Source: a virus (taxonomy: Duplodnaviria > Caudoviricetes). Taken from it: a stretch of 64,000 nucleotides of DNA. This document shows positions 1 to 64,000 of the stretch, one piece after another. How positions within the stretch are numbered: position 1 is the first letter of the stretch; each line of letters starts with the position of its first letter. Both the position numbers and the translations under genes were made by a program. Under the pieces are notes generated by a model. That model was given only the letters and a program-made list of their open reading frames with translations, made no database searches and was not told the origin of the DNA. The stretch covers positions 32,001 through 96,000 of IMG/VR virus record IMGVR_UViG_3300006056_000001. One strand, written 5' to 3'.

Positions 1-145
1 CTTGTAACCTGCTTATTTCTAAGCAATTCGTTTCGACAAGAGCCTTAGCTATAGACCCGTCAGAAAAGTAAGTAACAGGTGTATTTTTAGACAGGTATTT
101 TAACCCATCTTGTACCATGTCAAAAAAAGATTTCTTAGTGACCAT
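1..145 (-). CDS. Baseplate J-like wedge protein, N-terminal part (runs off the window edge)
   Basis: Manual translation from ATG at 145 (TAATG-coupled to the upstream gene): MVTKKSFFDMVQDGLKYLSKNTPVTYFSDGSIAKALVE. The T-x-F-x-x-G-S-I-A-K-x-L-x-E pattern and position after a gp25-like gene fit baseplate J. Confidence 0.6.
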   Translation of the reverse strand, partial: MVTKKSFFDMVQDGLKYLSKNTPVTYFSDGSIAKALVETNCLEISRLQ

Positions 146-588
146 TAGTCTATTTCCAAAGGTTTGACAAAAGAACCTTCTATAAAGGGAAAGGTAAACA
201 CTACTCTTTCACCATATAGATTTTTAATTACCCCATCTATTAGATAAGACCCGCCTATTTCTACTAGGCAGAGAACTTCATTTATGTCAAAAGGTACAAC
301 TGTAGCATTTACATCTATAGGATTAAATATTTTATTCTTAAGAGTATTATCTACAATAGACTCCATATAACCTCTAACAGACGGTGTATTAGTAGATCCA
401 ATAAAACTACCTAGATTACATCCCACAGATTTATCTGGAGCATAATCACCAAAATCAGTTCTTAATAAGAATATAGTTGCGGACTTGGTAGTCTCTAAAG
501 GATTTGCTAATTTTAGATCCCCTTTGCTGTCTAATACTATATCTCCATTAATATCCGTTTTTATGTCACTATTATAGTAAATACTCAT
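145..588 (-). CDS. gp25/GpW-like baseplate wedge protein
   Basis: 147 aa; GDIVLDSKGDL start and LRTDFGDY...VGCNLGSFIG motif typical of gp25-like proteins; located in the baseplate cluster. Confidence 0.7.
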   Translation of the reverse strand: MSIYYNSDIKTDINGDIVLDSKGDLKLANPLETTKSATIFLLRTDFGDYAPDKSVGCNLGSFIGSTNTPSVRGYMESIVDNTLKNKIFNPIDVNATVVPFDINEVLCLVEIGGSYLIDGVIKNLYGERVVFTFPFIEGSFVKPLEID

Positions 589-1247
589 GATATACTCCTA
601 AAGATTTCTTCTTCAATATTTTGATTATCTACTATAATCAATGCCATATCAACATCTTGTTTGCTCTCAGTAGTTTCTGAATCGGTTTTTATATTTTTGT
701 CCAGTAGTTTAAGTAACGTCACTTGTACTATTTCTAGAATAGCTATTGACATTAAATTTTGATTTGATAGAGAAGGGAATAATTTTCTGACCCAAGGCTT
801 AGTAGGAGAATAGTTAGTACTTGGATTTACAGGAGATAGAGGGTTTAATTCATATCCATCTACTGTATCTATTTTTAGAGTACCAAGAGTAGTGTTCGCC
901 AGGCTAGAGTAAAAATTTGATCCTTGTTGATCTACTGAAAAAGCCATTCGATTAGCTTCATTAGTATTGGAGGCAAATACAAATTTACCTATTCTAGGTA
1001 ATAAGCTTAAGCTTCCTGATCCATAATAGCTAATACCAGGCTCTATAGCAAACTTAGTTGACCTGTTTGGATCTGTAATAGTAGACAAGTGCCATTCAGC
1101 AGATCTATTTATTTGTTCTGTTACAGCAGATAGGCTCTTGGTATTGTCTATTTCAAAGCTTATTTTTGACTCAATCTCAGAAACAGATTGTGTTCCTGGT
1201 TGAGTTCCTCCGATAGCTGTAGGATCTTTAGGATCTGGGTATGTCAT
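585..1247 (-). CDS. Hypothetical baseplate-region protein
   Basis: 220-aa ORF coupled to neighbours; position only. Confidence 0.45.
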   Translation of the reverse strand: MTYPDPKDPTAIGGTQPGTQSVSEIESKISFEIDNTKSLSAVTEQINRSAEWHLSTITDPNRSTKFAIEPGISYYGSGSLSLLPRIGKFVFASNTNEANRMAFSVDQQGSNFYSSLANTTLGTLKIDTVDGYELNPLSPVNPSTNYSPTKPWVRKLFPSLSNQNLMSIAILEIVQVTLLKLLDKNIKTDSETTESKQDVDMALIIVDNQNIEEEIFRSIS

Positions 1248-1249
1248 TT

Positions 1250-1759
1250 TTATTCTCTCAGTGTTTTGTTTCTTTGTATACTGTTGTTTGTAGTAAGAAT
1301 ATAGTTTCCTTCTACAGCTTGGTTTACATCTAAGCTATCAATTATTATATCATATACGGTAGGATCTGGCCCGGCTTCTTCATTATTTGGTATATGTCCA
1401 GATACAGTAACTATTATTACCGACTGTTTTATTACAGAAGTTATCTGTTCTTCTTGATTACTTATATTTCTTACGACTTCTATTTCATCTTCAGAAATTT
1501 TACTACTATCTTCTGGAGTTTGAAGCCTACTTTGTTTAGCTGAATTTACTAACTGTCTGTATTTATTAACAGGTATAACTGCTACTTTTCTAGAAATAGG
1601 GTCTAGTCCTGTCTTATTAATAAAGATACCGCTTGGGATAACTCCTTTTTGATATAAGAAATCTAGTAAAGGTCCATAGATTATTTTACATACTATTCCT
1701 TTACCAAACCTTCTAGAGTCTATTTTTGACTCTAACCTTAATTTTTTATTTAAACTCAT
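1250..1759 (-). CDS. Hypothetical baseplate-region protein
   Basis: 169-aa ORF, ATGA overlap with the 2004-aa gene; position only. Confidence 0.45.
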   Translation of the reverse strand: MSLNKKLRLESKIDSRRFGKGIVCKIIYGPLLDFLYQKGVIPSGIFINKTGLDPISRKVAVIPVNKYRQLVNSAKQSRLQTPEDSSKISEDEIEVVRNISNQEEQITSVIKQSVIIVTVSGHIPNNEEAGPDPTVYDIIIDSLDVNQAVEGNYILTTNNSIQRNKTLRE

Positions 1760-4700
1760 TCGTTACCCCAGAAATCATCTAATATTTTTCTAGCTCCTTC
1801 TTGTAATTTTCTGCTAGAGTAGTATGCACCAAAAGCAGATAGTCCCCAGATAGAGTCCTCAGATTCAAGACCGGCTATGAAAGGAGTACCATTAAATATT
1901 AATGGAGAAAGAATAACAGGTAATTGATCTACGTCATTACTACTTTCTATAAAGGCAGGTATGACTGTAGATTTATAAGACATGTGCGTACCCCACTGTG
2001 CTCCTGCAATTAAAGCTTGATTTACAAAATAAGACTTAGCAGGGCCTCCTATTGTCTTTACAATACTTGTAACTAGCTGCATTGGATTTTTAGAGGCAGT
2101 AATCATTTCAGGTATCTTATTCTTTAATGTATCTTTTGCTACATTTTTATATATGTTCCAAGTTTCATTTATACCTCCTTTTATTCCTCCTTTACCAAAT
2201 CTAGTTAGTAATCCCTTTAAGCCTTGTTTTACAGAAAATTGACCTAGAGCTAAAGGAGCAGCGCCACCTACCGTGGATACTATTAAAGCTAAAGTCAATG
2301 CGTCGCTTACAGCATCAATGGTATTATATACAAACTGATAAGTAGTCTCCATGATAGCAGTATGTAAAATGCCTGCTCCTGGATTTGCATCACACACAGC
2401 TTGAGGAATTATGTTAGTAATCCATCCTTGATCTGAGTTCCAATGGTGTACTAAGCTTTCAACTTCTATTGGCCCGGACATCTTAGTATAGGCGTCTGAT
2501 ATAATAATTCTATCATATGGTTTCATATTCTTACCTATTAAGGTAAGCGTACCTCTATACATTTTCTTAACACCTTCTGCTAAGTGGTGGCATGCTAGCT
2601 TAGCTGCTAGATCAGGATTCTGACAATTAAGCTCTGTAAAGACTTGTATCTTTTTATTTGATAGAGTTAATCCAGGATGAAACTGTAGTCCTATAACTCC
2701 AGTAACCTCATTTCTAGGATAATAAACCCATTCAATACCAGCACCAATTCTACCTTCTCTATAGACCTGTTCTTCAGACTCTACTTGGGATTCTGCTGAA
2801 CCAGGCTTAGGATGTTCTATTACTACTGTATTCCACATTTCTCTTGTAGTAGCTACAATACTATTTTTTATAATACTATGGTCGCTGTCTACAAAGTGAT
2901 GCATTCTAAACACTTTCATATTAGGAGCAAGCTGTTTAGAATTATCTAGTGACTTAACCTTCTTTGAAGCTTCTGTATCATTTAACAAATATTGACTAAA
3001 GAAATAAACAAACCCTTTAAACAAGATTAATGTATCATCTATGCTTTCGTTGTTTATTCTATAAGACACATAATTATTCTTGTCTACTTCTTTAAGTTTA
3101 TTAATAACAAGATCCCACACATATGTAAATATTTTTCTTACATCTTTTTGATTGCGGTTATACTCTTTATATTTCCTTAAGCTTGTTGCATGCTCTGGTA
3201 TTAATTTGATTAATTCATCTAGTATATAATCTAATCTGCTTGGTCTTCTTACGTTGGTTGCATATTCTAGCTTTATATAATCTTTAATAGCTTCTAATTC
3301 TGCTCTCTTAGAAGCATTACTTTTTAGACTACTAAGTCTATTAATTAATTCTAGATTTTTTACTGTAACATCATTACTTAATATTTGATCTACATCTTGT
3401 ACAACACTAGGCCAAAATTGATATATCTTGGAATCTTCTATTCCAAAAAACACACCCGCCAGATTAACAGAAATATTTGAATCTCCTATTGAAGATTTTA
3501 CTCTATCTAAATACACAGCAGGAATACTAGAAGATAATAACTTCTTATATATGTTCTCTGTTAGTATTGATTTACCAAAAACAGAGTCTAATAGTTTTTT
3601 AGAGTCTTGTATATAATTTCTTAATTCTTCATAGGACATGAAAGAATAGAAGTCATTAAATGTTGTTTTTACAAAGTTAGCAATCTCTTCTTCTATTTTA
3701 TTACTACCTGGGGTAGGTGTAAAATTAATAAGTAGTTCTAGATTAGAAGGTCCATAAGACTTGTAAAAAGAAGTACTTTCAAAAGATTTAAGCAAAGAGC
3801 CTATTATTTCTTTTGTGTTGGCTAATTTTTGCTTTTGATTGTCTTTGTATTTTTTATTAGTATATGCGTTTCCTCTTGTATAGAAATAAGGCTGGTCAGG
3901 ATGTCCCATGAAGATGGTAGCTTCTCCATCATAAGGAACTACATCTACAATACAATTCCAAGCATGCCTGCTAGCCTCTTTTAAAACGTCCCAGGCTGGC
4001 TGTAGAGGTACTATCCAACTGTCGTTATGCCATGCAGGCATGACACCAAAGACGCTTCTTAAGCCAAATGGGTTGCTATAAAGAGCAGTATCAGGATACC
4101 ATATATTTTTTAATCTGGTGTCAAATCCTTTATCATCTTTGTCTATGCTTCTTCGTCCAATAGATCTAGCTAACCAATTATTTGCATCTCCTAGTAAAGA
4201 TCTTTCCCCTACGTTTTCTAAGTCTATATTTTGATTGTTTTCTATAGATCTATTAAGTACTTCATCTACCGCTTCTGGATTAAGATTCTTTAGGATATAG
4301 GCGGCGTCATGTTCAGGAAAGAACTCTCCAAAGCCTTCTGGATTAGCATATGTTATAGCTTGAATAGCTAAATCTCTAGCTCCCCAGTTCTTTGGATCGT
4401 CACAGTTAAAGCTTACTTGTCTATTAATTAATTCTGCTTTCCATCCTTGAGCTACAATAGTCAGCTCATCACCAGGAACAATTTCTGTGATTCTTCCCGT
4501 AAAAGTAATAGGAAGATTGTAAGCCATAGAAGAGTAGCCCATCCTTATTTGAATAGCTCTTCCTTGTATAAGCTTATATCTCTTTATATAACTGTCTTTA
4601 TCTGGTCCTCTTAGACTACCTAATACTCTTGTTTCATTTTCTGTTTTGTAAGTGTTTTTGTTTTCAAAGTAAGAGCTTTGTAAATGGTAAAGAGGATCTG

Positions 4701-7700
4701 CTAGTTTTATAACAGCTAATGGAGCATCTTCTTTGTCCATTGTAATGTCTATAGAAAGGATAGAAGATACTGAAAAGATAGAGTCATCTGCAATTAAATC
4801 GTTACCACGCTTGTCAATTAAATATACTTTGACAGCAGGGAACATTCTTTCTGGTCCATAGATGTCATCAGTTATTTGATCTATAGCTGAAGTAATACAC
4901 TTTTGTGTAGAGCTGTCTAAGTGACGATGAAATTCTATTTCTTTGTCTATAGGTGTTTTAAATACAGAGTCTGCATCTAGTCTTGGTAATATATCTGTTG
5001 TAAGTAATTTTGCTTTGCTTATTACTCTATATATCTCTCCACCTAATCCTGGAACAGTTACTTCTCTAGGTATAGAATAGTTTCCTTGGTGGTGTAGATA
5101 AAGCTTAATATTATCTTTACCTCCATAATACTTATCTTCAAACTTACTGGCCAACTTTACATAGTCTTCTCTAAATCCAGAAGGATTGCTTTTACTAAAT
5201 TTCTCTAAAGAATTAGTAATCAATTCAGAAAGAGTACTATCAGCTATTTGATAGCTTTTACTACCAGGAACAGACGTTTTCTTTTCTCTTATAAGTCTTT
5301 TTATGTCTTCTATTTCTTCTGTGTTGAAAGGAATAGACAAAGACATCTGTTCACTTACTTTGTTTGTGCTTTCTACAGATTCTTTTGCTATTTTTCTTAG
5401 TTGATCTTTTGTTCTTGTTTTATAAAACCATGCGGCTGGAGAAACAAGGTCTTCTCTATTTACACAAGGTTTACTTCTGTCTTCTACATATTCTAAACCT
5501 AAATCATCAAAAGAAGGAGCAAACTGTTCCCACTGATCTTCAAATAACTGATAGTAAGTAGGAAGAAGCAGATCAGGATAGAGACCTTGTATGTCTTTAC
5601 TAAAATTAGAGATTTCTTTTCTGTATTCTTGTTCCACGGGTTGCTTCTCTAAACTATATTTTGTTATCAGTTTATAGAAGGCTGTGTAGATTCCGTCTGT
5701 AGAGTATATGTAAGGAAGCTGTATGTCCTTTGGTTTTCTTTCTATAATTACATTAAAAAGTGCATCTTTAAAAGAATTTGAAAACCTAATATTGGATTTA
5801 GATAGTTTATCAAAAATTATACTTGTATAAGTATTACCTATTAGTCCAGAAGTTCTATTTCCTAAATAAGAGCCAGTAATATACTGTGCCATTTCTACAT
5901 AGAATTTTTCTGAATCAGATCCTGTGTACTCAAAACAGTTTTTCACTATATTTAATATTGCATTATATATGTCAAAATACTGTTCTTCTTTTCCAGATAC
6001 ACCACTTATTATACTGAATAAGATAGGTAGATTTTTTAATTGATCTGTAATGTTTATCTTTCTATTAGCTACATACTTGCCTACTGCTAAAGGCTCTTTT
6101 AATAGAGCTTCTTTTATACTATTAGTTGAATCTACTTTTCTATGTATTAGAGCTGCTCGTAGAGTATCTGCATTTAATATACCAAACTTAGAGTCTTTCT
6201 TTATATCAGTTAAGCTTTTTTCTACAGGCCAGAAAGCAATGTAGGCTTGATACAACTCATCATTATTCATAACAGAATCAAGAAGAGCTGACGTACCTCC
6301 TTTAGCACGGAACTGTATTTCTTTATCTGTAATATTGTCATAAAACTTACGTAATTCCTTTAACTCAGTTCCACCTGATATTAAAGTCATTTCAGAAGTT
6401 TCAGCTATTCTTATATTATTTTCTAAGAAGTCTACTTTAACATTTATTACATTTGGTAGATCTGTAGTTTCACTATCAATACTAAGAGGAACAAATATAG
6501 TTTCTCCCGGAGCAACAAGGGGCTTCTTATATGTCGTTGAATATAAAAGCTTTGTTACAGGGCTTTTAATGTTCCATCCATATATTCTATCGAACCTCTC
6601 TAAACTTTTATTTATAACATCAGATGTTTCTTTGAATTTACAGAAGTTTAAGAACTCTCTATTACTAGATTGATTATTAAATACAATGTCAAAAGACAGG
6701 CTCTTTCCTGACACACCCATGTGTGTTGCAAAAGAGTAGATCTTTCCTTGTAGTTTATTAAATGCAAACTTGTGGGCAAAAGAGCAACTTTCTGATAGAA
6801 GTATTCCTTGACTTTGTTTGTTGGTTGTTATATCCAACGTAACTTGTTCTTGTGGGCCGGCTATAGGGTTCCCTACTGTGTCTTTTCCATACCAACTAAT
6901 AGTTGTCTTTTGAAAGTCTTCTTCAGAAAGGAATGGAACTTGAGAGTTATCTAAAACCTGATTAATCCATTTAGTAAGCCAATGTGCTCCTCTTGGATAT
7001 TCTACAGGCTCTCCATTTTCTCCTAAGTAAAATAGACCTTCAGATTCTGATATAGGACTTATATCTATTCTAGATATAGTAAGAGTTGCTTGTAAAGTAT
7101 TAACTAGATCTGGAACATTTTCTATGTCTATTCGTTCTAAGGCAACAGGTACATAATTACTATAGTATTTGTTTTGTTTTAAATCTTGTGGACTTAAAGG
7201 TTCTACCATAGAACCAAAACTATAAGGCAGGGTAGAATCATTAAATCCTTTTAAAACAGGAGCTACATTGTTACTAGACAGGTTTTTATTAAGATTTTGA
7301 ATTAAGTATTCATTGTATGTAGCAAAAGAGTTGTCTAGTAAACTAGTTACAGTTGTGCCTCCTACTGTAGCTGCTTGTACAGCCTTATTTAATTTACTGT
7401 TATCTGCAATAAGTTGCTTTACTTTTTCATAGTTTTCTTTATCATTTAGGACATCTTGGTTTTTCCATGCAGAAGTCAAAAATTCATTCTCTAAAGAAAC
7501 TATAGGACAGCTTTTAAACAAAGCTATTAGTGCTCTTAAGCCACTTTGTCCATCGGAATTAACTCCTGCATTTATCTCTTCTAGCCCTGTGAAGATAAAT
7601 CTTATTTGAGCCCTATGTAAAGAATCTCCAGAGTCTACTACAAAGAAGTTGCTAGACCTAGTAGTCTCTAAAATTTTGACACCCTTTCTTTCTTGAAGTG

Positions 7701-7770
7701 CTATTTTTTGAACAGCATGTGTATACTTTAAGGGGCCTATGTAAAGCTCAGAGCTATTTCTTAAGTTCAT
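1756..7770 (-). CDS. Large virion protein with baseplate hub (gp27/gpD-like) region
   Basis: 2004 aa; GRAIQIRMGYS...FTGRITEIVPGDELTIVAQG and C-terminal YRGTLTLIG..MKPYDRIII..EVESLVHHWN..GWITNI are hub-type patterns; upstream of wedge genes. Confidence 0.6.
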   Translation of the reverse strand: MNLRNSSELYIGPLKYTHAVQKIALQERKGVKILETTRSSNFFVVDSGDSLHRAQIRFIFTGLEEINAGVNSDGQSGLRALIALFKSCPIVSLENEFLTSAWKNQDVLNDKENYEKVKQLIADNSKLNKAVQAATVGGTTVTSLLDNSFATYNEYLIQNLNKNLSSNNVAPVLKGFNDSTLPYSFGSMVEPLSPQDLKQNKYYSNYVPVALERIDIENVPDLVNTLQATLTISRIDISPISESEGLFYLGENGEPVEYPRGAHWLTKWINQVLDNSQVPFLSEEDFQKTTISWYGKDTVGNPIAGPQEQVTLDITTNKQSQGILLSESCSFAHKFAFNKLQGKIYSFATHMGVSGKSLSFDIVFNNQSSNREFLNFCKFKETSDVINKSLERFDRIYGWNIKSPVTKLLYSTTYKKPLVAPGETIFVPLSIDSETTDLPNVINVKVDFLENNIRIAETSEMTLISGGTELKELRKFYDNITDKEIQFRAKGGTSALLDSVMNNDELYQAYIAFWPVEKSLTDIKKDSKFGILNADTLRAALIHRKVDSTNSIKEALLKEPLAVGKYVANRKINITDQLKNLPILFSIISGVSGKEEQYFDIYNAILNIVKNCFEYTGSDSEKFYVEMAQYITGSYLGNRTSGLIGNTYTSIIFDKLSKSNIRFSNSFKDALFNVIIERKPKDIQLPYIYSTDGIYTAFYKLITKYSLEKQPVEQEYRKEISNFSKDIQGLYPDLLLPTYYQLFEDQWEQFAPSFDDLGLEYVEDRSKPCVNREDLVSPAAWFYKTRTKDQLRKIAKESVESTNKVSEQMSLSIPFNTEEIEDIKRLIREKKTSVPGSKSYQIADSTLSELITNSLEKFSKSNPSGFREDYVKLASKFEDKYYGGKDNIKLYLHHQGNYSIPREVTVPGLGGEIYRVISKAKLLTTDILPRLDADSVFKTPIDKEIEFHRHLDSSTQKCITSAIDQITDDIYGPERMFPAVKVYLIDKRGNDLIADDSIFSVSSILSIDITMDKEDAPLAVIKLADPLYHLQSSYFENKNTYKTENETRVLGSLRGPDKDSYIKRYKLIQGRAIQIRMGYSSMAYNLPITFTGRITEIVPGDELTIVAQGWKAELINRQVSFNCDDPKNWGARDLAIQAITYANPEGFGEFFPEHDAAYILKNLNPEAVDEVLNRSIENNQNIDLENVGERSLLGDANNWLARSIGRRSIDKDDKGFDTRLKNIWYPDTALYSNPFGLRSVFGVMPAWHNDSWIVPLQPAWDVLKEASRHAWNCIVDVVPYDGEATIFMGHPDQPYFYTRGNAYTNKKYKDNQKQKLANTKEIIGSLLKSFESTSFYKSYGPSNLELLINFTPTPGSNKIEEEIANFVKTTFNDFYSFMSYEELRNYIQDSKKLLDSVFGKSILTENIYKKLLSSSIPAVYLDRVKSSIGDSNISVNLAGVFFGIEDSKIYQFWPSVVQDVDQILSNDVTVKNLELINRLSSLKSNASKRAELEAIKDYIKLEYATNVRRPSRLDYILDELIKLIPEHATSLRKYKEYNRNQKDVRKIFTYVWDLVINKLKEVDKNNYVSYRINNESIDDTLILFKGFVYFFSQYLLNDTEASKKVKSLDNSKQLAPNMKVFRMHHFVDSDHSIIKNSIVATTREMWNTVVIEHPKPGSAESQVESEEQVYREGRIGAGIEWVYYPRNEVTGVIGLQFHPGLTLSNKKIQVFTELNCQNPDLAAKLACHHLAEGVKKMYRGTLTLIGKNMKPYDRIIISDAYTKMSGPIEVESLVHHWNSDQGWITNIIPQAVCDANPGAGILHTAIMETTYQFVYNTIDAVSDALTLALIVSTVGGAAPLALGQFSVKQGLKGLLTRFGKGGIKGGINETWNIYKNVAKDTLKNKIPEMITASKNPMQLVTSIVKTIGGPAKSYFVNQALIAGAQWGTHMSYKSTVIPAFIESSNDVDQLPVILSPLIFNGTPFIAGLESEDSIWGLSAFGAYYSSRKLQEGARKILDDFWGNE

Positions 7771-10700
7771 TTATTTTTCAACGTCTTAGAGGCTATATCT
7801 TTTTTGATCTTATTTAGATCTTTGTAATTACTTGTCATTAAATTAATGACGTTTTTACTAAACTGTACATTGCGTATGTTTTCTATAATATTTTGCGACC
7901 AGAATTGTTTGTCTAGAGATGGAAGAGATACAAGATCTTGATTAATATTAGCCAGTTGTTTCATTATTCTGACTGTCTCATCTTCTTCTATTTCAGGCTC
8001 TTCTTCATTACTAAAGAAGAACTGATTAGGAGGGAATGACTTATCTCCTTCATTAAAGTCTAAATCAGGTACTTCTGGAGCAGGATTATTAAAGTAAGTT
8101 ACTCCTACATCACTACCGGATATAGAAAGGCTAAAACTATTTATATTAACTATAATTGGAATAACAGTAGAAACTGTTACATCTGCTGCTGTTATACTTT
8201 GTACATGTACTTGGTCTAATCCAAATAAAATATATACAGAAGTAGTATTTCCATTAGAGCCTGCGGAAGAAACAGTAAGTACGTTTACATCTGGTGAAGA
8301 AACAGAAGTTTTAGTACTTAAACTAATAGCAGGAATTATACTACTATTTTCTAGTGCATTTTTTGATATAGTTACTTTATATGTACTCGCAGGTAATATA
8401 CTGTTAGAAACTAATGTAGAAAATTCTACTTGACTAAAATAAGTAGTTATAGGAGGTAATACTGATGTAGAATACAATACTCCTATTGTTGGTTTTATTA
8501 CTACTGTGCTTGGCGGAAGTACAGAAGAACAGGATAGTTGTCCTAAAGCAATTTGTATATTTTTTGATATACTAGGTATTACAGAATTAGATGTAGAAGA
8601 AGAAACAGATATTCTTTCTTTATATGTAGCCGGTGGTATTACAGACGAACTATATATTTCATTTACATCTTTTCTTACTCTTATGGTATGGCTAGGAATT
8701 ACAGAAGTACTTGTAGAAACAGCACCTGTATATATTACGTTACCACTAGTACCTCCACCTGTCGTTTCTGTGAACGACCAATCGGCTAAGGATACGTTTA
8801 GCCATGGACCCTTACTATTTTCATACCATGGAGTAGGTCTATCCCAAAATGTAGATGCTGTTCCATATGCCGTGCTGGTAGCACTTACTGTAGCATCTGT
8901 ACTTAAAGCTGGAGTCGTACTAGAGAAGTATCTGCCAGAACTTGCATGCCCTCCTATTAATAGGCTGCCTGTAAAGTGGTTATATTGTGTGTTTACTTGG
9001 CCTGTATAAGAAGACATAGTGCCTTCTGAAGCACTTAGTAATCCAAATACAGAGTCAAGAATTTCACTGTTTTCTATTAAGTCAGTAGAGCTTACTTCTA
9101 ATCTAGAGATGTAAGAGTCTCTTATTAATATATTTTTTGTTATATTACTAGAGGAGGCATAATAAAATGATCTAGGGCCGTCATTTATTCCTCCGTCATA
9201 ATAATTGACAAATGCAATTCCTGACATGTTGCTTGTAGATCCAAATATACCTTGTGTTTCCCAAGCAGGAAAAACTGCAAAGTTACTTATAATAAAGTTT
9301 TGTACAGGATATGATTCAGTTTGTATGAACTGGAAAATATCTGAGTGAGGTCCCCAAGTGTTATAGTTAGTTGTAGTATTTCCTACTCTTAAGTTACCAT
9401 TAGTAACTGTAGCACTAGCATCACTTTCTGGGGTTAAGTTGTTAGCTGATCCTGTAGTAATAACATCTACCCAAGGTAAACTTCCTGAGTAACCACCACT
9501 GAGAAATCCTACTGCCATATTGTTATTAGTACTAGTAGTAAAGTTTTCTAATCTAATACCAAGAACAGGGCTACCACTAAGGTAGGCTAAAGCAGGTACA
9601 AAGTCTTGTCCCGCGTAACCTGCGTTAGCTTGAATTCGATATCTAGAAGTACCAATATTTTCTATTCTAAAACTACCTTGTGCTTCAAACCTTCCACTAA
9701 CACCTACTTCTTGATAGATGTCAGTAACTAAAATATTGACTAAGGCGCTATTTCTATATTGTGGTTGGAAGACCTGTCCTGCAAATTTGTCTATCCAACA
9801 TCCTCTTACAATATCTCCCCATTGACCGCCACCGAAAGTACATCTTCTAATAGACCCTGAAACAAAGATTCGGTCTATCATGTCTTTTTTATTAGGTATA
9901 TCTACTGATCCAGCTACTGTTTCTATAGATCTAATGTGAAGTCCAGTACCTAGTACTGCTTGATCAAAAGGAGCAGGAGGAGCGCTTATACAGTGATCTA
10001 TCCATATATGCATTTCTCCATATGACCATGGACCTACTTTAAACCCAGGGTTTACAATAGTTATGTCAGAAAATCTAACTCTTGCTTGTCTTAGACCTGG
10101 AGAGTCAGTTCCTTTAAAGTACATCCAGTTATTACTAAGATCTTCATTACTAGCTAAGCTAATTAATTTTACATCATCTCTAGATAAGCCTGCTTTGGGC
10201 AGAACTGTAAGCCAATGATGTCCACTAGTATATAATTCTTGATTTTGTCCGAAATTAGTGCCTGTAACTTTATGTGATCCGGCCGCATTAACATAGATAG
10301 TTGCTCCACCACAATCGTTAGATGTAGATGCAAGCTGAGCAGCTTTCTCAAAGCTTTTAACAGGAAGAGAAGTAGTTAATCCACTATTACTATCACTTCC
10401 TCCATTCCAGTCCCAATAGATAGTTTTTGGACTTGGTCTTCTATCTGTACCGTCTTTATCATTATAAATTCTGACTGTACTTAGTGTTACAGATTCTCCA
10501 CTACCGCCGTAGACCGTAGGTATTACATCTATGTATCCTGCAGCATAACTGGCCATTTCTATCTTAATTCCAAAGCACCAAATAGGTGATGGACCTCCTC
10601 CCCAGCTTCCAGGGAGAGGATCATCATACTCAGAGTCATTTGGATACCACATTGCTCTACTAGTAACACTTGTTGTAGAGCTGCCTCCTCCGTTTGAAGA

Positions 10701-10835
10701 TATAGCAAAATCTACTCTGTCTATGTCACCTAAAGCAATAGGGTGATATGCTTCTACAAGAACATTGTAGAACTCTGAAGAAGAAGTCCTTCTAATTCCT
10801 GTTTGACTTATAACGCTACAAATTGGTAGTGGCAT
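7767..10835 (-). CDS. Virion-associated right-handed beta-helix protein (putative depolymerase/adhesin) with C-terminal S/T/V-rich repeats
   Basis: 1022 aa; IYWDWNGGSDSNSGLTTSLPVKSFEKA is the pectin-lyase-fold cap motif; HSDIFQF; ~20-aa repeats SxSV(I/L)P in the C-terminal third. Confidence 0.6.
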   Translation of the reverse strand: MPLPICSVISQTGIRRTSSSEFYNVLVEAYHPIALGDIDRVDFAISSNGGGSSTTSVTSRAMWYPNDSEYDDPLPGSWGGGPSPIWCFGIKIEMASYAAGYIDVIPTVYGGSGESVTLSTVRIYNDKDGTDRRPSPKTIYWDWNGGSDSNSGLTTSLPVKSFEKAAQLASTSNDCGGATIYVNAAGSHKVTGTNFGQNQELYTSGHHWLTVLPKAGLSRDDVKLISLASNEDLSNNWMYFKGTDSPGLRQARVRFSDITIVNPGFKVGPWSYGEMHIWIDHCISAPPAPFDQAVLGTGLHIRSIETVAGSVDIPNKKDMIDRIFVSGSIRRCTFGGGQWGDIVRGCWIDKFAGQVFQPQYRNSALVNILVTDIYQEVGVSGRFEAQGSFRIENIGTSRYRIQANAGYAGQDFVPALAYLSGSPVLGIRLENFTTSTNNNMAVGFLSGGYSGSLPWVDVITTGSANNLTPESDASATVTNGNLRVGNTTTNYNTWGPHSDIFQFIQTESYPVQNFIISNFAVFPAWETQGIFGSTSNMSGIAFVNYYDGGINDGPRSFYYASSSNITKNILIRDSYISRLEVSSTDLIENSEILDSVFGLLSASEGTMSSYTGQVNTQYNHFTGSLLIGGHASSGRYFSSTTPALSTDATVSATSTAYGTASTFWDRPTPWYENSKGPWLNVSLADWSFTETTGGGTSGNVIYTGAVSTSTSVIPSHTIRVRKDVNEIYSSSVIPPATYKERISVSSSTSNSVIPSISKNIQIALGQLSCSSVLPPSTVVIKPTIGVLYSTSVLPPITTYFSQVEFSTLVSNSILPASTYKVTISKNALENSSIIPAISLSTKTSVSSPDVNVLTVSSAGSNGNTTSVYILFGLDQVHVQSITAADVTVSTVIPIIVNINSFSLSISGSDVGVTYFNNPAPEVPDLDFNEGDKSFPPNQFFFSNEEEPEIEEDETVRIMKQLANINQDLVSLPSLDKQFWSQNIIENIRNVQFSKNVINLMTSNYKDLNKIKKDIASKTLKNK

Positions 10836-13800
10836 TAGTATGTATAATCACTGTTAGATATTTCCCTCATTTGTCTTTCAAGTAAATAAGGGTTATTTGA
10901 TGCAGATCTTTCTCTTATGGTAATATTAGAACTACCCGAGTTAGAAATTCTATAAGGACCAACAGAAGAAGGAGATAGATTTTCTCTTCTTCTAGATGCT
11001 GTAAAACTTTGATTAGTACCATAAACTTTAGCCGGCCTAGATGGGTATATAGGATCTGGAGCCAAATCTTCTGGCTGTCGGACATCTATATCTCTAGGCA
11101 TAGAAGGACCTGACATAAGAGAGACTAGTGCTCCTCCCATGACCGCTCCTGCTCCTAAGCCTGCTAAAAATTTATTGTTTGTTGCAAACTTCTTAGCTGC
11201 TAAATATTTTGATCCAGTCTTAGCTGCTTGTTTCTTTTCTTCATGTTCTAGAATAGTTTCAGCAAATTTGTTTTGTGCTATAGATTCTGGAGCACCTATT
11301 ACACCTCTCATTAGTCCTAGAAGCTCTTCGTCTTCTGTTCCTTCTTTTATAGTCTTTTGTAAAACACTTCTTATTGTACTAGGTTGTTTAGTAACAGAAG
11401 CACTAAGTACAGCTCCAACACCTACATAGGATCCTAGGAGTCTTGCAGTCTTTGAAATAACATTTGCTTCTGCTCTAGCCAGCTCTTCTTTAGAAGCTCT
11501 GGTTAGATCTCCTAGTAAAAGATCTGTAGTTTGTTTATCTAACATGCCTTTATTGGCCATCCAATCTAAGGCCATAAAAGCTCTTCCTTTTTCATTCTTT
11601 AAGAAGTCTTCAAACAGAGCAGATGCTTCTGTCTCTACTGTTTCTAAATCAAAAGAAGTTCTTCTATACTTTTGTCCAAGATTTATAAGTCCTTCGCCTA
11701 ATCCAGTTAGGCCCGCTTTTGTATGTCCCTTCTGAACTGCACCTTGGTACATGCTTTGCATTAACTGCTGTATTACAGATACTTTTTCTGGATCATTAAA
11801 TTTACTAACTATATTATCTATAATAGATGAAGGAATGCCTCTATCTAAAACACCCATTTTCTTGGCGCCTTCGGCACCATAAGCAGTTATGTTAGCCATG
11901 ATCTCATCAGAAGATCTTACCATACTGTATCCTAAAGATTTAGGCACACCAATAAAATCTTCTATATAATCTACTGCTTTAACAAAAGGTTTGGTAACTA
12001 AGTGGTTTACTAATTTTGACAATCTTCCTGCAGAAGTAGCAGAACTTGCTACTTCTAACTGTCTATTATAATACTTAACGAATGGACTAATTTTGCTAGT
12101 TTGTCTTGCAAATCTATCTTCTAAAGCTGTAGGATCTGCAAGCCCTTCCATAGAGATTAAGTTTACTACGTCACGGTCTATATCTCTTTCTACAGATCTA
12201 TGAAACAGTGGGTTTAACGTAATATTTAATTGACCAAAGAAAGAAGGAACACCAGATTTCTTGATGTGTATTTTTTGTAACATCATGTGTTCTGCTCTTT
12301 GAGCAGGATCCACACCTACTACTCCATAGAAATACCCTCGTTTCTTTACAGCATCTAATGTAGCTTTTCTATTTTCTGTGTTAGCAGGCCCTGATTTTCT
12401 TAGATACCAGTCTTTAAATCCTTCTTCACTTATATAAGAAGTATAAAATTTCTTAGGATCTAGTAAGTCTGACTTATTAAAGCCGCCTAATGTATCTGGT
12501 GAAATTCTTGCTCTAGTTCCAAATTTAATATGTAAGGTATTTGTTTTAGCAAAGATACCATCTCTTCCAGCTAAAGATTTTACAATACTACTATATTGTA
12601 AAGGACTAGATGAATCAAAACTTCTACCAGATTCTAGTTCTATTAATGACTTTAAGAACTCATGTCCGGTGTGTGACTTACCTACTGTGGTGTATCCGTG
12701 TGCTCCAGGAGTAGCTCTTAAGTACTGTAAGGGTATAGGTAAATATCTCATTTGTCTTTCTTCACCTAATACACTAATTTTTCTGGCGCTTCCTAAATCT
12801 AAGTAAGCCAGATCAGTATTTAATCCAAGAGCCGTATCTTTAAGTAAGTCTTTGTGTACTCCGCCTGTAGAATGAGCAAAAGCAGATATAGAAGGAAGTC
12901 TAGCTAATGGACTACCATTCAACTCTAGCCCACCCTTACCTAAGGTTAATATAGTAGATGAAGCATCTAAGCCAGGTGTTCCTAACAAAGCAGAGGCAAA
13001 TCTATGTAATGTGTGGTTTCTAGAGAGTGTTAATTGGTTAGATCCTTGTCTAATTCTTATTAAACCTTTTGACCAAACATCATGTTTAGAAGTTAATCCG
13101 GCAAACACAGGATCATCATATGAAGAAGAATAGCCAAGTAGTCTAGATGAATTAGCAAGAATTTGCATCTTAGATAGAGTCATTCTTACTCCTTTCATCA
13201 TATTTATATCACCCATGAAGTCCGATCTACGTCCTCCACGCATACCAAATATTTTGATTCCTTTGACTCCTTGTATTGGCAATGAGGCTTCTTCTCCATA
13301 TTCTACTCTGTTAGCAAGTAACTTTAAGGATAGATTATCACTTTTCTTCCATTCATTAAGCTTAGCAGTTGCTTGTAGGAATGCAGTGTTTGCATCTGTT
13401 ATTTCTGGAACATATGTTGATTTAGATCTTTGTACTTTTTCAACAAGATTGTTTCCAAAAGTATCTCTAAGTAATGCTTCTCCTTGAGGGTGTTGTCTTA
13501 ACTGATGTATGAAGTTTGTAGTTAGTACGTCTTGCCCGTGGGTCTTAGCAAACTCATCTGCTGCAATAACGTAGTCTACGCCTAGTCTAGATGCTAGATC
13601 TTTTAAATGACTTCTTCCTATTCTACCACCTGTAAATCTTCTTCCACCTACAACTGTTTCTATAGTCTCAGGTATGACTTTTTGTCCAGACAAGAAGCTT
13701 AATTCTATCTTATCTGGTGTCATTCTTATTTGATTTAATGTAGCTTGATTATTTGCTATTTGTAGTAGCAATCCTCTATTGTATCCTTTAGGTCCTAGTA

Positions 13801-15193
13801 TTTTTCTTATCAGTTTTTGTCTATCTGTTAAATCTCCACCAGATAGTGCTGCTCTAACATCTGCCTTTGTAAAGGCACTTGATGCATCTACTAATTGATC
13901 TCCTTTTGCAAGGTTCACTCCAAACAATTCTTCTATTGCAGATGTAACAGATGTATTAGGAGAAGAGATTTTCATCGTTCCTACGGGTGCTCGGAAAGCC
14001 AGTTTATTGGCTCCAGAAGCAGTCATGTAGGCGCCACCTTCTCCAAAGAGTAATCTAGAGTACTGTTCGTTTTCTAAGTCTACTACAGCTACTCTTAACA
14101 TCTGTTCATCAGCCATCTTAGACAACTGATGCAATCCTTTCTTAGCTGTGTGTTCTTCTATTAAAGTACCATATTTAGTAGCATATTCTTTTCCTGCTAC
14201 TAAGAACTTTTTCTTATTACCTAGGAAATCAGCCTTCCCATAGATGTAAGACTCGTCTAAACCTAAATGTTTTAAAAAGGTAGGTAAGGACTGGCTGAAA
14301 TACTCTTTTCTATATTGCTGTATAAGCTCTAGAGCTTCTGGTGTGTTAAGATCTTTATTTCTAGAAACTCTCTTAAGATCATTATACACAGATCTTCCAA
14401 CTGTCTTAGACATCATAGAGAATGCAGAGGTTGCTATTCTATATTTTGACAGTTTATCTGCGAACAGAAGGCCTTCGTCTGAATAACCTACAACCGCATT
14501 TAGGCTAGAGGCATATCCTTGTTCAAAAGGACTTTGTAGTCCTCTAGATGTTGTGCCTGATAGTGTTATAGAGCCTAATCTTAGATTATTAATATTAGGC
14601 ATGTCTTTAACAGACAGGCGGTAGTCTCTTATCTTATTTAAGGCTCCAGAAAGAGCTAAATGAGGATAGTCTCCTCGATAAGAATCTATAGACTGTGCTA
14701 TTAATTTTTCTGCACTAGAGTAATAAGTACTTAAATAACTTTTCCTTTCAAAAGAAGATTCTCCAGCATAGCCTACTAAAAGACTATTTACTTTTCTACT
14801 TCTGCCTCCTATATCAATTCCACCAAATGTATTAGCTGTTGGAAGGAACGCGGACCTTCCACTTGAGTATAAAAACAGAGCATTAGTCTTTTCGTTAAAA
14901 CCAACTTGCCCACCTACAGACTTTATTCTTTCAAATACATTTCTTGCTTCTTCTGGTACTAATCCTGACTTATGTAGTTTTTCAAACATAAAGTCAATAT
15001 TTTTACCAAAAGCTAGCTGACTTCCTTCTTCTAAATTATATGTATCTCCTTTTCTTAAGACATCCCTGTAAGAGCTAGTCTTACCCGCGCTTAGGATCTC
15101 TATAGCGGAAGCTTTCTCTTTAAACGTACTAGGCGGTCTTCCTAAGCCTAAAACATCTGTAATTGTTCTGTAGATAGGGTTATCTTGTGACAT
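10835..15193 (-). CDS. Virion protein: diverged single-chain two-barrel RNA polymerase homologue (beta + beta' motifs)
   Basis: 1452 aa; colinear matches to beta (MLRVAVVD...FGEGGAYMT; GVDYVI...GQDVL; KGVRMTLSKM) and beta' (YLPIP..LR; LAGRDGIF...GTRARISPD; ITLNPLFHRSVERDIDRD). See findings. Confidence 0.65.
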   Translation of the reverse strand: MSQDNPIYRTITDVLGLGRPPSTFKEKASAIEILSAGKTSSYRDVLRKGDTYNLEEGSQLAFGKNIDFMFEKLHKSGLVPEEARNVFERIKSVGGQVGFNEKTNALFLYSSGRSAFLPTANTFGGIDIGGRSRKVNSLLVGYAGESSFERKSYLSTYYSSAEKLIAQSIDSYRGDYPHLALSGALNKIRDYRLSVKDMPNINNLRLGSITLSGTTSRGLQSPFEQGYASSLNAVVGYSDEGLLFADKLSKYRIATSAFSMMSKTVGRSVYNDLKRVSRNKDLNTPEALELIQQYRKEYFSQSLPTFLKHLGLDESYIYGKADFLGNKKKFLVAGKEYATKYGTLIEEHTAKKGLHQLSKMADEQMLRVAVVDLENEQYSRLLFGEGGAYMTASGANKLAFRAPVGTMKISSPNTSVTSAIEELFGVNLAKGDQLVDASSAFTKADVRAALSGGDLTDRQKLIRKILGPKGYNRGLLLQIANNQATLNQIRMTPDKIELSFLSGQKVIPETIETVVGGRRFTGGRIGRSHLKDLASRLGVDYVIAADEFAKTHGQDVLTTNFIHQLRQHPQGEALLRDTFGNNLVEKVQRSKSTYVPEITDANTAFLQATAKLNEWKKSDNLSLKLLANRVEYGEEASLPIQGVKGIKIFGMRGGRRSDFMGDINMMKGVRMTLSKMQILANSSRLLGYSSSYDDPVFAGLTSKHDVWSKGLIRIRQGSNQLTLSRNHTLHRFASALLGTPGLDASSTILTLGKGGLELNGSPLARLPSISAFAHSTGGVHKDLLKDTALGLNTDLAYLDLGSARKISVLGEERQMRYLPIPLQYLRATPGAHGYTTVGKSHTGHEFLKSLIELESGRSFDSSSPLQYSSIVKSLAGRDGIFAKTNTLHIKFGTRARISPDTLGGFNKSDLLDPKKFYTSYISEEGFKDWYLRKSGPANTENRKATLDAVKKRGYFYGVVGVDPAQRAEHMMLQKIHIKKSGVPSFFGQLNITLNPLFHRSVERDIDRDVVNLISMEGLADPTALEDRFARQTSKISPFVKYYNRQLEVASSATSAGRLSKLVNHLVTKPFVKAVDYIEDFIGVPKSLGYSMVRSSDEIMANITAYGAEGAKKMGVLDRGIPSSIIDNIVSKFNDPEKVSVIQQLMQSMYQGAVQKGHTKAGLTGLGEGLINLGQKYRRTSFDLETVETEASALFEDFLKNEKGRAFMALDWMANKGMLDKQTTDLLLGDLTRASKEELARAEANVISKTARLLGSYVGVGAVLSASVTKQPSTIRSVLQKTIKEGTEDEELLGLMRGVIGAPESIAQNKFAETILEHEEKKQAAKTGSKYLAAKKFATNNKFLAGLGAGAVMGGALVSLMSGPSMPRDIDVRQPEDLAPDPIYPSRPAKVYGTNQSFTASRRRENLSPSSVGPYRISNSGSSNITIRERSASNNPYLLERQMREISNSDYTY

Positions 15194-18100
15194 TATCTTA
15201 GCCTGTCTTTAATTTCTCTAGTCTTGTCTAAAGTATATTCGCCTTCTAAGTATCTATTAGATCTATTAGGTGTAGAGAATCTTTTTATCTTAAAATTACC
15301 TTTAGATACTTTATAGTTTTGTTCCATGATAAAAGAGTCAAAATTTGAATACAAAGGAGACTGAACAAAGTTTATTTGTTGATTACCAAACTCTTTTAAT
15401 CTAGTTTTTAAATCTACTTCATGAGATTCATAGAAACCATATCTATGTATGTTATCAGAAACACCATTTATACCATGTTCTATAAATCTTAATCTAGTTG
15501 CTGCATTAGATATTTCAGGAGTCCATCCTAACCAAGAACTATCAGGAATCTGATTTTGATTGATAAAATCAAGTGCTATTTGGTCAGATTGATCTCTATC
15601 ATTAAAGTTACCTGCCCATGTTTGAGTTAATCCTCTAGTCATGAACTCAGGTAAACCTCTTAGTATTTGCGCTCGAATCTCTGGGTCTTCTTGAGACACA
15701 AAGTAGTCAAAATACTTACGGTCTGCAGATCTAGGTAGTGAAGCTCTATATCCTATAGTATTTTTTGCTCCAACCATTGTTCTATCTGCAAACTGTGGTC
15801 CTCCTCCTGCTTCTTGTATCATTCTGCCTTTTATATACCCTATGGTATCCATATACTCTATAGCATCATTTTCTTGACGTATATGATAAGGAAGAGAGTC
15901 TTCTCCTCCCATACCTACCATTCTTGCAGTGCTAAGGCCTGCTCCTAGGACAGCTCCTCCTTTAATAGCTCCTATGTTCACCATAGCGCCTCCAGTAGGG
16001 CCTACAATCGACTTAATAGGAGTGAACCACCTCATGGGTCCAGATAATAAGAACCCGAATGTAGCGCCTTTACCGGCTGCTGTAAGTGGGTCTTCTAAAG
16101 CAGTATCATAAAGGGCCGGTCGAATAACGTCTTCCCAAGGAGTATTCCAGGAAGCATATTCTGATCCTTCTACGTACATTTTTCTATACTGTTCGTATGG
16201 ACTTCTAAATGGAAAAAATTTACTACCTAAGTAAGGAATTTCTGCTAGGACATCATGTGTCAAGAAATCATATGCTTTTCTTACAGGAGCATAAATACTT
16301 TTTGCAATAGTATTCATGTTTAAAGCTATTAGGTCTTCTTCGTACCTTTTATATCTTGTGTCAACTCCAATAACTTCACTTCTATTCTCTATAGCTCTAT
16401 CTACTTTTTCTTTCCATTCATCTTCTAGCCCCATATTTAATACTATCTTTTCATATTTTTTATATGCCGCACTATAAGGAGCTACATCAGATAGTATCAA
16501 AAATTTATCAACATCGCTATAGACACCTGATCTTCCAGAGTGTAGTTTATTTAAGGCCTCGTATCCAACACCTGGTAATCTTGCTTCTCCATCCGCTATC
16601 TTAATAAATGGATCTCCCATATGGAAGTCAACAAAATAATCTCTATCTCTACCTCCTGTAGAATTAGATCCAGGAAGCCAACCAGGCATATTATTAAGTA
16701 TTGGATTGACCATTGCAGATCTTCTATACTCAGCACTATAATCAGAAAGCATATATCTTCTGATAAGCTCTGTTTGTCCAAACATTCCGTTTATAGCAGA
16801 GTCATATAGTAATCTACCGGGATCTTTCATTATGGCGCTTGTGGCATACTGTGTACCTATATCAGGACCAAAAGTAACACCAAAGAAGCTCATTGCAAAT
16901 TTATAAATACCTAGTGGCTCAGTAGCAATATTTGCTTGCTTAGCCATTGTATTTAAAAGACTCATTGGATCTTCTGCTTCGTAGGATGTAGCTGCCATAG
17001 CAGGCATACCGTACAACCTAGCTGTATTGGCAGTTAATCCTCTTTGTGCTAATCCTGCTTCTAGTAAAGGAAGTCTATCCGGCTCTCTATATCTAGTAGG
17101 CTTCATTAATTGACCAACTGTTGCACTTAATATTGGGCCAAATTCAGGGAACCTACTTAGATCAGATTCTGTGCTAATATAAGGTCTATCATTATAGTGT
17201 CTTTCTTCTAGCCTATATGGGTTGAGTATATTAAGTACTCCAAACAAGTTAGAAGGAGTAGGGAAAGGTATTCCAAAGACGTTCGCATGATAAGACCAAT
17301 ATTCTGACTTATCTCCATACATAGATTTTGTTCTATAATCAGAAGTCAGTTTATTATACCAACTAGATTCATATCTATCTGGTTTACCTCCAAAGAAAGG
17401 AAGGTAGCCTAATCCCCAAAGTCTACCTTTTCTGACAGGTACTTTTCTATCTCCACTATACTCTTCCATCAATTCTGATGGACTTTGGCCAGGATCTGGA
17501 CCTCCGATTGCTGCATATGTTCCTGCGCCAGCTAGTAATCCTTTTAAGAAACCTCCTCTTTTAAATACAGCATTTGCTGCAGCTATTGGAGCCCCAAGGC
17601 TTCTTAACACATAAGAACCATCTGAGTTAACAGATCCCGGGAAATAAGTGTCTAGGAAATTGCTAGCTGCGCCTATACCTGTTATTTGACGTGCATATTG
17701 TTGTGCAACTCTAGCTCCTGCATACAAAGAAGCAACTGCTTTTATAGGAGAGATTCCTGTGAACTTCTCTGTTAAATAATCTGCATATAAACCTGCTTGT
17801 TTAGCTGTTTCATATGCAACAGGTACTAAAGAAGACCGAATTAAGTTTTTTACAAAGCTATGATCTGGCTTCATTCCTATGCCTAATAAAGACTCTGACA
17901 TAAGACTATTCAAGCGATATAGTCCATACGTACTAACATCTCTTATACCATTCGCTGCCCTCTTTAATCTACTTCCGCCTTCTATGTCATAATAAGCATA
18001 TCTATTAGACACAGTAGGGAATCCTACTGCTGTTAGGTCTCCTTTGTCTATATCCGACATTAAGTTAACCATACTATTAGTCGTAATAGTTTTACCTGTG

Positions 18101-19560
18101 ACTTCATAACTTCCTTTCTTTACAGGTATGACTAAGTCTTGAGAAATTAAAGCTCCTCTTATATTTCTAGAATATTCCTGATAACTTCTTTTCTTGACTA
18201 TACTAACATCATCTACTATGTCAAATAGTACTCCTACTCTATTTGGGATTAACTTTGTAGAACCAGAAAGGTCTTGGAGTCTTGTTACTCTTCCTCCTCC
18301 CGGTACTTTAATATATCCTCCGCCTACTTTAGCTAGTTCTGGTAAGTCTCCTCCTAGAACGCTATCTAATACTTTAGATACAGCAAAATTATGCTTATAT
18401 GGATTATGCATAATAATACCTGTACCTTCTCTAAGAGACTTCAATCTCTTATAAGGGTTAATAGCAAGCTTTTCTATTAAAGTAGGTCTAGTAGAGAATG
18501 CAGGACCTATGCCTAAATTCTGCTCCATCCACCCTATTATTTTACCAAAAAATCCAGTTCTATTTGGTAAAGATATTTCTAATCTTCCTTGTCTAGATGC
18601 ATCTATTACTTCAAAAGGATTTCCGGTCTTTCTTAAAGACCTTTGTGTTCCTAGTAATGTTTCTTTATATTTTCCTGTAGAGGGGTTAAGACTATATCCA
18701 TAAACATTGCCTCCAATAAATACTCTGCTTCCGTTATAATTGTCTCCTGGTCCTAAGACTGCAATATTTCTAGGAGATCTAAATAAAGAACCAAGAACTT
18801 GGCCTTGACCAAACATATCAAATCTAGCAGATCTTTGATAAATAGTTTTTCCATTAATTTCTATAGGGGATACTGTACTTAATATGTTTCTAAGTCTGAC
18901 ATCTAGTACTTCTTTTCTTCCTTGATGTAAGAATATTTTAGAATCTAATATTTGATTAGATTGAACTAATCCAAGCTTATGTGCTTTTTCTACAATTCCA
19001 TATTGCTCTCCCCCTAATACACGAGACCAGTTCTTTTGATCAGAAAGAACGTCTCCAAAGGTAACCCTTTGTAAGGACTGAGGGAAGAAGCCGGTGTTGT
19101 TTCCATAATTAGCTAAAGCTCTATTTGTATACTCTACAGTCCTTTTTCCAATAGCGTCTGATATAGTCTGTCTATTATTTGATGCATTAAGGCCCATCAA
19201 CTCAATAGAGTTTCTTAAGTCATCTATAATATCTATAGGACCAAGATTGACTTGTTTCTTGTTAAAGTCATAATTAAAATCTAATAAAGATCTTAGTCCT
19301 GTAGTATTACCTTTTATAGCAGACTTTCCTGTATTAGCTGCTACATCTCCTTCTAAGTTTATTCCTTTTACCATTCCTAAGAAGTTAAATAGATTGTCAC
19401 TTAAACGTCCCCCATGGGCCAATCTACTTCTTAGTAATAACGCTCCAAGACCAATAGTACCTATACCTGCAACGAGAGGATTAATCCAATTGCGATTCTG
19501 TTGAATTGCATTAGTTCTTTCTACCTCTTTTTGCTGATTAATATAGTTACTATTATCCAT
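15193..19560 (-). CDS. Large virion protein at the tape-measure position (tape measure / ejection protein candidate)
   Basis: 1455 aa directly after the tail chaperones; several Gly/Ala-rich hydrophobic segments; no enzyme motif recognised. Confidence 0.5.
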   Translation of the reverse strand: MDNSNYINQQKEVERTNAIQQNRNWINPLVAGIGTIGLGALLLRSRLAHGGRLSDNLFNFLGMVKGINLEGDVAANTGKSAIKGNTTGLRSLLDFNYDFNKKQVNLGPIDIIDDLRNSIELMGLNASNNRQTISDAIGKRTVEYTNRALANYGNNTGFFPQSLQRVTFGDVLSDQKNWSRVLGGEQYGIVEKAHKLGLVQSNQILDSKIFLHQGRKEVLDVRLRNILSTVSPIEINGKTIYQRSARFDMFGQGQVLGSLFRSPRNIAVLGPGDNYNGSRVFIGGNVYGYSLNPSTGKYKETLLGTQRSLRKTGNPFEVIDASRQGRLEISLPNRTGFFGKIIGWMEQNLGIGPAFSTRPTLIEKLAINPYKRLKSLREGTGIIMHNPYKHNFAVSKVLDSVLGGDLPELAKVGGGYIKVPGGGRVTRLQDLSGSTKLIPNRVGVLFDIVDDVSIVKKRSYQEYSRNIRGALISQDLVIPVKKGSYEVTGKTITTNSMVNLMSDIDKGDLTAVGFPTVSNRYAYYDIEGGSRLKRAANGIRDVSTYGLYRLNSLMSESLLGIGMKPDHSFVKNLIRSSLVPVAYETAKQAGLYADYLTEKFTGISPIKAVASLYAGARVAQQYARQITGIGAASNFLDTYFPGSVNSDGSYVLRSLGAPIAAANAVFKRGGFLKGLLAGAGTYAAIGGPDPGQSPSELMEEYSGDRKVPVRKGRLWGLGYLPFFGGKPDRYESSWYNKLTSDYRTKSMYGDKSEYWSYHANVFGIPFPTPSNLFGVLNILNPYRLEERHYNDRPYISTESDLSRFPEFGPILSATVGQLMKPTRYREPDRLPLLEAGLAQRGLTANTARLYGMPAMAATSYEAEDPMSLLNTMAKQANIATEPLGIYKFAMSFFGVTFGPDIGTQYATSAIMKDPGRLLYDSAINGMFGQTELIRRYMLSDYSAEYRRSAMVNPILNNMPGWLPGSNSTGGRDRDYFVDFHMGDPFIKIADGEARLPGVGYEALNKLHSGRSGVYSDVDKFLILSDVAPYSAAYKKYEKIVLNMGLEDEWKEKVDRAIENRSEVIGVDTRYKRYEEDLIALNMNTIAKSIYAPVRKAYDFLTHDVLAEIPYLGSKFFPFRSPYEQYRKMYVEGSEYASWNTPWEDVIRPALYDTALEDPLTAAGKGATFGFLLSGPMRWFTPIKSIVGPTGGAMVNIGAIKGGAVLGAGLSTARMVGMGGEDSLPYHIRQENDAIEYMDTIGYIKGRMIQEAGGGPQFADRTMVGAKNTIGYRASLPRSADRKYFDYFVSQEDPEIRAQILRGLPEFMTRGLTQTWAGNFNDRDQSDQIALDFINQNQIPDSSWLGWTPEISNAATRLRFIEHGINGVSDNIHRYGFYESHEVDLKTRLKEFGNQQINFVQSPLYSNFDSFIMEQNYKVSKGNFKIKRFSTPNRSNRYLEGEYTLDKTREIKDRLR

Positions 19561-20164
19561 TATTAAATTCTGGTAAGTCTCCTGCTCCAGGATCAGTTAT
19601 ATTCCCGCCTATAACTGTTGCTCCTCTAAGTGATTTTAAAGCTTCATTGGCATTATTTTTATTGCCTAAATCAAGCATTTCCTTGGCTATCTTTTCTGAT
19701 TTTCCAAGTAAATCTATTTGTTTAAATTGTGTTAAATTTTCTATCTCTGATGGCTTCATGCCAGGGTAGGCTTTAGCTATCAGTATCTCTATAACACTTT
19801 GCGCAGTAGAAGCTGTATTTCTACTGTCAATTATCTTGGATTTAAAGTCTTTCTCTTCCTGTAAGACAGAAAGACTAGATATTTTTTCTGCTACACTCTT
19901 AATAAAGAAACATGGAGTCTTTGTTATCAAAAATTGTTTGTCTTTATTAGAAGTTATATAAGTCAAAGAACATATTAAATTTTCAAGCATTATCTCATTT
20001 ATAAAAGGAGATAGCTCTATTATGTACTTTGTTTCTTGTACTGTAAGAGATCTAAATATTACTACTAGATCTTTGTTTTTAAACAAGAAAAGCTGTCCAT
20101 GCTTTACTTTTGCATGAAACAGCTCTTCTATTTTAGATAGATCAAAAATATGCTTTAAGTTCAC
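19553..20164 (-). CDS. Putative tail assembly chaperone 2
   Basis: 203 aa; VIFRSLTVQE resembles YYRSINRKE of the upstream chaperone; lies between tube genes and the tape-measure-position gene. Confidence 0.5.
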   Translation of the reverse strand: MNLKHIFDLSKIEELFHAKVKHGQLFLFKNKDLVVIFRSLTVQETKYIIELSPFINEIMLENLICSLTYITSNKDKQFLITKTPCFFIKSVAEKISSLSVLQEEKDFKSKIIDSRNTASTAQSVIEILIAKAYPGMKPSEIENLTQFKQIDLLGKSEKIAKEMLDLGNKNNANEALKSLRGATVIGGNITDPGAGDLPEFNNG

Positions 20165-20165
20165 A

Positions 20166-20579
20166 TTATAATTGTTCAGGTTCTTCTTCTACACCATAGC
20201 CAGAAGCCTGCATTATTCTATCTGCTAAGGTTGCTATGACACCTGCTGGTGTATTAGGGTTTATAGGAGGATGTAGTAATCCTTTAAGTACTAGTCTCTC
20301 TTCTCCTGAATCTCTCATTCTTATAGTTTCTTTTTCTATCCAAGAGTCTAGTTCTCTTATCTTAGGGTCTTCGGGCTTTAGATTCTTACGTGCTTCGTCA
20401 GATTCAGCCTTTATTTTCTCTGTTTCCTTTATAAGAATTTCTTGAAGTTCTTGGAACTCCTTTCTATTTATAGATCTGTAGTAGTACGGAATACCAGAGA
20501 TCTTTAAAGAAAACACGCTATGTCCTTGTTCTTTTGCAGTCTTTACTAAGACGTCTACAGATGTGTCATTATGGCTCAT
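20166..20579 (-). CDS. Putative tail assembly chaperone 1
   Basis: 137 aa; YYYRSINRKEF...AGVIATLADRIMQASGY pattern; position after tube genes. Confidence 0.55.
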   Translation of the reverse strand: MSHNDTSVDVLVKTAKEQGHSVFSLKISGIPYYYRSINRKEFQELQEILIKETEKIKAESDEARKNLKPEDPKIRELDSWIEKETIRMRDSGEERLVLKGLLHPPINPNTPAGVIATLADRIMQASGYGVEEEPEQL

Positions 20580-21273
20580 ATGTTACTAATTTGATTATTT
20601 TTTTAGAAGAAATAAAGCTATAAACCTCATAAAGAGGATCTGAGCTTCCTTCTGCTCCTGCTTGGGATATAGATTGACTAAGTTCATTAAAATGAACATT
20701 TTCAAATCTAATAAACCATGTTTGATAAGCAGGATCTTGATAATATACGTCCATTATAGTATTTTCTTTAAGTAGTACTATAGGGCTATCTATACTATCT
20801 ATTCTAGAACCTAGTTGAGCAGGCGTAAATAGATTTTCTAATGCTTTTTTAGTAGCCTCTTTTGTATCTTTTTTTGATATCAAGCTGGCTATATATTCTG
20901 CTCTGGCTGCTCTTTCTTCTGGTGTTCCATTAGGAGGCAGCTCAGTGCTTAATTCTTTTTGTACATTATTTGTTAAAATATTATCTTGTTTTCTATCGTA
21001 AGAATAATTATACAGTCTAGGAATAAAAGTATTTTGTTTTTCGTAAGATTCGTCCAAAACTGTGTTAAGATATCCTGGAAAGGTAAAGTTTAAAGTTAAT
21101 AATCCTTGTACTATTACTCTTCCATAAGCTACTTTAGAAAAGAAAGGATCATTATATCCATATATAGGCACTTTTGATGCCCCTTCTTTGAACTGTAGTT
21201 GATATGCTTGGTCAATATGTATTCCATTAAGGAATACTGCAACAGTACTAGATGTTGGATATAAATGTGTCAT
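20569..21273 (-). CDS. Tail tube-like paralogue
   Basis: KVPIYGYND..FSKVAYGRVIVQGLLTLNF aligns with KAPVYSMGE..RSFSRGKRGIAGSIVFV of 22093..22779. Confidence 0.6.
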   Translation of the reverse strand: MTHLYPTSSTVAVFLNGIHIDQAYQLQFKEGASKVPIYGYNDPFFSKVAYGRVIVQGLLTLNFTFPGYLNTVLDESYEKQNTFIPRLYNYSYDRKQDNILTNNVQKELSTELPPNGTPEERAARAEYIASLISKKDTKEATKKALENLFTPAQLGSRIDSIDSPIVLLKENTIMDVYYQDPAYQTWFIRFENVHFNELSQSISQAGAEGSSDPLYEVYSFISSKKIIKLVTYEP

Positions 21274-22031
21274 TAAATTATACCATACTTACCTAAGTAA
21301 GAGTCTGGACCAGCACCAGGTCGTCTAAATTTCTTTCTAATAGCTTGTACTTTTTCTTCTACAGAGCCGTACTGCTTAGACATTGTTTCTTGTATTAGCT
21401 GACTTAGGTTTCTATATCCTTCCAACGTAAATCCTTCTGTCTCCTCTCTTGCTATAGATACATTTGAAGCAGAGAGTGGGATAACATCGGTCGCAACATA
21501 GCTGTATGTTACTTCAGTGTATAAGTCATCTACGCTATAAGTAGTACCGTAGTTTACTAAAGTAATGCCGTGTATTACTTGTATAGCAGCAGCTCCTTTT
21601 TCATTGGCCGCTGTTATTACTATTGAGAAGGGAGGAAGCTGATCTGAAGTCAGAGATGTAGAAGAGGCCATCATACTAGAGGCAATATCTTGATCATATA
21701 TCTCTTTAAATACATCTTGATTAACAGATGCAAAAACTAAGGTTCCTGCGAATGTTCTAGCTCCTCGGGTATAAGCTACTGGACTTTCTCTTCCTAAAAC
21801 TCTAACAGGAGAGATAGATCTTGTAGAAGATATAGAAATTGTTTGTATTTCGGCTAATAGCTTAGACTTTGGATTTTTTGTATTAAGTAAAGCACTATTC
21901 CTTGTAGCTAAAGGAAGATATACATAAGCGCTTATATCACTTCCTGAGAAGGATTGAAAATCTGCCTGCTTACCTAAACTAGGTCTAAGAAGCCGAGCTA
22001 CCTCATCATTAACATAAACAGTTTTACGCAT
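21273..22031 (-). CDS. Tail tube-like paralogue
   Basis: SFSGSDI...EIQTISIS...PVRVLG..RGARTFAGTLVF...DQLPPFSIVITAANEKG; clear paralogue of 22093..22779. Confidence 0.7.
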   Translation of the reverse strand: MRKTVYVNDEVARLLRPSLGKQADFQSFSGSDISAYVYLPLATRNSALLNTKNPKSKLLAEIQTISISSTRSISPVRVLGRESPVAYTRGARTFAGTLVFASVNQDVFKEIYDQDIASSMMASSTSLTSDQLPPFSIVITAANEKGAAAIQVIHGITLVNYGTTYSVDDLYTEVTYSYVATDVIPLSASNVSIAREETEGFTLEGYRNLSQLIQETMSKQYGSVEEKVQAIRKKFRRPGAGPDSYLGKYGII

Positions 22032-22034
22032 ATA

Positions 22035-22071
22035 TAAAATATGGGCTAATTAGATTGCTCTAATTAACCCA
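22035..22071 (-). terminator. Intrinsic terminator downstream of the major tail tube gene
   Basis: Minus strand TGGGTTAATTAGA-GCAA-TCTAATTAGCCCA followed by TATTTT. Confidence 0.7.
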
Positions 22072-22092
22072 ATATCCTTTAGTAATCAAAAA

Positions 22093-22779
22093 TTAGCCAC
22101 CTATGAAGGAAGCAGATCTACCATCATTATTAATTCTGATAAATCCTTGATCTCTCCATGGAGTTACTGCAGTAGAGATATAAGTACAAGCTTCGTCTGT
22201 AGTAATGTCATTAGTAGAAAGAGAAGAACCTACGTTCATAATTTCTACTCCGTGAATCATCATTCTAGCAACGGCGCCATACTCATTAGATGCTGTAATA
22301 ACAACATCAAAAGGTAGTACTTGGTCTAAGTAGTTAGGGGCTGCTATTACCTTATCTAGAGCTATTCTAGATACAGTAGGGGAGGCAGATCCAACCGCAG
22401 GACCAATGACTCCAGGAACGATTTCTATGCTGCTAACGTTAACGTCAGCAATTTCAAACCCTTCTGGAATAGAGTACCTGTTTGCTACATAAGGTCTATC
22501 TCTCATAGCCTCTAATAGAGCGGATCTATCAAAAACTACAAATACTATAGAGCCTGCTATACCTCTCTTTCCACGAGAGAAGGATCTAGGATCTGCTTCT
22601 CCCATAGAATAGACAGGCGCCTTTTCTCTCTGTATTGTATAAGAGATGCCTTGTAGCTCGCCTAAAATCTTACTGCCGAAAGTAACTACCATGTCAACTC
22701 CAGAGAAGGAGTTGTATGTCTTCTGGAAGCTATTTCCGTTCTTTCCTGCTCCTGCTGGAGCTAGTCCTTTATTTGTCAT
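22093..22779 (-). CDS. Major tail tube protein
   Basis: Follows the sheath; SFSGVD...GELQGISY...REKAPVYSMG..DPRSFSRGKRGIAGS; GGAG RBS and its own terminator. Confidence 0.75.
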   Translation of the reverse strand: MTNKGLAPAGAGKNGNSFQKTYNSFSGVDMVVTFGSKILGELQGISYTIQREKAPVYSMGEADPRSFSRGKRGIAGSIVFVVFDRSALLEAMRDRPYVANRYSIPEGFEIADVNVSSIEIVPGVIGPAVGSASPTVSRIALDKVIAAPNYLDQVLPFDVVITASNEYGAVARMMIHGVEIMNVGSSLSTNDITTDEACTYISTAVTPWRDQGFIRINNDGRSASFIGG

Positions 22780-22789
22780 ATTTTACTCC

Positions 22790-24457
22790 TTATTCTCCTT
22801 TACTTAAGGATACAACTAGGTTAATAGATGTAATTTCAAAAGCAGGGACGAGGGTAAGGTTAATATCTAATTCACCTAACACTCTTTGATCTGGAGTAGA
22901 GGCTATAGAGAAACTATAGCTTCTGAGAGCACCAGAGCCCTTCATAGCTAATAGTATCTGGTCTATCTCTGCATCCAAAGCATTCATCTGAGGAGCGTTG
23001 TTAGGCTCTCCTAGATATTTGTTAGCAGCAGATCTAATGAGATCTAAAGTACTGTGTACAATTCTTACTGTACTTAATCTAGTGTAGTCAGAACGTATGT
23101 ATCGAGATACGTTATGGGCTCCTGTAACACCGGAGGCTACAGTTAGACCATTAGTTCTACTATACATAGTAACATGTCTCATTCCAGTTAAGCTGTTTGC
23201 CTGTTTTGTAGACAGTAGTTTTAACTGTACAACTCCATTTACCTGCTTATTTGTAGGAGCAGATTGAGGAGCTAGACTTGTTATTAAGCCTGCATATGCA
23301 GCAGAACCGTCTGTGTTTCTAGATGTATTGGACAAGGACGCGCCTACGGCCAATGCTCTACTAGACACTTGAGTACCGACTGATCTTAGAGGCACACTAA
23401 ATACACTGATGTACTGTCCTGCGTCTACCTTTCCATTTCTAGAGTCAACAGCATTTAGACCGTCAGAATCTTTAGCCTGCCAACCCGCGAAATATCTAGA
23501 ATCTACAGATGTAGCTTCAGAGACAGAAATATCATTTAAGGTATTTCCATCTTGGTCTGCAGCTCCTGCCAGCCAATTGATATAAGTTTGATTATAAAAT
23601 TGACCAGTGTAGATAGTAGACTTGAACATGGAAGGATCATTCTGATAAGAATGATAAGCATGCCATTCGTTAACTAGTCTAGAAGATGGCGTACCATATT
23701 CTGTAGCAGCTATAGCAGCTCTTTGAGAAGTTGCTGCAGTAGCCGTACCACTGTTAACCCAAGCAGTACCAAACAAGGATGTCATCTCAGACAATAGAGT
23801 AGAGTCTGAGGTTAATCCTACAGGACTACCTGTATACTCTGCAAAGTAACCTGTATTTGTTACGTTAGGAGCATGTCTCATCGCCCAGCTAAGAACAGGA
23901 CGAGTAGAAATAACACCTATGCAAGAGTTTTCTTCTGTAGTTGCTTGGAAGCAGAAATCTGCTAACTGCTTACCAAAGTTCCAAGAAAGAGCAGCGCCAG
24001 TAGCAGTCTGATAGATCTTGTCGTCCATGTAAGCATTTACAGGAACCACAACATCTAATGTTCTGTTTCTTAAAACTTCATATGCAGACTCAAGGTCTAC
24101 ATATCTTCCAGAAAGTAGGGCATTAGGCTTAGTATAGTCTACTAAATTCTGGCCATTATAGTGGCCAATAATCATAATTTCAATATTTGGTGCGCCTGCG
24201 GATACAGCCTCTTCTATTGCTAGAGAAAGCTCGCCTGGGACGTTAGTCGTTGGCCATCCACCTGCAGCTCCAGAGAAATTGAAATAAAGGGAATTCATAG
24301 CCTTCTCAACAGAGCCTACTGTAAAGGGTTCTAATAGAGGTAGTCCTGTGTTAGAGGTTACGCCTAATAGTGTTACTTTCGGACCCGCTGGAGGAGGAGC
24401 TATCTTAAGTCCTTGATCGTTTAAAATCGTGTTTACACGAGGAAGGAAATTTGTCAT
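22790..24457 (-). CDS. Tail sheath protein
   Basis: 555 aa; C-terminal YAGLITSL...RLSTVRIV...YLGEPN...LTLVPAFEITSINLVV sheath signature; GGAG RBS. Confidence 0.85.
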   Translation of the reverse strand: MTNFLPRVNTILNDQGLKIAPPPAGPKVTLLGVTSNTGLPLLEPFTVGSVEKAMNSLYFNFSGAAGGWPTTNVPGELSLAIEEAVSAGAPNIEIMIIGHYNGQNLVDYTKPNALLSGRYVDLESAYEVLRNRTLDVVVPVNAYMDDKIYQTATGAALSWNFGKQLADFCFQATTEENSCIGVISTRPVLSWAMRHAPNVTNTGYFAEYTGSPVGLTSDSTLLSEMTSLFGTAWVNSGTATAATSQRAAIAATEYGTPSSRLVNEWHAYHSYQNDPSMFKSTIYTGQFYNQTYINWLAGAADQDGNTLNDISVSEATSVDSRYFAGWQAKDSDGLNAVDSRNGKVDAGQYISVFSVPLRSVGTQVSSRALAVGASLSNTSRNTDGSAAYAGLITSLAPQSAPTNKQVNGVVQLKLLSTKQANSLTGMRHVTMYSRTNGLTVASGVTGAHNVSRYIRSDYTRLSTVRIVHSTLDLIRSAANKYLGEPNNAPQMNALDAEIDQILLAMKGSGALRSYSFSIASTPDQRVLGELDINLTLVPAFEITSINLVVSLSKGE

Positions 24458-24473
24458 TTATTTTATCTCCAAT

Positions 24474-25529
24474 TTATTGAAGGATATCTATATTACCAAA
24501 TAGATATTCTCCTGATCTATAGAAACAACTTCGATAATCTTCTGCAGTATAGTTTCCAGTAAGCAATTGATCTGCAACGTAAGTCACTTTATTGCTATAT
24601 GGAACATATGTATCAGAAGTACCTAACGTTATATCTATTTTTAGTATATCTCTTTGATATACCGCTTCTAACTCTTCGGTTCGAAAGTAAAACTGAGTAG
24701 TCTTAGATGGAAGTTGTTGTCTCCAAGCGGATTTTTGACTATCTTCATTTCTTCTCCAGAAGAAGACGTGTTCAAGTCCACTTTTTCTAAGATATCCAGA
24801 ATACAATTTTATAAAGGTTTCAATCCAGTTTATTAGTCTTTCACAGGCTCGAAATGTGTTAGACCATGCACCAAATTCAATAATATTATCAAAATACTGA
24901 CCTCTAATTTCTACTGTGTATCCGGGTATTAAAGGGTCTTTAACTGACTCCCTTAATCGGCTCTTAAGCTCTTTCCGGCTACCAAAAGGTTCCCCGTAAG
25001 CACCAGGTTCGACTCTAGTAAGCTTCCAGGTAATAGTAGGTACAATATTAGGAATATTCTCTAGAATACCCTCCGGATTTGCGCTAATAATATTTAATAG
25101 AGCATCAGGATATTCATGGTCAAAATTTATATATCTATCGTGATCTTGAAATTCTAAAGACTCTCTTTTTTCTATATTGGGTGGAACTTTTACATTTTTT
25201 AATTTAACAAGTCCTTCCCAAGAGTTAGTCTTTGGATTCTTTATTATTTGATCAACAACATACACTTCTTTTGTTGATTTGTTAATTATTTTATCATTAG
25301 GCTTTAATTCAAGAATAGCGTAAGGAAAAAGTATTAAATTTTTATCTGTTCTATTTGGTACAAAAGAACACTGATGTTTCTTTAGTAAAATACTTATCAA
25401 ATCCATAGATTCGCTTATACTTAAGTTACCTTCTGCGGTACTCTTACGTCTAAGCTCAAATTGTTGCTTAAAAGAATTAAAGCACTGTAAGTATTTGTCT
25501 CCAAATTCAGGAAGGTCTTCAGGAATCAT
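24474..25529 (-). CDS. Putative tail completion/terminator protein
   Basis: 351 aa directly upstream of the sheath; position-based. Confidence 0.45.
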   Translation of the reverse strand: MIPEDLPEFGDKYLQCFNSFKQQFELRRKSTAEGNLSISESMDLISILLKKHQCSFVPNRTDKNLILFPYAILELKPNDKIINKSTKEVYVVDQIIKNPKTNSWEGLVKLKNVKVPPNIEKRESLEFQDHDRYINFDHEYPDALLNIISANPEGILENIPNIVPTITWKLTRVEPGAYGEPFGSRKELKSRLRESVKDPLIPGYTVEIRGQYFDNIIEFGAWSNTFRACERLINWIETFIKLYSGYLRKSGLEHVFFWRRNEDSQKSAWRQQLPSKTTQFYFRTEELEAVYQRDILKIDITLGTSDTYVPYSNKVTYVADQLLTGNYTAEDYRSCFYRSGEYLFGNIDILQ

Positions 25530-26073
25530 TTATCCTCCCATTAGAATTATAGTTACTTTGACTACCCGGTTCAGAAAGCCTGCCGCTTTCGATCTGTCTT
25601 TCTTCTACAATTCCTTTCCAAAACTCAACTCTTCCTGAATCGCCTTTTATAGGAAGAGCATCTTGTATTCTATTATATTTTAATATAACAAAAGGCTGAC
25701 TTACTTTTCCAGTATTTATGTCTTGTGCTAGTTCTAGTATATAGTCAAATTTGTTTATTACTCGATCATACTTTACTACAACATTCTTTTGTTGTGTAGA
25801 AAGTATTCCAGGAGGAGTTCCAAATTCTGCTCCTAATACTCCCATCCATAAGTAGCCTTTTACTAAGTAATCTGTAAATAAATAACCACTTAACATACAT
25901 CTCTTACATCCAGGAGGAGAATCTTTCGAAGCCTTATCCCAACAGGAGCACTTTTTAGAATAATCAGTTTTTCTTAATCCAAGCCATTGGAATCCAATTA
26001 TTTGCTTAGATGGAATAAAGCTATTCTGCTCGCCGGTTAAAGACTTAAGGACTTCTCTTAGATCAGGAATCAT
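25519..26073 (-). CDS. Putative head-closure/neck protein with Zn-binding motif
   Basis: KCSCW...CKRCMLSGYLF; neck-module position. Confidence 0.5.
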   Translation of the reverse strand: MIPDLREVLKSLTGEQNSFIPSKQIIGFQWLGLRKTDYSKKCSCWDKASKDSPPGCKRCMLSGYLFTDYLVKGYLWMGVLGAEFGTPPGILSTQQKNVVVKYDRVINKFDYILELAQDINTGKVSQPFVILKYNRIQDALPIKGDSGRVEFWKGIVEERQIESGRLSEPGSQSNYNSNGRINDS

Positions 26074-26074
26074 A

Positions 26075-26494
26075 TTATGTCAACTTGACAATACCTTCAG
26101 AATTCCAAGTAATAGAGAAGTCAGCATTAGTTATTGTTTGACTTCCTAAATCTCTGGCTTGTATTAGATAGTTTGTTGCAACAGTTGCACCAGAAACATA
26201 AACAACCATCCATGCTGGGCTACAAGTTATACCTGTAAAAGTAACAGAATGTCCAGTAAGAACACCTTCATTATCTACTGTATCCATGAAAACGCTTGTT
26301 GCATGTACTTTGACTCCCCCTTTAGGGTGTCCTGCAACTACTACGTCTGCACTTATATGCCCTGTATTAGCATGTGTGTCTGCGTTAGGAGTGTATGCAC
26401 CACTAACTAGCATACACATAATGTTAGCTGTTCCTAAATTAATGTTTCCGCTCATTAAGTTAGTTTTAAAATGATTATATACTAAATCTGCCAT
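26075..26494 (-). CDS. Small virion structural protein (paralogue B)
   Basis: 139 aa; MADLVYNHFK..LMSGNINL...MLVSGAYTPN...ITWNSEGIVKL, paralogous to 26494..26925. Confidence 0.6.
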   Translation of the reverse strand: MADLVYNHFKTNLMSGNINLGTANIMCMLVSGAYTPNADTHANTGHISADVVVAGHPKGGVKVHATSVFMDTVDNEGVLTGHSVTFTGITCSPAWMVVYVSGATVATNYLIQARDLGSQTITNADFSITWNSEGIVKLT

Positions 26495-26925
26495 TATGCA
26501 TCTCCTATCTTCATAATACCATCGGTATTATTCCATGTAATCTGAAGAGTACCGTTTGTAGTACTTACAATACCCATAGAGTTCCAACAAATTAAGTATC
26601 TAGTAGCAGGGGTTGCTCCTGAATACCATAAAACTATGCCTGAGGCTTGATTTATAGTAGTGTTGCTCCAGCTCAAGTCGGCTGCATCAAAAATACTATA
26701 ATTATTAGCTATAGTTAATGTCTTACTACTAAGTAGTTGGCCTCCTGGAGTATATCCTGCTAGGGGGTCAGTTACTTGATATGCACTTACATCGCCTACT
26801 ACAGCGTGTCCTGTGTTTGGAGTATAGCTACCTGACAGCAACATGCCATAGATAGGATCGTTCACCAAGTCAATGGTGCCGCTTAAAAGTAGCTTTTTAA
26901 AGTTATCGTAAACTAAATGTGCCAT
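26494..26925 (-). CDS. Small virion structural protein (paralogue A)
   Basis: 143 aa; MAHLVYDNFK..LLSGTIDL...MLLSGSYTPN...ITWNNTDGIMKI. Confidence 0.6.
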   Translation of the reverse strand: MAHLVYDNFKKLLLSGTIDLVNDPIYGMLLSGSYTPNTGHAVVGDVSAYQVTDPLAGYTPGGQLLSSKTLTIANNYSIFDAADLSWSNTTINQASGIVLWYSGATPATRYLICWNSMGIVSTTNGTLQITWNNTDGIMKIGDA

Positions 26926-26926
26926 A

Positions 26927-28315
26927 TTACCAGAAAGGTGCTCTGTTTATACCAACCACTCTTGTAAGTGGGTTCGTTTCCCTTGCTCTTCTATTTAGCA
27001 AGGAGTTAGCAGCCGGAACATCATTTTGATGATAGCTGAATCTAATATCTGTGTATCTTCCGTTGACGTCATACCAAAGTCGGTTTACCATCTGTGCTGT
27101 TTCAAGGTAACCCATAGTAGTGACACCAATTCTAAATTGCCATCCTTTTAAGATAGAATCTAGCGCGACTTCTTTTAGTCTTTGATACTTAGCTACTTTC
27201 ATAGCTATTTTACCAATGAAATTGTCTACAGAAACTCCTAAATCTCCAAGCTGACGTCTAGTGCCAGCTATTAGATATTTAGAGTATTCTGCATCTTCCA
27301 TTAGATCTAAAATTGTACTGTATACTATATATTGTCTTGCAGGATAGGGGATATTATCTATCATAAAAACCCTACCTACTCTTTCCCAAGTCCATATAGT
27401 ATTTTTAAATAGTAGCGCACCTATATAATCTTCATTATAGGTGTCTGCTATGTCTTTTACTTCTCTCTTTATAGTTTCTATTCCATATATCTCTGGAAAA
27501 AGAGCTGTGTTTACGGAGTAAATCATCTTTCCTCCATAAGGCTCATTATCTTCAGAAAGAATTGTGTCTTTTAATTCTATATGTATTCCTAGATTTTTAG
27601 GAAGTTCTGAAGCAAAAGTTACTACTAAATCTTTACCAGTAGTGGTTACTGCGTATCCTGGAATAGGGAAGCTTCCCATTTCTTGACCAGAAGCCAAATA
27701 AGAAGCTGTATTTAATAAAGGAAATAAGTTGACGTCTACCCAATCTGAGACATCACTGTCTCCTGTGTATAAATTTTTACTAAATGTAAATTTTATAGTA
27801 TTATCACCAGTCAATGTTTGAGCAAGGCCGTGCTTATTGTTTTTAGGTCTAACTTTAGTTATTGTAAAATCGTAACCTAAAGCTTTTACGTTAGTTGGTA
27901 AAAAAAGATCCCCTTCTAATGAAAGGGATGCGGCTTCTTTCTCTAAAACAGAGTCTACTTTATAGACTCCTTCTCCAGTAGAAAACTCTATGTAAATAGT
28001 TGTAGTAAGAGTATCTGCATCATTTGCCACTAAGCTATACCCAAGACCTGAATCAGTACCTATTACAATAATTCTATATTGTGTGTTCTCTTTTAGAGAC
28101 TGACTAGGAAGAAGTATAATTCTAGAAGAGGTGTCAAATCTTGGACTTACTGTTAAAGGAAAAGCTTGTCCTGAATCTATATCTATTAAACTGAATACAT
28201 TTTCAGTTATAGAGCTAGATGCAATAGTCTTATTGAAAACTAATTCAATAGACTTATTTATTTGAACATCTGTGGCTCCTTGAGAAGGAGTACTAGAAAG
28301 TAGGGATATAGCCAT
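26927..28315 (-). CDS. Ig-like (Big_5-type) domain virion protein, possibly head-tail adaptor
   Basis: SSTPSQGATDVQINKSIELVFNKTI...LLPSQSLKENTQYRIIV is the Big_5 pattern, with a second degenerate copy and a helical C-terminus. Confidence 0.6.
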   Translation of the reverse strand: MAISLLSSTPSQGATDVQINKSIELVFNKTIASSSITENVFSLIDIDSGQAFPLTVSPRFDTSSRIILLPSQSLKENTQYRIIVIGTDSGLGYSLVANDADTLTTTIYIEFSTGEGVYKVDSVLEKEAASLSLEGDLFLPTNVKALGYDFTITKVRPKNNKHGLAQTLTGDNTIKFTFSKNLYTGDSDVSDWVDVNLFPLLNTASYLASGQEMGSFPIPGYAVTTTGKDLVVTFASELPKNLGIHIELKDTILSEDNEPYGGKMIYSVNTALFPEIYGIETIKREVKDIADTYNEDYIGALLFKNTIWTWERVGRVFMIDNIPYPARQYIVYSTILDLMEDAEYSKYLIAGTRRQLGDLGVSVDNFIGKIAMKVAKYQRLKEVALDSILKGWQFRIGVTTMGYLETAQMVNRLWYDVNGRYTDIRFSYHQNDVPAANSLLNRRARETNPLTRVVGINRAPFW

Positions 28316-28319
28316 TTAT

Positions 28320-28886
28320 TTAGTTGTCTAATAATGTATCTGGCGCAGTAGAGTTAAAAAGTGCATTTTTTAATGTTTTTATTACTTTTTCTCTATTTTT
28401 ATTTTTTGTTTCTTGTTCAATACAATATCTTAATATTTCTTTTGCACTCCAGTTTCTGTCTATAGATAGTCTTATCAAATTCTTGAATTTTACAATAGAT
28501 GGAGATTTTTGATTAGCTGGATCTAAACCATATTGCTTAATAAAATCAAAGTACTCTTTTAGTACTTCATCTGATCTAGTAAAAGGAGGAATATACTCTT
28601 TTGTATTTAAAACAAGTTCTCCAGTGTCAATAAGGTTTCTTACCATTATTTCTTCTTCATTACTTAAATCAGAAGGAATGACACATGTGAAATTTTTAGG
28701 TCCTAATCTCATTTTACCGCTAGGCAGACCAAAAAAAGTTCTCTTTTCTAGATTAATACTTACGTTTAAATTAGCTATAGGTTTGCTTTCTGTTTTTAAA
28801 CTACCTACTGTAGTAGATACATCTACTGAGTCAATTAACTGATCTACTGTTACTTCTTCAATTTTTTGATTTGTTTTCTTTGGCAT
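28320..28886 (-). CDS. Hypothetical head-module protein
   Basis: 188-aa ORF; C-terminal E.KNKNREKVIK.L motif. Confidence 0.55.
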   Translation of the reverse strand: MPKKTNQKIEEVTVDQLIDSVDVSTTVGSLKTESKPIANLNVSINLEKRTFFGLPSGKMRLGPKNFTCVIPSDLSNEEEIMVRNLIDTGELVLNTKEYIPPFTRSDEVLKEYFDFIKQYGLDPANQKSPSIVKFKNLIRLSIDRNWSAKEILRYCIEQETKNKNREKVIKTLKNALFNSTAPDTLLDN

Positions 28887-28899
28887 ACTATTCTGAAAT

Positions 28900-29036
28900 T
28901 AAAATAGAGCCGGTAGGACGACCCCACCGGCCCTGTGATACTGTCAAAGGTAGCGATTCAAAGAACAGTATCGACTTTGCTAGAAGGCTGTTGTCAGCAC
29001 ACTCTAGCACGGTCCACTCAGGGCACGACCTGAGTT
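28900..29036 (-). ncRNA. Four-hairpin structured RNA ending in a terminator-like stem
   Basis: Stems ACTCAGG/CCTGAGT, TGCTAGA/TCTAGCA, GATACTGT/ACAGTATC and GGGCCGGTGGG/CCTACCGGCTC + TATTTT in a GC-rich intergenic gap. Confidence 0.55.
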
Positions 29037-29076
29037 TTGTCTCAATATAATTGCGATTCATTTATACTTCGTTTTT

Positions 29077-31953
29077 TTACAAAAAAGTGACAATCACATT
29101 TGTGACAGTTTCTGTCAAATACGAAGTAGCAAAAGCTTGTGAAATTTCTGAATGTACTAGAGCAACAGGTACATTTTCCATTTGTTTATTGCTTCCTGCA
29201 GAAACAGATACGTCTTTTCTAGTCATCCTTACTGGTACAGCAGGTACACTAACACTAGCAGAAATACTAGAAGTAGCAGTAGTTGTGAATGTTGAGGGTC
29301 TTAATATTAAAGAGGAAGATTCTACAGAAGCTTGAGCATTTATACTATTTACAACAATACTTGTAGTAATAGGAGGAATTACAAATGTAGAATGTAAAGG
29401 AGCCAAGTTAAAATAATAAACACTTGTGTCTAATAGATTTTGAACTAAGTAACCTGAGAAACTAAGCAGTATTTCTTCATAGTCTCCGTTGTCTACATTA
29501 TACACATTATGAAAGTAAGTAATAAGATCATTTGCTTTTTGTATAATAGCAGAATTATTAGAATAGAGTCCCAATAGAGCTGCCTCTCTTGCTATTACAG
29601 CATACTGTATTTCAATAGTATTGTAAACGTACCACATTCGGTGGTACTTTAAGTAGTTATATGGATAGTAAGGAGCAGTATAAGTTGTATCTTCCGCGCC
29701 ACTTCTAACATCTCTTTCTTCTTCTGTTAAATGATATCCATTTCCTGCAGAAGGAGAAGCTACTGCACAGGACACGTCTGCTTCAAAATCATACGCTCTT
29801 GTAATTACTACTTCAGATCCAGTTCTAAATCTTACTACATTGCCTACAAAGAACCCTCCTGTTGCATTTTTTAGATGTATTTTAACTGCTCTTAGGTTAT
29901 TGGCGGGAGAGTCTATATATGATAAATATATTTGACCAGATCCGCCTGTTGTTAAATTTGTTACAGTTTGTAAAGCAGGAGTGCCTATAGCAGAAAGAAA
30001 AGATTGTGCTTCTGATTCAGTATTAAAATTTATACTAAAGAACCTTCTATTAGAAGTAGTCCGGCCGTCGTTATAAGCATTCATTGTGCCGTTAGCTGCT
30101 ATATCTCTAGCTATTTCTAGCATTTTTAATCCCTGTGTATCGGAAGGGGATTCATTTAATATAGCTTTAGCGGCAAAATAGAAGCCTAAGCATGTAGCTG
30201 CTTCTTCCCAAGGCCTATAGTGTGTTAATGTATTTAAGCAACCAGGAAGCTCACATGGAGTAAGTCTAGTCATAGCTCTTACTCTTTCTATTCCTCCTGG
30301 ATAAATAGTTTTGTTTAAATATTCTGATCTACTTAAATTTAAGTTATATGTTAGGGCCGTTTTCATCCATGTTTTTAATGGAGCGTATCCGGTAGACTCA
30401 TAAATGAAAGAGCCCCATTCTTGTACACGTCCTGCCGCTCTAGCAGCAAAAGTATAACTATTTACATCAGAAGGGAACCCGCCGTAGTTATCTGATCTGT
30501 TAGCATATATCCAATATCTACTGTACATTTTTAGGAACTCTAGACTAAAATAGTCCATTGTAACTAAAGCTTGTATAACAAATAATTTATTAGTATAGTG
30601 TTCTTTATCAGGACCAAATATTTTCTGATTATTTGGAACTGCTCTTGGAAGGTCATTGTCAGAATCTAGACCTCTATTGAAACCTCTATACTTCTCACCG
30701 TTGTTGGTAAACCACAAGGTACCGTTCCATATCTTACAGCCGGCATTAAAGAATGTATCCGGATCAATTGGTTGTCCTGTAGAGTCTATATACCAATTAT
30801 GACGTGTAGCTTGTTGTCTAGTGCAGAATTCTAAATAAGGTATCCAGTTATAGTTACATGTAGATAAGAAAGGCCATCCTTTCATACCATAGGCATAGTC
30901 TCTATATCCGTGGCTTCCAGCAGAAGCTGTGTCTGGGTTATTACAGTTAGTGGGCCAGTTATAAGGGTCTCTAAGGCCCTTCATAGGCCCTTCTAGGAGG
31001 TTTAATAATGTGTTGCTCCTGGACAGTGCATCTGCATCAGAGGTGATGTAGGAAGGTCTGGGAGGCATTATACCAGTAATTGGGAAGTAGGTCTTCCAAT
31101 TTTCTGACATAGCTAGTATAGGACCGTCTTGCTCTGCTAATGAAGTTGAAGAGCTATTAAAAGTTATAATTCCCTTATAGGCATGTGACATTCCAGCAGC
31201 AAATCTATTTCTTGTGGATATAAAAGGGTTTATAAGAGTATAAGTTCTATCTGTAGCAGAGTTCTCTGTTATAGAAGGTATTTTATACTCTTCCCAGTAA
31301 ATCTTTGACTTACCTCCTAATATTCTAAGGGTTACAGGACTATTTAAATTTACAAAAGGAGAGACGCCTTGGTTATTTTCAAGAGTCGGCTCAAATCTAT
31401 AATAGCCAAATCTAAAATTAAAATGTATAAAGTCTAAATTAGAATATCCATCTAAGACTAGTTCTACCCAAAAATATCTTATTTGTGGATCTAAAGAATT
31501 TGGAAAATACTTGAATAATCTAAGTCTAATAAAATGATCTTCTGGTCCAGATCCTTCTATCACATTACTGACCATTTCATTTAATGGTAAATTATACTGA
31601 ACTCCTTGTATTGTCATTTGCACAAGAAGACTACTAAAATTAGTTACTAACGCATTTGAAAGAACAAAAGGAATAGCCGTGTAAGTAGGACTTTTTGAAA
31701 TATTAACTGTTTTTTCTTCATTCCCTGCTAAATCTACTTTAAAACTTGCTTTTGCATATTTTATACCGCCGTTATCCCATCTAGCTCCTACAGGAGACCA
31801 TTGTATTTTTTGATTACTATTACCAGATAATGCTCCTGAAACAACGAGGTTATCTGTAGTTTGTAAATTTTCTGCTCTAGAAAAAGGTATTCCTAGGGTT
31901 ACTACTCCTGTTCTGGAGTTGGATGAGTTATTTTTTATTTTAGCAGTAGACAT
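29077..31953 (-). CDS. RIFT-barrel / PcRGLX-YetA-like (polysaccharide lyase-like) virion-associated protein
   Basis: N-terminal VTLGIPF...IQWSPVGARWDNGGIKY matches the RIFT-barrel pattern. Start moved to ATG 31953 because ATG 31974 lies inside the capsid terminator stem. Confidence 0.55.
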   Translation of the reverse strand: MSTAKIKNNSSNSRTGVVTLGIPFSRAENLQTTDNLVVSGALSGNSNQKIQWSPVGARWDNGGIKYAKASFKVDLAGNEEKTVNISKSPTYTAIPFVLSNALVTNFSSLLVQMTIQGVQYNLPLNEMVSNVIEGSGPEDHFIRLRLFKYFPNSLDPQIRYFWVELVLDGYSNLDFIHFNFRFGYYRFEPTLENNQGVSPFVNLNSPVTLRILGGKSKIYWEEYKIPSITENSATDRTYTLINPFISTRNRFAAGMSHAYKGIITFNSSSTSLAEQDGPILAMSENWKTYFPITGIMPPRPSYITSDADALSRSNTLLNLLEGPMKGLRDPYNWPTNCNNPDTASAGSHGYRDYAYGMKGWPFLSTCNYNWIPYLEFCTRQQATRHNWYIDSTGQPIDPDTFFNAGCKIWNGTLWFTNNGEKYRGFNRGLDSDNDLPRAVPNNQKIFGPDKEHYTNKLFVIQALVTMDYFSLEFLKMYSRYWIYANRSDNYGGFPSDVNSYTFAARAAGRVQEWGSFIYESTGYAPLKTWMKTALTYNLNLSRSEYLNKTIYPGGIERVRAMTRLTPCELPGCLNTLTHYRPWEEAATCLGFYFAAKAILNESPSDTQGLKMLEIARDIAANGTMNAYNDGRTTSNRRFFSINFNTESEAQSFLSAIGTPALQTVTNLTTGGSGQIYLSYIDSPANNLRAVKIHLKNATGGFFVGNVVRFRTGSEVVITRAYDFEADVSCAVASPSAGNGYHLTEEERDVRSGAEDTTYTAPYYPYNYLKYHRMWYVYNTIEIQYAVIAREAALLGLYSNNSAIIQKANDLITYFHNVYNVDNGDYEEILLSFSGYLVQNLLDTSVYYFNLAPLHSTFVIPPITTSIVVNSINAQASVESSSLILRPSTFTTTATSSISASVSVPAVPVRMTRKDVSVSAGSNKQMENVPVALVHSEISQAFATSYLTETVTNVIVTFL

Positions 31954-31955
31954 AA

Positions 31956-31991
31956 ATGAAATAGGGCCGTCCATAATTAAATGGACGACCC
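31956..31991 (-). terminator. Intrinsic terminator after the major capsid gene
   Basis: GGGTCGTCCAT-TTAATT-ATGGACGGCCC followed by TATTTCATTT on the minus strand. Confidence 0.65.
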
Positions 31992-32015
31992 CGTTAGTTA
32001 GTTAACTACCTGATA

Positions 32016-33362
32016 TTATACAATATCAGCAGTTAAGTCAGCATCACCTGTTAAGGAGTTGCCCAAGCCCGTGACCTGGTAGATCATACGGTTAGCGAAG
32101 TCGTAGTTCTTCGCAATCTTAATGTTCTTAAACAGACCAATAGCGCGGCCATCGTTCATTACGGCCATACCATAGCGTTCACGGAACTTCATACGCATGA
32201 TATCCTTAGAAGGATCCTTCCATTCGTCAGAAGTGACTTCCTCGTCTACAACCAAGATACCAAGTTCATTGATATCACAGAACACGAAGTCCGTTAGGTT
32301 AGTAGTAGAGTTGAAAGGCATATAAGGAGAAACAACGATGTTGAAAGACTGTGGGAACAGAGAAGGAACTCGCGTGAAAGTAGTAGCCAGGTTCTCTGGG
32401 TTACTTACGTAAGTGTTCTGGTTCAACATTGTTTGTCCCCAAGTAGGGGCATTACCTGCCTTGCCTTGTGGTAGCTGCCATAGCATATTCTGCATTCCGT
32501 GCTGGAAGCCGAATAGTCTCTGCATGCCATCTTCAGCAAAAATCTTCCAGGCGAATGGGTGCATGATTAGTGTGTTAGGGATAAATCCGCTATTTACCAT
32601 CGTGCTCCATCCCTTGAAGATGTCGTCAAGAGTTACAGTACCGTTATAAGAACCACCAGCGTCACGGCCAGTAGTGCTTGCATAAGCAGTGCTGTTGTTG
32701 TCAAAAAGTACACGGCCATTGTTAGAAATTAGATCTGCTGTCTTGCGCTCTTTTAACTGCGCTAGAGCACGACCGGCCCCTCTAACCTGCATGCTTATGA
32801 TGTCAAACTGACTGTATCGCTTTTGCTCTTCAGTTACCTGAATTGCAATACCGGACTTGCCGATGATACACTCTGTCTGGCCTCCAAGCTCCATGTTACC
32901 CGTTGGGTACTCTTCACCTTCAGCAATATCCGCAGCAGCGCCAGCGAATGCACCAAAAGTTGGGAAGGATACTCTTGTTCCTGCACTAAAATTGACTCTT
33001 GTTAAGAGTGGAGTTAGCACCAGGTTAGGGTAGATGGCTTCTCTTGCCATTGTACTTAGTACACGTGGGATCAGTAGAGGAAGATCTGTGCTGAAGTTAT
33101 CCTTCATCACTTCTCTAATCTCTAAGTCCTTCTCTAAAAGCTCTCCTAAAGAGCACTTAGTTCCCTTAGCAGTATGTCCATTTCTTTCCCAGATCTGGCG
33201 CATCGTCTTAAGGTTGGCGTGGTCCTTCTTGACTTCAGGAGCTTCATCAAATCCGAAAGAATCAGATTCTAGATCTCGCTTATCTTGTAGGGCCTTGGCC
33301 ATATTAACAAGGACCTTCTTCTGATCCTCATTGTCAAATACATCAAAATTAAGCTCTTCCAT
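32016..33362 (-). CDS. Major capsid protein (HK97-type)
   Basis: 448 aa; LIPRVLS, DIAEGEEYP, IGKSGIAIQVTEE, PNTLIMHP, MKFRERYG; AAGGAG RBS; C-ending codon bias; follows protease and decoration genes. Confidence 0.9.
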   Translation of the reverse strand: MEELNFDVFDNEDQKKVLVNMAKALQDKRDLESDSFGFDEAPEVKKDHANLKTMRQIWERNGHTAKGTKCSLGELLEKDLEIREVMKDNFSTDLPLLIPRVLSTMAREAIYPNLVLTPLLTRVNFSAGTRVSFPTFGAFAGAAADIAEGEEYPTGNMELGGQTECIIGKSGIAIQVTEEQKRYSQFDIISMQVRGAGRALAQLKERKTADLISNNGRVLFDNNSTAYASTTGRDAGGSYNGTVTLDDIFKGWSTMVNSGFIPNTLIMHPFAWKIFAEDGMQRLFGFQHGMQNMLWQLPQGKAGNAPTWGQTMLNQNTYVSNPENLATTFTRVPSLFPQSFNIVVSPYMPFNSTTNLTDFVFCDINELGILVVDEEVTSDEWKDPSKDIMRMKFRERYGMAVMNDGRAIGLFKNIKIAKNYDFANRMIYQVTGLGNSLTGDADLTADIV

Positions 33363-33380
33363 TTTGATTTGTCTCCTTTA

Positions 33381-34295
33381 TTAGATTCGGATTAGTAAGG
33401 TTAAGCCGAAGAAATCTCCAGCCGCATCCGCCTTAGCTCCTAGATAGAAGCCAGGGACACCCTTAGTACCAGAGCCAGTTAGACCAGTTAAACCTGGTAC
33501 AGTCTGAGTCTTTGAGATGTACGCTATTTCAGAATCGTACGCGGAGTTGATAGAGAATGTGCCGTTTGTTATAGACTCTAGAATTGTAGCGCCTGTAGCG
33601 GAAGCACCTCTACTATCGGATCCGATCTTTACCTTACGTAGACACTTACCTACAATACGATCGTGAATATCGTTATATAGGGCGGCGTAAGTCTTAACTG
33701 GTGCATAACGTCCTGCTAAGTGTGAACCAGCAGCGTGTGATGCATAAGTTGCGTCTGGAGCTGTGAATGCAATTCCATGACGCTTACCAGAACCTAGCAT
33801 AATCGCGTCGCCTGGCTCAATTAACCACTCATCGGAGTTAACTGCTGGGATTTGAATTACGTAGTCAGTAAGGATACCTACTGCCGTGTTACGGGTGTAG
33901 TTTGTAAAAGATGCCTGTAGGTTAAAGCTATAAACTGGCTGGTAGCATACGCCCTGAGGCTTTACACGACCAACGTTAGCAGCACCAGATGCAGTTGGAA
34001 GGCCCCAAAGGTTAGAAGAACCTACTTGTATTAGGTTTCCAGCATCTGAGTATCCTGTTCCAAGAACAGCAGGTACTAACTTTCCTTCGCCTACGGAGGC
34101 TCCACCAGTAACAATACCCACTAGGGTACCTGGTTCTAACACGATTGGATCGTGGTGTAGTTCGTCAATACGAACATGGGCTAGTCCGGTCCATGCCTCT
34201 CTTGGTAAGGAACCTGCTACAGGTCTTACACCTTCGCAAAGTTCATTGTAGTAAGGGCGGGAAACCGCATAGCCACGTGGGATTCTAATTGCCAT
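33381..34295 (-). CDS. Putative capsid decoration/auxiliary head protein
   Basis: 304 aa, Gly/Ala-rich, between protease and MCP, with the same codon bias as MCP. Confidence 0.55.
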   Translation of the reverse strand: MAIRIPRGYAVSRPYYNELCEGVRPVAGSLPREAWTGLAHVRIDELHHDPIVLEPGTLVGIVTGGASVGEGKLVPAVLGTGYSDAGNLIQVGSSNLWGLPTASGAANVGRVKPQGVCYQPVYSFNLQASFTNYTRNTAVGILTDYVIQIPAVNSDEWLIEPGDAIMLGSGKRHGIAFTAPDATYASHAAGSHLAGRYAPVKTYAALYNDIHDRIVGKCLRKVKIGSDSRGASATGATILESITNGTFSINSAYDSEIAYISKTQTVPGLTGLTGSGTKGVPGFYLGAKADAAGDFFGLTLLIRI

Positions 34296-34314
34296 GACTT
34301 AAATATTCCTCTGA

Positions 34315-35823
34315 TTAGCTAAGTCCAAAAGAAGCGTCTAAACCAGATTTAGACTTCTTATTGTTATTTTTTTCATCCTTAACAGGTTTTCCGTCTTTAG
34401 ACTTGCTCATTACAGGAGAATTTATCTTATCTCCAGAAATGATCTTGTCTGCAGGGGTTCCATTATCGGATGGTTTGGTTACTTTAGTAGATTTATCTGA
34501 CATTAAGTCAGTAATAGAATCTTGTAGAGATTCAATAGTACGAGTAGCTAGGCTATCTACATACTTGTTAAATTTCTCATCGGAGTCTATTAGTTCAGAA
34601 TCTACTTTGTTTAAATTGCTTCTAAGGGAAGCAAGGCATAATGCTAATGATTTAGACACTGCCGCCTTACCTTCTTTTGCATCCTTTTCTAGCTTAACAA
34701 TCTCATTGTCCTTAGTTGTGACCTGATTTTTTAAAGCTTCGTTTTCGGTCTTAACGGTGGAAAGTTGATCTTTTAGGCTAGATAGTTCTGCTTGAAGCGT
34801 TTCAAGGGTAACATCCATTTTCTGATCCTCTTTAGATTTATTATCTAAATTTTTTGCCTTATCAAGATTTTGCTCCACAGTTAGGACTTCCTTAGAATTT
34901 TTCTCTGGTATGTGGCCATTAGACGGCTCACTTTTAGAGGTAGATTTATCAGAAGAAATAACATGCTTGAGCTTATCTGCAATTGCAGGGCTTACTGCAA
35001 TCACTGTCTTCTTAGTATTACTTACGTATTTGTTACTAATAAGACTTAGTTCGCCCTCTTCGTCACTTAGAACTAAGTTTCGAACCGCTTCCTTTTTTCC
35101 AAGTGTCTGGCTGGCGATAATGTTGTCTTTTTTGCACCACTCTTCTTTACTGTCTTGCCAAGAAAAGTTTGTCAATTTAGCAGATGGGGAGGCAGGAAGG
35201 TTAACAAAGCTAACCTCATGATATGTCATAGGCCCTGTAACGGCCCAGCACATTCGACCCTCTGGGTCGGACTCACCTTCATCATTGTATGTTTTTCCAG
35301 GAATATGACTGCATTCTAATATAGAATCGCCACAGGTGGAACAGTGTAAAGATCTAGAACTATGTCCTGCAGAAACAGATAAATATCTTGAATCTACTAT
35401 TTTCTTTATAGATTCCGAATCTGTAATCAATGCAGTTACTGTAACTATTCCTGATCCTTTACTTCCGTTGGCGTCTGGAGTTAAGAAATCGTATTCAAAA
35501 TCTTCCCCGGACTTTAGCTGGCTATATCTTGCATCTACTATTCTTCCTATAGGATCATCTGTTAGATCATGATGCTTAAGAATAGGCTTGTCATATTCTG
35601 AGGAGCCGCCTCTTTCTTTAGAAATAAAACTCTTATATCCATCTTTAACATGAATACCAGGATATACCCGGTTATTTATGATAGTACCAGAATGGGTAGC
35701 GTCTATTTCAACTCTAAGCTTGGGCTGGCGATCTCTGTTAATTATTTGACTAACATCACTCTTTAAGCTGTCTGTTAGTAACTTTTCTAGTATTAATGAA
35801 TCTTTGAAGTTTATATTAGTCAC
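34315..35823 (-). CDS. Prohead protease fused to scaffold-like coiled coil
   Basis: KPILKHHD..DPIGRI, YLSVSAG, EVSFVNLPA; CSTCG..CSH Zn motif; coiled-coil C-terminus. Confidence 0.85.
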   Translation of the reverse strand: MTNINFKDSLILEKLLTDSLKSDVSQIINRDRQPKLRVEIDATHSGTIINNRVYPGIHVKDGYKSFISKERGGSSEYDKPILKHHDLTDDPIGRIVDARYSQLKSGEDFEYDFLTPDANGSKGSGIVTVTALITDSESIKKIVDSRYLSVSAGHSSRSLHCSTCGDSILECSHIPGKTYNDEGESDPEGRMCWAVTGPMTYHEVSFVNLPASPSAKLTNFSWQDSKEEWCKKDNIIASQTLGKKEAVRNLVLSDEEGELSLISNKYVSNTKKTVIAVSPAIADKLKHVISSDKSTSKSEPSNGHIPEKNSKEVLTVEQNLDKAKNLDNKSKEDQKMDVTLETLQAELSSLKDQLSTVKTENEALKNQVTTKDNEIVKLEKDAKEGKAAVSKSLALCLASLRSNLNKVDSELIDSDEKFNKYVDSLATRTIESLQDSITDLMSDKSTKVTKPSDNGTPADKIISGDKINSPVMSKSKDGKPVKDEKNNNKKSKSGLDASFGLS

Positions 35824-37949
35824 TTGGGCTCCTGCGGCTTAACAAAGCTTAAGAAAAAATTTGCATTATCTTCAGTAGGCATAAATTTTTTGTATATTAG
35901 GTCGCTTATATCAAGTCCGGTACTCTCAAAAGTATCAGGATTAACGAGATCAATTGTTTTGCTGCCTACTTTTTTAGCAAATTTTATAAATCCAAATCTT
36001 TCTGCTGTTATTAGCTGTATATCAGTCAGATTTTTTATATCTTTATACAAATTATCTAATGCTTTAAACAAAGGCTTCACATCTACGTTATTATCTTTGT
36101 CACCTGACAAGTAAGACATAACTTCGTCTTTGTAAGGATTTAGTATTTTCCAGAAGGATTTATTTATAAAGTTAGTGTAAAACCTATCAATAGCTCTATT
36201 TCCTATTTCTTCAAAGTCTATATCAGAATCAGGATAAAAACTATCATATTGCTTCTTAGCTTTCTTATGTCCTTCTTCAATACAAATGTCTACGTATTCT
36301 TTTGAACTATCATAGCACTCTTTTACAAAATCTCTAAAGTAGTCTTCTACTAAAGAAATATCTGTAACATCGTTAGAAAGATCTATGATTTTTGTTTTTA
36401 GTTCTTTTACTTTATCTTCTATACAATCAAAATAATCATTGGCCTTAAATCTACTCTTAGCAGGTTTAGTTCCATATTGATTCTTTGGCTGACCTTTGTT
36501 AGAGACTTGTGCTTTTACAGCTTTCATTAGATCAGAGCCACCGCTTGCAGCGGCTCTAACAGATCCTTGTACTCTAACAATTTCTTTCTGTGCTTCTGTT
36601 TGCTGTTTAAGAGATATGTCATTTTTCTCTTCTTCAGACAGAGGCTGTTTATTAAGATACTGCTTTCTAAATTCAGATGCAGTAATTGCATTTGCCATAA
36701 AGAGCTGAGTACCGTGGTTTTGGTTTGCTCTTTCTTCTTCCCTGTCTATTGTTGGGAAGGTGAATCTAACCATGTTATCCTCTAAAACATCAAATCCACC
36801 CTCTAAAAGTAGAGGAAGAATAACAAAGTGAGTTAGATGGTCAGAAATTACTTGTTGATAGTCTTTAGCAGAATCCTGTAGTCCTTTATTTAAGTTGGTT
36901 GCTGTTCCTCTTGAGAAAGCTCCACCACGACCTAAATCTAGAGGAGAAAGGCGTAAGCCTGCTACAACTCTAGCTTCAAAGTAGTCTAAATAAGGCCCTA
37001 AATCAAGGGCTGCGCCCTCACGGCTAACTAGCTTAACTTCATGTCTTTCACTAGTTACAATGAAACCTTGTGCTGGAAGTGTGGTTACTTGATCTGCAAC
37101 CATATCTACTTCTGAGCCGCCGCCTTCAAACAGAGTAGCTGGCTTAGTTTCTGTTCCTACTTTATAGTGATAAAGAGGAAATGCTTCTTTACCAGCCATA
37201 ATAATAGCTACTTCTTCTAGCTTTCTTAATGCTCTAATATCATCTAATACAGGAAGTAAGTAAGGAGTGCCGAATGTAAATCCTGTTTTCTTATCTAATG
37301 TAATATGTACTACATCTTCAACAGCGTATGTTTTTGAATAACTACTATCTCCATCTCCGTCTATTTTCTGTCTCCAAGCTTTAGGTGTGCCATACTTATC
37401 AACAGAGACTTCCATAGTTGTTGGATCACCAACAAATATTCCTGCTATAGGATCTAGTTCTATTCCGTATACTTTTATTCTTTTTCCGCTTGATCTATTA
37501 GGGTCACGTCTAAATATTAAATATGCATTATGAAAAGTAATAAGATTTGTAACTAATTCTCTAAGCCACTGTTCTGTAGTAATCCCTGTTAAAAGTGTTA
37601 TTTCAAATAATCTTTGCTTAATATAAGAAATCATAGCCTCATCAGAACCAGATATTTGATAGCCTTCTTTTAGAATCTGTTCTCTGTGCTTTCGAACCGA
37701 TTGTGAAATATAAGGCTCTATATCTGATGCTCTAGAGATCTCTGCTAGATCATAAACAGGAGGATTAAACTTAGATCTAGGCGTTACTCTTAAATCTCCA
37801 GCGCCCTTAAATTCATAGCTTCTTACTCTGCCGAGCATCTTCGTTTTACGCTCTAAAGCAGAAGTTATCTCTTTCTTTCGGGCTCCTGAAACTATTAGTT
37901 TTATGTCTTTGCCTAATAGGGGGGATTCAAGATATATAGGATCAACCAT
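35820..37949 (-). CDS. Portal protein
   Basis: 709 aa; DPTTM, EDVVHI, FGTPYLLPVLDDIRALRKLEE, PLYHYKVG; between terminase and protease. Confidence 0.85.
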   Translation of the reverse strand: MVDPIYLESPLLGKDIKLIVSGARKKEITSALERKTKMLGRVRSYEFKGAGDLRVTPRSKFNPPVYDLAEISRASDIEPYISQSVRKHREQILKEGYQISGSDEAMISYIKQRLFEITLLTGITTEQWLRELVTNLITFHNAYLIFRRDPNRSSGKRIKVYGIELDPIAGIFVGDPTTMEVSVDKYGTPKAWRQKIDGDGDSSYSKTYAVEDVVHITLDKKTGFTFGTPYLLPVLDDIRALRKLEEVAIIMAGKEAFPLYHYKVGTETKPATLFEGGGSEVDMVADQVTTLPAQGFIVTSERHEVKLVSREGAALDLGPYLDYFEARVVAGLRLSPLDLGRGGAFSRGTATNLNKGLQDSAKDYQQVISDHLTHFVILPLLLEGGFDVLEDNMVRFTFPTIDREEERANQNHGTQLFMANAITASEFRKQYLNKQPLSEEEKNDISLKQQTEAQKEIVRVQGSVRAAASGGSDLMKAVKAQVSNKGQPKNQYGTKPAKSRFKANDYFDCIEDKVKELKTKIIDLSNDVTDISLVEDYFRDFVKECYDSSKEYVDICIEEGHKKAKKQYDSFYPDSDIDFEEIGNRAIDRFYTNFINKSFWKILNPYKDEVMSYLSGDKDNNVDVKPLFKALDNLYKDIKNLTDIQLITAERFGFIKFAKKVGSKTIDLVNPDTFESTGLDISDLIYKKFMPTEDNANFFLSFVKPQEPK

Positions 37950-39891
37950 TTAGATTTTCTCTTAAAGCGGACGTAAGGCTATTTATCAGATTATTGATTC
38001 TTTCCTGTTGGTCAGGAGTATAACAATTACCTTTGCCTTTCTCAGTATTTTGCTCGGGGATTATTCCATAAGAAAATTTTAATCTACTACTTTGTTTAGT
38101 AGTAATATCAGGAAAATGCTTTTGTACATCTTCTGACTTCATAGGAAGAACAGGCGGGATATCTCCTAAAATAGTAAATATTGCTTGGTCAAAATTTGAA
38201 TCAGTATCTGTAAGATCATTGTTTGGTCTTACTGATCTATTTTTTGAATCAAGTTCGCATGTATTTGCTAAATCAAGTCTAGCGGCCAATACTTCCAATA
38301 TTCTAGCTATTCCAAGTAGATGTCTTCTATCTGCAGCAATCTTCCAGCTTCCGTCCGACGCCAATCCAAAATTACCTATTATAGTACTTATATCTCTTAT
38401 TAAAGCATTTACTTGATCAAATATAGCACGCACAGAATGTAGTAATGCCCATCCAAGGGTAAGCATTCCGTTACATGCAGGTAGGTTTTCAAAATCTGTA
38501 GTAAATGTCTTCGTTATCTTATCTGCTATCTTGTAATAAAATTTATTAATATCTTTAGCTATTTCAAATAAAGCATCTTGAGCCAGGTTAGCTAAGAAAG
38601 AAGATATAATATTTTGTATTCTTACTATTTCGCCTGATAGGTCTGTAGCTAATATTCTTAATAAGCTTGCTATAGTATACATTACTTCTGGATTACCTAT
38701 TGCACCAAATATCTGAACTAAGCAACACATGTCCCTATCTGTAAGTTGATATATAAAAGAACTTAATATATCATCATAAAGATTATTGCTATTTTCTTTT
38801 AAAGACCTAGTTGCACTAGCTAGTTGTATAAACATCTTGCTTGTTTTTCTAGGTTGATTAAAAATACTAGCTCCTTCTTCAGGAGTATTTTGAGAAGGAG
38901 AGTACTGTTGTTTGTAAGATTGGAATTTAGGAGAAAACTCTGAAGAGGTATTTAATGCACCTCTAATAGTTTGCTGATTTTGTGCAACGTTTAGGTATGC
39001 TATCCAATGGTCTATACTTAGATGACTGTTTGGGCCTACTAAGCCTCCATATCTTCTATAGTACTCATTTACATACTTAATTATTTCTTCTGAGTCAATA
39101 AATTCTTTGCTTTTCTTTAACTCGTCATAATCTAGACCAATAGTTTTTAACGCGGCTGCTCTAGCTGTATCAGAACTAGATAGCTCTTCTATTTGTTTTT
39201 CTACTAGAGGAGTAGATATATTGCTCTTCTTAAGAGCATTAATTATTCTTTCTGCTTTTATACCTAGTTCTAAAAATAAAGCAATACCAGCAGGAATTTG
39301 TGATATCTGAATTCCTTTAGCTCCCTGCTCTACTCCTAAAGCTTGAAAAATAATAGTCTGAAAAGGAGATATAGTAAGCATTCCTAAAATAGTACTAATA
39401 ATACCATTTTGAGAAACAAACTCTTTTAACATGGATTCTGGTTTAGGAGAATTACTTATTTTTTCTGTAGTTTCTTGAGTAGTCTGTGCTACAGAAGCAG
39501 GAAGCTTCATTTTTATAGCAGTCCCTCTTATCTCCCATTTCTTTGCTAATATAATGTCTACAGCTTTTTGATATAGAGAATAGGTTATTATAGATCCTTC
39601 TTTGGACTCTTCTTTGTTAAGTCTAATGGCTGCAGCCCTAGTAGAATCACAAGCTTCTTCTATAGGAATATATTGAGCGGGGTCCATTTTAGATAGACCC
39701 TCTTTTAACTTATTGCCTTTTAAATATGTTTTTGCTAAATCTGTAAATATTTGATCAATTAACTGTTCTCTTTCATCTTCATTACCAAAAGCATCATAAT
39801 CTAGATTATCTTTAAAATGCTCAATAGTACCTAAGTCTGTTAATTTTCTAGGTCTAGCAAAATTAGGCCGGCCATTATACTCTATACTCAT
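37942..39891 (-). CDS. Hypothetical helical protein between terminase and portal
   Basis: 649-aa ORF coupled to both neighbours. Confidence 0.55.
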   Translation of the reverse strand: MSIEYNGRPNFARPRKLTDLGTIEHFKDNLDYDAFGNEDEREQLIDQIFTDLAKTYLKGNKLKEGLSKMDPAQYIPIEEACDSTRAAAIRLNKEESKEGSIITYSLYQKAVDIILAKKWEIRGTAIKMKLPASVAQTTQETTEKISNSPKPESMLKEFVSQNGIISTILGMLTISPFQTIIFQALGVEQGAKGIQISQIPAGIALFLELGIKAERIINALKKSNISTPLVEKQIEELSSSDTARAAALKTIGLDYDELKKSKEFIDSEEIIKYVNEYYRRYGGLVGPNSHLSIDHWIAYLNVAQNQQTIRGALNTSSEFSPKFQSYKQQYSPSQNTPEEGASIFNQPRKTSKMFIQLASATRSLKENSNNLYDDILSSFIYQLTDRDMCCLVQIFGAIGNPEVMYTIASLLRILATDLSGEIVRIQNIISSFLANLAQDALFEIAKDINKFYYKIADKITKTFTTDFENLPACNGMLTLGWALLHSVRAIFDQVNALIRDISTIIGNFGLASDGSWKIAADRRHLLGIARILEVLAARLDLANTCELDSKNRSVRPNNDLTDTDSNFDQAIFTILGDIPPVLPMKSEDVQKHFPDITTKQSSRLKFSYGIIPEQNTEKGKGNCYTPDQQERINNLINSLTSALRENLNG

Positions 39892-41762
39892 TAGAAGTTA
39901 CCTCTTTTATAGCCAATGTCTCCTCTGCCTTTTCTATTAACATCTAAGTTACCTCTTGCATCAAGGTTACCTTTCAGGTGTTGCATTCCCTTCTTAGCTG
40001 GATTTCCTAGATCTCTAGATTTTATATCTTTATTTGGTTTCTTTCCGCCGGTATGGTTTATCAATTTCCATCCAGCTTGTATCTCAATCTGTCTTTCTCT
40101 TTCTGTTAAGGTAGCTTCTACTTTAGGCCCTTCGTCTCCTACCTCTATTCCAACTACAGTAGTACTGTAAGGTACTCCTTTTAGATCTCCTTCTTTCCAA
40201 TAGTAGCCGCCGATTGCAAGGTAATATGCTGTAAGAGTGTGATCCTGTCCTTGTGAATATTTTGGCAAGCCATATACTGAGTAACTTTCTACTCTAAAGT
40301 TTCTCATTTGCTGTATTAGTCCCATTCTGTCATCGCTGCTTTTTACAGAAGTATCTTCAGATCTAGGGAGTATCAAGTTTCCATTATCTAATAGTCTCTT
40401 AGTTTGTTCTATAAGGAAGTGTTTGGCTCCTTTTTTGACAGGAAGTCCAGACAAAGGATCTATTAGTTCAATATGTTGATTCATTAGTATTGCTACTAAT
40501 TTAACATCTAACATGGATCCGGGTTCTTTTAAAGAATGCTTCCTTAAAAGCTCATATTGTACTTCTCCATATCCCTTATCCATGAATATCCATTTAGGTC
40601 TCCAAGCCCTATTTAATTGAATTATAGTTTCGACTCCTGCTGTCTGTGTATATTCTGATTTTTCTATAACTATTTTTTTAATTAACTTTAGCTTATTAGA
40701 ATCTTTTTCTATAATAAGAATGTGTGTTCCTGCGTTTGTGTTCCAGTCAACGCCTATTATATAATCACATGAAGGTCTAGGACCAGTATCTTCTATGGAG
40801 TAGTCATCTAAAGATGCATTAAGAGATCTTGTCTTAAACACACCGTCTTCCAGTTCTGCAAAGTCTGCTAAATACTCATGTCCATATGTAGCTCCATCGC
40901 TGGATCCCTTAAAGTATTTTTCAGTCTCTTCTGTCCATTCTGGAGATTCTGCAGATATAAACCAAAATTCTTTATAACCAAGATTTTTATTAGTTACATA
41001 CGTATAGAATTTTCTTCTCCAACCACGAGGAGTAGTAGCAGCTATAAGCTTACAATCTTTGTGAGAAGCTAAGATAGCCATTACTGCGTCAATGTCAGCA
41101 TCTTCAATAGTATCTATTTCGTCAATTACAATAAGATTCGCATCTTGTCCACGAACTTTATCAGATCCAGATCCAACGTCTGCGCCTACTGAGAAGCCTA
41201 ATACTTTACTTCCATTTTGGAAGTCCATTCTAGATGGTGTCTTAGTATATCTTGCTAATGATCCTTTTAGGGACGCGCTCTTGTTTACAAACTTAGATAA
41301 TTCATCAAAAAATCTAGTTACCTGTCTTTCATAAGGGGCAACAACAAGAATAGTAAAATCTTTATTAGTTGCAAGGTTGTATAGTGCTTCTACAACCATT
41401 GCTTCTGTTTTACCTGTTCTTCTTCCTAGTCTATATAACTTCTTTACAGAAGTACAAGAAAGCATTTCTTTTTGATAAAATCTTGGAGACCAGCCAAATT
41501 CTGCATGTGCCCATGCTATAGGATCTAGCAATATAGCCGTTTGGATATATTCATCTAGTGTATCAAAATCAGATACATCTAATAGATCTACTTTTTTATT
41601 AGCTTCTTTTTCACATCTAGGTGGAAATGGAGAAGAGGTTAATTTCTTCTCATATAGAAGAGCATAATATTCTTCACATCTTTTACACATATCCCCGTCT
41701 AACTTTTTTAACGGGGTATAATTTGTGCTTAGATAGTTATTTTCTGGAATATAATTTGTCAT
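39891..41762 (-). CDS. terL: Terminase large subunit
   Basis: Walker A GRRTGKT, Walker B LIVIDE, ATTP coupling motif, nuclease IGVDW and GQDH. Start set at 41762 (ATGA overlap with the upstream gene). Confidence 0.92.
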   Translation of the reverse strand: MTNYIPENNYLSTNYTPLKKLDGDMCKRCEEYYALLYEKKLTSSPFPPRCEKEANKKVDLLDVSDFDTLDEYIQTAILLDPIAWAHAEFGWSPRFYQKEMLSCTSVKKLYRLGRRTGKTEAMVVEALYNLATNKDFTILVVAPYERQVTRFFDELSKFVNKSASLKGSLARYTKTPSRMDFQNGSKVLGFSVGADVGSGSDKVRGQDANLIVIDEIDTIEDADIDAVMAILASHKDCKLIAATTPRGWRRKFYTYVTNKNLGYKEFWFISAESPEWTEETEKYFKGSSDGATYGHEYLADFAELEDGVFKTRSLNASLDDYSIEDTGPRPSCDYIIGVDWNTNAGTHILIIEKDSNKLKLIKKIVIEKSEYTQTAGVETIIQLNRAWRPKWIFMDKGYGEVQYELLRKHSLKEPGSMLDVKLVAILMNQHIELIDPLSGLPVKKGAKHFLIEQTKRLLDNGNLILPRSEDTSVKSSDDRMGLIQQMRNFRVESYSVYGLPKYSQGQDHTLTAYYLAIGGYYWKEGDLKGVPYSTTVVGIEVGDEGPKVEATLTERERQIEIQAGWKLINHTGGKKPNKDIKSRDLGNPAKKGMQHLKGNLDARGNLDVNRKGRGDIGYKRGNF

Positions 41763-42499
41763 TTTACTACAACGCCTTGCGACCAACTATGGCAATCCAT
41801 ACATTGGAGCCTTTGGTATTTAGTTAGTTTAGTGTAACTAAACCCACGCTTCTGTGTATTATTAGAGCCACATGTTTGGCAGCAAGCTCTATCTAAAGCA
41901 ACAGACACATTGGGATGATTTTTCATCCATCCTCTTAGTTTTAAATAAATTTGCTCTAATAAAGCAACATCTATTTTATTATACTTTTTCATTTTCTTCC
42001 AGGATTCTGTGTCTCCAGACATACATCCTGTCCAAAGTTTAAAGCCACCGGTATCTGCTTTCTTACCAAATCCAAATAACTGGCCTAAATCATTTAAAGA
42101 GTTACTATTAAATCCAAACTTCTTTTTTGCTTCTTTCTTAGTATCTACTGTCTTGTAAGGAGAAGGAGGAGTAAACCCATTGACTATAAATCTTGTATTC
42201 ATTATTTTGATATCAAAACTATCGCCATTGTGAGCAACTATTACATCTGCTTCATTTACAAAATCCCATAGCTTAGTCATTAAAGCTTTATCACTTTTTG
42301 GATCTTTTGTATAATCAGGGAAGTCAGGTAATCCAAAAGTGTGATACTTAGAATCGTCTAGCCATTTTACAGTGAAACACAACATGTATCTTTCTTGAAC
42401 AAATTCTATAACGTTGGTTTCATATTTCTGCCAGGTATAGCCAAGATTAGGTGCTGTTTCGATATCTAAGAAAAGAGTCTTTAAAGGTTTATTTGTCAT
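41759..42499 (-). CDS. DEDD/RNase H-like 3'-5' exonuclease with C-terminal Zn ribbon
   Basis: LFLDIET, AHNGDSFD, KYNKIDV; CQTC...CMDC. Confidence 0.85.
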   Translation of the reverse strand: MTNKPLKTLFLDIETAPNLGYTWQKYETNVIEFVQERYMLCFTVKWLDDSKYHTFGLPDFPDYTKDPKSDKALMTKLWDFVNEADVIVAHNGDSFDIKIMNTRFIVNGFTPPSPYKTVDTKKEAKKKFGFNSNSLNDLGQLFGFGKKADTGGFKLWTGCMSGDTESWKKMKKYNKIDVALLEQIYLKLRGWMKNHPNVSVALDRACCQTCGSNNTQKRGFSYTKLTKYQRLQCMDCHSWSQGVVVK

Positions 42500-43074
42500 T
42501 TGTGAAATCCACTAGCTTCTTGGCTTATTATACCTCGAATGCCTAGTTGGGATTCGTGTATTGCCATAAGAGCACGTTGTCTCTGAGTATACGATTGAGG
42601 AGTGTCTAAATAAGTAGCTCCTCCACCCATACTTGTATTATCCATTTGCATAGCTTCTTTAGTTAAGCCTGGGGTAACCATTGCTTCTACTATGCTAGCT
42701 GCTGTTATGCCTAATAGTCCCCATCCTATAGTTTTAGCACCAAATCTCATTTTACTATAATTACTTTTTATATCTTTTATAAGATTCTGTGAAGGTAGTT
42801 TAATTTTTCTACTTTCTCTTAATCTAAGCTGTTCTTGGTGTACCCAGCTCATATTGTTAGAACTAATATTAGAGTTTAAAGAATTTAATGCTTTTCTTTG
42901 TTGAAGCCTTGCTCCTCTTATTTCTGCTCTTTCTAATTTGTTTAATACAGGAACGCCTAGCCAGTCAACGCCTATACCAAAAAATAGACCCATAGCTCCA
43001 GACATTAGAGCGTTATCATCTCCTAAAGAGTTACCGCTGTCAGGCATCATAAAATTTTCCCAGTTTTGAACCAT
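42496..43074 (-). CDS. Hypothetical protein with hydrophobic segments (possible internal virion protein)
   Basis: 192 aa; two Gly-rich hydrophobic stretches. Confidence 0.5.
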   Translation of the reverse strand: MVQNWENFMMPDSGNSLGDDNALMSGAMGLFFGIGVDWLGVPVLNKLERAEIRGARLQQRKALNSLNSNISSNNMSWVHQEQLRLRESRKIKLPSQNLIKDIKSNYSKMRFGAKTIGWGLLGITAASIVEAMVTPGLTKEAMQMDNTSMGGGATYLDTPQSYTQRQRALMAIHESQLGIRGIISQEASGFHK

Positions 43075-43955
43075 TAATATCTCCTATTGTTTCTATCTAG
43101 TGCTTGTACTAATCCTGCTGTAGAGAAATTCATTCTTCTGACGGCAGAATTATTATAGTCGTTGAAATCAACTATGCTGCCTTCTGCTGCTCCGCCATAA
43201 GGTCTTTTACCTACTTTAAGCCCGGCATATCCTCCTGCGCCAGCTACTGCAAGTCCTGTCATTGTTGTGGCTAACTTTCCTTTACTGTGTAAAGCTACTC
43301 CTCCCATAAGCAAGGTAGCTGCTGTAGTTCCATAAAGGGTGTATTGTGTGGCCGGATGAGAAATAACGTTCATCAATCCAGAGCTAAGAGAAGAGGCACC
43401 TCCTAGTAAAGAAGATGAGGATAACATTTGTAGTAATCCAAACTGTGGCGCATCTTTTAGCTTATTTAATTTAGCTGTAGCGCTTGCTCTTCTTTTCATA
43501 ACAACGTCGTGCTTAGAAGTACTAAATGGCTCTGTTACACGATTTGTAGTGTAGCCGCCATCTGTAAGCGCAGTTCTTGTAATAGGACTCTTTCTATTCA
43601 ATAGTTTTCTATATTTATTGCCTTCTCCAAATAAATACTTATATGTGTTCTTTCCTCTACTAATATAGTCTCTATTTAATAGAGCCATACCGCCCATTGT
43701 CCAACCTACAAAATATTTACCTATGTTACCTGGAGTACTTACGCCTTCTCCATATTCTCTTTCAAATCTTTCCGCGCCATAGTAATTTCTGCTTCTTTCT
43801 ATCTGCTTATCCATTAAAGCAGAAAAGCCATATCCGGCGCCCATGTACCCAGCAAACAATCCTAGACGCTGCTTAACCCCGGCGCCACCAAGCATCTTAG
43901 TAGGGTTTGTAAGCGTGGCTATTGAGTTACTAAGCATTCTTCTAAATATACTCAT
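43074..43955 (-). CDS. Basic Gly-rich hydrophobic protein (possible internal virion/ejection protein)
   Basis: 293 aa; multiple Gly/Ala hydrophobic helices. Confidence 0.5.
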   Translation of the reverse strand: MSIFRRMLSNSIATLTNPTKMLGGAGVKQRLGLFAGYMGAGYGFSALMDKQIERSRNYYGAERFEREYGEGVSTPGNIGKYFVGWTMGGMALLNRDYISRGKNTYKYLFGEGNKYRKLLNRKSPITRTALTDGGYTTNRVTEPFSTSKHDVVMKRRASATAKLNKLKDAPQFGLLQMLSSSSLLGGASSLSSGLMNVISHPATQYTLYGTTAATLLMGGVALHSKGKLATTMTGLAVAGAGGYAGLKVGKRPYGGAAEGSIVDFNDYNNSAVRRMNFSTAGLVQALDRNNRRY

Positions 43956-43956
43956 C

Positions 43957-44157
43957 TTAGTAGCCTCCCATATATCTAGACCTTAGAACGGGTCTGTAGG
44001 GCCTGTAATAGCCTGCTGTTCGCCTTAAGACAACATTACCTCTAGAGAATGAGTGCAGAGACATAGGATTAGGCGGAGTCATTGTTAATGCAGGTCCTTT
44101 CTTGGTTAGCATTCCTATAATAGGTCTCATAAAATAATTATCAAAACAATTTCTCAT
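43957..44157 (-). CDS. Small basic hypothetical protein
   Basis: 66 aa, Arg-rich, fills the gap between neighbours exactly. Confidence 0.5.
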   Translation of the reverse strand: MRNCFDNYFMRPIIGMLTKKGPALTMTPPNPMSLHSFSRGNVVLRRTAGYYRPYRPVLRSRYMGGY

Positions 44158-44158
44158 A

Positions 44159-44887
44159 TTATTCCTTTACCTTAAAGTCAGCATCCTTCATCTTTTCTGA
44201 TCTCTGCTTAACAATCTCTGCTGCCTTAGCTCTTTGTTCAGCATACTTCTGTGTAGGGTCTAGAGCAACTTGTCCTGCTTTTATCTGAGCTTCTCTGGTT
44301 GCAACCAAAGCCTCTCTGATCTTAGCAATATTTCTACCTGCTCTTTCCATAACATCTAATACAGGATTAATAACATCTCCAAAAATAGGTTCGCCTTGGT
44401 TTGTAGCTCCTACTTGTTTTTCAGAAACTAATCTAGGATCGTCAGATAAATGAACACTACATCTCCACTTTATTAATTCTTGTGTAGCAATTTCATACAA
44501 CATGTCCATGTCAAAAGAATGAACAGGATCGTCTGGATTTTCTATACCTAATGACTTTAGATGCTTATTAACCCAATTGGTTATCATGCCGGCTTCTACA
44601 GGGCATTTCTTATCTATAGGTAGTTTAGCACCAATTAATGCAAGTGGACAATTAGATATAAAAGGGCACTTGGCCCCTTTACAGACCATGCCCATTATGC
44701 CTACCGAGCCTCTAGTGGTAGCATCTATAAAAGAACTAAGTAGAGCGCGTTGTTCATTAGTTACAGGAGCATTTGTTTCTGCTATGTCAACTAATGAATT
44801 CAGCATCATCTGCTTCGTCTTTTTTAGATCCCCAGCTTTTACTTCCGAGACTGGCAAGAAATTGTTTTCCTCTTCTTTTGAACTCAA
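44159..44887 (-). CDS. Putative terminase small subunit
   Basis: Cys cluster CKGAKCPF..CPL..CPVE, then INPVLDVME...IREALVATRE resembling P27-type TerS C-termini; TTG start with GAGGA RBS. Confidence 0.4.
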   Translation of the reverse strand: MSSKEEENNFLPVSEVKAGDLKKTKQMMLNSLVDIAETNAPVTNEQRALLSSFIDATTRGSVGIMGMVCKGAKCPFISNCPLALIGAKLPIDKKCPVEAGMITNWVNKHLKSLGIENPDDPVHSFDMDMLYEIATQELIKWRCSVHLSDDPRLVSEKQVGATNQGEPIFGDVINPVLDVMERAGRNIAKIREALVATREAQIKAGQVALDPTQKYAEQRAKAAEIVKQRSEKMKDADFKVKE

Positions 44888-45056
44888 GTTGAAATATCCT
44901 CTTTAAAGCGGCCCTACCAAATGGGCACTCTTTCCCATTTTTAACACTAAACTTATTATAGATTTCAAATTCATACCCATACATAGAATTTAGATGATCT
45001 CGGCATTCAGACGATTCTTCTATTATAGAAATCATTAATTCTATGGGTATGTTCAA
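44787..45056 (-). CDS. Hypothetical protein
   Basis: 89-aa ORF overlapping the next gene by ~100 nt. Confidence 0.3.
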   Translation of the reverse strand: MNIPIELMISIIEESSECRDHLNSMYGYEFEIYNKFSVKNGKECPFGRAALKRIFQLEFKRRGKQFLASLGSKSWGSKKDEADDAEFIS

Positions 45057-45499
45057 GCTTTCTTTATCTCCTCAATAACATCTGGTCTAAGCTTTCCTTG
45101 CATACTTTCTATTAAAGCTTGCTTCTCATGCTTATCCATACTTCCATAATATTCCTTTCTCCAATTTTTTACAGTATTGGGATCAATTTCTGGCATAGGA
45201 GCTTGAGTAGAGTAGTAGTTAATAATTTGCTCATCTGTTACATGCATCATATCAGCTAGTTCTATTGTTAGCTGTACTAAAGCATATCTTAGCCCAGGAG
45301 TTATCCTGGCCCCGTACATCTTTTTATTAAGAAGCTCTTCAAGCGCCTTCTCAAATTTACTATTAGGCAAATTATAGTTAAAAGCCGCTAGAGTGTGAAG
45401 AAGGTTGTCAAAATTAATTCTAAGCACAGAGCTATCCTTAGGATCTTTATAGACACAAGAGAGTAGCTGAGTTGTAAGTCTTTCTTTATCTGAAATCAT
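45053..45499 (-). CDS. Hypothetical protein
   Basis: 148-aa ORF in the minus-strand operon. Confidence 0.6.
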   Translation of the reverse strand: MISDKERLTTQLLSCVYKDPKDSSVLRINFDNLLHTLAAFNYNLPNSKFEKALEELLNKKMYGARITPGLRYALVQLTIELADMMHVTDEQIINYYSTQAPMPEIDPNTVKNWRKEYYGSMDKHEKQALIESMQGKLRPDVIEEIKKA

Positions 45500-45516
45500 A
45501 TTTATTACTATTTATT

Positions 45517-45553
45517 AAAAAACCAGTCAAGAAGAGGTAACTTCAAGACTGGT
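45517..45553 (-). terminator. Intrinsic terminator
   Basis: ACCAGTC..GAAG/CTTC..GACTGGT followed by T6 on the minus strand. Confidence 0.6.
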
Positions 45554-45587
45554 ATTCATTACCCAAGAAATTTGCACTAAGGACATA

Positions 45588-45953
45588 TCAGGTCATATTA
45601 CTGATTCTTTCTTTCATCAAAGCTTCGAACTTTTCTGGTTCCTCTACAGACATCTTTGCGTACTTCATTGCTTCGTCGATCTTGTCGACTAATTGTTGAC
45701 GAAGCTCCTCCAGGCTGTCCCCGGTAAAAAATTCTGAAGGCATATTCTCAAAAATCACCGGAGAGTTAATCGGATACTTATCCAGGCTAGGCACTATATT
45801 TAAATTGACAATAATGCCCCACTTCTTGTTTCTCTGAGTAGCTGTGGTAAAATCTGTAGTAGTCTTTAGGTCTGTGGGACAATAAAGAACATTAACCATT
45901 CGGTAGCGATCTACGCTCTGTGTTTTAGGAAAAGCTTTAATGTTGTTCGTCAT
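45588..45953 (-). CDS. Hypothetical protein
   Basis: 121-aa ORF. Confidence 0.6.
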   Translation of the reverse strand: MTNNIKAFPKTQSVDRYRMVNVLYCPTDLKTTTDFTTATQRNKKWGIIVNLNIVPSLDKYPINSPVIFENMPSEFFTGDSLEELRQQLVDKIDEAMKYAKMSVEEPEKFEALMKERISNMT

Positions 45954-46125
45954 TTAAATCAATTAAAAGAGGCTCGTGTATTCTGTGATGACAGTAATCA
46001 CAAACGTCATCATTTAATACGATATTGGCCTCTAATGTCCTAGTATTCCCCGTGTTACACCCTTTCTTATCACAGATCCAGTAGATCTGCTTTATGTGTC
46101 TCTTTTTTTTAGCTTTGTCAGACAT
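45937..46125 (-). CDS. Small Zn-finger protein
   Basis: CDKKGC...CDYC; AAGGAG RBS. Confidence 0.55.
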   Translation of the reverse strand: MSDKAKKKRHIKQIYWICDKKGCNTGNTRTLEANIVLNDDVCDYCHHRIHEPLLIDLNDEQH

Positions 46126-46762
46126 GTGCCTCTCCTTTCAACCAAGAAGAAAATTTACTTATGGGAATAAATATTTGAAGGTGAGGAACAGGAATTTCAG
46201 TGTTATTGCTATTTATCATAACAATAGCTATTGTAATTCCTAGAAGCTCTCCTTTGTTGTTGAAAACTCCACCGCCGGAGTTTCCAGGCATAGCTGGACT
46301 AGAGCATAACCAACCGCCTTCTGCTATGTTTGTAACTGATTGGTTTATAATACCTATTGTTACTACTTGACTTATGCCAAGTGGGTAACCTACAGTATAA
46401 ACCACATCCAGAGGCCGCGGGTCGGAAAATTGACATTTAACCGGGGCAACAGGACTAGTACTTATGCATGTTAAAATAGCTATATCTAAAGAATAAAGTT
46501 TAGATTGTAAAATTCTATTTTGTTCTTTATTTACTACTATACTTAGTCCGTGATTGACAGCTACATGCTTAGCTGTTAAAATATCAATTATATAAACTTC
46601 TTCGTCTTTGACACATTTAATAACTACACCTGTTCCAATTATTTGGTTATTCCATATAATAGGAACACATGCATTTAAATCAATATCAGGTCTTGGTTGA
46701 ACTACTTGTGTTACACATCCTAGTGTACATAATACTAAAAATAAACAAGTGAATAGTCTCAT
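46118..46762 (-). CDS. Trypsin-like (S1) serine protease, predicted lipoprotein
   Basis: Catalytic triad LTAKHV / DIAIL / GNSGG; start at 46762 gives signal MRLFTCLFLVLCTLGC with a lipobox. Confidence 0.85.
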   Translation of the reverse strand: MRLFTCLFLVLCTLGCVTQVVQPRPDIDLNACVPIIWNNQIIGTGVVIKCVKDEEVYIIDILTAKHVAVNHGLSIVVNKEQNRILQSKLYSLDIAILTCISTSPVAPVKCQFSDPRPLDVVYTVGYPLGISQVVTIGIINQSVTNIAEGGWLCSSPAMPGNSGGGVFNNKGELLGITIAIVMINSNNTEIPVPHLQIFIPISKFSSWLKGEAHV

Positions 46763-47059
46763 AGGTATCCTTTGGAGAGTAATAGATACCCATCGAATTT
46801 GGACCAACAATATTCTAAGAACCGCGAGAGTGTCAAATATTTGCCTTATAGAGATAAAATTTAAAAAAATATATAAAAAAATTAATGCCAATTTATATAA
46901 TCAAAATATTGCCCTAAGCTTGTTAAAAAATTACAATTTTGGAGATGATAGTTGTTGATTATGTTGCTGCAAGACGTTCTTGCGGAACACGGTCACCCCT
47001 GTCTTTTGAGACGAAGACAGGTGAACTCAAGGTCTCAAGCCTTAGGAGGCTTTTCTATC

Positions 47060-47443
47060 ATGAGCACGAAGCTCTCGTTCGTCGTTCTGTTGGTGTGTGT
47101 GTTGGCCATGCAGTTTGGCCTGTTGGCGTCTGTGCCTCTCGCTGATGCGGTCCTGCCTTGGATCGCTGCGTTCGCGGTGCTCAGCGTCTGCTGGCCGATC
47201 GTGTCCTTGGTCTTGGGCATGTTCGGTGTCTTGGCCTTCGATGAGAAGAAGGCGCCGATCGTTGAGTATGACCTGAGCAAGCCAGGCCACAAGTTCGGCT
47301 ACATGGCATCGCTCATCGTCGGCAAGGCAGTGCGTGTGGTGCGCAAGGGTGCCTCTACCGTGCTCAATACGGCAGGCAAGTGGGTTGAGCCCAAGCCGGC
47401 CAAGGCCCGCCGTGTGGTCGTCCAGCCCTTGTTCAAGGACTGA
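47060..47443 (+). CDS. Membrane protein (GC-rich early gene)
   Basis: AGGAGG RBS at 47044; two hydrophobic helices. Confidence 0.7.
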   Translation: MSTKLSFVVLLVCVLAMQFGLLASVPLADAVLPWIAAFAVLSVCWPIVSLVLGMFGVLAFDEKKAPIVEYDLSKPGHKFGYMASLIVGKAVRVVRKGASTVLNTAGKWVEPKPAKARRVVVQPLFKD

Positions 47444-47509
47444 GATGGACATAGGTGATGTGACCTACCTACATACAAGTGGTCACATTTCTTGATACTG
47501 GAGGGTATC

Positions 47510-47632
47510 ATGCAGTACCGTGATGAGCGTGGTCGTTTCGCCAAGAGCGAAGTCCTGTGGAAGAAGATTGCGGTGCAGACTTTGTACTGTGCCGTGGTGT
47601 TCTACGTCTTTGGCTGCTTTGCCATGATGTAG
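47510..47632 (+). CDS. Small membrane peptide
   Basis: GGAGG RBS; MQYRDERGRFAKSEVLWKKIAVQTLYCAVVFYVFGCFAMM (40 aa, below the ORF-track cutoff). Confidence 0.6.
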   Translation: MQYRDERGRFAKSEVLWKKIAVQTLYCAVVFYVFGCFAMM

Positions 47633-47731
47633 GACTTGGGCTTGGCTAGTCTGTGCCCTTAAACATGACTAGATCATTGGGTGTTGTGGCCTACCTATAT
47701 TAAAAGGGCTACATTTGAAGGAGTTAGAAGC

Positions 47732-47974
47732 ATGACTCAAAATATTGAGTCGTATCGTCTAGACATGGAGTATACGTCCAGCAATGGATGGAAGCATCAT
47801 GTCCAAGCCACTTGCTATAAGTGCAAGTGGTGTGGTGAGAAGTGGGAGCCTGCCTATTATGGTCAGGACTCTCGCTGGTGGTGTGGGGCCTGGGATCATA
47901 GGTGTCCTAAGGCCCCAAAGGTCCCGGTTGTGCCTGCTGCTGAGGTAGAGCAACAGGCTGGCTGGGACGTCTGA
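47732..47974 (+). CDS. Small Cys/Trp-rich hypothetical protein
   Basis: AAGGAG RBS; CKWC...HRC. Confidence 0.6.
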   Translation: MTQNIESYRLDMEYTSSNGWKHHVQATCYKCKWCGEKWEPAYYGQDSRWWCGAWDHRCPKAPKVPVVPAAEVEQQAGWDV

Positions 47975-48140
47975 GGGCTAACGACCTGAATCAAGTCGTA
48001 AAACTGATTCGTAGGACAGGCATTGGGGCTATGCCATAAAAGCTCCATCATTCCCGTAGTGTATTGCTACGGGGCAGGAGTCTAGATATTAACAATGGTG
48101 CGAAGCACCATGTATCTGGACACTTTGTACTGGAGGCACC

Positions 48141-48368
48141 ATGTCAGAAAACATGCGGGAGATCCTTGTAGATCTCCGTAGAGTCCTTGACGAGATCAAG
48201 GATATCGAGCAACAACGGGCGCGTGCCCGTAAGGCTTTTGACTCTCGCCTAGTAGAGAGTCTGGAAACTGACCTTCGTAAGTTCGAAGGCAGGCGTAACG
48301 CTTTGGCCGCTCTGGCCAGGCTGAAAGGCATCTCCCCTGAGGAGATGAGGAGTGTGCTCTTTGGATAG
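48141..48368 (+). CDS. Hypothetical coiled-coil protein
   Basis: GGAGG RBS; 75 aa. Confidence 0.65.
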   Translation: MSENMREILVDLRRVLDEIKDIEQQRARARKAFDSRLVESLETDLRKFEGRRNALAALARLKGISPEEMRSVLFG

Positions 48369-48618
48369 GCAACAAGTTAGGTATCGAGTCAAGAAATTGC
48401 TCGAGAACCTGAAGTCTCAGCGTGAAGCTGAGTTGCTCCGTAGCGCCAGTATTGCTGGTGCGAGTGCTGCCAGCAGCGTGCTGGTCTTGGTCTTCCTTGA
48501 TGATAACATCAAGAGGGCTGAGTCGGTGTTGGAGCGCATCCCTGTGCTCTGCACCTCGTGTGGACACAGGTATCCCGAACGTGCAGGGCTGTGTTTGCCC
48601 TGTATGTTTGAGAACTAA
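48352..48618 (+). CDS. Hypothetical protein with C-terminal Zn finger
   Basis: CTSC...CLPC; GTG start with GAGGAG. Confidence 0.5.
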   Translation: MCSLDRQQVRYRVKKLLENLKSQREAELLRSASIAGASAASSVLVLVFLDDNIKRAESVLERIPVLCTSCGHRYPERAGLCLPCMFEN

Positions 48619-48696
48619 CCGGGCGGGTAGTCCCTTACTACTAAGGTTGCAAGATTAACCTGACACCTGGACACATTGTACAGGGCGAAAATCTGA

Positions 48697-57182: not shown

Positions 57183-57266
57183 GGGGTGGGTCATGGTGGC
57201 TAGTATTCACTAAATCGGCTTGTCCGACGTGATTACTATTGGGTTCGAGTCCCAGTCGCTCCACCA
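57183..57266 (+). ncRNA. tRNA-like RNA with Ala-type acceptor (G3.U70), no canonical D or anticodon arm
   Basis: GGGGTGG/TCGCTCC-A-CCA acceptor; TTGGG-TTCGAGT-CCCAG T arm; long interrupted middle helix. Confidence 0.6.
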
Positions 57267-57324
57267 GTGCTGCGTGTTGGCCCGGTTGCTAGGTACCGCC
57301 GAAAGGGAAACCTAGCATATTTAT

Positions 57325-57573
57325 ATGTCTAGACGTAAATGGCTATGTCTTGACTGCAATGTAGACACAGGCAAGATAGGTGAGCATTATATGCTCATTG
57401 ATTCTACCTGGGCTAAGATACACAATAGTAATAAAGGAATGTTGTGTATTGGCTGTGCAGAAAAAAGATTAGGCCGGCTGCTAACTATTTCTGATTTCAA
57501 TAATTCATATATTAATCGTATTAGCCCGGGTCAAACTAAGTCACAAAAGTTAATGGAGAGATTAAAGTGCTAA
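57325..57573 (+). CDS. Conserved phage Zn-binding hypothetical protein
   Basis: CLDC.VDT...EHYML..W...LCIGCAEKRLGR.L...DF. Confidence 0.7.
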   Translation: MSRRKWLCLDCNVDTGKIGEHYMLIDSTWAKIHNSNKGMLCIGCAEKRLGRLLTISDFNNSYINRISPGQTKSQKLMERLKC

Positions 57574-57706
57574 CATTCTTAATGTTCTACTTAACTGTCG
57601 GGACTAGTATTACAATACTTATTCACTATAATATGAAAATTTATATTCAACTAATGCCTATTGAGAAAGATATTATACCTTATGTATATCTTATTTCTTT
57701 CTTATT

Positions 57707-58144
57707 ATGGCCAATTCTTTTGTTTGCACTTTTGGAAGAATAAAAATGATCACAAGCGAACAAATCAATAAATATAATGAACTAAGAGAAGAAGCTACTA
57801 GAGAACTGCCATTAGATTATCTTGAGAAGATATGCACAGAAGCTAATAGGCTCGCTGCTGTAAATTATCAAGAAGATGTATTAAGAAATATGTCTGAATT
57901 AAAACCAGTAAATAAACAAGCTTATTTTACAATTGATAGACCAGGAAGGGAAATAGCAGGATTTTATTCTACTTATAAAGTAGAAACTATTCTTTATGAT
58001 AAACTTATTTATATTCTCTATGGTGAATACCAAAGAAATAGAACATATATTGAACTAGCTATAAAAATTGTTATGGAAGAACATGTTAAGCAAACTAATC
58101 TATTAAAAGATAACTTGAAGAGATATTGTAATTCACTAAAATAA
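57707..58144 (+). CDS. Hypothetical protein
   Basis: 145-aa ORF; start uncertain. Confidence 0.55.
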   Translation: MANSFVCTFGRIKMITSEQINKYNELREEATRELPLDYLEKICTEANRLAAVNYQEDVLRNMSELKPVNKQAYFTIDRPGREIAGFYSTYKVETILYDKLIYILYGEYQRNRTYIELAIKIVMEEHVKQTNLLKDNLKRYCNSLK

Positions 58145-58234
58145 CTATTGTTTCCTGTGTTCGTTCCGTTGTCTGAAAGAGATGAGCGAGTTGGATTCTA
58201 GAGTCTGACTAATCCCGCGTGCCGCGATATATAA

Positions 58235-58366
58235 CCTCTAATAGTTTAAGCAAAACCCCGGGCATAGTAGTGCTTGCTGAAAGTACTGGATAGTGGAATT
58301 ATCTGGTATAATTAGTGAGTTACGAAACGTCTGGAGATGTAGGTTCAAATCCTACTTAGGGATCCA
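58235..58366 (+). tRNA. tRNA-like gene with a 67-nt structured segment in place of the anticodon loop
   Basis: Acceptor CCTCTAA/TTAGGGA-T-CCA, D stem GTTT/AAAC, anticodon stem CCGGG/TCTGG, T arm GTAGG-TTCAAAT-CCTAC. Confidence 0.6.
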
Positions 58367-58377
58367 AAACCCCCCCA

Positions 58378-58695
58378 GTTAGGAGCAGAGCTAAGCTGCT
58401 GATTACAGTAAGGCTTGTTAAGTCTTCTAGCAAGACGTCTAATCAACGTTGATATACCGTAGCTTTGAAACTCCGGTAGTGGGATCTGGGTACATCGTGT
58501 GTACATTTCTTGGCTGTGGTGGTCGAGTGATGTTACACTTACTAGGAACACTGTGATCTTTTTGAATAATGCCTAGGAGGGGTAATACTCCAATGTTCAC
58601 GTAACATAAAGCAGAAAGAAAACGAAAAGAATATAGCTTCCTGTAGGACCGTGGGAAGTGCGAAAGATCTCATGAAAATGAGAACGGCCCTCCAT
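58378..58695 (+). ncRNA. Candidate large structured ncRNA
   Basis: Non-coding, GC-elevated; nested stems GAGCTA/TAGCTT, GGGATCT/AGATCTC, ATGTTAC/GTAACAT, CTTGGCT/GGTCGAG, GCTTCCT/GGGAAGT. Confidence 0.5.
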
Positions 58696-58704
58696 ATAAT
58701 AATT

Positions 58705-58971
58705 ATGACTCAAAAAGGACAACATCTTAAACACGGTGATTGGTGCTGTATTATACCAAAAGAAGTATCTTGGTTTACTAATGAGAAGAAAGGATATAGA
58801 GATAAAAGAATACCTAAGTTTGTTAGATGTCCTGAATGCAATCGTAGACTAAAGCCACATGTCTATGATTGTGAAGATTTTTATAGATATACAAAGCACG
58901 CATGTAATAAAGTTGACAAGGGCGGCGGTATTTGCTGTCATGTTTGTGTTCCTGCACACAAAAAGAAGTAA
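58705..58971 (+). CDS. Cys/His-rich hypothetical protein
   Basis: Start at ATG 58705 (MTQKGQH); CPEC and HKKK. Confidence 0.55.
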   Translation: MTQKGQHLKHGDWCCIIPKEVSWFTNEKKGYRDKRIPKFVRCPECNRRLKPHVYDCEDFYRYTKHACNKVDKGGGICCHVCVPAHKKK

Positions 58972-58974
58972 GTC

Positions 58975-59193
58975 ATGAGTACGGCTACACATCAAAATAT
59001 TAATTACTCTATTGAATTTTTTGTTTTGGTTACTATTCTTAGTATTAGACGTAAACAATTAAGATTAAAGAAATACATAGATTATCTTACTTATCCTATT
59101 GAAAAACATGGTATTGATTGTATGTGTCCAAATTGTGATATTCATATTGATACACTTGTACGTTATTACAATACTTGGGCAAGAATCAAATAA
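58975..59193 (+). CDS. Hypothetical protein
   Basis: 72 aa; H..DCMCPNC. Confidence 0.5.
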   Translation: MSTATHQNINYSIEFFVLVTILSIRRKQLRLKKYIDYLTYPIEKHGIDCMCPNCDIHIDTLVRYYNTWARIK

Positions 59194-59217
59194 AACTCAT
59201 TTCCTTTGGAGGAACTT

Positions 59218-59433
59218 ATGTTCAACGAAAATCTTTCCCCCGCTATGCAAGCTTCAATTTCTCGTACTCTTATTCAAATCAACGAGAATCCAAGCTGTAA
59301 GGCAGCGGCAGTTAAGGGACATATTCCTCTTCAACAGAAGTCTCTTGTTCTAGTCATGATGACTCCAGAAGTCTATGAACAGTTCAAGAATATGATGGAA
59401 CAAGAGCACATCACTTTTCACGCCTATATGTAG
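59218..59433 (+). CDS. Hypothetical protein
   Basis: GGAGG RBS before ATG 59218. Confidence 0.6.
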   Translation: MFNENLSPAMQASISRTLIQINENPSCKAAAVKGHIPLQQKSLVLVMMTPEVYEQFKNMMEQEHITFHAYM

Positions 59434-59440
59434 GGTAACT

Positions 59441-59575
59441 ATGCCTTTCTTTCTAACTCCTCAATACTGTGATTTCTGTGGGTCCGCCCACTATTTCCTC
59501 ACAGAACTGTTGGATGGAAACATGGTGTGTGATCTATGCTTATCAGACGTAATGTCTGAAGAATCTTACGAATAA
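59441..59575 (+). CDS. Small Zn-finger peptide
   Basis: 44 aa; CDFC...CDLC (below the ORF-track cutoff). Confidence 0.5.
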   Translation: MPFFLTPQYCDFCGSAHYFLTELLDGNMVCDLCLSDVMSEESYE

Positions 59576-59580
59576 TACAA

Positions 59581-59793
59581 ATGAAAATTGTAAAAAGAGG
59601 TATTCCTAAATCATCTACAGTTTGGAGCGGTGATTGTAAAAATTGTGATAGTGTTATTGAAGCTCTAGAATCTGAACTACCTTATATAGAGCACGATCAA
59701 AGAGAAAATTCTAGATTTTCTAGAATGGTTTGTCCTGTATGTTATAATTCTTTTATTTTATATCCAACTTCTCAAAGAAGAGAGAAACTATGA
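59581..59793 (+). CDS. Small Zn-ribbon protein
   Basis: MKIVKRG.P...CKNC...CPVC. Confidence 0.65.
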   Translation: MKIVKRGIPKSSTVWSGDCKNCDSVIEALESELPYIEHDQRENSRFSRMVCPVCYNSFILYPTSQRREKL

Positions 59794-59969
59794 AGCACAG
59801 ACCTAATCACAAAGATGGCTGTGATGGATCAAATTTCTATTACAGTGGAGATGGATATAATCGTGTCAAAGTTTGTATCTGTGGAGCAGAAGATCACGCT
59901 CCCACTGAAGAATCTATCAAGAAATTAATGAAAATTACTGAAGAGATTATTGATAAATTAGATAGCTGA
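59790..59969 (+). CDS. Hypothetical protein
   Basis: 59 aa MKHRPNHKDGC...; ATGA-coupled. Confidence 0.5.
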   Translation: MKHRPNHKDGCDGSNFYYSGDGYNRVKVCICGAEDHAPTEESIKKLMKITEEIIDKLDS

Positions 59970-60116
59970 AGACTTAGTCCCTACATGGCTTTCTTATACC
60001 TCGGGTGCTGGTAAGAAAGTTACATATCTATATCAGTGGCATGTTGCTTACTGAATAGAGCTTGGGGCTAAGCCTTGAGTTATTTAAATCTTTTTTGTTT
60101 CCATTGTTCGGTTTGT

Positions 60117-60230
60117 GATTAGTTGCTTGAAGTCCAGTGCCTAGTCAGCGCAATGCATGGTGTGCTGCCTCCTCTACTCACGTTCTCCTTCCGTGGGTAT
60201 TACTAGGCATTGGACTTGAAGTAACTAGTC
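60117..60230 (+). ncRNA. Candidate sRNA: ~29-bp closing stem, two inner hairpins, exposed anti-SD motifs
   Basis: Arms 60117-60145 / 60202-60230 pair with G.U wobbles; CCTCCT at 60168 and CTCCTT at 60185 are unpaired. Confidence 0.65.
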
Positions 60231-60338
60231 TTCTGAAATCTATCTTGTAGTTCCATCGGTGAGTTAGGTGCCCGTGGATCTTGGGTAGAACTAACTCAAC
60301 TAAGTAAAGTAAAACTTTACAAGAGATATCGGTGATAC

Positions 60339-60593
60339 ATGGAAAAAGTAAAACACGGTTGGTATTCTGAAAAGCAAGCCGCTATTGCTGGTACTCATGT
60401 ATATTCAACTGATACTTGCGAGGTACATGTTTCAACTATCTCAGAAAGTGATACCGATTCAGGTAGCAAGTTTGACGATATGAAGTACGTAGGTATCGTC
60501 AAAAATTGGCTGCGAGAGGGTATTCCTCGTGGTATGGGTCAAAAGTCATTTGACGACCTAAAGAAAACCATGAAGGGTCTCTTAGGTCCCTAA
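60339..60593 (+). CDS. Hypothetical protein
   Basis: 84-aa ORF between two structured RNAs. Confidence 0.6.
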   Translation: MEKVKHGWYSEKQAAIAGTHVYSTDTCEVHVSTISESDTDSGSKFDDMKYVGIVKNWLREGIPRGMGQKSFDDLKKTMKGLLGP

Positions 60594-60601
60594 CCGAACA
60601 C

Positions 60602-60710
60602 CAAGAACAAGTTGTTGGACAGACGCCCTGTGGTATGCATGTGACCGCATGTATGCTTCTTCCCCTCCTTCCCACTGTCTGACGTAAAAGGCTTGACCGA
60701 GCCTTTCTTG
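60602..60710 (+). ncRNA. Candidate sRNA with exposed CCCUCCUU
   Basis: Stems GTTGGACAG/CTGTCTGAC, GTATGCATGT/GCATGTATGC, AAAGGCTT/GAGCCTTT, CAAGAA/TTCTTG. Confidence 0.55.
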
Positions 60711-60732
60711 ATCTTCCTTCCTAAATAATAAA

Positions 60733-60909
60733 ATGAAGATTGCTGCTGTAATCTTAATTACTTTTATTTGGAGCTTTATTATTGGACCTATATCCTTAGC
60801 TCCACTTAATAGAGAACAGTTAACTTATCTACAAACTGTTTTTATTAGCTTTTTGTTTGGTATTGTTGTAGTAGCATTCCTTTGGTCAATTTATATTTTA
60901 CTTAACTAA
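60733..60909 (+). CDS. Small two-TM membrane protein
   Basis: 58 aa MKIAAVILITFIWSFII...; TAATG-coupled to the next gene. Confidence 0.55.
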   Translation: MKIAAVILITFIWSFIIGPISLAPLNREQLTYLQTVFISFLFGIVVVAFLWSIYILLN

Positions 60910-61115
60910 TGGGCTTTCTAATTTTCTGGTGTTTACTTTCGTTATTGCCTGCTATTGCAGCAGTTAAAGCAGATTGTGAAAGAGGTGTATCTTTTATAAT
61001 ACTAATCTTAAGCTTCGTGCTTACGTTCATAACGTGGCCTTTATTTTTATATCTATTTTTCTATTATTGTTTTGCTGAACATCAATACTTATTTAAAAAG
61101 TATTATCCAGAATAG
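60909..61115 (+). CDS. Small two-TM membrane protein
   Basis: 68 aa, hydrophobic. Confidence 0.55.
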   Translation: MGFLIFWCLLSLLPAIAAVKADCERGVSFIILILSFVLTFITWPLFLYLFFYYCFAEHQYLFKKYYPE

Positions 61116-61431
61116 TGGATCTGGCCACTTAAAATAGGCTAATAAGCCAGAAGCGTTGTCAGATAGTTGACAGGAAGCGACTCCAAATCCTAGATGGATG
61201 TCTAGACATCTAAGTGCAGGCTGGTCTGGGATGTCGTTTGTAATTACTGTAGGTGGAGAAATCTGCCGAACAAGTGTACAAATCCTACGCTTACAGTTCG
61301 CGTTAGGCCGGGTCAATTTGTGAACTATTGATCTGGTCTTTAAGAGATATTCCCTCTTTAACCTGCTTGGGATAGGTTAATTCCCACGATAGCAGGACCT
61401 AGGGAAGATAGAACGACTGTCCTTTTTCTTT
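61116..61431 (+). ncRNA. Candidate ~300-nt multi-stem ncRNA
   Basis: Closing GATCTGGCC/GGCCGGGTC; inner stems GGCT/AGCC, TGTCA/TGACA, TAGATG/CATCTA, GTAGG/CCTAC, GGTGGA-GAAA-TCTGCC; 3' CCTGCT/AGCAGG. Confidence 0.55.
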
Positions 61432-61513
61432 AACAAAAATAATAAAATAATGATTTACCTAATAGCAGCAATAATTGTGTTATACTATGTAAATAGACAA
61501 GATAGAAATAAAG

Positions 61514-61792
61514 ATGGATGATCCAATAGAATTAGAACTTATTAAAAGAACAAAGATTGAGCTATTAACTGAATTATTAGAAGAATTATATAAACCAAAA
61601 ACTTATGCTATTGATGATAATATAAATCAAGAAGATTATAAAAAAGGAGTTATTACTCAAAAAATATATACATCAGGAAATATAAAATACCATCTTAACC
61701 AATTACTTACTAATACACAAGTAGAACATATTTCTTTAACACTTCAAGAAAAATATCCTAATTCCCCATTAACTCAGTTTAATAAGAAATAG
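61514..61792 (+). CDS. Hypothetical protein
   Basis: 92-aa AT-rich ORF. Confidence 0.5.
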   Translation: MDDPIELELIKRTKIELLTELLEELYKPKTYAIDDNINQEDYKKGVITQKIYTSGNIKYHLNQLLTNTQVEHISLTLQEKYPNSPLTQFNKK

Positions 61793-61806
61793 AGATAATT
61801 TTCTTT

Positions 61807-62265
61807 ATGGCTTTTAGATCTATGCAAAGAGATTTTGAATTCTCCAACTTTGATAAATTGGACATCCCTATACTATACCAAGGGATTATTTTTCATACTG
61901 TAGAGAATTTCTATCAGGCTATGAAGAATAAAGATATTGATTATAGAATAGAATGTTCTAAAGTTCATCCGGCCCAAAGCAAGAAGCTTGGTAAGACCGT
62001 AGAACTTAGAGAAGACTGGGATCAAGTAAAAGACGACGTAATGCTTTACGCTTTACGTAAGAAATTTGCTAATGTCCCTTGGAAACAAAGACTATTAGAC
62101 TACAATAAACCTATTGTAGAATATAACTATTGGCATGACAACTATTGGGGCCATTGTCTTTGTGACAATTGCACTAGTAAACAACATATTAATAAGCTAG
62201 GACAGCTTTTAAATCAAGTCAAACAAGAACTTGAAAATGAGATAAAGAATGGAAGCAACACCTGA
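61807..62265 (+). CDS. NADAR family (YbiA-like) protein
   Basis: FSNF, TVENFYQAMK, KKLGK.V.LREDWDQVK..VM..ALRKKF, WHDNYWG, NKLG.LL. Confidence 0.9.
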   Translation: MAFRSMQRDFEFSNFDKLDIPILYQGIIFHTVENFYQAMKNKDIDYRIECSKVHPAQSKKLGKTVELREDWDQVKDDVMLYALRKKFANVPWKQRLLDYNKPIVEYNYWHDNYWGHCLCDNCTSKQHINKLGQLLNQVKQELENEIKNGSNT

Positions 62266-62419
62266 ATTTAAATTACAACCATCAAATAACACCAATATCG
62301 GCGACGATATTTTTCAACAAATTGTTACTATTATTAAGGCAAAGATTAACAAAGCAGTATGGTATGTATTATTCCCGATTTTCCTTTTTGGATTTTTTGC
62401 AGGAGCTTGGATTTTCTGA
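62249..62419 (+). CDS. Small C-terminal TM protein
   Basis: 56 aa MEATPEF...WYVLFPIFLFGFFAGAWIF. Confidence 0.45.
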   Translation: MEATPEFKLQPSNNTNIGDDIFQQIVTIIKAKINKAVWYVLFPIFLFGFFAGAWIF

Positions 62420-62586
62420 TGACTCACGTAGAAGAGCCTACTACCCCTAGGGGCCAACGATCTATTGTTTCTACTTCCAATACTATTACTTGGAAGCATG
62501 GCAGCGCCAATCGTTGCAAACATTGTGGAAAGAGAATTAGAAGTGAGAATCACGAGAAAGGATCCCACCACAATAACAAGAAGTAA
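62419..62586 (+). CDS. Small basic Zn-binding protein
   Basis: TGATG-coupled start; CKHC...H...HH. Confidence 0.5.
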   Translation: MTHVEEPTTPRGQRSIVSTSNTITWKHGSANRCKHCGKRIRSENHEKGSHHNNKK

Positions 62587-62599
62587 TTACTAGTATATT

Positions 62600-62911
62600 A
62601 TGAAAAATATTGATAACTCTATTCTTCTTCCTTCTTTAGATATTATAGATAATCAGATTACTATAAAATACAAAGAAGAATCTGTATATTATATTAAAAA
62701 TGTAAGAATAAATCATTTTTTAAGATGTATCCATTGCACAAATACACTATTTAACTCTTTTAAATTCTCTATTTCACATAATGTTTTAATGGCTGTGTAT
62801 TGTACTCAATGTAAACTAATTAAACATGTTTACATTCCTACAATAAAAGATCATTTTCTTCCGCCCCATACTTTATTTATATTTGAAAGTAAAGTTTTAG
62901 AGTTTACTTAA
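62600..62911 (+). CDS. CxxC-CYxC family member 12 (divergent)
   Basis: CIHCTNTLF...YCTQC. Confidence 0.55.
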   Translation: MKNIDNSILLPSLDIIDNQITIKYKEESVYYIKNVRINHFLRCIHCTNTLFNSFKFSISHNVLMAVYCTQCKLIKHVYIPTIKDHFLPPHTLFIFESKVLEFT

Positions 62912-62912
62912 C

Positions 62913-63224
62913 ATGAGTCCAGTACTAAAAGTAATTAAGTATGGAGAATTTACAAATGATATTCTATTTATTCCTTTTAGACAAAAATCTATGGAAGATC
63001 CTAGATACTTTAAATGTGCATTTTGTAGTCAAGATATATTTTATTTTTTTAGAGATCATTTAACTAATAAATTAACTACTAACTGTTATTTTTGTGATTA
63101 TAACTTTTTATGTGTAGATCCATTAGAATCTATTACTATTAGTTTATCGAAAGATATAAATTCACGAATACATGAAGTATGTAATACATTATACTTGTAT
63201 CTATTAAAACATATACAAATATGA
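62913..63224 (+). CDS. CxxC-CYxC family member 13
   Basis: CAFCSQDIF...CYFC...HIQI. Confidence 0.65.
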   Translation: MSPVLKVIKYGEFTNDILFIPFRQKSMEDPRYFKCAFCSQDIFYFFRDHLTNKLTTNCYFCDYNFLCVDPLESITISLSKDINSRIHEVCNTLYLYLLKHIQI

Positions 63225-63502
63225 AAATATTAAGTAAAAATAAATTTATTAAGATAAAAACTATCTATAATGAAAATACTATTCTTCTTTCTAATGAATG
63301 TTTTGAAATGCATATTGAAGTTTTTGGTTCTTATTATTGTGCTATATGTAAATCACTTATTTTTCACAAAGCTGTTGTAGAACAGATTGGCAATCGAAAT
63401 GTTATTCATAATATGAATTGTTATATATGTAAGACTCAAGTAAATACATATATGTATATAGATGGTGTTAGATTTAAGATACACAAAACTATATCTATAT
63501 GA
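63221..63502 (+). CDS. CxxC-CYxC family member 14
   Basis: CAICKSLIF...CYIC...KTISI. Confidence 0.65.
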   Translation: MKILSKNKFIKIKTIYNENTILLSNECFEMHIEVFGSYYCAICKSLIFHKAVVEQIGNRNVIHNMNCYICKTQVNTYMYIDGVRFKIHKTISI

Positions 63503-63738
63503 TATATAAAATATGTGCTAAATACTCTTATGTTAGTCCACCAATTTATCTAAAATGTAATAGATGTAGTAAAAATATATTTATAAATTTAAATTTTAAA
63601 GATTGTAATTCTGTATTTGAACGTAAAGCTGTTACAGTTCTAACTACTTATACATGTTATTTTTGTCATCATTTACATACTACAGGTTTAAGTCTAACAT
63701 ACTTAACCTTAGATTGTCTTAAATATATATCAATTTAA
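63499..63738 (+). CDS. CxxC-CYxC family member 15
   Basis: CNRCSKNIF...CYFC...YISI. Confidence 0.65.
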   Translation: MIYKICAKYSYVSPPIYLKCNRCSKNIFINLNFKDCNSVFERKAVTVLTTYTCYFCHHLHTTGLSLTYLTLDCLKYISI

Positions 63739-63760
63739 TTAAATACTCTTTGCTGCCTAT

Positions 63761-64000
63761 ATGACTCTTTACTACTCTGGGATTGGTTCTAGGAACACTC
63801 CTTCGGATGTCCTAGAGTTGATGTCTAAAGCCGCCCTGGCCTTCCATAATAAGGGCTATGTGCTTGTATCTGGTGGAGCTAAAGGCGCAGATAGTGCCTT
63901 TGCTAAACCTCTTCTGAATATACCTGGCTCTCATATTATTTACCGGGCTGATGATGCTACTGAAAAAGCTATCATTGAGGCCTCTTATCATCATCCTGCT
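63761..64000 (+). CDS. SLOG/DprA-like Rossmann-fold protein, partial
   Basis: Manual translation: MTLYYSGIGSRNTP...LVSGGAKGADSAF...HHPA, open to the window end. Confidence 0.8.
   Translation, partial: MTLYYSGIGSRNTPSDVLELMSKAALAFHNKGYVLVSGGAKGADSAFAKPLLNIPGSHIIYRADDATEKAIIEASYHHPA

Follow-up and report, generated by a model that had tools for sequence, protein, structure and literature searches.

What is the 1452-aa protein that an uncultured phage of ~190 kb encodes amid its contractile-tail genes? The gene, P0001, belongs to a late minus-strand block of a genome that is complete at 189,716 bp. Its coordinates are given here in the window, the whole 64,000-nucleotide stretch of that genome that was analysed. 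A preliminary description had read the product as a single-chain homologue of RNA polymerase (RNAP) subunits beta and beta', too diverged for routine annotation. The second part of this claim was borne out: the P0001 core had no match in Pfam, PHROGs, PDB sequence searches or tblastn against 50,697 phage records. PF00562 and PF00623 (RNA_pol_Rpb2_6 and Rpb1_2) were found neither in P0001 nor in the whole genome, and the same searches matched 14 of 14 control genomes. PF05183 (YonO/RdRP) gave no Pfam match in P0001 and none genome-wide at E values up to 1, and a genome search with PF00940, run without a positive control, was empty. Searches of the genome with PF00623, PF00562 and PF05183, and for paralogues, brought up no further RNAP gene. 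Comparison of the family profile with gp66, gp96 (residues 1-1200) and E. coli beta by hhalign revealed no similarity, and neither Pfam nor hhalign produced a significant sequence-profile link of P0001 to any RNAP family.

Gene setting and domain layout

The P0001 ORF starts with ATG and shares one base with each neighbour, at the stop of a 1455-aa ORF upstream and at the start of a 1022-aa ORF downstream. The features discussed below are the following.

10835..15193, minus strand: whole gene P0001, a 1452-aa single-chain two-barrel RNA-polymerase-like protein (ORF list and translation)
14159..15193, minus strand: N-terminal domain, aa 1-345 (AF2 model, pLDDT 84.2)
13217..14119, minus strand: beta/Rpb2-like double-psi beta-barrel (DPBB) region, about aa 359-659, R519/R656/D662 (chain superposition and isolated DPBB matches)
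12530..13216, minus strand: connector between the barrels, about aa 660-888, corresponding to the beta' N-terminal (clamp-core) region (Rpb1, Rpo147 and AR9 beta' alignments)
12107..12529, minus strand: beta'/Rpb1-like DPBB, about aa 889-1029 (isolated DPBB matches, Foldseek)
12170..12184, minus strand: DIDRD, with D1004/D1006/D1008 as candidate Mg-binding triad (unchanged in all 57 aligned members)
11414..12106, minus strand: all-helical region, aa 1030-1260 (model secondary structure)
11108..11170, minus strand: predicted transmembrane helix, about aa 1342-1362, FLAGLGAGAVMGGALVSLMSG (Kyte-Doolittle)
10838..11107, minus strand: conserved C-terminal tail, aa 1363-1452 (family conservation)
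15193..19560, minus strand: upstream partner P0061, 1455 aa, with several hydrophobic Gly-rich segments (homologous to the 0305phi8-36 virion protein gp145)
1756..7770, minus strand: downstream 2004-aa protein with a peptidoglycan-hydrolase domain (phrog_20474, E 7.9e-31)

A P0061-like gene is always found directly upstream of the polymerase-like gene, with 55% identity in relative L004 and 36% in L005, and tblastn matched P0061 to gp145 of 0305phi8-36 and to ME3_35. The 2004-aa lysin protein is the counterpart of the 0305phi8-36 hub/endolysin gp147, an assignment based on how 0305phi8-36 and ME3 are annotated (hub and endolysin), and the same family is encoded downstream in L005. Tube, small proteins, gp145-like, P0001, lysin/hub and baseplate wedge follow one another in this order also in a relative with an RNAP-like protein that has just 17% identity in the alignment. 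By synteny with 0305phi8-36, P0001 occupies the assigned tape-measure slot, that of gp146. The location proposed earlier, between a tape-measure-position gene and the baseplate, was thus correct as to the tail module but not as to a neighbouring tape measure: P0001 itself fills that slot, and the upstream 1455-aa gene matches gp145. According to the GenBank record, gp145 and gp146 were both detected in 0305phi8-36 virions by mass spectrometry. As a separate observation on this DNA, a repeated motif is present at 46.8-52.1 kb and is restricted to that stretch.

Predicted fold and structural matches

The core of P0001 (aa 310-1260, 951 residues) was modelled with AF2 from a 56-sequence alignment and no templates. 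The model is confident (pLDDT 87.6, pTM 0.86), and all five models had pLDDT values of 84-88. Its predicted core comprises two DPBBs, the beta-like one preceding the beta'-like one that carries DxDxD, which is the order of the two-barrel RNAPs. The preliminary description had named a predicted structure devoid of such barrels as evidence against its reading; the prediction shows both. A lack of profile similarity to beta/beta' across the quoted segments had been its second ground for rejection, and neither check overturned the reading. Matches to two-barrel RNAPs were found in four structure libraries, and the model superposes on these enzymes with its halves in the right order. Since a confident AlphaFold2 model matches two-barrel RNAPs in four libraries, the reading of P0001 as a single-chain protein of the beta-beta' RNAP fold is supported.

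The best 50 Foldseek matches in the PDB were RNAP large-subunit chains, almost all of the beta' type and including those of AR9 and phiKZ. Their E values span 1e-4 to 1e-2, with 7s01_d at 1.1e-4 the best and 8que_A also among the best. In VIA-align, QDE-1 ranked first (Z 11.2-11.4, 342-366 aligned residues that take in the connector and both barrels). Further matches were Pol II Rpb1 (Z 9.7-10.2), vaccinia Rpo147 (Z 10.0), P74-26 gp62 (Z 8.8), RDR2 (Z 8.4), P23-45 gp96 (Z 7.2) and crAss gp66 (Z 5.8 over 427 residues). Z was at least 8 in 517 of the 996 Foldseek candidate chains, and the best 50 of these listed were all RNAP or QDE-1. For a predicted model of 951 residues, Z values of 10-11 can be regarded as solid, not overwhelming. 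The nearest clusters in the ESM Atlas were phage proteins with PF00562 and PF00623 (TM 0.46-0.47, 538-576 residues), and the BFVD matches were crAss-like, poxvirus and jumbo-phage RNAPs together with the presumed same-slot protein of phage ME3.

The two halves of the model match different subunits. Chains of the beta/Rpb2 type match the N-terminal half only (model residues 1-355; 8qma_A Z 7.9, 4c2m_B Z 7.2, 6j9e_C Z 6.6), and beta'/Rpb1 chains match model residues 400-951. Residues 7-26 of the Rpb1, Rpo147 and AR9 beta' chains begin to align at model residues 414-428, and the Rpb1 and Rpo147 alignments reach model residue 951 at chain residues ~1190-1410. Isolated DPBB domains (CDC48-N, VAT-N, designed DPBBs, expansin, kiwellin) match exactly two places, model residues 50-350 and 577-722; CDC48-N, VAT-N and the designed proteins match the second. 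The connector contains RYLPxP (aa 816-821) and G876/G879, and the beta'-like barrel holds R896, D962-P963, Q965, H969 and the putative catalytic loop. The helical region that follows superposes on the part of Rpb1 with the bridge helix and trigger loop, and includes an invariant YQG-VQKG motif (Q1150, K1155; window 11726-11749).

The flanking parts are less readily placed. The N-terminal domain opens with a nearly universal peptide (M1, D4, N5, P6) and had no clear fold match, the sole broad match being vaccinia Rpo132 (Z 6.2, 182 aa). In some relatives it carries an inserted DEDD exonuclease of the PF00929 type (at least 10 of the 60 family sequences searched). Close to the C-terminus, the top 19-residue Kyte-Doolittle window of P0001 (mean 1.82 at aa 1342) marks the predicted transmembrane helix, a segment aligned across the family. 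The conserved residues of the tail beyond it (P1366, P1374, D1376, P1379, S1448, D1449) belong to a region that weakly resembles the C-terminus of gp146, the tape-measure candidate of 0305phi8-36: hhalign pairs the extreme C-termini of the family and gp146 at E 0.0087, and hmmsearch aligns hmm 1376-1513 of 1522 with gp146 2372-2526 (i-E 0.0023 at Z=4).

Conserved residues and the DxDxD loop

The P0001 family is found in metagenomes only and forms 54 clusters at 50% identity. Mean column identity across the 57 aligned members is 19%, and in this alignment only eight residues are invariant: R896, P963, R1003, D1004, D1006, D1008, Q1150 and K1155, four of which make up R-D-x-D-x-D. In the core alignment P963 is joined by R519, R656 and D662 of the beta-like half, whose order differs from that in QDE-1; E/D385 is conserved among close relatives of P0001. 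The DxDxD motif occurs once in P0001, and every full-length member has one at the aligned place. The likeness to RNAP motifs exceeds chance because the invariant residues are so few at this level of identity and DxDxD is among them.

The family loop reads D-[ILTV]-D-R-D, Phe being present in just two of the 57 members; with the residues before it, the loop is ERDxDRD as against NADFDGD or DFDxD. The invariant R1003 and an NPL precede DIDRD, and the spacing of NPL is that of beta' HPL...NADFDGD. In two-barrel RNAPs an invariant Arg and Pro (N-R-x-P-x-L-H) lie upstream of DxDxD in the beta'-like barrel. The P0001 family has D-P-x-Q-R-x-E-H at this place (D962, Q965, R966 and H969 conserved at 80-90% or more), and the usual R-x-P order was not seen in it; R896 and R1003 are candidate invariant alternatives to the Arg. 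All two-barrel RNAPs are reported to have in common four Asp, three basic residues and one Pro (PMC2919709), and one Asp and two basic residues facing the Asp triad come from the beta-like barrel, D837, K979 and K987 in Rpb2 (PMC2919709, PMC7824862). Judged from the alignment, the invariant residues of the P0001 family are a candidate set of this kind.

Nine segments had been quoted as aligning with cellular RNAP motifs. All of them are present in the order given (aa 365-372, 382-393, 496-521, 538-557, 667-679, 815-829, 873-881, 891-900 and 991-1012), and D1004, D1006 and D1008 are exactly where they had been placed. The pairing of the beta' loop stood, as hhalign aligns the P0001 loop in register with beta' NADFDGD; the beta-like pairings were not recovered by hhalign and depend on the superposition of that half on beta/Rpb2 chains. 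Compared without gaps, ITLNPLFHRSVERDIDRDVVNL and the E. coli beta' segment have 7 of 22 identities. The best local hhalign alignment of the family profile with beta' 1-700 was a single one that places the loop at beta' 446-472, with an E value (0.019) that is weak alone.

Proposed role, alternatives and related phages

Taking together what is directly supported for P0001, namely the ORF with its family, the invariant motif, the fold that the model predicts, and synteny, we consider it likely, with real room for doubt, that P0001 is a single-chain two-barrel nucleotide polymerase, in all likelihood a DNA-dependent RNAP, expressed with the tail genes, packaged, ejected and engaged in early transcription. 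Catalysis, template, product, packaging, ejection and role are what we infer. In this proposal the loop E-R-D1004-I-D1006-R-D1008 would bind the catalytic Mg ions and the helical region would supply elements like the bridge helix and trigger loop, followed by one transmembrane helix and the conserved tail. The polymerase would be made together with the tail genes, assembled into the particle and released through the tail with the DNA; the C-terminal module may then hold it at the inner membrane, where it would transcribe the first phage genes without need of the host enzyme. The phage thus probably carries P0001 in its particle and injects the polymerase to start its own transcription, packaging and ejection being deduced from where the gene lies and from the mass-spectrometric detection, in another phage, of the protein encoded at the corresponding position. 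It is not obvious where the DEDD exonuclease inserted in some family members would fit into this model of transcription, and we know of no RNAP with an exonuclease partner.

To our knowledge, virion-delivered two-barrel RNAPs are proven in few phages only: crAss-like podoviruses, P23-45 and, as multisubunit enzymes, phiKZ-like phages. If the proposal is true, the strategy reaches into an ancient lineage of large phages with contractile tails, one that includes the cultured Acinetobacter phage ME3, whose gene in the same slot is annotated only as hypothetical, and giant unannotated tail-module genes gain a testable explanation. E-R-D-x-D-R-D would enter the record of RNAP evolution as a very divergent active-site variant. 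Passage of a ~160 kDa globular polymerase through a tail tube becomes a question, and the exonuclease-polymerase fusions of the family are a further problem.

These fusions bear on an alternative that we regard as unlikely yet deserving of weight, in which P0001 is a true two-barrel polymerase but not a promoter-dependent transcriptase: a copier of RNA or single-stranded DNA like QDE-1 and RDR2, a primase, or a PolD-like maker of DNA, with the DEDD exonuclease as proofreader or processing nuclease. The RNA-silencing polymerases QDE-1 and RDR2 are among the best structural matches and accept RNA and single-stranded DNA templates (PMC9508822), and replicases typically pair a polymerase with an exonuclease, as in PolD DP1-DP2 (PMC6355029), much as a PF00929-type exonuclease shares the chain in some relatives. 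However, PolD is absent among the structural matches with Z of at least 5, and the phage already encodes a family-A DNA polymerase with exonuclease and a primase-helicase. Moreover, the QDE-1-like clade also contains YonO and the P23-45 enzymes, which are DNA-dependent RNAPs (PMC5467207, PMC10770324), and the tail-module position fits an early, injected function.

That same position would also suit a mainly structural protein, a tape measure or part of an ejection channel, in which the two-barrel core is an inactive relic serving architecture or DNA binding. P0001 is in the gp146 slot, and the C-terminal membrane modules of the two resemble each other weakly; DxDxD is missing from gp146 and from the Moorella phage counterpart, and therefore the slot has no need of a polymerase. 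In addition, the P0001 family departs from the canonical NADFDGD and R-x-P signatures. We nevertheless find this reading improbable: invariance of R-D-x-D-x-D at so low a mean identity, together with the invariant Arg and Asp of the other barrel, argues for selection for chemistry and not for scaffolding, and the core model is compact and globular as opposed to an extended coiled coil. That the fold is a modelling artefact and DxDxD a coincidental acidic loop of an unrelated giant protein, as the modest Foldseek E values and the lack of significant profile similarity to RNAP families might suggest, is very improbable given a template-free model from the family's own alignment, with five of five predictions at pLDDT 84-88, the same fold from four independent libraries, and halves and isolated barrels that match in the correct order and places.

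For P0001 as a packaged polymerase, two precedents are P23-45 gp96 and crAss gp66, both of them active two-barrel RNAPs of virions (PMC10770324; bioRxiv 10.1101/2020.03.07.982082). The closest known case is gp96 (8H2M/8H2N; PMC10770324), a virion RNAP fused to a tape measure. Like P0001 it is a single two-barrel chain encoded at the tape-measure position; the two also have in common a DxDxD loop, membrane segments and a near absence of sequence similarity to cellular RNAPs. The gp96 match to the model covers 214-290 residues over both barrels, a likeness at superfamily level. However, gp96 is a siphovirus (long tail) protein of 5002 residues with an N-terminal polymerase on a true long tape measure, a metallopeptidase, canonical DFDGD and a clamp-less structure with a connector of ~66 residues, whereas P0001 has 1452 residues, no peptidase domain in Pfam, DIDRD and a ~230-residue connector superposable on the clamp region of beta'. 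P0001 also differs in belonging to a contractile-tailed phage in which no second, non-virion paralogue was found, and in having no hhalign similarity to gp96; synteny with 0305phi8-36 orf146 and ME3_36 backs its position, and of these two gp146 alone is known from virions.

The crAss-like phi14:2 gp66 (PDB 6VR4), a virion-delivered single-chain two-barrel RNAP, adjoins the ~1400-aa gp65 as P0001 adjoins P0061, is likewise encoded in a run of giant proteins, and matches model residues 1-890. It differs in its 2180 residues, podovirus origin, DFDxD and lack of a C-terminal transmembrane module of the P0001 kind, and has no hhalign similarity to the family. The QDE-1, RDR2 and YonO-like enzymes (PF05183 lineage) resemble P0001 in being one chain with no SBHM flap reported, but are soluble enzymes whose genes lie apart from structural genes, and the QDE-1 loop is DYDGD; 0305phi8-36 itself encodes the YonO-like orf99 (PMC2147016). 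Multisubunit beta/beta' and the phiKZ and AR9 RNAPs have the active-site architecture of the P0001 model. The phage enzymes consist of four or five Pfam-recognisable polypeptides encoded outside the tail module, in contrast to the one chain of P0001 with no Pfam match, and phiKZ-like phages package theirs in a myovirus particle (PMC7598289).

Two proteins occupy the same slot as P0001, between the gp145-like and hub/lysin genes: gp146 of 0305phi8-36 and the hypothetical gp36 of ME3, both of which share its C-terminal transmembrane helix and tail. A broader scheme, tentative and to us somewhat doubtful, is that in the 0305phi8-36-like lineage a modular tape-measure-slot protein can carry a complete two-barrel RNAP, with or without a DEDD exonuclease, ahead of a shared membrane-anchoring C-terminal module. 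Such a protein would be threaded through the contractile tail and anchored in the inner membrane, transcribing and perhaps pulling in or processing the entering genome, a second and sequence-independent origin of an arrangement known only from P23-45. With the P0001 family gp146 aligns only in the C-terminal module, weakly; it has a DEDD-like motif, as do some P0001 relatives, is without DxDxD and looks largely helical. ME3_36 was undetected by the P0001 family profile. The uncharacterized ME3 protein in BFVD that resembles the P0001 model (Foldseek E 1.4e-6) is assumed, from its size and segment number, to be ME3_36, which has DHDQD at aa 1217.

Conservation and predicted fold of the 1452-residue protein

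The gene at 10835-15193 (-) encodes a protein of 1452 residues that had been proposed in a preliminary description to be a diverged single-chain homologue of RNA polymerase's beta and beta' subunits. The nine segments quoted there were all found in the protein, at the places and in the order given, and DIDRD, at residues 1004-1008, is its only DxDxD sequence. The core had also been correctly described as escaping routine annotation. Pfam and PHROGs scans and phmmer and profile searches against PDB sequences produced zero matches to it, and nothing usable for the core was obtained from the ESM Atlas feature search or from tblastn with this protein (P0001) or another query, P0058, against 50,697 phage records. 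The same records were matched by P0020, a family member that carries an exonuclease, only through that exonuclease.

Seven relatives with 29-96% identity were identified by a word-indexed search, and a related-locus search with the alignment of close relatives added one further IMG/VR contig. An exhaustive profile search recovered 54 clusters at 50% identity (E < 1e-30 in 46), nearly all of 1450-1950 residues. In the full-length alignment of 57 sequences, where mean column identity is 19%, the invariant residues are R896, P963, R1003, D1004, D1006, D1008, Q1150 and K1155; R519, R656 and D662 are additionally invariant in the core alignment. This marks the acidic loop singled out in the preliminary description as the family's most conserved feature. 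All two-barrel RNA polymerases share eight residues, four Asp, three Arg/Lys and one Pro (PMC2919709), and their active site places the DxDxD barrel opposite a barrel supplying two basic residues (PMC7824862). Judged from sequence, the invariant set of the family fits the published residues by composition; the usual R-x-P order was not seen in the family. At least 10 of the 60 family sequences searched include a DEDD exonuclease (PF00929), inserted after a conserved N-terminal peptide.

Residues 310-1260 were modeled with AlphaFold2 from a 56-sequence alignment without templates. The core model has a pLDDT of 87.6 and a pTM of 0.86, with all five models at 84-88. The best 50 Foldseek matches in the PDB were RNA polymerase large-subunit chains, almost all of the beta' type, led by the non-virion RNA polymerase of phage AR9. 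When the model was compared by VIA-align with 48,161 representative chains, QDE-1 ranked first (Z 11.3 over 348 residues, at model residues 12-885), followed by the large subunits of vaccinia (Rpo147), Pol II, Pol I, Pol IV, Pol III, archaea and ASFV; beta' fragments of AR9 and phiKZ were also listed, as were P74-26 gp62 (Z 8.8), RDR2 (8.4), P23-45 gp96 (7.2) and crAss gp66 (5.8, 427 residues). Rescoring of the Foldseek candidates gave Z >= 8 for 517 chains, the best 50 being all RNA polymerase large subunits or QDE-1. Chains of the beta/Rpb2 type matched only within model residues 1-355, and small double-psi beta-barrel (DPBB) proteins matched at exactly two places, model residues 50-350 and 577-722. 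The ESM Atlas structure search returned phage clusters with both PF00562 and PF00623 (TM 0.46-0.47, 538-576 residues).

Alignment of the family profile to E. coli beta' 1-700 with hhalign produced a single alignment, in the register of the preliminary description, with an E value of 0.019 that is weak alone. No meaningful core alignment was obtained between family profiles and phi14:2 gp66, P23-45 gp96 (1-1200), the C-terminal half of E. coli beta, gp146 of phage 0305phi8-36 or ME3_36 of Acinetobacter phage ME3. The predicted structure had thus been checked for DPBB barrels and the family for profile similarity to beta/beta', and the proposed interpretation was refuted by neither.

Outside the barrels, residues 1030-1260 are helical in the model, superpose on the bridge helix/trigger loop region of Rpb1 and contain an invariant YQG-VQKG motif. 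The N-terminal 345 residues were modeled confidently (pLDDT 84), and the structure search with this domain gave no convincing fold match: most matches were generic helical hairpins, and the sole broad one was vaccinia Rpo132 (Z 6.2). Hydrophobicity in the protein is highest at residues 1342-1362, which precede a conserved proline-rich tail that terminates in S-D-[YF].

Gene order and cultured relatives

The parent record is a complete virus genome of 189,716 bp with direct terminal repeats, and the gene is part of a 78-kb block of structural genes on the minus strand.

Main genes of the structural block, in the direction of transcription
39891-41786 (-), large terminase
35820-37949 (-), portal
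32016-33362 (-), major capsid protein
22790-24457 (-), tail sheath
22093-22779 and 21273-22031 (-), two tube paralogues, both matching phrog_9206
between the tube paralogues and P0061 (-), three small proteins
15193-19560 (-), P0061, 1455 aa, directly upstream of the polymerase-like gene
10835-15193 (-), polymerase-like protein
downstream of it (-), a 1022-aa protein, then one of 2004 aa containing a peptidoglycan-hydrolase domain, then more giant proteins

The start of the polymerase-like gene overlaps the stop of P0061 by one base, and its stop overlaps the start of the next gene to the same extent. The phrog_9206 label, "major head protein", is misleading for the gene pair at 21273-22779 (-), since GenBank notes describe the 0305phi8-36 members as the tail tube protein and a paralogue of it. 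A DnaQ-like 3'-5' exonuclease gene (41759-42499 (-), phrog_403, E 4.9e-80) lies beside the large terminase in this late block; it has only motif-level resemblance to the DEDD exonuclease in relatives of the polymerase-like protein.

A P0061-type protein is always encoded directly upstream of the polymerase-like gene. It is the better conserved of the two, with 55% and 36% identity at the related loci L004 and L005, where the polymerase-like proteins align at 32% and 17%. P0061 has hydrophobic Gly-rich segments, is a homologue of the 0305phi8-36 virion protein gp145 and had zero Pfam or PHROG family matches. At L005, the more distant locus, two tube genes and three small genes are followed by the P0061-like and polymerase-like genes, the lysin giant, further small genes and a baseplate wedge gene.

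Comparisons of terminase and P0061 place Moorella MTATph1, Bacillus 0305phi8-36 with its kin, and Acinetobacter ME3 closest among cultured phages. In 0305phi8-36 the gene after that for gp145 is orf146, the assigned tape measure, followed by orf147, the hub/endolysin (PMC2147016); gp145 and gp146 were detected in the virion by mass spectrometry, according to the GenBank record. This synteny places the polymerase-like gene in the tape-measure slot itself, and the earlier placement between that slot and the baseplate was not borne out. Unlike the polymerase-like protein, gp146 lacks DxDxD; its C-terminal membrane module aligns co-linearly but weakly with the C-terminus of the family. A DEDD-exonuclease-like motif, TYLDIETTGL, was seen by eye at about residue 1220 of gp146 (L019:5838-13451) and is unannotated in the record. 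The RNA polymerase known from 0305phi8-36 is encoded elsewhere, by the YonO-like orf99 of the non-structural arm (PMC2147016).

In ME3 this slot is occupied by ME3_36 (L020:14355-19166), annotated as a "hypothetical protein"; it is 1603 aa long, contains DHDQD at residue 1217 and has a hydrophobic C-terminal helix. Search of the ME3 genome with the family HMM was empty. One uncharacterized ME3 protein has a BFVD model resembling the model described here (Foldseek E 1.4e-6), and its size and segment number indicate that it is probably ME3_36. The cultured phage vB_AbaM_ME3 would be a ready experimental system.

Proposed role in the virion

The best-supported reading is that of a single-chain RNA polymerase delivered by the virion. 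Its synthesis would be late, along with that of the tail proteins, and it would then be incorporated into the particle and released via the tail; the C-terminal module would anchor it, and it would transcribe the first genes. We infer catalysis, the choice of template, packaging and ejection. P23-45 gp96 and crAss gp66 are virion-delivered single-chain RNA polymerases of the proposed type (PMC10770324; bioRxiv 10.1101/2020.03.07.982082).

Of three alternatives, all less likely, the first is a polymerase in a non-transcriptional role. An inactive structural relic comes second, with the altered R-x-P signature on one side and the invariant residues on the other. The least likely, a modeling artefact, has the empty sequence searches beside it and faces five template-free models of similar confidence.

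The virion RNA polymerase kind is itself already known. The present family appears unrelated in sequence to every described family compared, and none of the GenBank phage records matched its core by tblastn. It combines a contractile-tailed lineage, an ERDxDRD loop, a long connector resembling a clamp, a C-terminal anchor and, in some members, an exonuclease; these features are not known to have been described together.

Transcription elements and other genes in the genome

Searches of the 190-kb genome with PF00623, PF00562 and PF05183, a screen for paralogues and a scan of every ORF for DxDxD revealed no other polymerase gene; a PF00940 search, run without a positive control, was also empty. 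A k-mer count of intergenic DNA for promoters returned only tRNA arms. A motif of about 40 nt, GCCCGnGG-TGTCAAATAnnTGAYACTnCCnGTATG, is present in five or six copies in window 46800-52100 (46823, 50456, 50853, 51193, 51504 and 52018), and a PWM scan detected none elsewhere in the 190-kb genome. Since it is confined to 46.8-52.1 kb, it was not called a general early promoter. This region is ORF-poor, has a GC content of 0.44-0.53 against about 0.35, and lies at the junction between the late minus-strand block and the plus-strand genes; the motif set could be a promoter array or repeated structured RNAs.

Sigma70_r2 matched weakly and below its cut-off (15.4 bits, E 0.0027) at genome 155847-156044 (+), locus L023, in a 205-aa ORF that may, from this match, encode a phage sigma factor. 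The match hints that later genes may depend on the host enzyme.

Several observations concern other parts of the genome. At window 61114-61179 (+), Rfam gives a full-length match to the Pistol ribozyme (RF02679), scoring 42.5 bits where the gathering score is 34.5. At window 30937-31010 (+), ARAGORN predicted an amber-reading tRNA (anticodon CTA, label Pyl), which lies antisense within the 965-aa ORF 29077-31974 and is possibly spurious. Genome 100233-101822 (+), locus L011:5233-6822, encodes a Ro60/TROVE protein that includes a vWA domain (PF25045, E 7.9e-19), and a nicotinamide phosphoribosyltransferase gene (L011:12674-14113) is nearby.

Follow-up and report, generated by a model that had tools for sequence, protein, structure and literature searches.

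We report a protein from a contractile-tailed phage, here called P0001, that is, as judged from its structure models, the folds of the two catalytic RNA polymerase (RNAP) subunits joined in one chain in beta-then-beta' order. P0001 belongs to a large, so far unannotated family. The best explanation, to which we give a probability of about 0.6, is that this tail-module family comprises active, single-chain two-barrel nucleotide polymerases that would be carried in the virion and have a non-canonical, conserved active site. A sequence-only reading of the same DNA had proposed an RNAP homologue with a rewired active site, either a catalytically dead scaffold or an enzyme with compensating charge swaps and perhaps a different substrate. 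The premise is supported by the fold of both modules, not by sequence, and the compensated enzyme is the better reading of the two.

Gene, family and tail-module context

The P0001 gene is located on the minus strand at positions 10835-15193 of the window (the whole stretch of DNA analysed, 64,000 nucleotides) and encodes a single chain of 1452 aa. The genome is complete (189,716 bp). At either end the gene overlaps its neighbour in the form TAATG, its start codon with the upstream gene's stop and its own stop codon with the start of the gene that follows; judging from these overlaps, the gene is translationally coupled to both neighbours.

10835..15193, minus strand: P0001, two-barrel polymerase homologue (open reading frame with TAATG overlaps at both ends)
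15193..19560, minus strand: upstream gene for a 1455-aa homologue of Bacillus phage 0305phi8-36 gp145 and Acinetobacter phage ME3 gp035 (E 1.7e-61 and 1.5e-30)
1756..7770, minus strand: downstream gene for a 2004-aa baseplate-hub/lysin-type protein, homologue of ME3 gp037 (by homology)
10838..11413, minus strand: C-terminal 190 aa of P0001, a hydrophobic segment rich in Gly and Ala, and a conserved tail with S-D-[Y/F]-x-Y at its end (sequence and family alignment)

The gene order sheath, tube, about four small genes, 1450-aa protein, P0001 gene, hub and Baseplate_J is found in seven contigs, two of them from a distant clade. In a clade of big myoviruses, the family invariably occupies the tail module, between the gp145-like virion protein and the baseplate hub; gp145 of 0305phi8-36 is a virion protein by mass spectrometry, according to its record. 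The P0001 gene fills the slot of the putative tape measure protein (TMP) gp146 of that phage. Neither gp145 nor gp146 of 0305phi8-36 qualifies as an RNAP homologue, as both lack DxDxD and a profile match. Only about 190 aa of P0001 extend beyond the polymerase core, and this C-terminal segment possibly serves in membrane or tail anchoring.

No match to P0001 was found in Pfam or PHROGs, in PDB sequences by phmmer and a 53-sequence profile, or, naming the protein, in 50,697 phage records searched by tblastn with P0001 and one distant relative as queries; ESM Atlas features likewise gave nothing naming it. The Rpb1 and Rpb2 profiles PF00623 and PF00562 have no match anywhere in the genome, including P0001 itself at the curated cut-off, and matched in all 14 control genomes. 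Neither a paralogue nor another recognisable RNAP was found in the complete genome; a search for T7-type RNAP (PF00940) had no match and is uninformative, since none of the control genomes matched either.

The family comprises 72 cluster representatives at 50% identity, and conservation was counted in an alignment of 53 members. Residues K352, G353, R519, R656, D658, D662, R896, P963, Q965, H969, R1003, D1004, D1006, D1008, G1088, Y1089, Q1150, V1153 and K1155 are invariant in all 53, and the invariant or near-invariant residues hold down to approximately 20% identity. The distant clade is barely detectable, occupies the same tail-module position and keeps K-G, F-G-D, R-phi-T, R...D, R-x-R, P, R-D-x-D-x-D and Q...K with almost the same distances between them. 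In five homologues (P0008, P0019, P0023, P0031 and P0054), an RNase_T/DEDD exonuclease is fused at the N-terminus (E 1.6e-9 to 2.3e-15).

Both double-psi barrels are detected by fold

Two AlphaFold models, of residues 300-1260 (model 1) and 880-1260 (model 2), were searched with Foldseek and VIA, and both double-psi barrels of the two-barrel superfamily were detected, barrel B in model 1 and barrel A in model 2.

13124..14194, minus strand: beta-like (second-largest-subunit-like) module, residues ~334-690, with barrel B split by a wall/flap-like insert (fold matches of model 1)
11414..12538, minus strand: beta'-like (largest-subunit-like) module, residues 886-1260, with barrel A (891-1015) and bridge-helix-like and trigger-loop-like elements (fold matches of model 2)

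Model 1 is of mediocre confidence (pLDDT 65, with the metal loop below 50). Its positions 17-385 (residues ~316-684) match, among the top matches, RNAP second-largest subunits only, with Z up to 9.9, reached with vaccinia Rpo132 (VIA, 250 residues aligned). Minimal double-psi beta-barrel (DPBB) domains align to model 1 positions 62-358, corresponding to barrel B. VIA end anchors place model 1 positions 359-361 at yeast Rpb2 1099, human 1054-1058 and Xanthomonas beta 1279; together with those from vaccinia and the minimal DPBB domains, they identify residues 643-657 as the last strand of barrel B.

Model 2 (pLDDT 88, pTM 0.81) retrieves RNAP largest subunits in all of the top 50 Foldseek matches (probability 1.0), and largest subunits take ranks 1-12 among 48,161 chains. 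By VIA, 230-270 residues align to largest subunits with Z 9.8-10.1, including Pol II Rpb1 at 10.1, and model 2 residues 11-136 align to DPBB domains, corresponding to barrel A.

At the sequence level, hhalign of the family against beta' brings the D-x-D-x-D loops together and places P963 opposite P427 (pairwise E 3.2e-4), and the beta-like pieces gave no usable alignment against a proteobacterial beta alignment. The 80 rpoBC loci collected are at least 85% identical over the beta' query region and added little depth. The residue equivalences to RNAPs given below are based on range anchors, spacing and motifs.

A conserved metal loop with a basic fourth position

The metal-binding loop and the region before it are as follows:

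12170..12190, minus strand: metal-binding loop E1002-R1003-D1004-I-D1006-R1007-D1008 (hhalign to N-A-D-F-D-G-D; family conservation)
12287..12310, minus strand: D962-P963-x-Q965-R966-x-E968-H969, in place of canonical N-R-x-P-x-x-H (family alignment, hhalign)

The three metal-binding aspartates noticed in the sequence-only reading as D-I-D-R-D (residues 1004-1008, nt 12170-12184) are borne out and correspond to Rpb1 D481, D483 and D485; they are present with R1003 in 53 of 53 family members, and the triad in 22 of 23 distant relatives. Eleven other DxDxD motifs occur in ORFs of at least 300 aa in the same 190-kb genome; that of P0001 stands above this chance level because of the fold and its invariance in the relatives. 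Position 1007, the fourth of the motif, is R in 37, K in 8, N in 4, M in 2 and A in 2 (R/K in 45/53) and Gly in none, and 51 of 53 members have a basic residue at 1007 or 1009. The position two before the first Asp, canonically Asn, is Glu in 50/53. The arginine had been described as replacing an invariant Gly. R1007 is correct, but the Gly is not invariant, as crAss-like virion RNAPs with I or V at this position are active (bioRxiv 10.1101/2020.03.07.982082).

Upstream, P963, Q965 and H969 are invariant, D962 is found in 52/53 and R966, three residues past P963, in 51/53. The Pro of R-x-P (Rpb1 P448) is retained as P963 throughout the family and in the distant clade (P1234 of P0072), and the Arg (Rpb1 R446, beta' R425, QDE-1 R962) is absent from its position. 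The earlier alignment of this Arg to the Asp of V-G-V-D-P-A-Q-R (residues 959-966, nt 12296-12319) was therefore right in substance and one residue off in position: with P963 on P427 in hhalign, the Arg site is occupied by V/A961, and D962 is the "x". Published surveys filter candidates by [RK]xP...DxDxD. The pattern [RK]xPx{20,100}DxDxD matches 7 of the 53 family and 1 of 24 distant proteins, at scattered, non-homologous places, and this failure of the family to pass the filter may explain its lack of annotation.

The proposed exchange of R and D between the two beta' motifs is not reflected in co-variation among the 53 homologues. D962 is D in all eight members without R/K at 1007, and the sole N962 member retains R1007. 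Better candidates for compensation, from the conservation pattern, are R1003, invariant in both clades, R966, and the basic residue at 1007 or 1009.

Bridge-helix-like and trigger-loop-like elements

Two further elements of the beta'-like module are recognised in model 2:

11906..11932, minus strand: G1088-Y1089-x-x-x-R1093-x-x-[D/E]1096 within a long helix, bridge-helix-like (family alignment, model 2)
11717..11758, minus strand: Q1146...Q1150-G-x-V1153-x-K1155...K1159 in a helix-loop-helix, trigger-loop-like (family alignment, model 2)

As compared by eye, the spacing of the first motif is the same as in G794-Y795...R799...D802 of the E. coli beta' bridge helix (rpoC numbering). Within the second, the pattern [Y/F]-Q-x-x-[I/V]-x-K also occurs in the distant clade.

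Candidate residues of the beta-like module

The following elements of the beta-like module are candidates for active-site functions:

14126..14140, minus strand: K352-G353-x-[H/F/Y]-Q356 (K352 and G353 invariant and also in the distant clade; VIA anchor, protein 334 to Rpb2 749)
14039..14041, minus strand: E385 in F-G-[E/D]-x-G (acid in 53/53; follows the first strand of barrel B)
13631..13672, minus strand: hairpin P508...E512...G516-G517-R518-R519-F-T521 (conservation; collinearity with Rpb2 749-1099)
13202..13228, minus strand: R656-x-D658-F-M-x-D662-I-N664 (at or just past the last barrel B strand, where beta has K-H-M/L-V-D-D-K)

The K352 motif is a candidate counterpart of the Arg of the second-largest subunit that contacts the NTP phosphates (Rpb2 R766, beta R678). 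Position 385 (E in 38, D in 15 members, and Asp in most of the distant clade) is, from its conservation and place in the model, the best candidate for the fourth, Mg-B-binding acid (Rpb2 D837). At the end of barrel B, the R...(5)...D pattern of R656 and D662 is present in 14 of the 15 distant-clade proteins aligned.

The two beta lysines of the basic loop GDK...GNKG had been placed by hand at E512 and R518/R519 of T-I-E-T-V-V-G-G-R-R-F (residues 510-520, nt 13634-13666). The fold-search anchors and spacing favour this placement, and sequence statistics from hhalign lend it no support. Its basis is the collinear match to Rpb2 749-1099, together with the position of the last barrel strand at 643-657. 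In the mapping that is favoured and not proven, the hairpin would be the basic loop, with R519 in place of the second Lys and the non-basic I511/E512 at the first (the first and second being K979 and K987 in Rpb2, R738 and K743 in QDE-1). R519 is invariant in both clades and R518 is found in 40/53. In yeast, the K979R and K987R changes are lethal, and in E. coli the K1065R enzyme is unable to elongate (PMC2919709), so a basic loop with Arg only and without the first lysine raises a real functional question.

Two other placements were rejected. In one, the basic loop was R647/R656, D662-I-N corresponded to P-D-I-I-x-N-P and R670-M-T to P-S-R-M-T. The end anchors make 643-657 the last barrel strand, and the hhalign match behind this mapping (E 0.045) does not outperform a control with the sequence reversed (E 0.08). 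The other, the hairpin at 583-596, is variable and deleted in four members.

A proposed mechanism and its alternatives

The enzyme would be a component of the virion, probably located in or at the tail lumen beside its gp145-like neighbour, enter the cell with the DNA and make the first transcripts, like the TMP-fused RNAP of P23-45 and the crAss-like virion RNAP. D1004, D1006 and D1008 would bind Mg-A, and E385 is the most likely ligand of Mg-B. The contacts of the lost R-x-P Arg to the ribose and the third Asp were probably taken over by R1003, R966 and/or the basic residue at 1007 or 1009, and on the beta side R519, aided by R518, may substitute for the basic loop. The bulky fourth position may keep the loop inactive until ejection, as proposed for phi14:2 gp66. 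The canonical Arg is the main determinant against 2'-dNTPs in E. coli RNAP (bioRxiv 10.1101/2020.06.30.179606), and altered sugar selectivity is therefore predicted; a yeast rpb1-R446A mutant is viable (PMC2919709). A speculative extension, to which we give limited credence, is that the family works without the Arg of R-x-P and the first basic-loop Lys, with relocated arginines (R1003, R/K1007 or 1009, R966, R518) as substitutes and with sugar discrimination relaxed or changed, e.g., for dNTP or mixed incorporation or for primer synthesis at the entering genome end. If true, nature would have evolved an alternative way of building an RNAP active site.

An active two-barrel enzyme with another reaction or substrate, incorporating dNTPs or mixtures (primase-like or PolD-like), copying RNA or being mainly nucleolytic, is unlikely. 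It would account for the absence of the discriminating Arg from its position and for the Glu two before the first Asp, the DEDD 3'-5' exonuclease fusions resemble proofreading DNA polymerases, and PolD shows that the two-barrel fold can make DNA (PMC10770324). However, the beta'-like module is closest to multisubunit DNA-dependent RNAPs (Z 8-10) rather than to RNA-dependent polymerases (QDE-1 6.8, RDR2 7.1), all characterised two-barrel enzymes of phage virions are DNA-dependent RNAPs (PMC10770324; bioRxiv 10.1101/2020.03.07.982082), and R966, R1003 and R1007 could restore sugar recognition. Somewhat less probable still is an active RNAP that is expressed late, stays out of the virion and merely shares the tail-gene operon. 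A place in this operon does not prove packaging, the proposed virion presence of the family is deduced from gene context, and RNAPs outside the virion are known as well from jumbo phages and from P23-45 (PMC10770324). Such an enzyme is at odds with a slot fixed in both clades between homologues of two virion proteins and with the translational coupling to both neighbours; without a second copy in the genome, a late-only enzyme would find little to transcribe if it were not delivered to the next cell.

The dead scaffold of the sequence-only reading, an exapted RNAP fold serving as a structural or DNA-guiding tail ejection protein whose acidic loop binds only metal or DNA, is the least probable of these alternatives. 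Two of three "universal" basic residues are, in the favoured mapping, out of place, the fourth position is never Gly, the C-terminus is hydrophobic and Gly-rich, and the slot is held in 0305phi8-36 by the non-homologous "hypothetical tape measure" gp146, which has no DxDxD. But a scaffold needs no invariant Asp triad, acid 385, P963, R1003, R519, R656, K352 or bridge-helix-like and trigger-loop-like motifs, kept at ~20% identity and in a second clade; the DEDD fusions point to nucleic-acid chemistry; and gp66 with its non-Gly loop is still active (bioRxiv 10.1101/2020.03.07.982082). The family-wide conservation of aspartates and basic residues argues against a dead scaffold, and we read P0001 as an active polymerase.

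Comparison with known systems

What defines two-barrel RNAPs is a set of eight residues described as invariant all the way from bacteria to the RNAi polymerases (PMC2919709, Ruprich-Robert and Thuriaux 2010). The multisubunit core (beta/Rpb2 and beta'/Rpb1, including the split AR9 and PhiKZ jumbo-phage enzymes) is the best structural match for both halves of P0001 and shares with it the two double-psi barrels arranged beta before beta', D-x-D-x-D on barrel A with a Pro in the preceding loop, the bridge-helix-like G-Y...R...D and the trigger-loop-like hairpin. P0001 differs in being a much smaller, single 1452-aa chain encoded by a tail-module gene, without Pfam Rpb1/Rpb2 signal, in having E-R-D-x-D-[R/K]-D instead of N-A-D-F-D-G-D and no R-x-P, and, in the favoured mapping, in carrying Arg for Lys in the basic loop, whose first Lys is absent.

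Among phage enzymes, gp96 of Thermus phage P23-45 combines a virion RNAP with the tape measure protein in one polypeptide (PMC10770324; PDB 8H2M/8H2N). Like P0001, it has both RNAP barrels in a single chain and is linked to the tape-measure region of the tail, and for both entry with or through the tail and synthesis of first transcripts are proposed. It has canonical DFDGD and is part of a siphovirus TMP, whereas P0001 is a separate 1452-aa ORF of a myovirus; its match to model 2 (Z 6.3 and 5.7) is weaker than that of cellular RNAPs (~10), and there is no sequence similarity. The crAss-like phi14:2 gp66 (PDB 6VR4) is a virion-delivered single-chain two-barrel RNAP with DFDID that is active and loses activity upon D-to-A changes; the conformation observed for its loop is incompatible with Mg and was interpreted as self-inhibition ahead of ejection (bioRxiv 10.1101/2020.03.07.982082). 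It shares the non-Gly fourth position, which is I or V in its type and R or K in the P0001 family. It differs in being a QDE-1-like protein of 2180 aa and cargo in the head of a podovirus-like virion, and matches weakly in structure (Z 6.9 for barrel B, 98 residues aligned). YonO of SPbeta and YonO-like proteins, compared by description, are also single-peptide phage RNAPs with few catalytic residues in common with multisubunit RNAPs (PMC5467207; PMC2919709). Unlike P0001, YonO-like proteins are reported to retain the full set of eight "invariant" residues, R-x-P and the basic-loop pair among them (PMC2919709), and YonO has no detectable trigger-loop homology (PMC5467207).

A structural counterpart exists in a cultured relative, Acinetobacter phage vB_AbaM_ME3, whose gp036 (1603 aa, annotated as hypothetical) occupies the same slot, from gp145-like protein to hub. 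Its C-terminal half is the top match in a viral structure library (E 2.6e-4, 444 columns), and the two proteins have no significant sequence similarity. ME3 gp036 has D-H-D-Q-D, with a non-Gly fourth residue as in the P0001 family. It differs in having the canonical R-E-P, of which the Pro pairs with P963 and which is followed by A-Q as in P0001, and in having G instead of R before the first Asp. A 2021 survey of jumbo phages names two-barrel RNAPs only in every phage of group 1 and in two from group 3; ME3 is in group 2.2 (PMC7824862). If active, the P0001 family would extend the range of virion RNA polymerases to contractile-tailed phages and serve as nature's own test of which active-site residues are indispensable; it would also open the evolution of sugar selectivity to direct testing, since the missing Arg is the main 2'-dNTP discriminator in the E. 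coli enzyme.

Results

The DIDRD motif lies where the sequence-only reading had placed it, in a tail-module gene for a 1452-aa protein. The features that matter here are:

Window 10835-15193, minus strand: ORF of 1452 aa, containing DIDRD
Nt 12170-12184, minus strand: D-I-D-R-D, residues 1004-1008 of that ORF
Residues 959-966 and 510-520: the two other stretches singled out in that reading (VGVDPAQR and TIETVVGGRRF)
Residues 508-521: hairpin P508...G516-G517-R518-R519-F-T521, which holds R519
Window 15193-19560, minus strand: upstream 1455-aa protein, homologous to gp145 of Bacillus phage 0305phi8-36 (E 1.7e-61) and gp035 of Acinetobacter phage vB_AbaM_ME3 (ME3)

DxDxD by itself means little, given 11 other occurrences in ORFs of at least 300 aa in the same genome. 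The source record is complete (189,716 bp, direct terminal repeats) and comes from a large myovirus, judging by its genes for a tail sheath, major capsid protein, portal and large terminase. No other recognisable RNAP or paralogue of the protein was found in the 189,716-bp genome. A 662-aa ORF outside the window (G000:C1:151024-153012 of the whole genome record, plus strand) has K-D-I-D-K-D at residue 128 and is possibly a second divergent polymerase.

Searches of Pfam, PHROGs, PDB sequences and phages (tblastn) gave no match to the protein, even with a 53-sequence family profile; its supposed homology to RNAP was borne out by fold searches with two AlphaFold models. Model 1 (residues 300-1260; pLDDT 65, modest confidence) matched only RNAP second-largest subunits (Foldseek, VIA-align), over model residues 17-385 (protein 316-684) and best in vaccinia Rpo132 (Z 9.9, 250 aligned residues). 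Against 48,161 chains, all six with Z of at least 8 were second-largest subunits, and bare double-psi barrels came next. For Model 2 (residues 880-1260, from 56 sequences; pLDDT 88, pTM 0.81), largest subunits made up all 50 best Foldseek matches at a probability of about 1.0, and VIA aligned at least 231 residues across Rpb1 357-1404 of Pol II (Z 10.1). An unbiased search of 48,161 chains returned RNAP largest subunits without exception at ranks 1-12, with lower scores for RDR2 (7.1), QDE-1 (6.8) and the P23-45 RNAP gp96 (6.3). When the family is aligned to beta' by hhalign, the D-x-D-x-D loops coincide and P963 falls on P427 (pairwise E 3.2e-4). Together, the model matches and this pairing indicate a beta-then-beta' single-chain two-barrel polymerase homologue, whose predicted structure resembles the multisubunit type more than the RdRP/crAss type.

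A word-indexed search yielded 12 relatives, and searching 1.84 billion representatives with a profile gave 72, 48 of them at E <1e-30. Identity to the query falls as low as 18-20% among the 53 aligned members, all of which retain K352, G353, R519, G633, R656, D658, D662, R896, P963, Q965, H969, R1003, G1088, Y1089, Q1150, V1153 and K1155, together with the three aspartates of the motif (D1004, D1006, D1008), whose conservation in homologues the sequence-only reading had left to be checked. Residue 385 is an acid in every member, and position 1007, the fourth of DIDRD, has the composition R37 K8 N4 M2 A2. The weak end of the profile search (P0060-P0082) forms a second clade, mostly of 1500-2100 aa, with the gene in exactly the same slot in the two contigs read (P0062, P0072). 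Every one of the 22 members spanning the site has R-D-x-D-x-D, in which K, L, Q or M fills position 4. A separate alignment of 15 of these proteins has matching K-G, F-G-D, R-phi-T, R-x5-D, R-x-R, P and Q-x4-K with the same or nearly the same spacing as in the subject family, and the distances from R896 to P963 and on to R1003 (67 and 40 residues) are the same in both clades. Judged from the alignments, this common core is what selection protects, and probably an active-site core.

Eight residues are said to be invariant across the superfamily: three Asp, Rpb2 D837, Rpb1 R446 and P448, and Rpb2 K979 and K987 (PMC2919709). The family retains the Pro of R-x-P as P963, without the Arg, and the filter of a published survey, [RK]xPx{20,100}DxDxD (PMC10770324, Supplementary Data 4), matches only 7/53 members at scattered positions. 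The Arg had been thought to align to an Asp; it is indeed absent, but with P963 on P427 its position is taken by V/A961 and D962 is the 'x'. Two residues ahead of the first Asp, Glu replaces the canonical Asn in 50/53. The proposed swap between D962 and R1007 shows no co-variation: D962 is constant in all eight members without R/K at 1007, and the sole N962 member has R1007. Six of those eight have R or K at 1009, and a basic residue adjoins D1008 (at 1007 or 1009) in 51 of the 53. Since R446 of Pol II adjoins the third Asp (PMC2919709), this residue is a reasonable spatial substitute for the canonical Arg, as are R966 and R1003.

On the beta side, many independent fold-search rows stop at model 359-361, opposite yeast Rpb2 1099, human RPB2 1054-1058, vaccinia 1022 and Xanthomonas beta 1279, and minimal DPBB domains stop at model 356-358. 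By these anchors 643-657 is barrel B's final strand and R656...D662 falls at beta's K-H-M/L-V-D-D-K element, which conflicts with R647/R656 as the basic loop, a mapping that was rejected. Hairpin 583-596, variable and missing in four members, was also rejected. Residue 334 pairs with Rpb2 749, with similar span lengths (326 vs 349 residues), and from the F-G-E385 turn to the 643-657 strand R519 alone is invariant in the two clades. Overlaying P508 on E. coli P1062 without gaps (numbering verified on locus L006) puts R519 on K1073, G517 on G1071 and I511 on K1065, with E512 adjacent; D540 and K550 fall at most 1-2 residues from D1095 and R1106. The manual alignment of the beta lysines to TIETVVGGRRF fits the anchors, the spacing and the invariance of R519 but carries no sequence statistics, and as the likeliest mapping of the basic loop it has somewhat better than an even chance of being correct. 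A correct mapping would mean an Arg in place of the second universal Lys and a non-basic residue in place of the first, a striking pair given that both K979R and K987R kill yeast (PMC2919709). We infer the beta-side residue equivalences.

Gene order is the same in every contig read: sheath, tube, tube paralogue, three or four small genes, the ~1450-aa protein, the subject gene, variable gene(s), a 2000-2400-aa hub and Baseplate_J. TAATG overlaps join the start and stop of the subject gene to its neighbours. The gp145 of 0305phi8-36 is a virion protein by mass spectrometry, according to that record, and the hub is a homologue of ME3 gp037. In 0305phi8-36 the slot is occupied by gp146, annotated 'hypothetical tape measure', which is not homologous, has no DxDxD and was rejected as an RNAP counterpart. 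An N-terminal RNase_T/DEDD 3'-5' exonuclease (PF00929, E 1.6e-9 to 2.3e-15, above cut-off), absent from the subject protein, is fused in five homologues (P0008, P0019, P0023, P0031, P0054) from several lineages. In the distant clade, P0065 weakly matches the PHROG label 'DNA polymerase exonuclease subunit'.

Several further observations concern the module. Its variable spot, between polymerase and hub, holds a 1022-aa gene (window 7767-10835, minus strand) with no match in Pfam or PHROG, and in relatives one ORF of 76-147 aa, two of 558 and 515 aa, or one of 1010 aa. The tube-like pair of 228 and 252 aa (window 21273-22779, minus strand) matches PHROG 9206, labelled 'major head protein'; gp140 and gp141 of 0305phi8-36, of the same family, bear that product name, yet their notes say 'tail tube' and 'tail tube paralog', and the label looks like misannotation by inheritance. 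Two LAGLIDADG homing-endonuclease genes lie immediately upstream of the tube-side genes in one distant-clade module (L090:292-2441). The 6.9-kb contig that carries family member P0011 (1148 aa) was assigned to a Candidatus Thorarchaeota MAG (GCA_054389395.1, JBSWOP010000408.1); a phage contig caught up in the binning is a likelier source than an archaeon. Gly/Ala-rich hydrophobic segments occur in the polymerase C-terminus (window 10838-11413, minus strand) and the upstream 1455-aa protein, and the polymerase family proteins close with a conserved N-P-x-L...S-D-[Y/F]-x-Y; these features may be linked to membrane insertion or tail loading.

Discussion

Of the explanations considered, an active polymerase is the likeliest, with activity and probable virion delivery both predicted: the enzyme would reach the cell with the virion and then transcribe the incoming genome, and for the basic residues around the metals it would have a solution specific to the family. 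The sequence-only reading had set a dead scaffold with an RNAP fold against a compensated enzyme. The scaffold is possible but hard to square with the conservation pattern, which favours the enzyme, though not with the D962/R1007 swap. An active enzyme that is not packaged is also possible.

By analogy, each odd feature of such an active, virion-delivered polymerase would be tolerable. The virion RNAP gp66 of phi14:2, a crAss-like phage, has DFDID and is active, Asp-to-Ala changes abolish its activity, and the crystallised form had its loop in a shape incompatible with Mg, presumably the one before ejection (bioRxiv 10.1101/2020.03.07.982082). Yeast rpb1-R446A is viable and in QDE-1 the first of the basic-loop residues is Arg (PMC2919709), and in P23-45 a two-barrel RNAP is joined to the tape measure (PMC10770324). 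Altered sugar selectivity is a concrete prediction, since the canonical Arg is absent and discrimination against 2'-dNTPs falls mainly to beta' R425 (bioRxiv 10.1101/2020.06.30.179606).

No annotation of the family was found in the open full-text literature, its relatives are all unnamed or 'hypothetical', and it falls outside the motif filter of the 2024 survey. A 2021 jumbo-phage survey named two-barrel RNAPs solely in every group 1 phage and in two phages of group 3, ME3 being group 2.2 (PMC7824862). The syntenic gp036 of ME3, a cultured phage, is the top match in a viral structure library (E 2.6e-4, 444 columns) and reads S-R-E-P-A-Q...G-G-D-H-D-Q-D, with the canonical Arg and no Arg ahead of the triad, whereas the subject family and distant clade lack the canonical Arg but have an invariant one (R1003) immediately before the triad. 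This suggests, tentatively given the few independent lineages, a single relocation of the Arg. Single-chain two-barrel phage polymerases tied to virion delivery are a kind already known; the variant described here appears to be new.

Follow-up and report, generated by a model that had tools for sequence, protein, structure and literature searches.

Conserved crossing RNA helices in the leader and spacers of a phage operon: candidate cis-acting modules at cistron boundaries

Introduction

The early-gene spacers of phage T7 contain RNase III processing hairpins, and the 3′ stem that remains after processing stabilises the upstream mRNA. The leader of gene 32 in phages T2 and T4 carries a compact mRNA pseudoknot with two coaxially stacked A-form stems (PMC3014915), and in T4-like phages, PeSLs are short conserved motifs between genes, found on either side of variable ORFans in a plastic region (PMC2839356, PMC4122927). 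Pseudoknotted units of ~36 nt with A-rich tails make up ToxI and pseudo-ToxI, which phages can encode (PMC3475682, PMC5086642), and the preQ1-I riboswitch is an H-type knot of ~34 nt that adjoins a Shine–Dalgarno (SD) site and whose 3′ loop is rich in A.

Here, we analysed 64,000 nt (the window, meaning this whole stretch) of the 190-kb genome of an uncultivated phage; coordinates are positions in the window, and all features lie on the + strand. A preliminary description had listed six H-type pseudoknots in one operon, here called PK1 to PK6, and had proposed a shared RNA device with the T4 gene 32 operator and ToxI as precedents. All six pairs of stems proved exact and were recovered independently by an H-type enumerator; a seventh element, PK7, was absent from that description.

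Comparison with described systems

Like the T7 early region, the operon has structured RNA in each spacer of a polycistronic transcript; the T7 hairpins, however, are long, irregular and cut by RNase III, whereas the elements here are interleaved helices of 23–41 nt for which cleavage is conjectural. As with PeSLs, conserved intergenic motifs flank exchanged, unrelated ORFs and mark the points of exchange. A PeSL, in contrast, joins a terminator stem-loop to an early promoter, neither of which was detectable in the spacers by pattern scan, and the elements here are covarying, transcribed RNA structures inside one transcription unit.

PK4, PK5 and PK6 have the classical geometry of the gene 32 type, with a stem 2 of 6–8 bp crossed by a loop of 0–2 nt and a loop of 5–9 nt over a stem 1 of 5–6 bp, and the gene 32 knot matches this geometry in loop and stem sizes. 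The layout of the gene 32 operator is absent, and that precedent was not borne out. In gene 32, the knot precedes the start codon by 67 nt and nucleates gp32 along a tract of unstructured, A+U-rich RNA over the ribosome-binding site (RBS), whereas the RNA downstream of the elements here is structured, with hairpins that present the SD. There are seven elements in this one operon, several of them after stop codons, there is no SSB gene, and no UUAAA repeats are found between knot and RBS. A gene 32-type operator was rejected for want of an unstructured A+U-rich tract over the RBS.

An Rfam scan had been suggested earlier; run with cmscan over 46900–48200, at gathering thresholds and at E ≤ 10, it returned no relevant family, and ToxI, other antitoxins and preQ1 were unmatched. 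The elements also differ from ToxI in that they are not tandemly repeated, comprise at least five sequences and have no conserved cleavage motif, and the ToxI precedent falls on the missing match, the lack of tandem repetition and A-runs that are not conserved. Stem 2 of the elements has 6–8 Watson–Crick pairs and needs no ligand, unlike that of preQ1-I, and the conserved ligand-binding nucleotides of preQ1-I were not found in the elements; with no Rfam match either, a preQ1 riboswitch was rejected.

Results

The operon is GC-rich, runs rightward from about 46945 to 50300 and comprises six genes, with conserved folded RNA modules in its leader and in every intercistronic spacer. A sigma-70-like promoter (TTGCCC, 17 nt, TACAAT; 46909–46937, by consensus scan) heads it in a divergent region, and the −10 position is retained in relatives as judged by eye. 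After the 473-aa gene, a terminator-like GC hairpin (50274–50291, by pattern scan) closes the operon and coincides with the end of the GC-rich island. On the + strand between 46937 and 50274, the pattern scan gave no internal promoter or terminator except two matches. One, at 48469–48485, is terminator-like and lies inside the coding sequence of gene 5; the other, at 47482–47511, is the sole promoter-like match in the spacers and overlaps a start codon, and it was rejected as an internal promoter because transcription would begin after the ATG. That these are the first early genes is suggested by their position and the sigma-70-like promoter.

The spacers are 66–166 nt long, untranslated and almost fully structured. 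Small Cys-rich proteins of unassigned function are encoded in the operon; its proteins have no Pfam or PHROG match, no RNA-binding domain was found in any of them, and the AlphaFold model of the 473-aa protein has a pLDDT of 47.8. As to the host lineage, the one clue is a distant relationship of the capsid to jumbo phages of Bacillus and Moorella.

The elements are shared with nine related metagenomic phage contigs. There was no DNA match in the phage database, and searches of viral contigs with the 477-aa, 127-aa and protease proteins and a PK6 20-mer gave no useful relatives. A genome-contig scan brought up a spurious match to a transmembrane segment (L018), which lacks the elements. Alignments were made with a covariance model (CM) and custom parsing in place of MAFFT, which misaligned one PK2 copy and a 1-nt indel in PK3.

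Leader and spacers are 82–100% identical among these relatives, whereas the flanking genes are 65–75% identical or replaced outright. For example, the leader shows 92–96% identity and CDS1 68–74%; the values are 88–96% for spacer 2, 82–98% for spacer 3, 87–99% for spacer 4 and 65–74% for CDS6. The spacers differ by 1-nt indels and are therefore non-coding. Judged by identity, sequence constraint on the elements evidently exceeds that on the ORFs, and recombination rather than selection could account for part of the high spacer identity.

PK3–PK4 on the upstream side and PK5 on the downstream side bracket exchangeable ORFan genes. The gene between them encodes an 80-aa Cys-rich protein in the window and in L004, L014 and L016, and an unrelated 104-aa protein in L007, L008, L012 and L015; in L012, a PK4–gene–PK5 unit is located within a split gene 5. 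In the loci compared, the elements stay attached to genes when these are swapped or moved. By position, PK2, PK3, PK5 and PK7 start 2–10 nt after a stop codon, and PK1, PK2 and PK4 end 4–11 nt before an SD site; the latter three are those already noted as lying just 5′ of an SD, with distances of 5, 11 and 4 nt to AGGAGG, GGAGG and AAGGAG, respectively. A role of the elements 5–8 nt after stops (PK2, PK3 and PK5) as stimulators of read-through or frameshifting was rejected, with in-frame stops a few codons on, spacer lengths that differ among relatives, and no slippery site.

The leader has a minimum free energy (MFE) z of −3.85 and contains hairpin H0 (46967–46985; 8-bp stem, 3-nt loop), which is retained in relatives with a changed stem (GCAAGA/TCTTGC in the window, GAGAA/TTCTC in L012, GAGAAA/TTTCTC in L017). 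PK1 (46998–47038) begins ~55 nt past the promoter and has a stem 1 (S1) of 8 bp, pairing 46998–47005 with 47014–47021, a stem 2 (S2) of 7 bp, pairing 47006–47012 with 47032–47038, and loops L1/L2/L3 of 0/1/10 nt. Its stems are invariant in eight loci save two A-to-G changes that give U.G pairs (L008 and L017), only the two middle bases of L3 vary freely, and there is no compensatory change in these loci. A hairpin AAGCCT/AGGCTT (47037–47052) follows, holding the gene 1 SD in its loop and 3′ arm; relatives keep the stem with a loop of 4, 5 or 7 nt.

PK2 (47452–47488; S1 6 bp, S2 8 bp, loops 0/0/9) starts 8 nt after the gene 1 stop codon, and PK4 (47678–47713; S1 6 bp, S2 7 bp, loops 1/0/9) ends 4 nt before the gene 3 SD. 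The two copies, 225 nt apart with one gene between them, had been described as homologous with differences that preserve pairing; we confirmed this and extended the family to 14 distinct members. CM R1 scores PK2 at 66.7 bits and PK4 at 72.7 bits. The CM scan of relatives revealed covariation in S2, where four pairs are changed on both sides, and none in S1, which has no two-sided changes in the 14 members and is 95% paired, invariant but compatible. The AGGU/ACCU arms are near-invariant. No further copies occur in the 190-kb genome, and a scan of viral contigs with a degenerate PK2/4 pattern gave a sole match (L002), which was rejected, having no stem 2 partner and being about what chance would give. 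Downstream of PK2, a hairpin GATAC/GTATC (47494–47509) holds the gene 2 SD (GGAGG) in its loop, with the ATG directly after; it is conserved in L004, L008, L012, L014 and L015. Only PK2 and PK4 are mutually homologous, and by their sequences the remaining elements are separate families with a common architecture; the idea of one shared RNA device does not survive this.

PK3 (47638–47672; S1 GGGC/GCCC 4 bp, S2 CTAGTC/GACTAG 6 bp, loops 4/3/8) lies 5 nt after the gene 2 stop. Its S1 has one compensatory change of G-C to A-U, in a second copy in L015, and an outer pair that varies as U.U, G.U or A-U; its S2 is invariant. Conservation sets in exactly at the first base of S1, even where the upstream gene differs. 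PK5 (47981–48010; S1 ACGAC/GTCGT 5 bp, S2 GAATCA/TGATTC 6 bp, loops 2/1/5) lies 6 nt after the gene 3 stop and has compensatory changes at three pairs of S2 (L014 and L015); its S1 shows no variation beyond A-U/G.U except for one C.U mismatch, which L007 and L012 both carry. In PK6 (48019–48047; S1 GGCAT/ATGCC 5 bp, S2 TGGGGCT/AGCTCCA 7 bp, loops 0/0/5), S1 is invariant and S2 varies only between G-C and G.U, with the outer pair lost in L004 and L007; RNAalifold offers the 5′ arm of S1 an alternative long-range partner.

PK7 (48620–48642; S1 (A/C)GGG/CCCT, S2 GGTAGT/ACTACT, loops 2/0/1) starts 1–2 nt after the gene 5 stop. Both of its crossing helices covary (S1 from G-C to C-G in two sequences, S2 from U-A to A-U in three), and 97.5% of cells are paired. 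Two further hairpins follow PK6: a simple one of 8–9 bp (48052–48074), for which RNAalifold gives one pair with compensatory changes and several positions changed on one side only, and a long two-part one upstream of the gene 4 SD (48080–48121; z = −2.99), which encloses GGTGC-GAA-GCACC and has two outer pairs changed on both sides in three sequences each (RNAalifold).

The crossing order of two helices on one strand (i<k<j<l) is present in all six listed elements and in PK7, and the compact elements, 23–41 nt long, often come in pairs. Equally many pseudoknots in shuffled spacers had been named beforehand as evidence against the claim; the leader and spacers (431 nt) contain seven non-overlapping candidates, compared with 0.76 ± 0.87 in 300 dinucleotide shuffles (maximum 4), at a stacking cut-off of ≤ −18 kcal/mol, which equals the weakest claimed element and favours the claim. 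Neighbouring coding sequence is also enriched, about 2-fold (11 versus 5.27 ± 1.78), as against 9-fold in the spacers. Energies of single elements are unremarkable (z of −1.5 to −2.2 in 80-nt windows, values that some coding windows also reach); taken one by one, none is significant on energy, and the excess holds for the set. When the stronger stem was kept constant, 2–17% of shuffles produced a crossing stem as good as the observed one. Under a generic pseudoknot penalty of ~9 kcal/mol, a rough estimate puts PK6 alone clearly ahead of its nested alternative and PK4 level with its own.

Loop 3, earlier said to contain A and often to read TAAAA, is A-rich (25 of 46 nt, compared with 26% in the spacers; p = 5e-5), whereas runs of AAAA are not conserved and vary in relatives. 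The junction loop L2 measures 0–1 nt in six of the seven elements, and together with the A-rich L3 this fits what H-type knots with coaxial stacking should show. The loops of PK3, PK4 and PK5 fit textbook geometry; L1 is 0 in PK1, PK2 and PK6 and L3 is 1 in PK7, which is too tight for all pairs to form simultaneously, so one terminal pair must open. Among 282 stem cells, mismatches comprise 11 G.U, no A.C and 4 others, and the folding strand is thus the sense RNA.

Two-helix covariation is confined to PK7; one helix covaries in PK2/4 (S2), PK5 (S2) and PK3 (S1), and none in PK1 or PK6. An invariant second helix in the listed elements speaks neither for nor against that helix. The elements are thus conserved RNA-level structures on one transcript, as had been claimed, but at most one helix covaries in each of the six put forward as pseudoknots. 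In spacer 2 the nested MFE is ordinary (z = +0.39) although the sequence is 88–96% conserved, and nested folding leaves this constraint unexplained. Several of the interleaved-helix elements are probably H-type pseudoknots.

Discussion

We tentatively propose, with a probability of roughly 0.45, that the elements are conserved RNA modules, some of them true pseudoknots, which act in cis as cistron end-caps, RBS insulators and cassette boundaries. An element after a stop codon would shield the upstream cistron from 3′-to-5′ decay; one placed before an SD would stop 5′-to-3′ decay and keep the RBS from pairing with the upstream cassette, and the short single-stranded linkers that separate paired elements at 47673–47677 and 48011–48018 may be the entry points of an endonuclease. 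As the only long conserved stretches, the elements would double as homology patches for cassette exchange. We infer the protection from decay by analogy; the T7 early-gene stems that stabilise the mRNA before them are the model, and the RNases concerned would depend on the host.

Near-invariant loops and arms (AGGU/ACCU of PK2/4, all of PK3 S2, PK6 S1, and UAAA in most L3) suggest sequence recognition, several elements adjoin SD sites, and the operon encodes small Cys-rich proteins. The elements might thus be operators at which trans-acting phage or host proteins repress or time the translation of each cistron, as with T4 gp32, RegA and ribosomal-protein leaders; we consider this unlikely, since at least five unrelated sequences need several binders or a reader of structure only, no RNA-binding domain was found in the operon proteins, and PK5 and PK7 lie right after stops, a long way from the next SD. 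Genes that lie between identical spacers are exchanged or relocated, the PeSLs of T4-like phages offer a precedent (PMC2839356, PMC4122927), and per-element pseudoknot statistics are weak. It is nevertheless rather improbable that the spacers are mainly recombination linkers of this kind, homogenised by exchange, with interleaved stems that are incidental or simple hairpins: homogenisation generates neither compensatory substitutions nor a pattern of mismatches restricted to G.U, crossing helices are in 9-fold excess in the spacers compared with 2-fold in coding sequence, and the promoter-plus-terminator pair that defines a PeSL is missing. A role in transcription, in which put- or nut-like RNA makes polymerase resistant to termination or structure denies Rho loading in untranslated gaps, would suit a first element so close to the promoter and spacers so long, untranslated and folded. 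We strongly doubt it, as Rfam holds no put or nut family that resembles the elements, a polymerase-modifying signal needs no seven different elements, and there are no evident internal terminators to override.

As potential decoys of a type III toxin in the host (ToxN, AbiQ or CptN), in the manner of PhiTE pseudo-ToxI, the elements are compact and pseudoknot-like, with single-stranded stretches rich in A, and ToxI probably begins with AGGUGAU and contains CUACCU, like PK2. Such toxins cleave A-rich sites (AA/AU, A/AAAA and A/AAA; PMC5086642), and phage mimicry of a type III antitoxin is known (PMC3475682). This reading is very improbable all the same: besides the lack of a ToxI match at E ≤ 10, the copies are single and separated by genes rather than tandem, most relatives have TAAAC in PK5 and ATAAG in PK6 in place of an AAAA run, and the A-runs lie inside loop 3, so that cleavage would release no knot. 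That interleaved inverted repeats were simply picked by eye from GC-rich sequence is hardly credible; single elements fall short of significance and coding windows yield equally good candidates, but the joint count of seven far exceeds that of the shuffles, conservation is above the level of coding sequence, and covariation is present.

If the elements do act in cis as caps, insulators and boundaries, it is possible, though doubtful, that in a group of uncultivated jumbo myoviruses each small early gene is a self-contained cassette, bounded by one compact pseudoknot with an SD on the 5′ side and by another just past the stop codon; these would protect the cistron from exonucleases, insulate the RBS and allow exchange or insertion, even within other genes, with expression retained. 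At the RNA level, such cassettes would correspond to PeSLs and integron cassettes. There would then be several new families of cis-acting RNA motifs, none of them in Rfam, and a rare case in a bacterial virus of pseudoknots serving as repeated mRNA punctuation, as opposed to a single use in frameshifting or autoregulation. In operon design, compact natural insulators and end-caps would be useful parts. Within the operon, constraint is greatest in the non-coding spacers and not in the genes, and RNA structure would be tied to the shuffling of ORFans in phage accessory regions.

Genomic context and conservation of the operon

The virus record of 189,716 bp, of which the window comprises bases 32001-96000, has direct terminal repeats and a G+C content of ~33% throughout, and its highest-G+C stretch lies at 46950-50200 (48-60% per 200-nt window, except for one spacer window of 43.5%). 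This island begins at a strand switch. The minus strand of the window encodes a capsid protein, a tail sheath, and a trypsin-like protease; the capsid has distant homologues (26-33% identity) in Moorella and Bacillus jumbo myoviruses. A predicted sigma-70-like promoter (46909-46937) and a predicted terminator-like hairpin (50274-50291) enclose six plus-strand genes, gene 1 (47060-47443), gene 2 (47510-47632), gene 3 (47732-47974), gene 4 (48141-48368), gene 5 (48352-48618), and gene 6 (48709-50130), and none of them has a Pfam or PHROG match. From this layout of strand switch, promoter, and terminator-like hairpin, we infer that the operon is early.

Homologues of the operon proteins of 473 aa and 127 aa were found in metagenome assemblies (52-96% identity). 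Their contigs, together with one metagenome pattern scan, provided nine distinct related loci (L004/L005, L007, L008, L009, L012/L013, L014, L015, L016, and L017), of which L004/L005 belongs to a 190-kb relative; no relatives were found in IMG/VR or among GenBank phages. The noncoding parts are better conserved than the genes: identity to the relatives is 92-96% for the leader, the untranslated RNA 5' of gene 1, versus 68-74% for gene 1, and 87-99% for spacer 4 versus 65-74% for gene 6, while spacers 2 and 3 reach 88-96% and 82-98%. Indels in the spacers are of 1 nt each, and the spacers are therefore noncoding. A repeated motif, CTGGACAC(T/A)TTGTAC(T/A)GG, occurs 5' of the gene 4 and gene 6 starts (48115-48131 and 48664-48684) and is kept in the relatives.

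Inspected by eye, the relatives L004, L008, L012, L014, and L015 have a GC-rich operon as well, which is therefore probably long-standing in the group rather than recently imported. G+C changes sharply gene by gene across 46950-53800 (20-30% at 52000-53200, 55-63% at 53200-53800). The same rightward block of genes carries, farther on, a Pistol self-cleaving ribozyme (61114-61179, plus strand; Rfam RF02679, 42.5 bits versus a gathering score of 34.5). At 30937-31010 (plus strand), ARAGORN predicted a CUA-anticodon tRNA (label Pyl). A 965-aa minus-strand ORF encloses this position, so the call is either false or a suppressor tRNA that overlaps a gene. Three relatives carry, in the interval from the protease gene to the operon promoter, a minus-strand GIY-YIG endonuclease gene (L004:2073-2537, L014:2091-2555, and L015:189-653), and its absence from the window suggests a free-standing homing endonuclease insertion.

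Candidate pseudoknots in the leader and spacers

The preliminary description had proposed six H-type pseudoknots, here named PK1 (46998-47038), PK2 (47452-47488), PK3 (47638-47672), PK4 (47678-47713), PK5 (47981-48010), and PK6 (48019-48047); they lie at the start of the GC-rich island. All six stem pairs were found as written, and a basic enumerator for compact H-type layouts recovered 6/6 among its top candidates. In the 431 nt that make up the leader and three spacers, 7 candidates that do not overlap have stacking <= -18 kcal/mol, a cut-off chosen at the weakest claimed element, as compared to 0.76 +/- 0.87 (maximum 4) in 300 dinucleotide shuffles. Thus, shuffled spacers do not give equally many pseudoknots, the outcome named beforehand as a refutation. 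Coding sequence is also enriched ~2-fold (11 versus 5.27 +/- 1.78). Taken singly in 80-nt windows, the elements give a weak signal (z -1.5 to -2.2) that several coding windows equal, and when the stronger stem was held and everything else shuffled, a crossing stem just as good arose in 2-17% of trials. The nested folds of the leader (z = -3.85) and spacer 3 (z = -2.4 and -3.0) are of unusual stability. The element sequences are confined to this operon within the 190-kb genome.

As had been proposed, PK2 and PK4 are homologous with pairing-preserving differences: a covariance model built on their stem 2 found 17 copies (14 distinct), every one in these operons, and four stem 2 pairs are changed on both sides (12 cells). 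Their stem 1 (AGGU(G)/(U)ACCU) is 95% paired and has no two-sided changes, varying only from A-U to G.U and U-A to U.G apart from a few broken outer pairs. PK5 has three compensatory pairs in stem 2, with A-U/G.U variation and one C.U mismatch in stem 1; PK3 has one G-C to A-U double change in stem 1, whose outer pair is U.U, G.U, or A-U, and an invariant stem 2. The stems of PK1 and PK6 show only G.U-creating changes, and in PK1 only the middle two positions of loop 3 are free. In PK7 (48620-48642), a seventh element absent from the preliminary list, both crossing helices covary (stem 1 G-C to C-G, stem 2 U-A to A-U). Ordinary hairpins covary too, namely the leader hairpin H0 (46967-46985) and a long hairpin at 48080-48121. 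Across all parsed stems, the non-Watson-Crick cells comprise 11 G.U, 0 A.C, and 4 others, which assigns the structure to the sense RNA, not to DNA or the antisense strand. In two relatives (L016:560-600 and L017:620-660), PK2 is swapped for another interleaved element (stem 1 (C/U)CCU/AGGG, stem 2 GCUAG(A/G)A/UUCUAGC) at the same place before the gene 2 SD hairpin, and spacer 1 of L004, L014, and L015 holds additional covarying hairpins.

The spacers are real structured RNA, and the stronger helix is well supported in most elements. Sequence covariation demonstrates the pseudoknot itself for PK7 only; pseudoknots in the six proposed elements are plausible. They are favoured by a junction loop of 0-1 nt in 6/7 elements, by an A-rich loop 3 (54% A versus 26% for the spacers overall), and by the tight conservation of spacer 2 (PK3 and PK4) despite ordinary nested folding (z = +0.39). 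Against them, loop 1 is 0 nt in three elements and loop 3 is 1 nt in PK7, which is sterically tight; a generic 9 kcal/mol knot penalty, by our estimate, leaves PK6 alone clearly ahead of its nested alternative; and RNAalifold gives the 5' arm of PK6 stem 1 an alternative long-range partner.

Placement and exchange of gene cassettes

In the window and its relatives, PK2, PK3, PK5, and PK7 start 2-10 nt past a stop codon. Three elements had been placed just 5' of a Shine-Dalgarno (SD) site, and PK1, PK2, and PK4 indeed end 4-11 nt ahead of one; three SDs lie in or beside small conserved hairpins. Spacers 2 and 3 each begin with two elements and, between them, a short single-stranded linker.

The genes between elements are exchangeable across loci. 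In the window, L004, L014, and L016, an 80-aa Cys-rich gene is flanked by PK3-PK4 on its 5' side and by PK5 on its 3' side; an unrelated 104-aa gene takes this position in L007, L008, L012, and L015. Three PK4-type copies and two PK3-type copies occur in L015, and in L017 the gene ahead of PK3 differs. At L012:7027-7660, a gene 5 homologue is split by a PK4/Cys-rich gene/PK5 cassette whose two ends are the outer boundaries of PK4 and PK5; the 5' part of the homologue ends at a stop codon within PK4, and its last 15 codons remain 3' of PK5.

Discussion

Our preferred reading, to which we give a probability of about 0.45, is that the elements are cis-acting structures that would cap cistron ends and insulate ribosome binding sites, and that may double as boundaries of gene cassettes. 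The placement, pairing, conservation, and co-movement of the elements are observed features; that they may also affect decay and translation is proposed on the model of T7 early-mRNA processing stems and 5' stabilisers.

In geometry, the T2/T4 gene 32 pseudoknot (PMC3014915) is the closest match, but its operator layout is missing here, so the elements do not belong to the gene 32 class. The closest match in genomic behaviour is the PeSL, the terminator stem-loop and early promoter cassette of T4-like phages (PMC2839356, PMC4122927); PeSLs are promoter-terminator composites, whereas the elements are not and hence are no PeSLs.

Among the alternative readings, protein operators are unlikely. 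That the elements are pure recombination linkers is less probable again, since the covariation speaks against it. Transcription antitermination or Rho shielding seems improbable, and type III antitoxin decoys still more so, as there is no Rfam match and both the tandem arrangement and the conserved cleavage motif expected of such RNAs (PMC5086642, PMC3475682) are absent. Chance is the remotest explanation. The elements are a set of new cis-RNA motifs, absent from Rfam, that would serve as the repeated punctuation of a single operon.

Follow-up and report, generated by a model that had tools for sequence, protein, structure and literature searches.

What is an 84-nt phage RNA that begins and ends like a tRNA for alanine, has no anticodon and carries no message? 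The gene of this RNA occupies positions 57183-57266 (+) of the window, i.e. the whole 64,000-nt stretch of DNA that was analysed, namely bases 32001-96000 of an IMG/VR virus record; this record, 189,716 bp in length, has direct terminal repeats and is rated complete. The initial annotation had read the RNA as a mini-tmRNA or a tRNA decoy.

Phage genome and locus

The phage has a myovirus gene set, with genes for the tail sheath, the major head protein, the portal and the terminase. ARAGORN called 25 tRNAs in the phage genome, 24 of which lie between 97.6 and 126 kb, and most of the called tRNAs have an encoded CCA. A normal tRNA-Ala(UGC) gene is present, and no tRNA-Asp or tRNA-Cys was found among the ARAGORN calls. 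Genes for SmpB, ArfB, Pth and a full tmRNA were also looked for in the phage genome, and none was found.

The element sits in a 170-nt gap (57155-57324) with co-oriented small ORFs on either side. The upstream neighbour is a 79-aa ORF, the downstream neighbour a Zn-ribbon gene (phrog_6053); except for the latter, the flanking ORFs gave no match to PHROG families.

Structure of the RNA

The acceptor stem consists of a 5' strand GGGGUGG (G1-G7, 57183-57189) and a 3' strand UCGCUCC (57256-57262), which form seven base pairs (G1-C, G2-C, G3.U70, G4-C, U5.G, G6-C and G7.U), with U70 at 57260. Directly after the 3' strand come the discriminator A73 (57263) and an encoded CCA (57264-57266), so that the 3' end as a whole covers 57256-57266. 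The D region is reduced to an 11-nt linker, GUCAUGGUGGC (57190-57200). Its description as a stemless D loop holds in so far as a normal D stem is absent over the 11 to 13 nt found here; a weak mini-stem of 3 to 4 bp may be formed, however. RNAalifold proposed such a stem of 4 bp from four sequences, with two compensatory changes and, in three of these sequences, one broken pair.

The D and anticodon arms are replaced by one long arm of 38 nt (57201-57238), identified by RNAfold and by covariation. Its outer helix UAGUA/UACUA (57201-57205/57234-57238) is followed by a U.U mismatch and by the inner helix UCAC/GUGA (57207-57210/57229-57232). Next comes an internal loop, UAAA (57211-57214) opposite C57228, and finally the apical stem UCGG/CCGA (57215-57218/57224-57227) with the cap CUUGU (57219-57223). 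The result is a 13-bp interrupted helix (5 + 4 + 4 bp) without an anticodon loop, all helices of which are recovered by RNAfold. The UAAA loop is separated from the junction by 10 helical layers, and in a tRNA the anticodon is presented at this same distance. The T arm UUGGG-UUCGAGU-CCCAG (57239-57255) abuts the long arm directly, and a variable loop is absent. The features of acceptor stem, T arm, helices and cap that the initial annotation had listed are thus all found where it had placed them. Folded alone, the interior arm (57201-57238) reaches -10.3 kcal/mol (z = -3.15), and none of 200 shuffles folds as well; for the whole 84-mer, z is only -1.28.

Detection tools and sequence searches

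No credible call was made on the element by ARAGORN in its tRNA, tmRNA, mitochondrial, intron and relaxed modes, with only junk at thresholds of 70-80%. The Rfam tRNA and tmRNA models likewise gave nothing at E <= 10 apart from a 15-nt match to the T arm; RF00023 matches this T arm alone, at 5.7 bits. The best Rfam match is mascRNA with 20.3 bits, under the cut-off of 42.5. The canonical tRNA model RF00005 does not match, and no cloverleaf, D stem or 7-nt anticodon loop is present. The element is neither a full tmRNA nor a cloverleaf tRNA. The features of a full tmRNA (mRNA-like domain, resume codon, tag ORF and pseudoknots) are absent from the element. Nor does it have the layout of YrlA (RF02553), a permuted tRNA-like module in which a loop closes the acceptor stem and to which a Ro-binding helix belongs, as it ends at the acceptor stem and has no such match in Rfam.

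These results bear on whether the gene encodes a true decoding tRNA, e.g. the missing Asp or Cys species, with an aberrant or intron-bearing anticodon arm. A phage that lacks both of these tRNAs and has tRNA genes with large inserts could accommodate such a molecule. However, no 7-nt anticodon loop can be drawn, the cap loop varies among homologues and the intron mode of ARAGORN finds nothing credible. RF00005 is silent on the element, yet it gives 39.7 bits to an insert-bearing tRNA of the same genome (G000:119438-119581). Moreover, the identity set is that of alanine, for which a normal tRNA-Ala(UGC) is already present. A decoding function is considered hardly credible.

Relatives were not readily found. 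BLAST of the element against 50,697 phage records gave no match, exact and degenerate pattern scans for close homologues found none, and one pattern scan for relatives returned only the ends of bacterial tRNA-Ala and tmRNA genes. A search for synteny in IMG/VR using the upstream 92-aa ORF, the 145-aa ORF and the major capsid protein gave nothing useful, and next to Zn-ribbon homologues of 70% identity or less no such element was found.

Homologues and covariation

Homologues of the element were reached through the flanking proteins. Relatives of the Zn-ribbon protein are 90% and 76% identical, and those of the upstream 79-aa ORF 94% and 72%. In the related contigs, one of which measures 190,328 bp, the element is invariably flanked by the 79-aa ORF and the Zn-ribbon gene. 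The relatives come from the samples SRR5676446-8, SRR32608995, SRR14932550 and ERZ4210451. With a covariance model built from the window element alone (R1), the homologous elements score 104, 99.5 and 64.5 bits.

Five distinct variants, four beyond that of the window, were aligned with MAFFT without reference to structure (alignment A12). Across these variants, 98.4% of the cells are paired. Six of the 25 pairs have changed on both sides, with at least one such pair in each of the four helices, against zero to two in slid controls; in the long arm, compensatory changes are seen in four of 13 pairs. G.U pairs occur on the plus-strand reading only. G3:U70, A73 and CCA are invariant in all five variants, as are G1 to G4, and acceptor pairs 5, 7 and 4 vary yet stay paired. 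The T loop reads UUCRARU throughout, with T-stem pair 2 switching from U-A to C-G. The most variable part of the RNA is the linker, which has 13 nt in L275 and of which only G8, U12, G14 and C18 are invariant. In the long arm, CAC-UAAA-UC and GA-C-GUG do not vary among the variants, and the cap loop is variable (CUUGU, CUAGU, CAUGU or CCAAG). An anticodon-less RNA with the alanine identity set and the topology of a tmRNA tRNA-like domain (TLD), as originally described, is thus supported by the sequence, the folds and the five variants.

Based on this conservation, the element is almost certainly a real RNA gene. A decayed, functionless pseudo-tRNA(Ala), which the initial annotation had itself considered, would be in line with the missing ARAGORN and Rfam calls and with the modest z-score of the whole molecule. 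It is rejected because of the covariation, which extends to all four helices, together with the invariant identity elements and the T-loop pattern. In addition, the element is conserved as well as, or better than, the flanking proteins (72-94% identical), and its interior arm is far more stable than shuffled sequences. Decay is therefore rated very improbable.

The larger conserved unit

The conserved unit is not the 84 nt originally described but the whole 170-nt intergenic stretch (57155-57324). On the 5' side, a leader hairpin GGGUG-UAUAGG-CACCC (57162-57177, +) is predicted by folding, 5 nt upstream of G1. Every homologue has a hairpin at this position; in L278 and L275 its sequence is a different one. 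The last three to four bases of the leader, GUAC (57179-57182), can pair across ACCA with GUGC (57267-57270) at the start of the trailer; by variant, 4/4, 3/4, 3/4, 3/4 and 4/4 of these pairs can form in the alignment.

On the 3' side, the alignment of six variants of the unit reveals a near-invariant trailer (57267-57316, +). At least 22 nt directly after CCA (57267-57288) are identical in all six, and 33 nt (57267-57299) in four; this conservation exceeds that of the tRNA-like part, which differs by about 10% between variants. The trailer ends in a 7-bp hairpin, GCUAGGU (57288-57294) with ACCUAGC (57310-57316), which has a 6-nt indel at its tip and is followed by an A/U-rich run. Its sequence is found nowhere else in the 189.7-kb genome, which excludes a repeated box such as a promoter or terminator. 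Against Rfam it gave no match at E <= 10, an ORF search found none of 40 aa or more, and no covariation was seen in its stems. The trailer may be a processing guide, a transcription terminator or a separate small RNA.

Three other readings of the trailer were tried and dropped. A small ORF was set aside since third codon positions are invariant and no Shine-Dalgarno sequence is present. For HDV-like or hatchet-type self-cleavage at CCA, no P1 complement was seen by eye and Rfam gave no match. Pairing of the trailer with the UAAA hairpin was abandoned as L275 shows no covariation for it.

In tmRNA, the linker is a contact of SmpB. A variable linker next to an invariant internal loop and an invariant trailer points to another functional site in this RNA. 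One explanation along this line is an SmpB-independent composite RNA, of which the tRNA-like half is only a processing or stability handle or a carrier, and of which the UAAA/C loop and the trailer do the work, e.g. as an sRNA released from the trailer by tRNA-type processing or as a site bound by a protein of the phage or the host. The sRNAs derived from the 3'ETS and the tRNA-linked RNAs of herpesvirus MHV68 are analogies for such a trailer sRNA. The composite molecule would account for a trailer that is unique in the genome and more constant than the tRNA-like part, for an invariant CAC-UAAA-UC/GA-C-GUG beside a changing D linker, for the absence of the TLD signature for SmpB (see below) and for the predicted leader-trailer stalk. 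However, if charging were irrelevant, invariant G3:U70, A73 and CCA would not be expected. Furthermore, the search of Rfam (E <= 10) offered no target, partner or family for the trailer, the trailer stems lack covariation, and invariance says little when only five or six close variants are compared. Overall, this explanation is judged unlikely, but it carries some weight as the main rival of the TLD mimic favoured below.

Comparison with TLD-only RNAs of phages

Message-less TLD RNAs exist in phages, which supports the initial annotation. According to Hudson, Lau & Williams (2014; PMC4131195), Mycobacterium phage DS6A has a 'TLD only' tmRNA, i.e. one without a CDS, and a molecule similar to it strongly inhibits tmRNA, perhaps by titrating SmpB. 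The DS6A RNA is listed in the tmRNA Website as tmID 11587 (Mao et al. 2009, as cited in PMC4131195), and it is the one TLD-only phage RNA named in the literature.

To place the window element, IMG/VR was scanned with a degenerate pattern for GGG...GGTTCGANTCC...CTCCACCA elements longer than a tRNA, which yielded many TLD-only RNAs of 78-89 nt. Their layout consists of GGGGNNG, AUUGGUUUCGAC, a helix, (U)AAAR, a short hairpin, a helix, GGAC, the T arm and CCUCCACCA. As MAFFT failed to align this family correctly, a model was seeded on three clean TLD-only members (R2). It recovers the DS6A gene at 56 bits (JN698994:28478-28560). A further model (R3) was made from 21 TLD-only members, including DS6A and excluding the window element; in the 21-member alignment, which was fitted to the model, 95% of the cells are paired and 17 of 23 pairs show double changes. 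Message-less tmRNA mimics appear to be a common, unannotated tool of phages against, or instead of, host ribosome rescue and tagging.

Three minor observations were made on this material. The DS6A gene (JN698994.1, 28478-28560) lies between gp33 and gp34 and is not annotated in GenBank. In the TLD-only helix, a closing U-A pair is preferred, followed by a purine-rich 4x1 loop (AAAA, AGAA, AAGG or AAAG); at this spot of U-A pair plus loop, UAA, UAG or UGA is read in 17 of 24 TLD-only members (alignment A8) and also in the entire clade of the window element, and this stop-like triplet may be either structural or codon-like. Finally, the pattern scan also caught a separate class of phage tRNA-Ala(UGC) genes of 79-80 nt, whose D arm is odd and whose variable loop has 9 nt (L025:40-119, L026:1686-1764, L022:2470-2548, L058:10974-11052 and others).

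The window element and the DS6A type have much in common. Both are phage-encoded, measure about 80 nt and combine a G3:U70/A73 acceptor stem with a tRNA-type T arm. Their linkers fall within 11-13 nt, and that of the element shares the motif AUGGUGG with the DS6A linker CAAUGGUGGUCGA. Both have a helix of 8-10 layers, an A-rich 4x1 internal loop and a short capped hairpin; in both, the helix abuts the T arm, there is no message and there are no pseudoknots, and both were missed by ARAGORN and by annotation. In agreement with this, model R1 ranks TLD-only RNAs first (41.4, 37.3, 35.8 and so on down to 33.6 bits), against 29 bits or less for bacterial tRNA-Ala genes with an identical T arm.

There are differences as well. 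The DS6A-type signature UUCGAC/GGAC, which includes G19, G333 and C335, is missing from the element. The 3-nt spacer before the T arm, present in the DS6A type, is absent, the helix has 10 layers instead of 8, and CCA is encoded by the element and not by DS6A. The variable linker and the ultraconserved 3' trailer are also unlike the DS6A type. Model R3 does place the element at the top of its own genome, with 38.8 bits against 28.6 for the best tRNA. However, this is well below the 72 bits of DS6A and the 62.7-94 bits of true members, three of them from outside the training set. The homologues of the element score 34-39.6 bits, and canonical tRNA-Ala genes at other loci 39-41 bits. Of the family-conserved columns, the element matches 27 of 35, mostly those that are common to any tRNA-Ala. 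Six of the eight mismatched columns (20, 21, 23, 25, 99 and 104) are TLD-specific, corresponding to the UU.G.C linker and the G..C on the 3' side.

Because its R3 score is in the range of tRNA-Ala and the TLD-specific positions are missing, the element is not filed as a regular member of the family. It is a divergent variant or an analogue of the TLD-only design. The term mini-tmRNA therefore fits the layout of the RNA and fails for the sequence signature of the family, given the absence of G19, the GA/GA pairs and C335. In short, the RNA type is already known from phages, and the present case is one without the usual SmpB signature and with an almost invariant tail.

Comparison with tmRNA and tRNA-Ala

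Compared with the TLD of bacterial tmRNA (RF00023), the element has the same alanine identity and T arm, and an internal loop likewise follows helix 2a. At 11-13 nt in the clade, its linker agrees in length with the single-stranded one of 10-13 nt that connects helices 1 and 2a in tmRNA (PMC1168896). Unlike tmRNA, it has no mRNA-like domain, resume codon, tag ORF or pseudoknots. Also unlike tmRNA, it does not have the conserved nucleotides that contact SmpB (PMC8363625). Among the conserved TLD nucleotides U16-C21 and G333-C335, only C18, A20 and A334 have an equivalent in the element. The non-Watson-Crick pairs 19-GA-20/333-GA-334 of the tmRNA TLD (PMC1168896) are replaced by U-A/A-U, which lengthens the helix. 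The equivalent of G19 is a paired U, and the mutation G19C is reported to prevent the binding of tmRNA to SmpB (PMC8363625).

With a canonical tRNA-Ala or an alanine minihelix, the element shares the acceptor/T-arm half and the AlaRS identity elements, and the scores with the family model are similar. Unlike tRNA-Ala, it lacks the D arm, the anticodon arm and the variable loop. A message-less mitochondrial tmRNA of jakobids (Reclinomonas) was reportedly described by Keiler and co-workers in 2000. Like the element, it is reduced to little beyond the tRNA-like domain; unlike the element, it belongs to an organelle and to another sequence family, and its partner is a nuclear SmpB. Rfam, which includes this RNA as mt-tmRNA, gave no match here.

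Possible function

The best explanation of the RNA is an alanine-chargeable mimic of the tmRNA TLD that acts on ribosome rescue, with a probability of about 0.5. Its parts do not stand equally firm. The RNA is probably chargeable with alanine. An action on trans-translation is more tentative, at somewhat under even odds, and canonical SmpB binding is doubtful and rated lower still because the signature is missing. The titration of SmpB suggested in the initial annotation is accordingly not a safe conclusion, with the signature absent and 38.8 bits against at least 62.7 for family members.

As a TLD mimic, the RNA would be transcribed together with the early or middle genes of the plus strand that surround it. 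RNase P would then cut at G1, processing on the 3' side would act at the encoded CCA, and the 84-nt RNA would result; the leader-trailer stalk may guide this processing. Next, host AlaRS would charge the RNA via G3:U70 and A73, and EF-Tu would bind it via the acceptor/T-arm half. Because the RNA cannot decode, its likely target would be the host rescue of stalled ribosomes. By competing with tmRNA, whether over partners or over empty A sites, it could keep phage proteins from being ssrA-tagged; alternatively, the RNA might accept the nascent chain without adding a tag. We only infer the processing, the charging and the effect on trans-translation.

Another possibility, instead of an SmpB sponge, would be a separate class of phage RNA, alanine-charged, anticodon-less and built on a four-way junction, with the UAAA/C loop and the trailer as its functional site. 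Such a class is considered quite improbable. In an extreme version, it could be a minimal 'tmRNA' that provides a stop codon only, so that one alanine is added and the chain is released untagged; in another, a tRNA-linked precursor could deliver a regulatory RNA derived from the trailer. The reading of UAAA as a stop codon was kept for this separate class alone, since in the wider family the U is usually part of the closing U-A pair.

The RNA might also sequester, as a sponge or decoy, host factors whose site of action is the acceptor/T-arm half of a tRNA, such as toxins or defence enzymes directed at CCA or the acceptor stem, tRNA-modifying enzymes, AlaRS or EF-Tu. An intact 'top half' of a tRNA without decoding capacity would be well suited for this, and the phage invests heavily in tRNA biology, with 24 tRNAs, insert-bearing tRNA genes, and a Ro60 homologue with three YrlA-like mimics. 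However, no linked defence or counter-defence gene was identified, the neighbours having no known family, and a sponge would leave the long arm, the UAAA loop and the conservation of the trailer unexplained. A decoy for anticodon nucleases, as put forward earlier, is excluded among these targets by the lack of an anticodon loop; the cap loop, moreover, varies freely among homologues. Sponge functions in general are rated quite improbable.

Returning to the TLD mimic, the clade of the window element keeps the alanine identity and the shape and drops the nucleotides that hold SmpB. It can therefore show what is essential in this class of RNAs: binding to SmpB in spite of the missing nucleotides would mean that recognition is less strict than assumed, and no binding would mean that phages put an alanyl-tRNA mimic to a second use that does not depend on SmpB. 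From a practical point of view, it is one more RNA gene that is missed by ARAGORN and Rfam.

Other RNA elements of the phage

Several other RNA elements were observed in the genome. Within the window, positions 61114-61179 (+) match the Pistol self-cleaving ribozyme (RF02679) with 42.5 bits, against a gathering score of 34.5. At 58235-58366 (+), a tRNA frame with acceptor, D arm, T arm and CCA has an insert of about 67 nt that replaces the anticodon loop; its T arm was matched again in two related phage contigs (L274; L275 3556-3575). The 'tRNA-Pyl(cta)' called by ARAGORN at 30937-31010 (+) looks like a false positive, as both the T-loop consensus and CCA are missing and a 965-aa ORF of the opposite strand spans the whole site.

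Outside the window, a Ro60/Rsr-like ORF (TROVE domain, 23.2 bits; 537-aa frame) is found directly upstream of three tandem YrlA-like Y RNAs (G000:C1 ~100983-101132 and 102004-102553; L271:505-1053 and L273). The latter score 56, 49 and 27 bits with Rfam YrlA, under the cut-off of 69 bits, and each is permuted, with the order T arm, 3' acceptor strand, CCA loop, 5' acceptor strand and D arm. The tRNA gene at G000:C1:119438-119581 (L272:139-282) was missed by ARAGORN; it has an insert of about 70 nt, its RF00005 match of 39.7 bits extends over 144 nt, and it may be the 'missing' Asp or Cys tRNA. Finally, a 93-nt tRNA-Lys(UUU) at G000:C1:97623-97715 stands out by its long variable arm, an uncommon feature in a tRNA for Lys.
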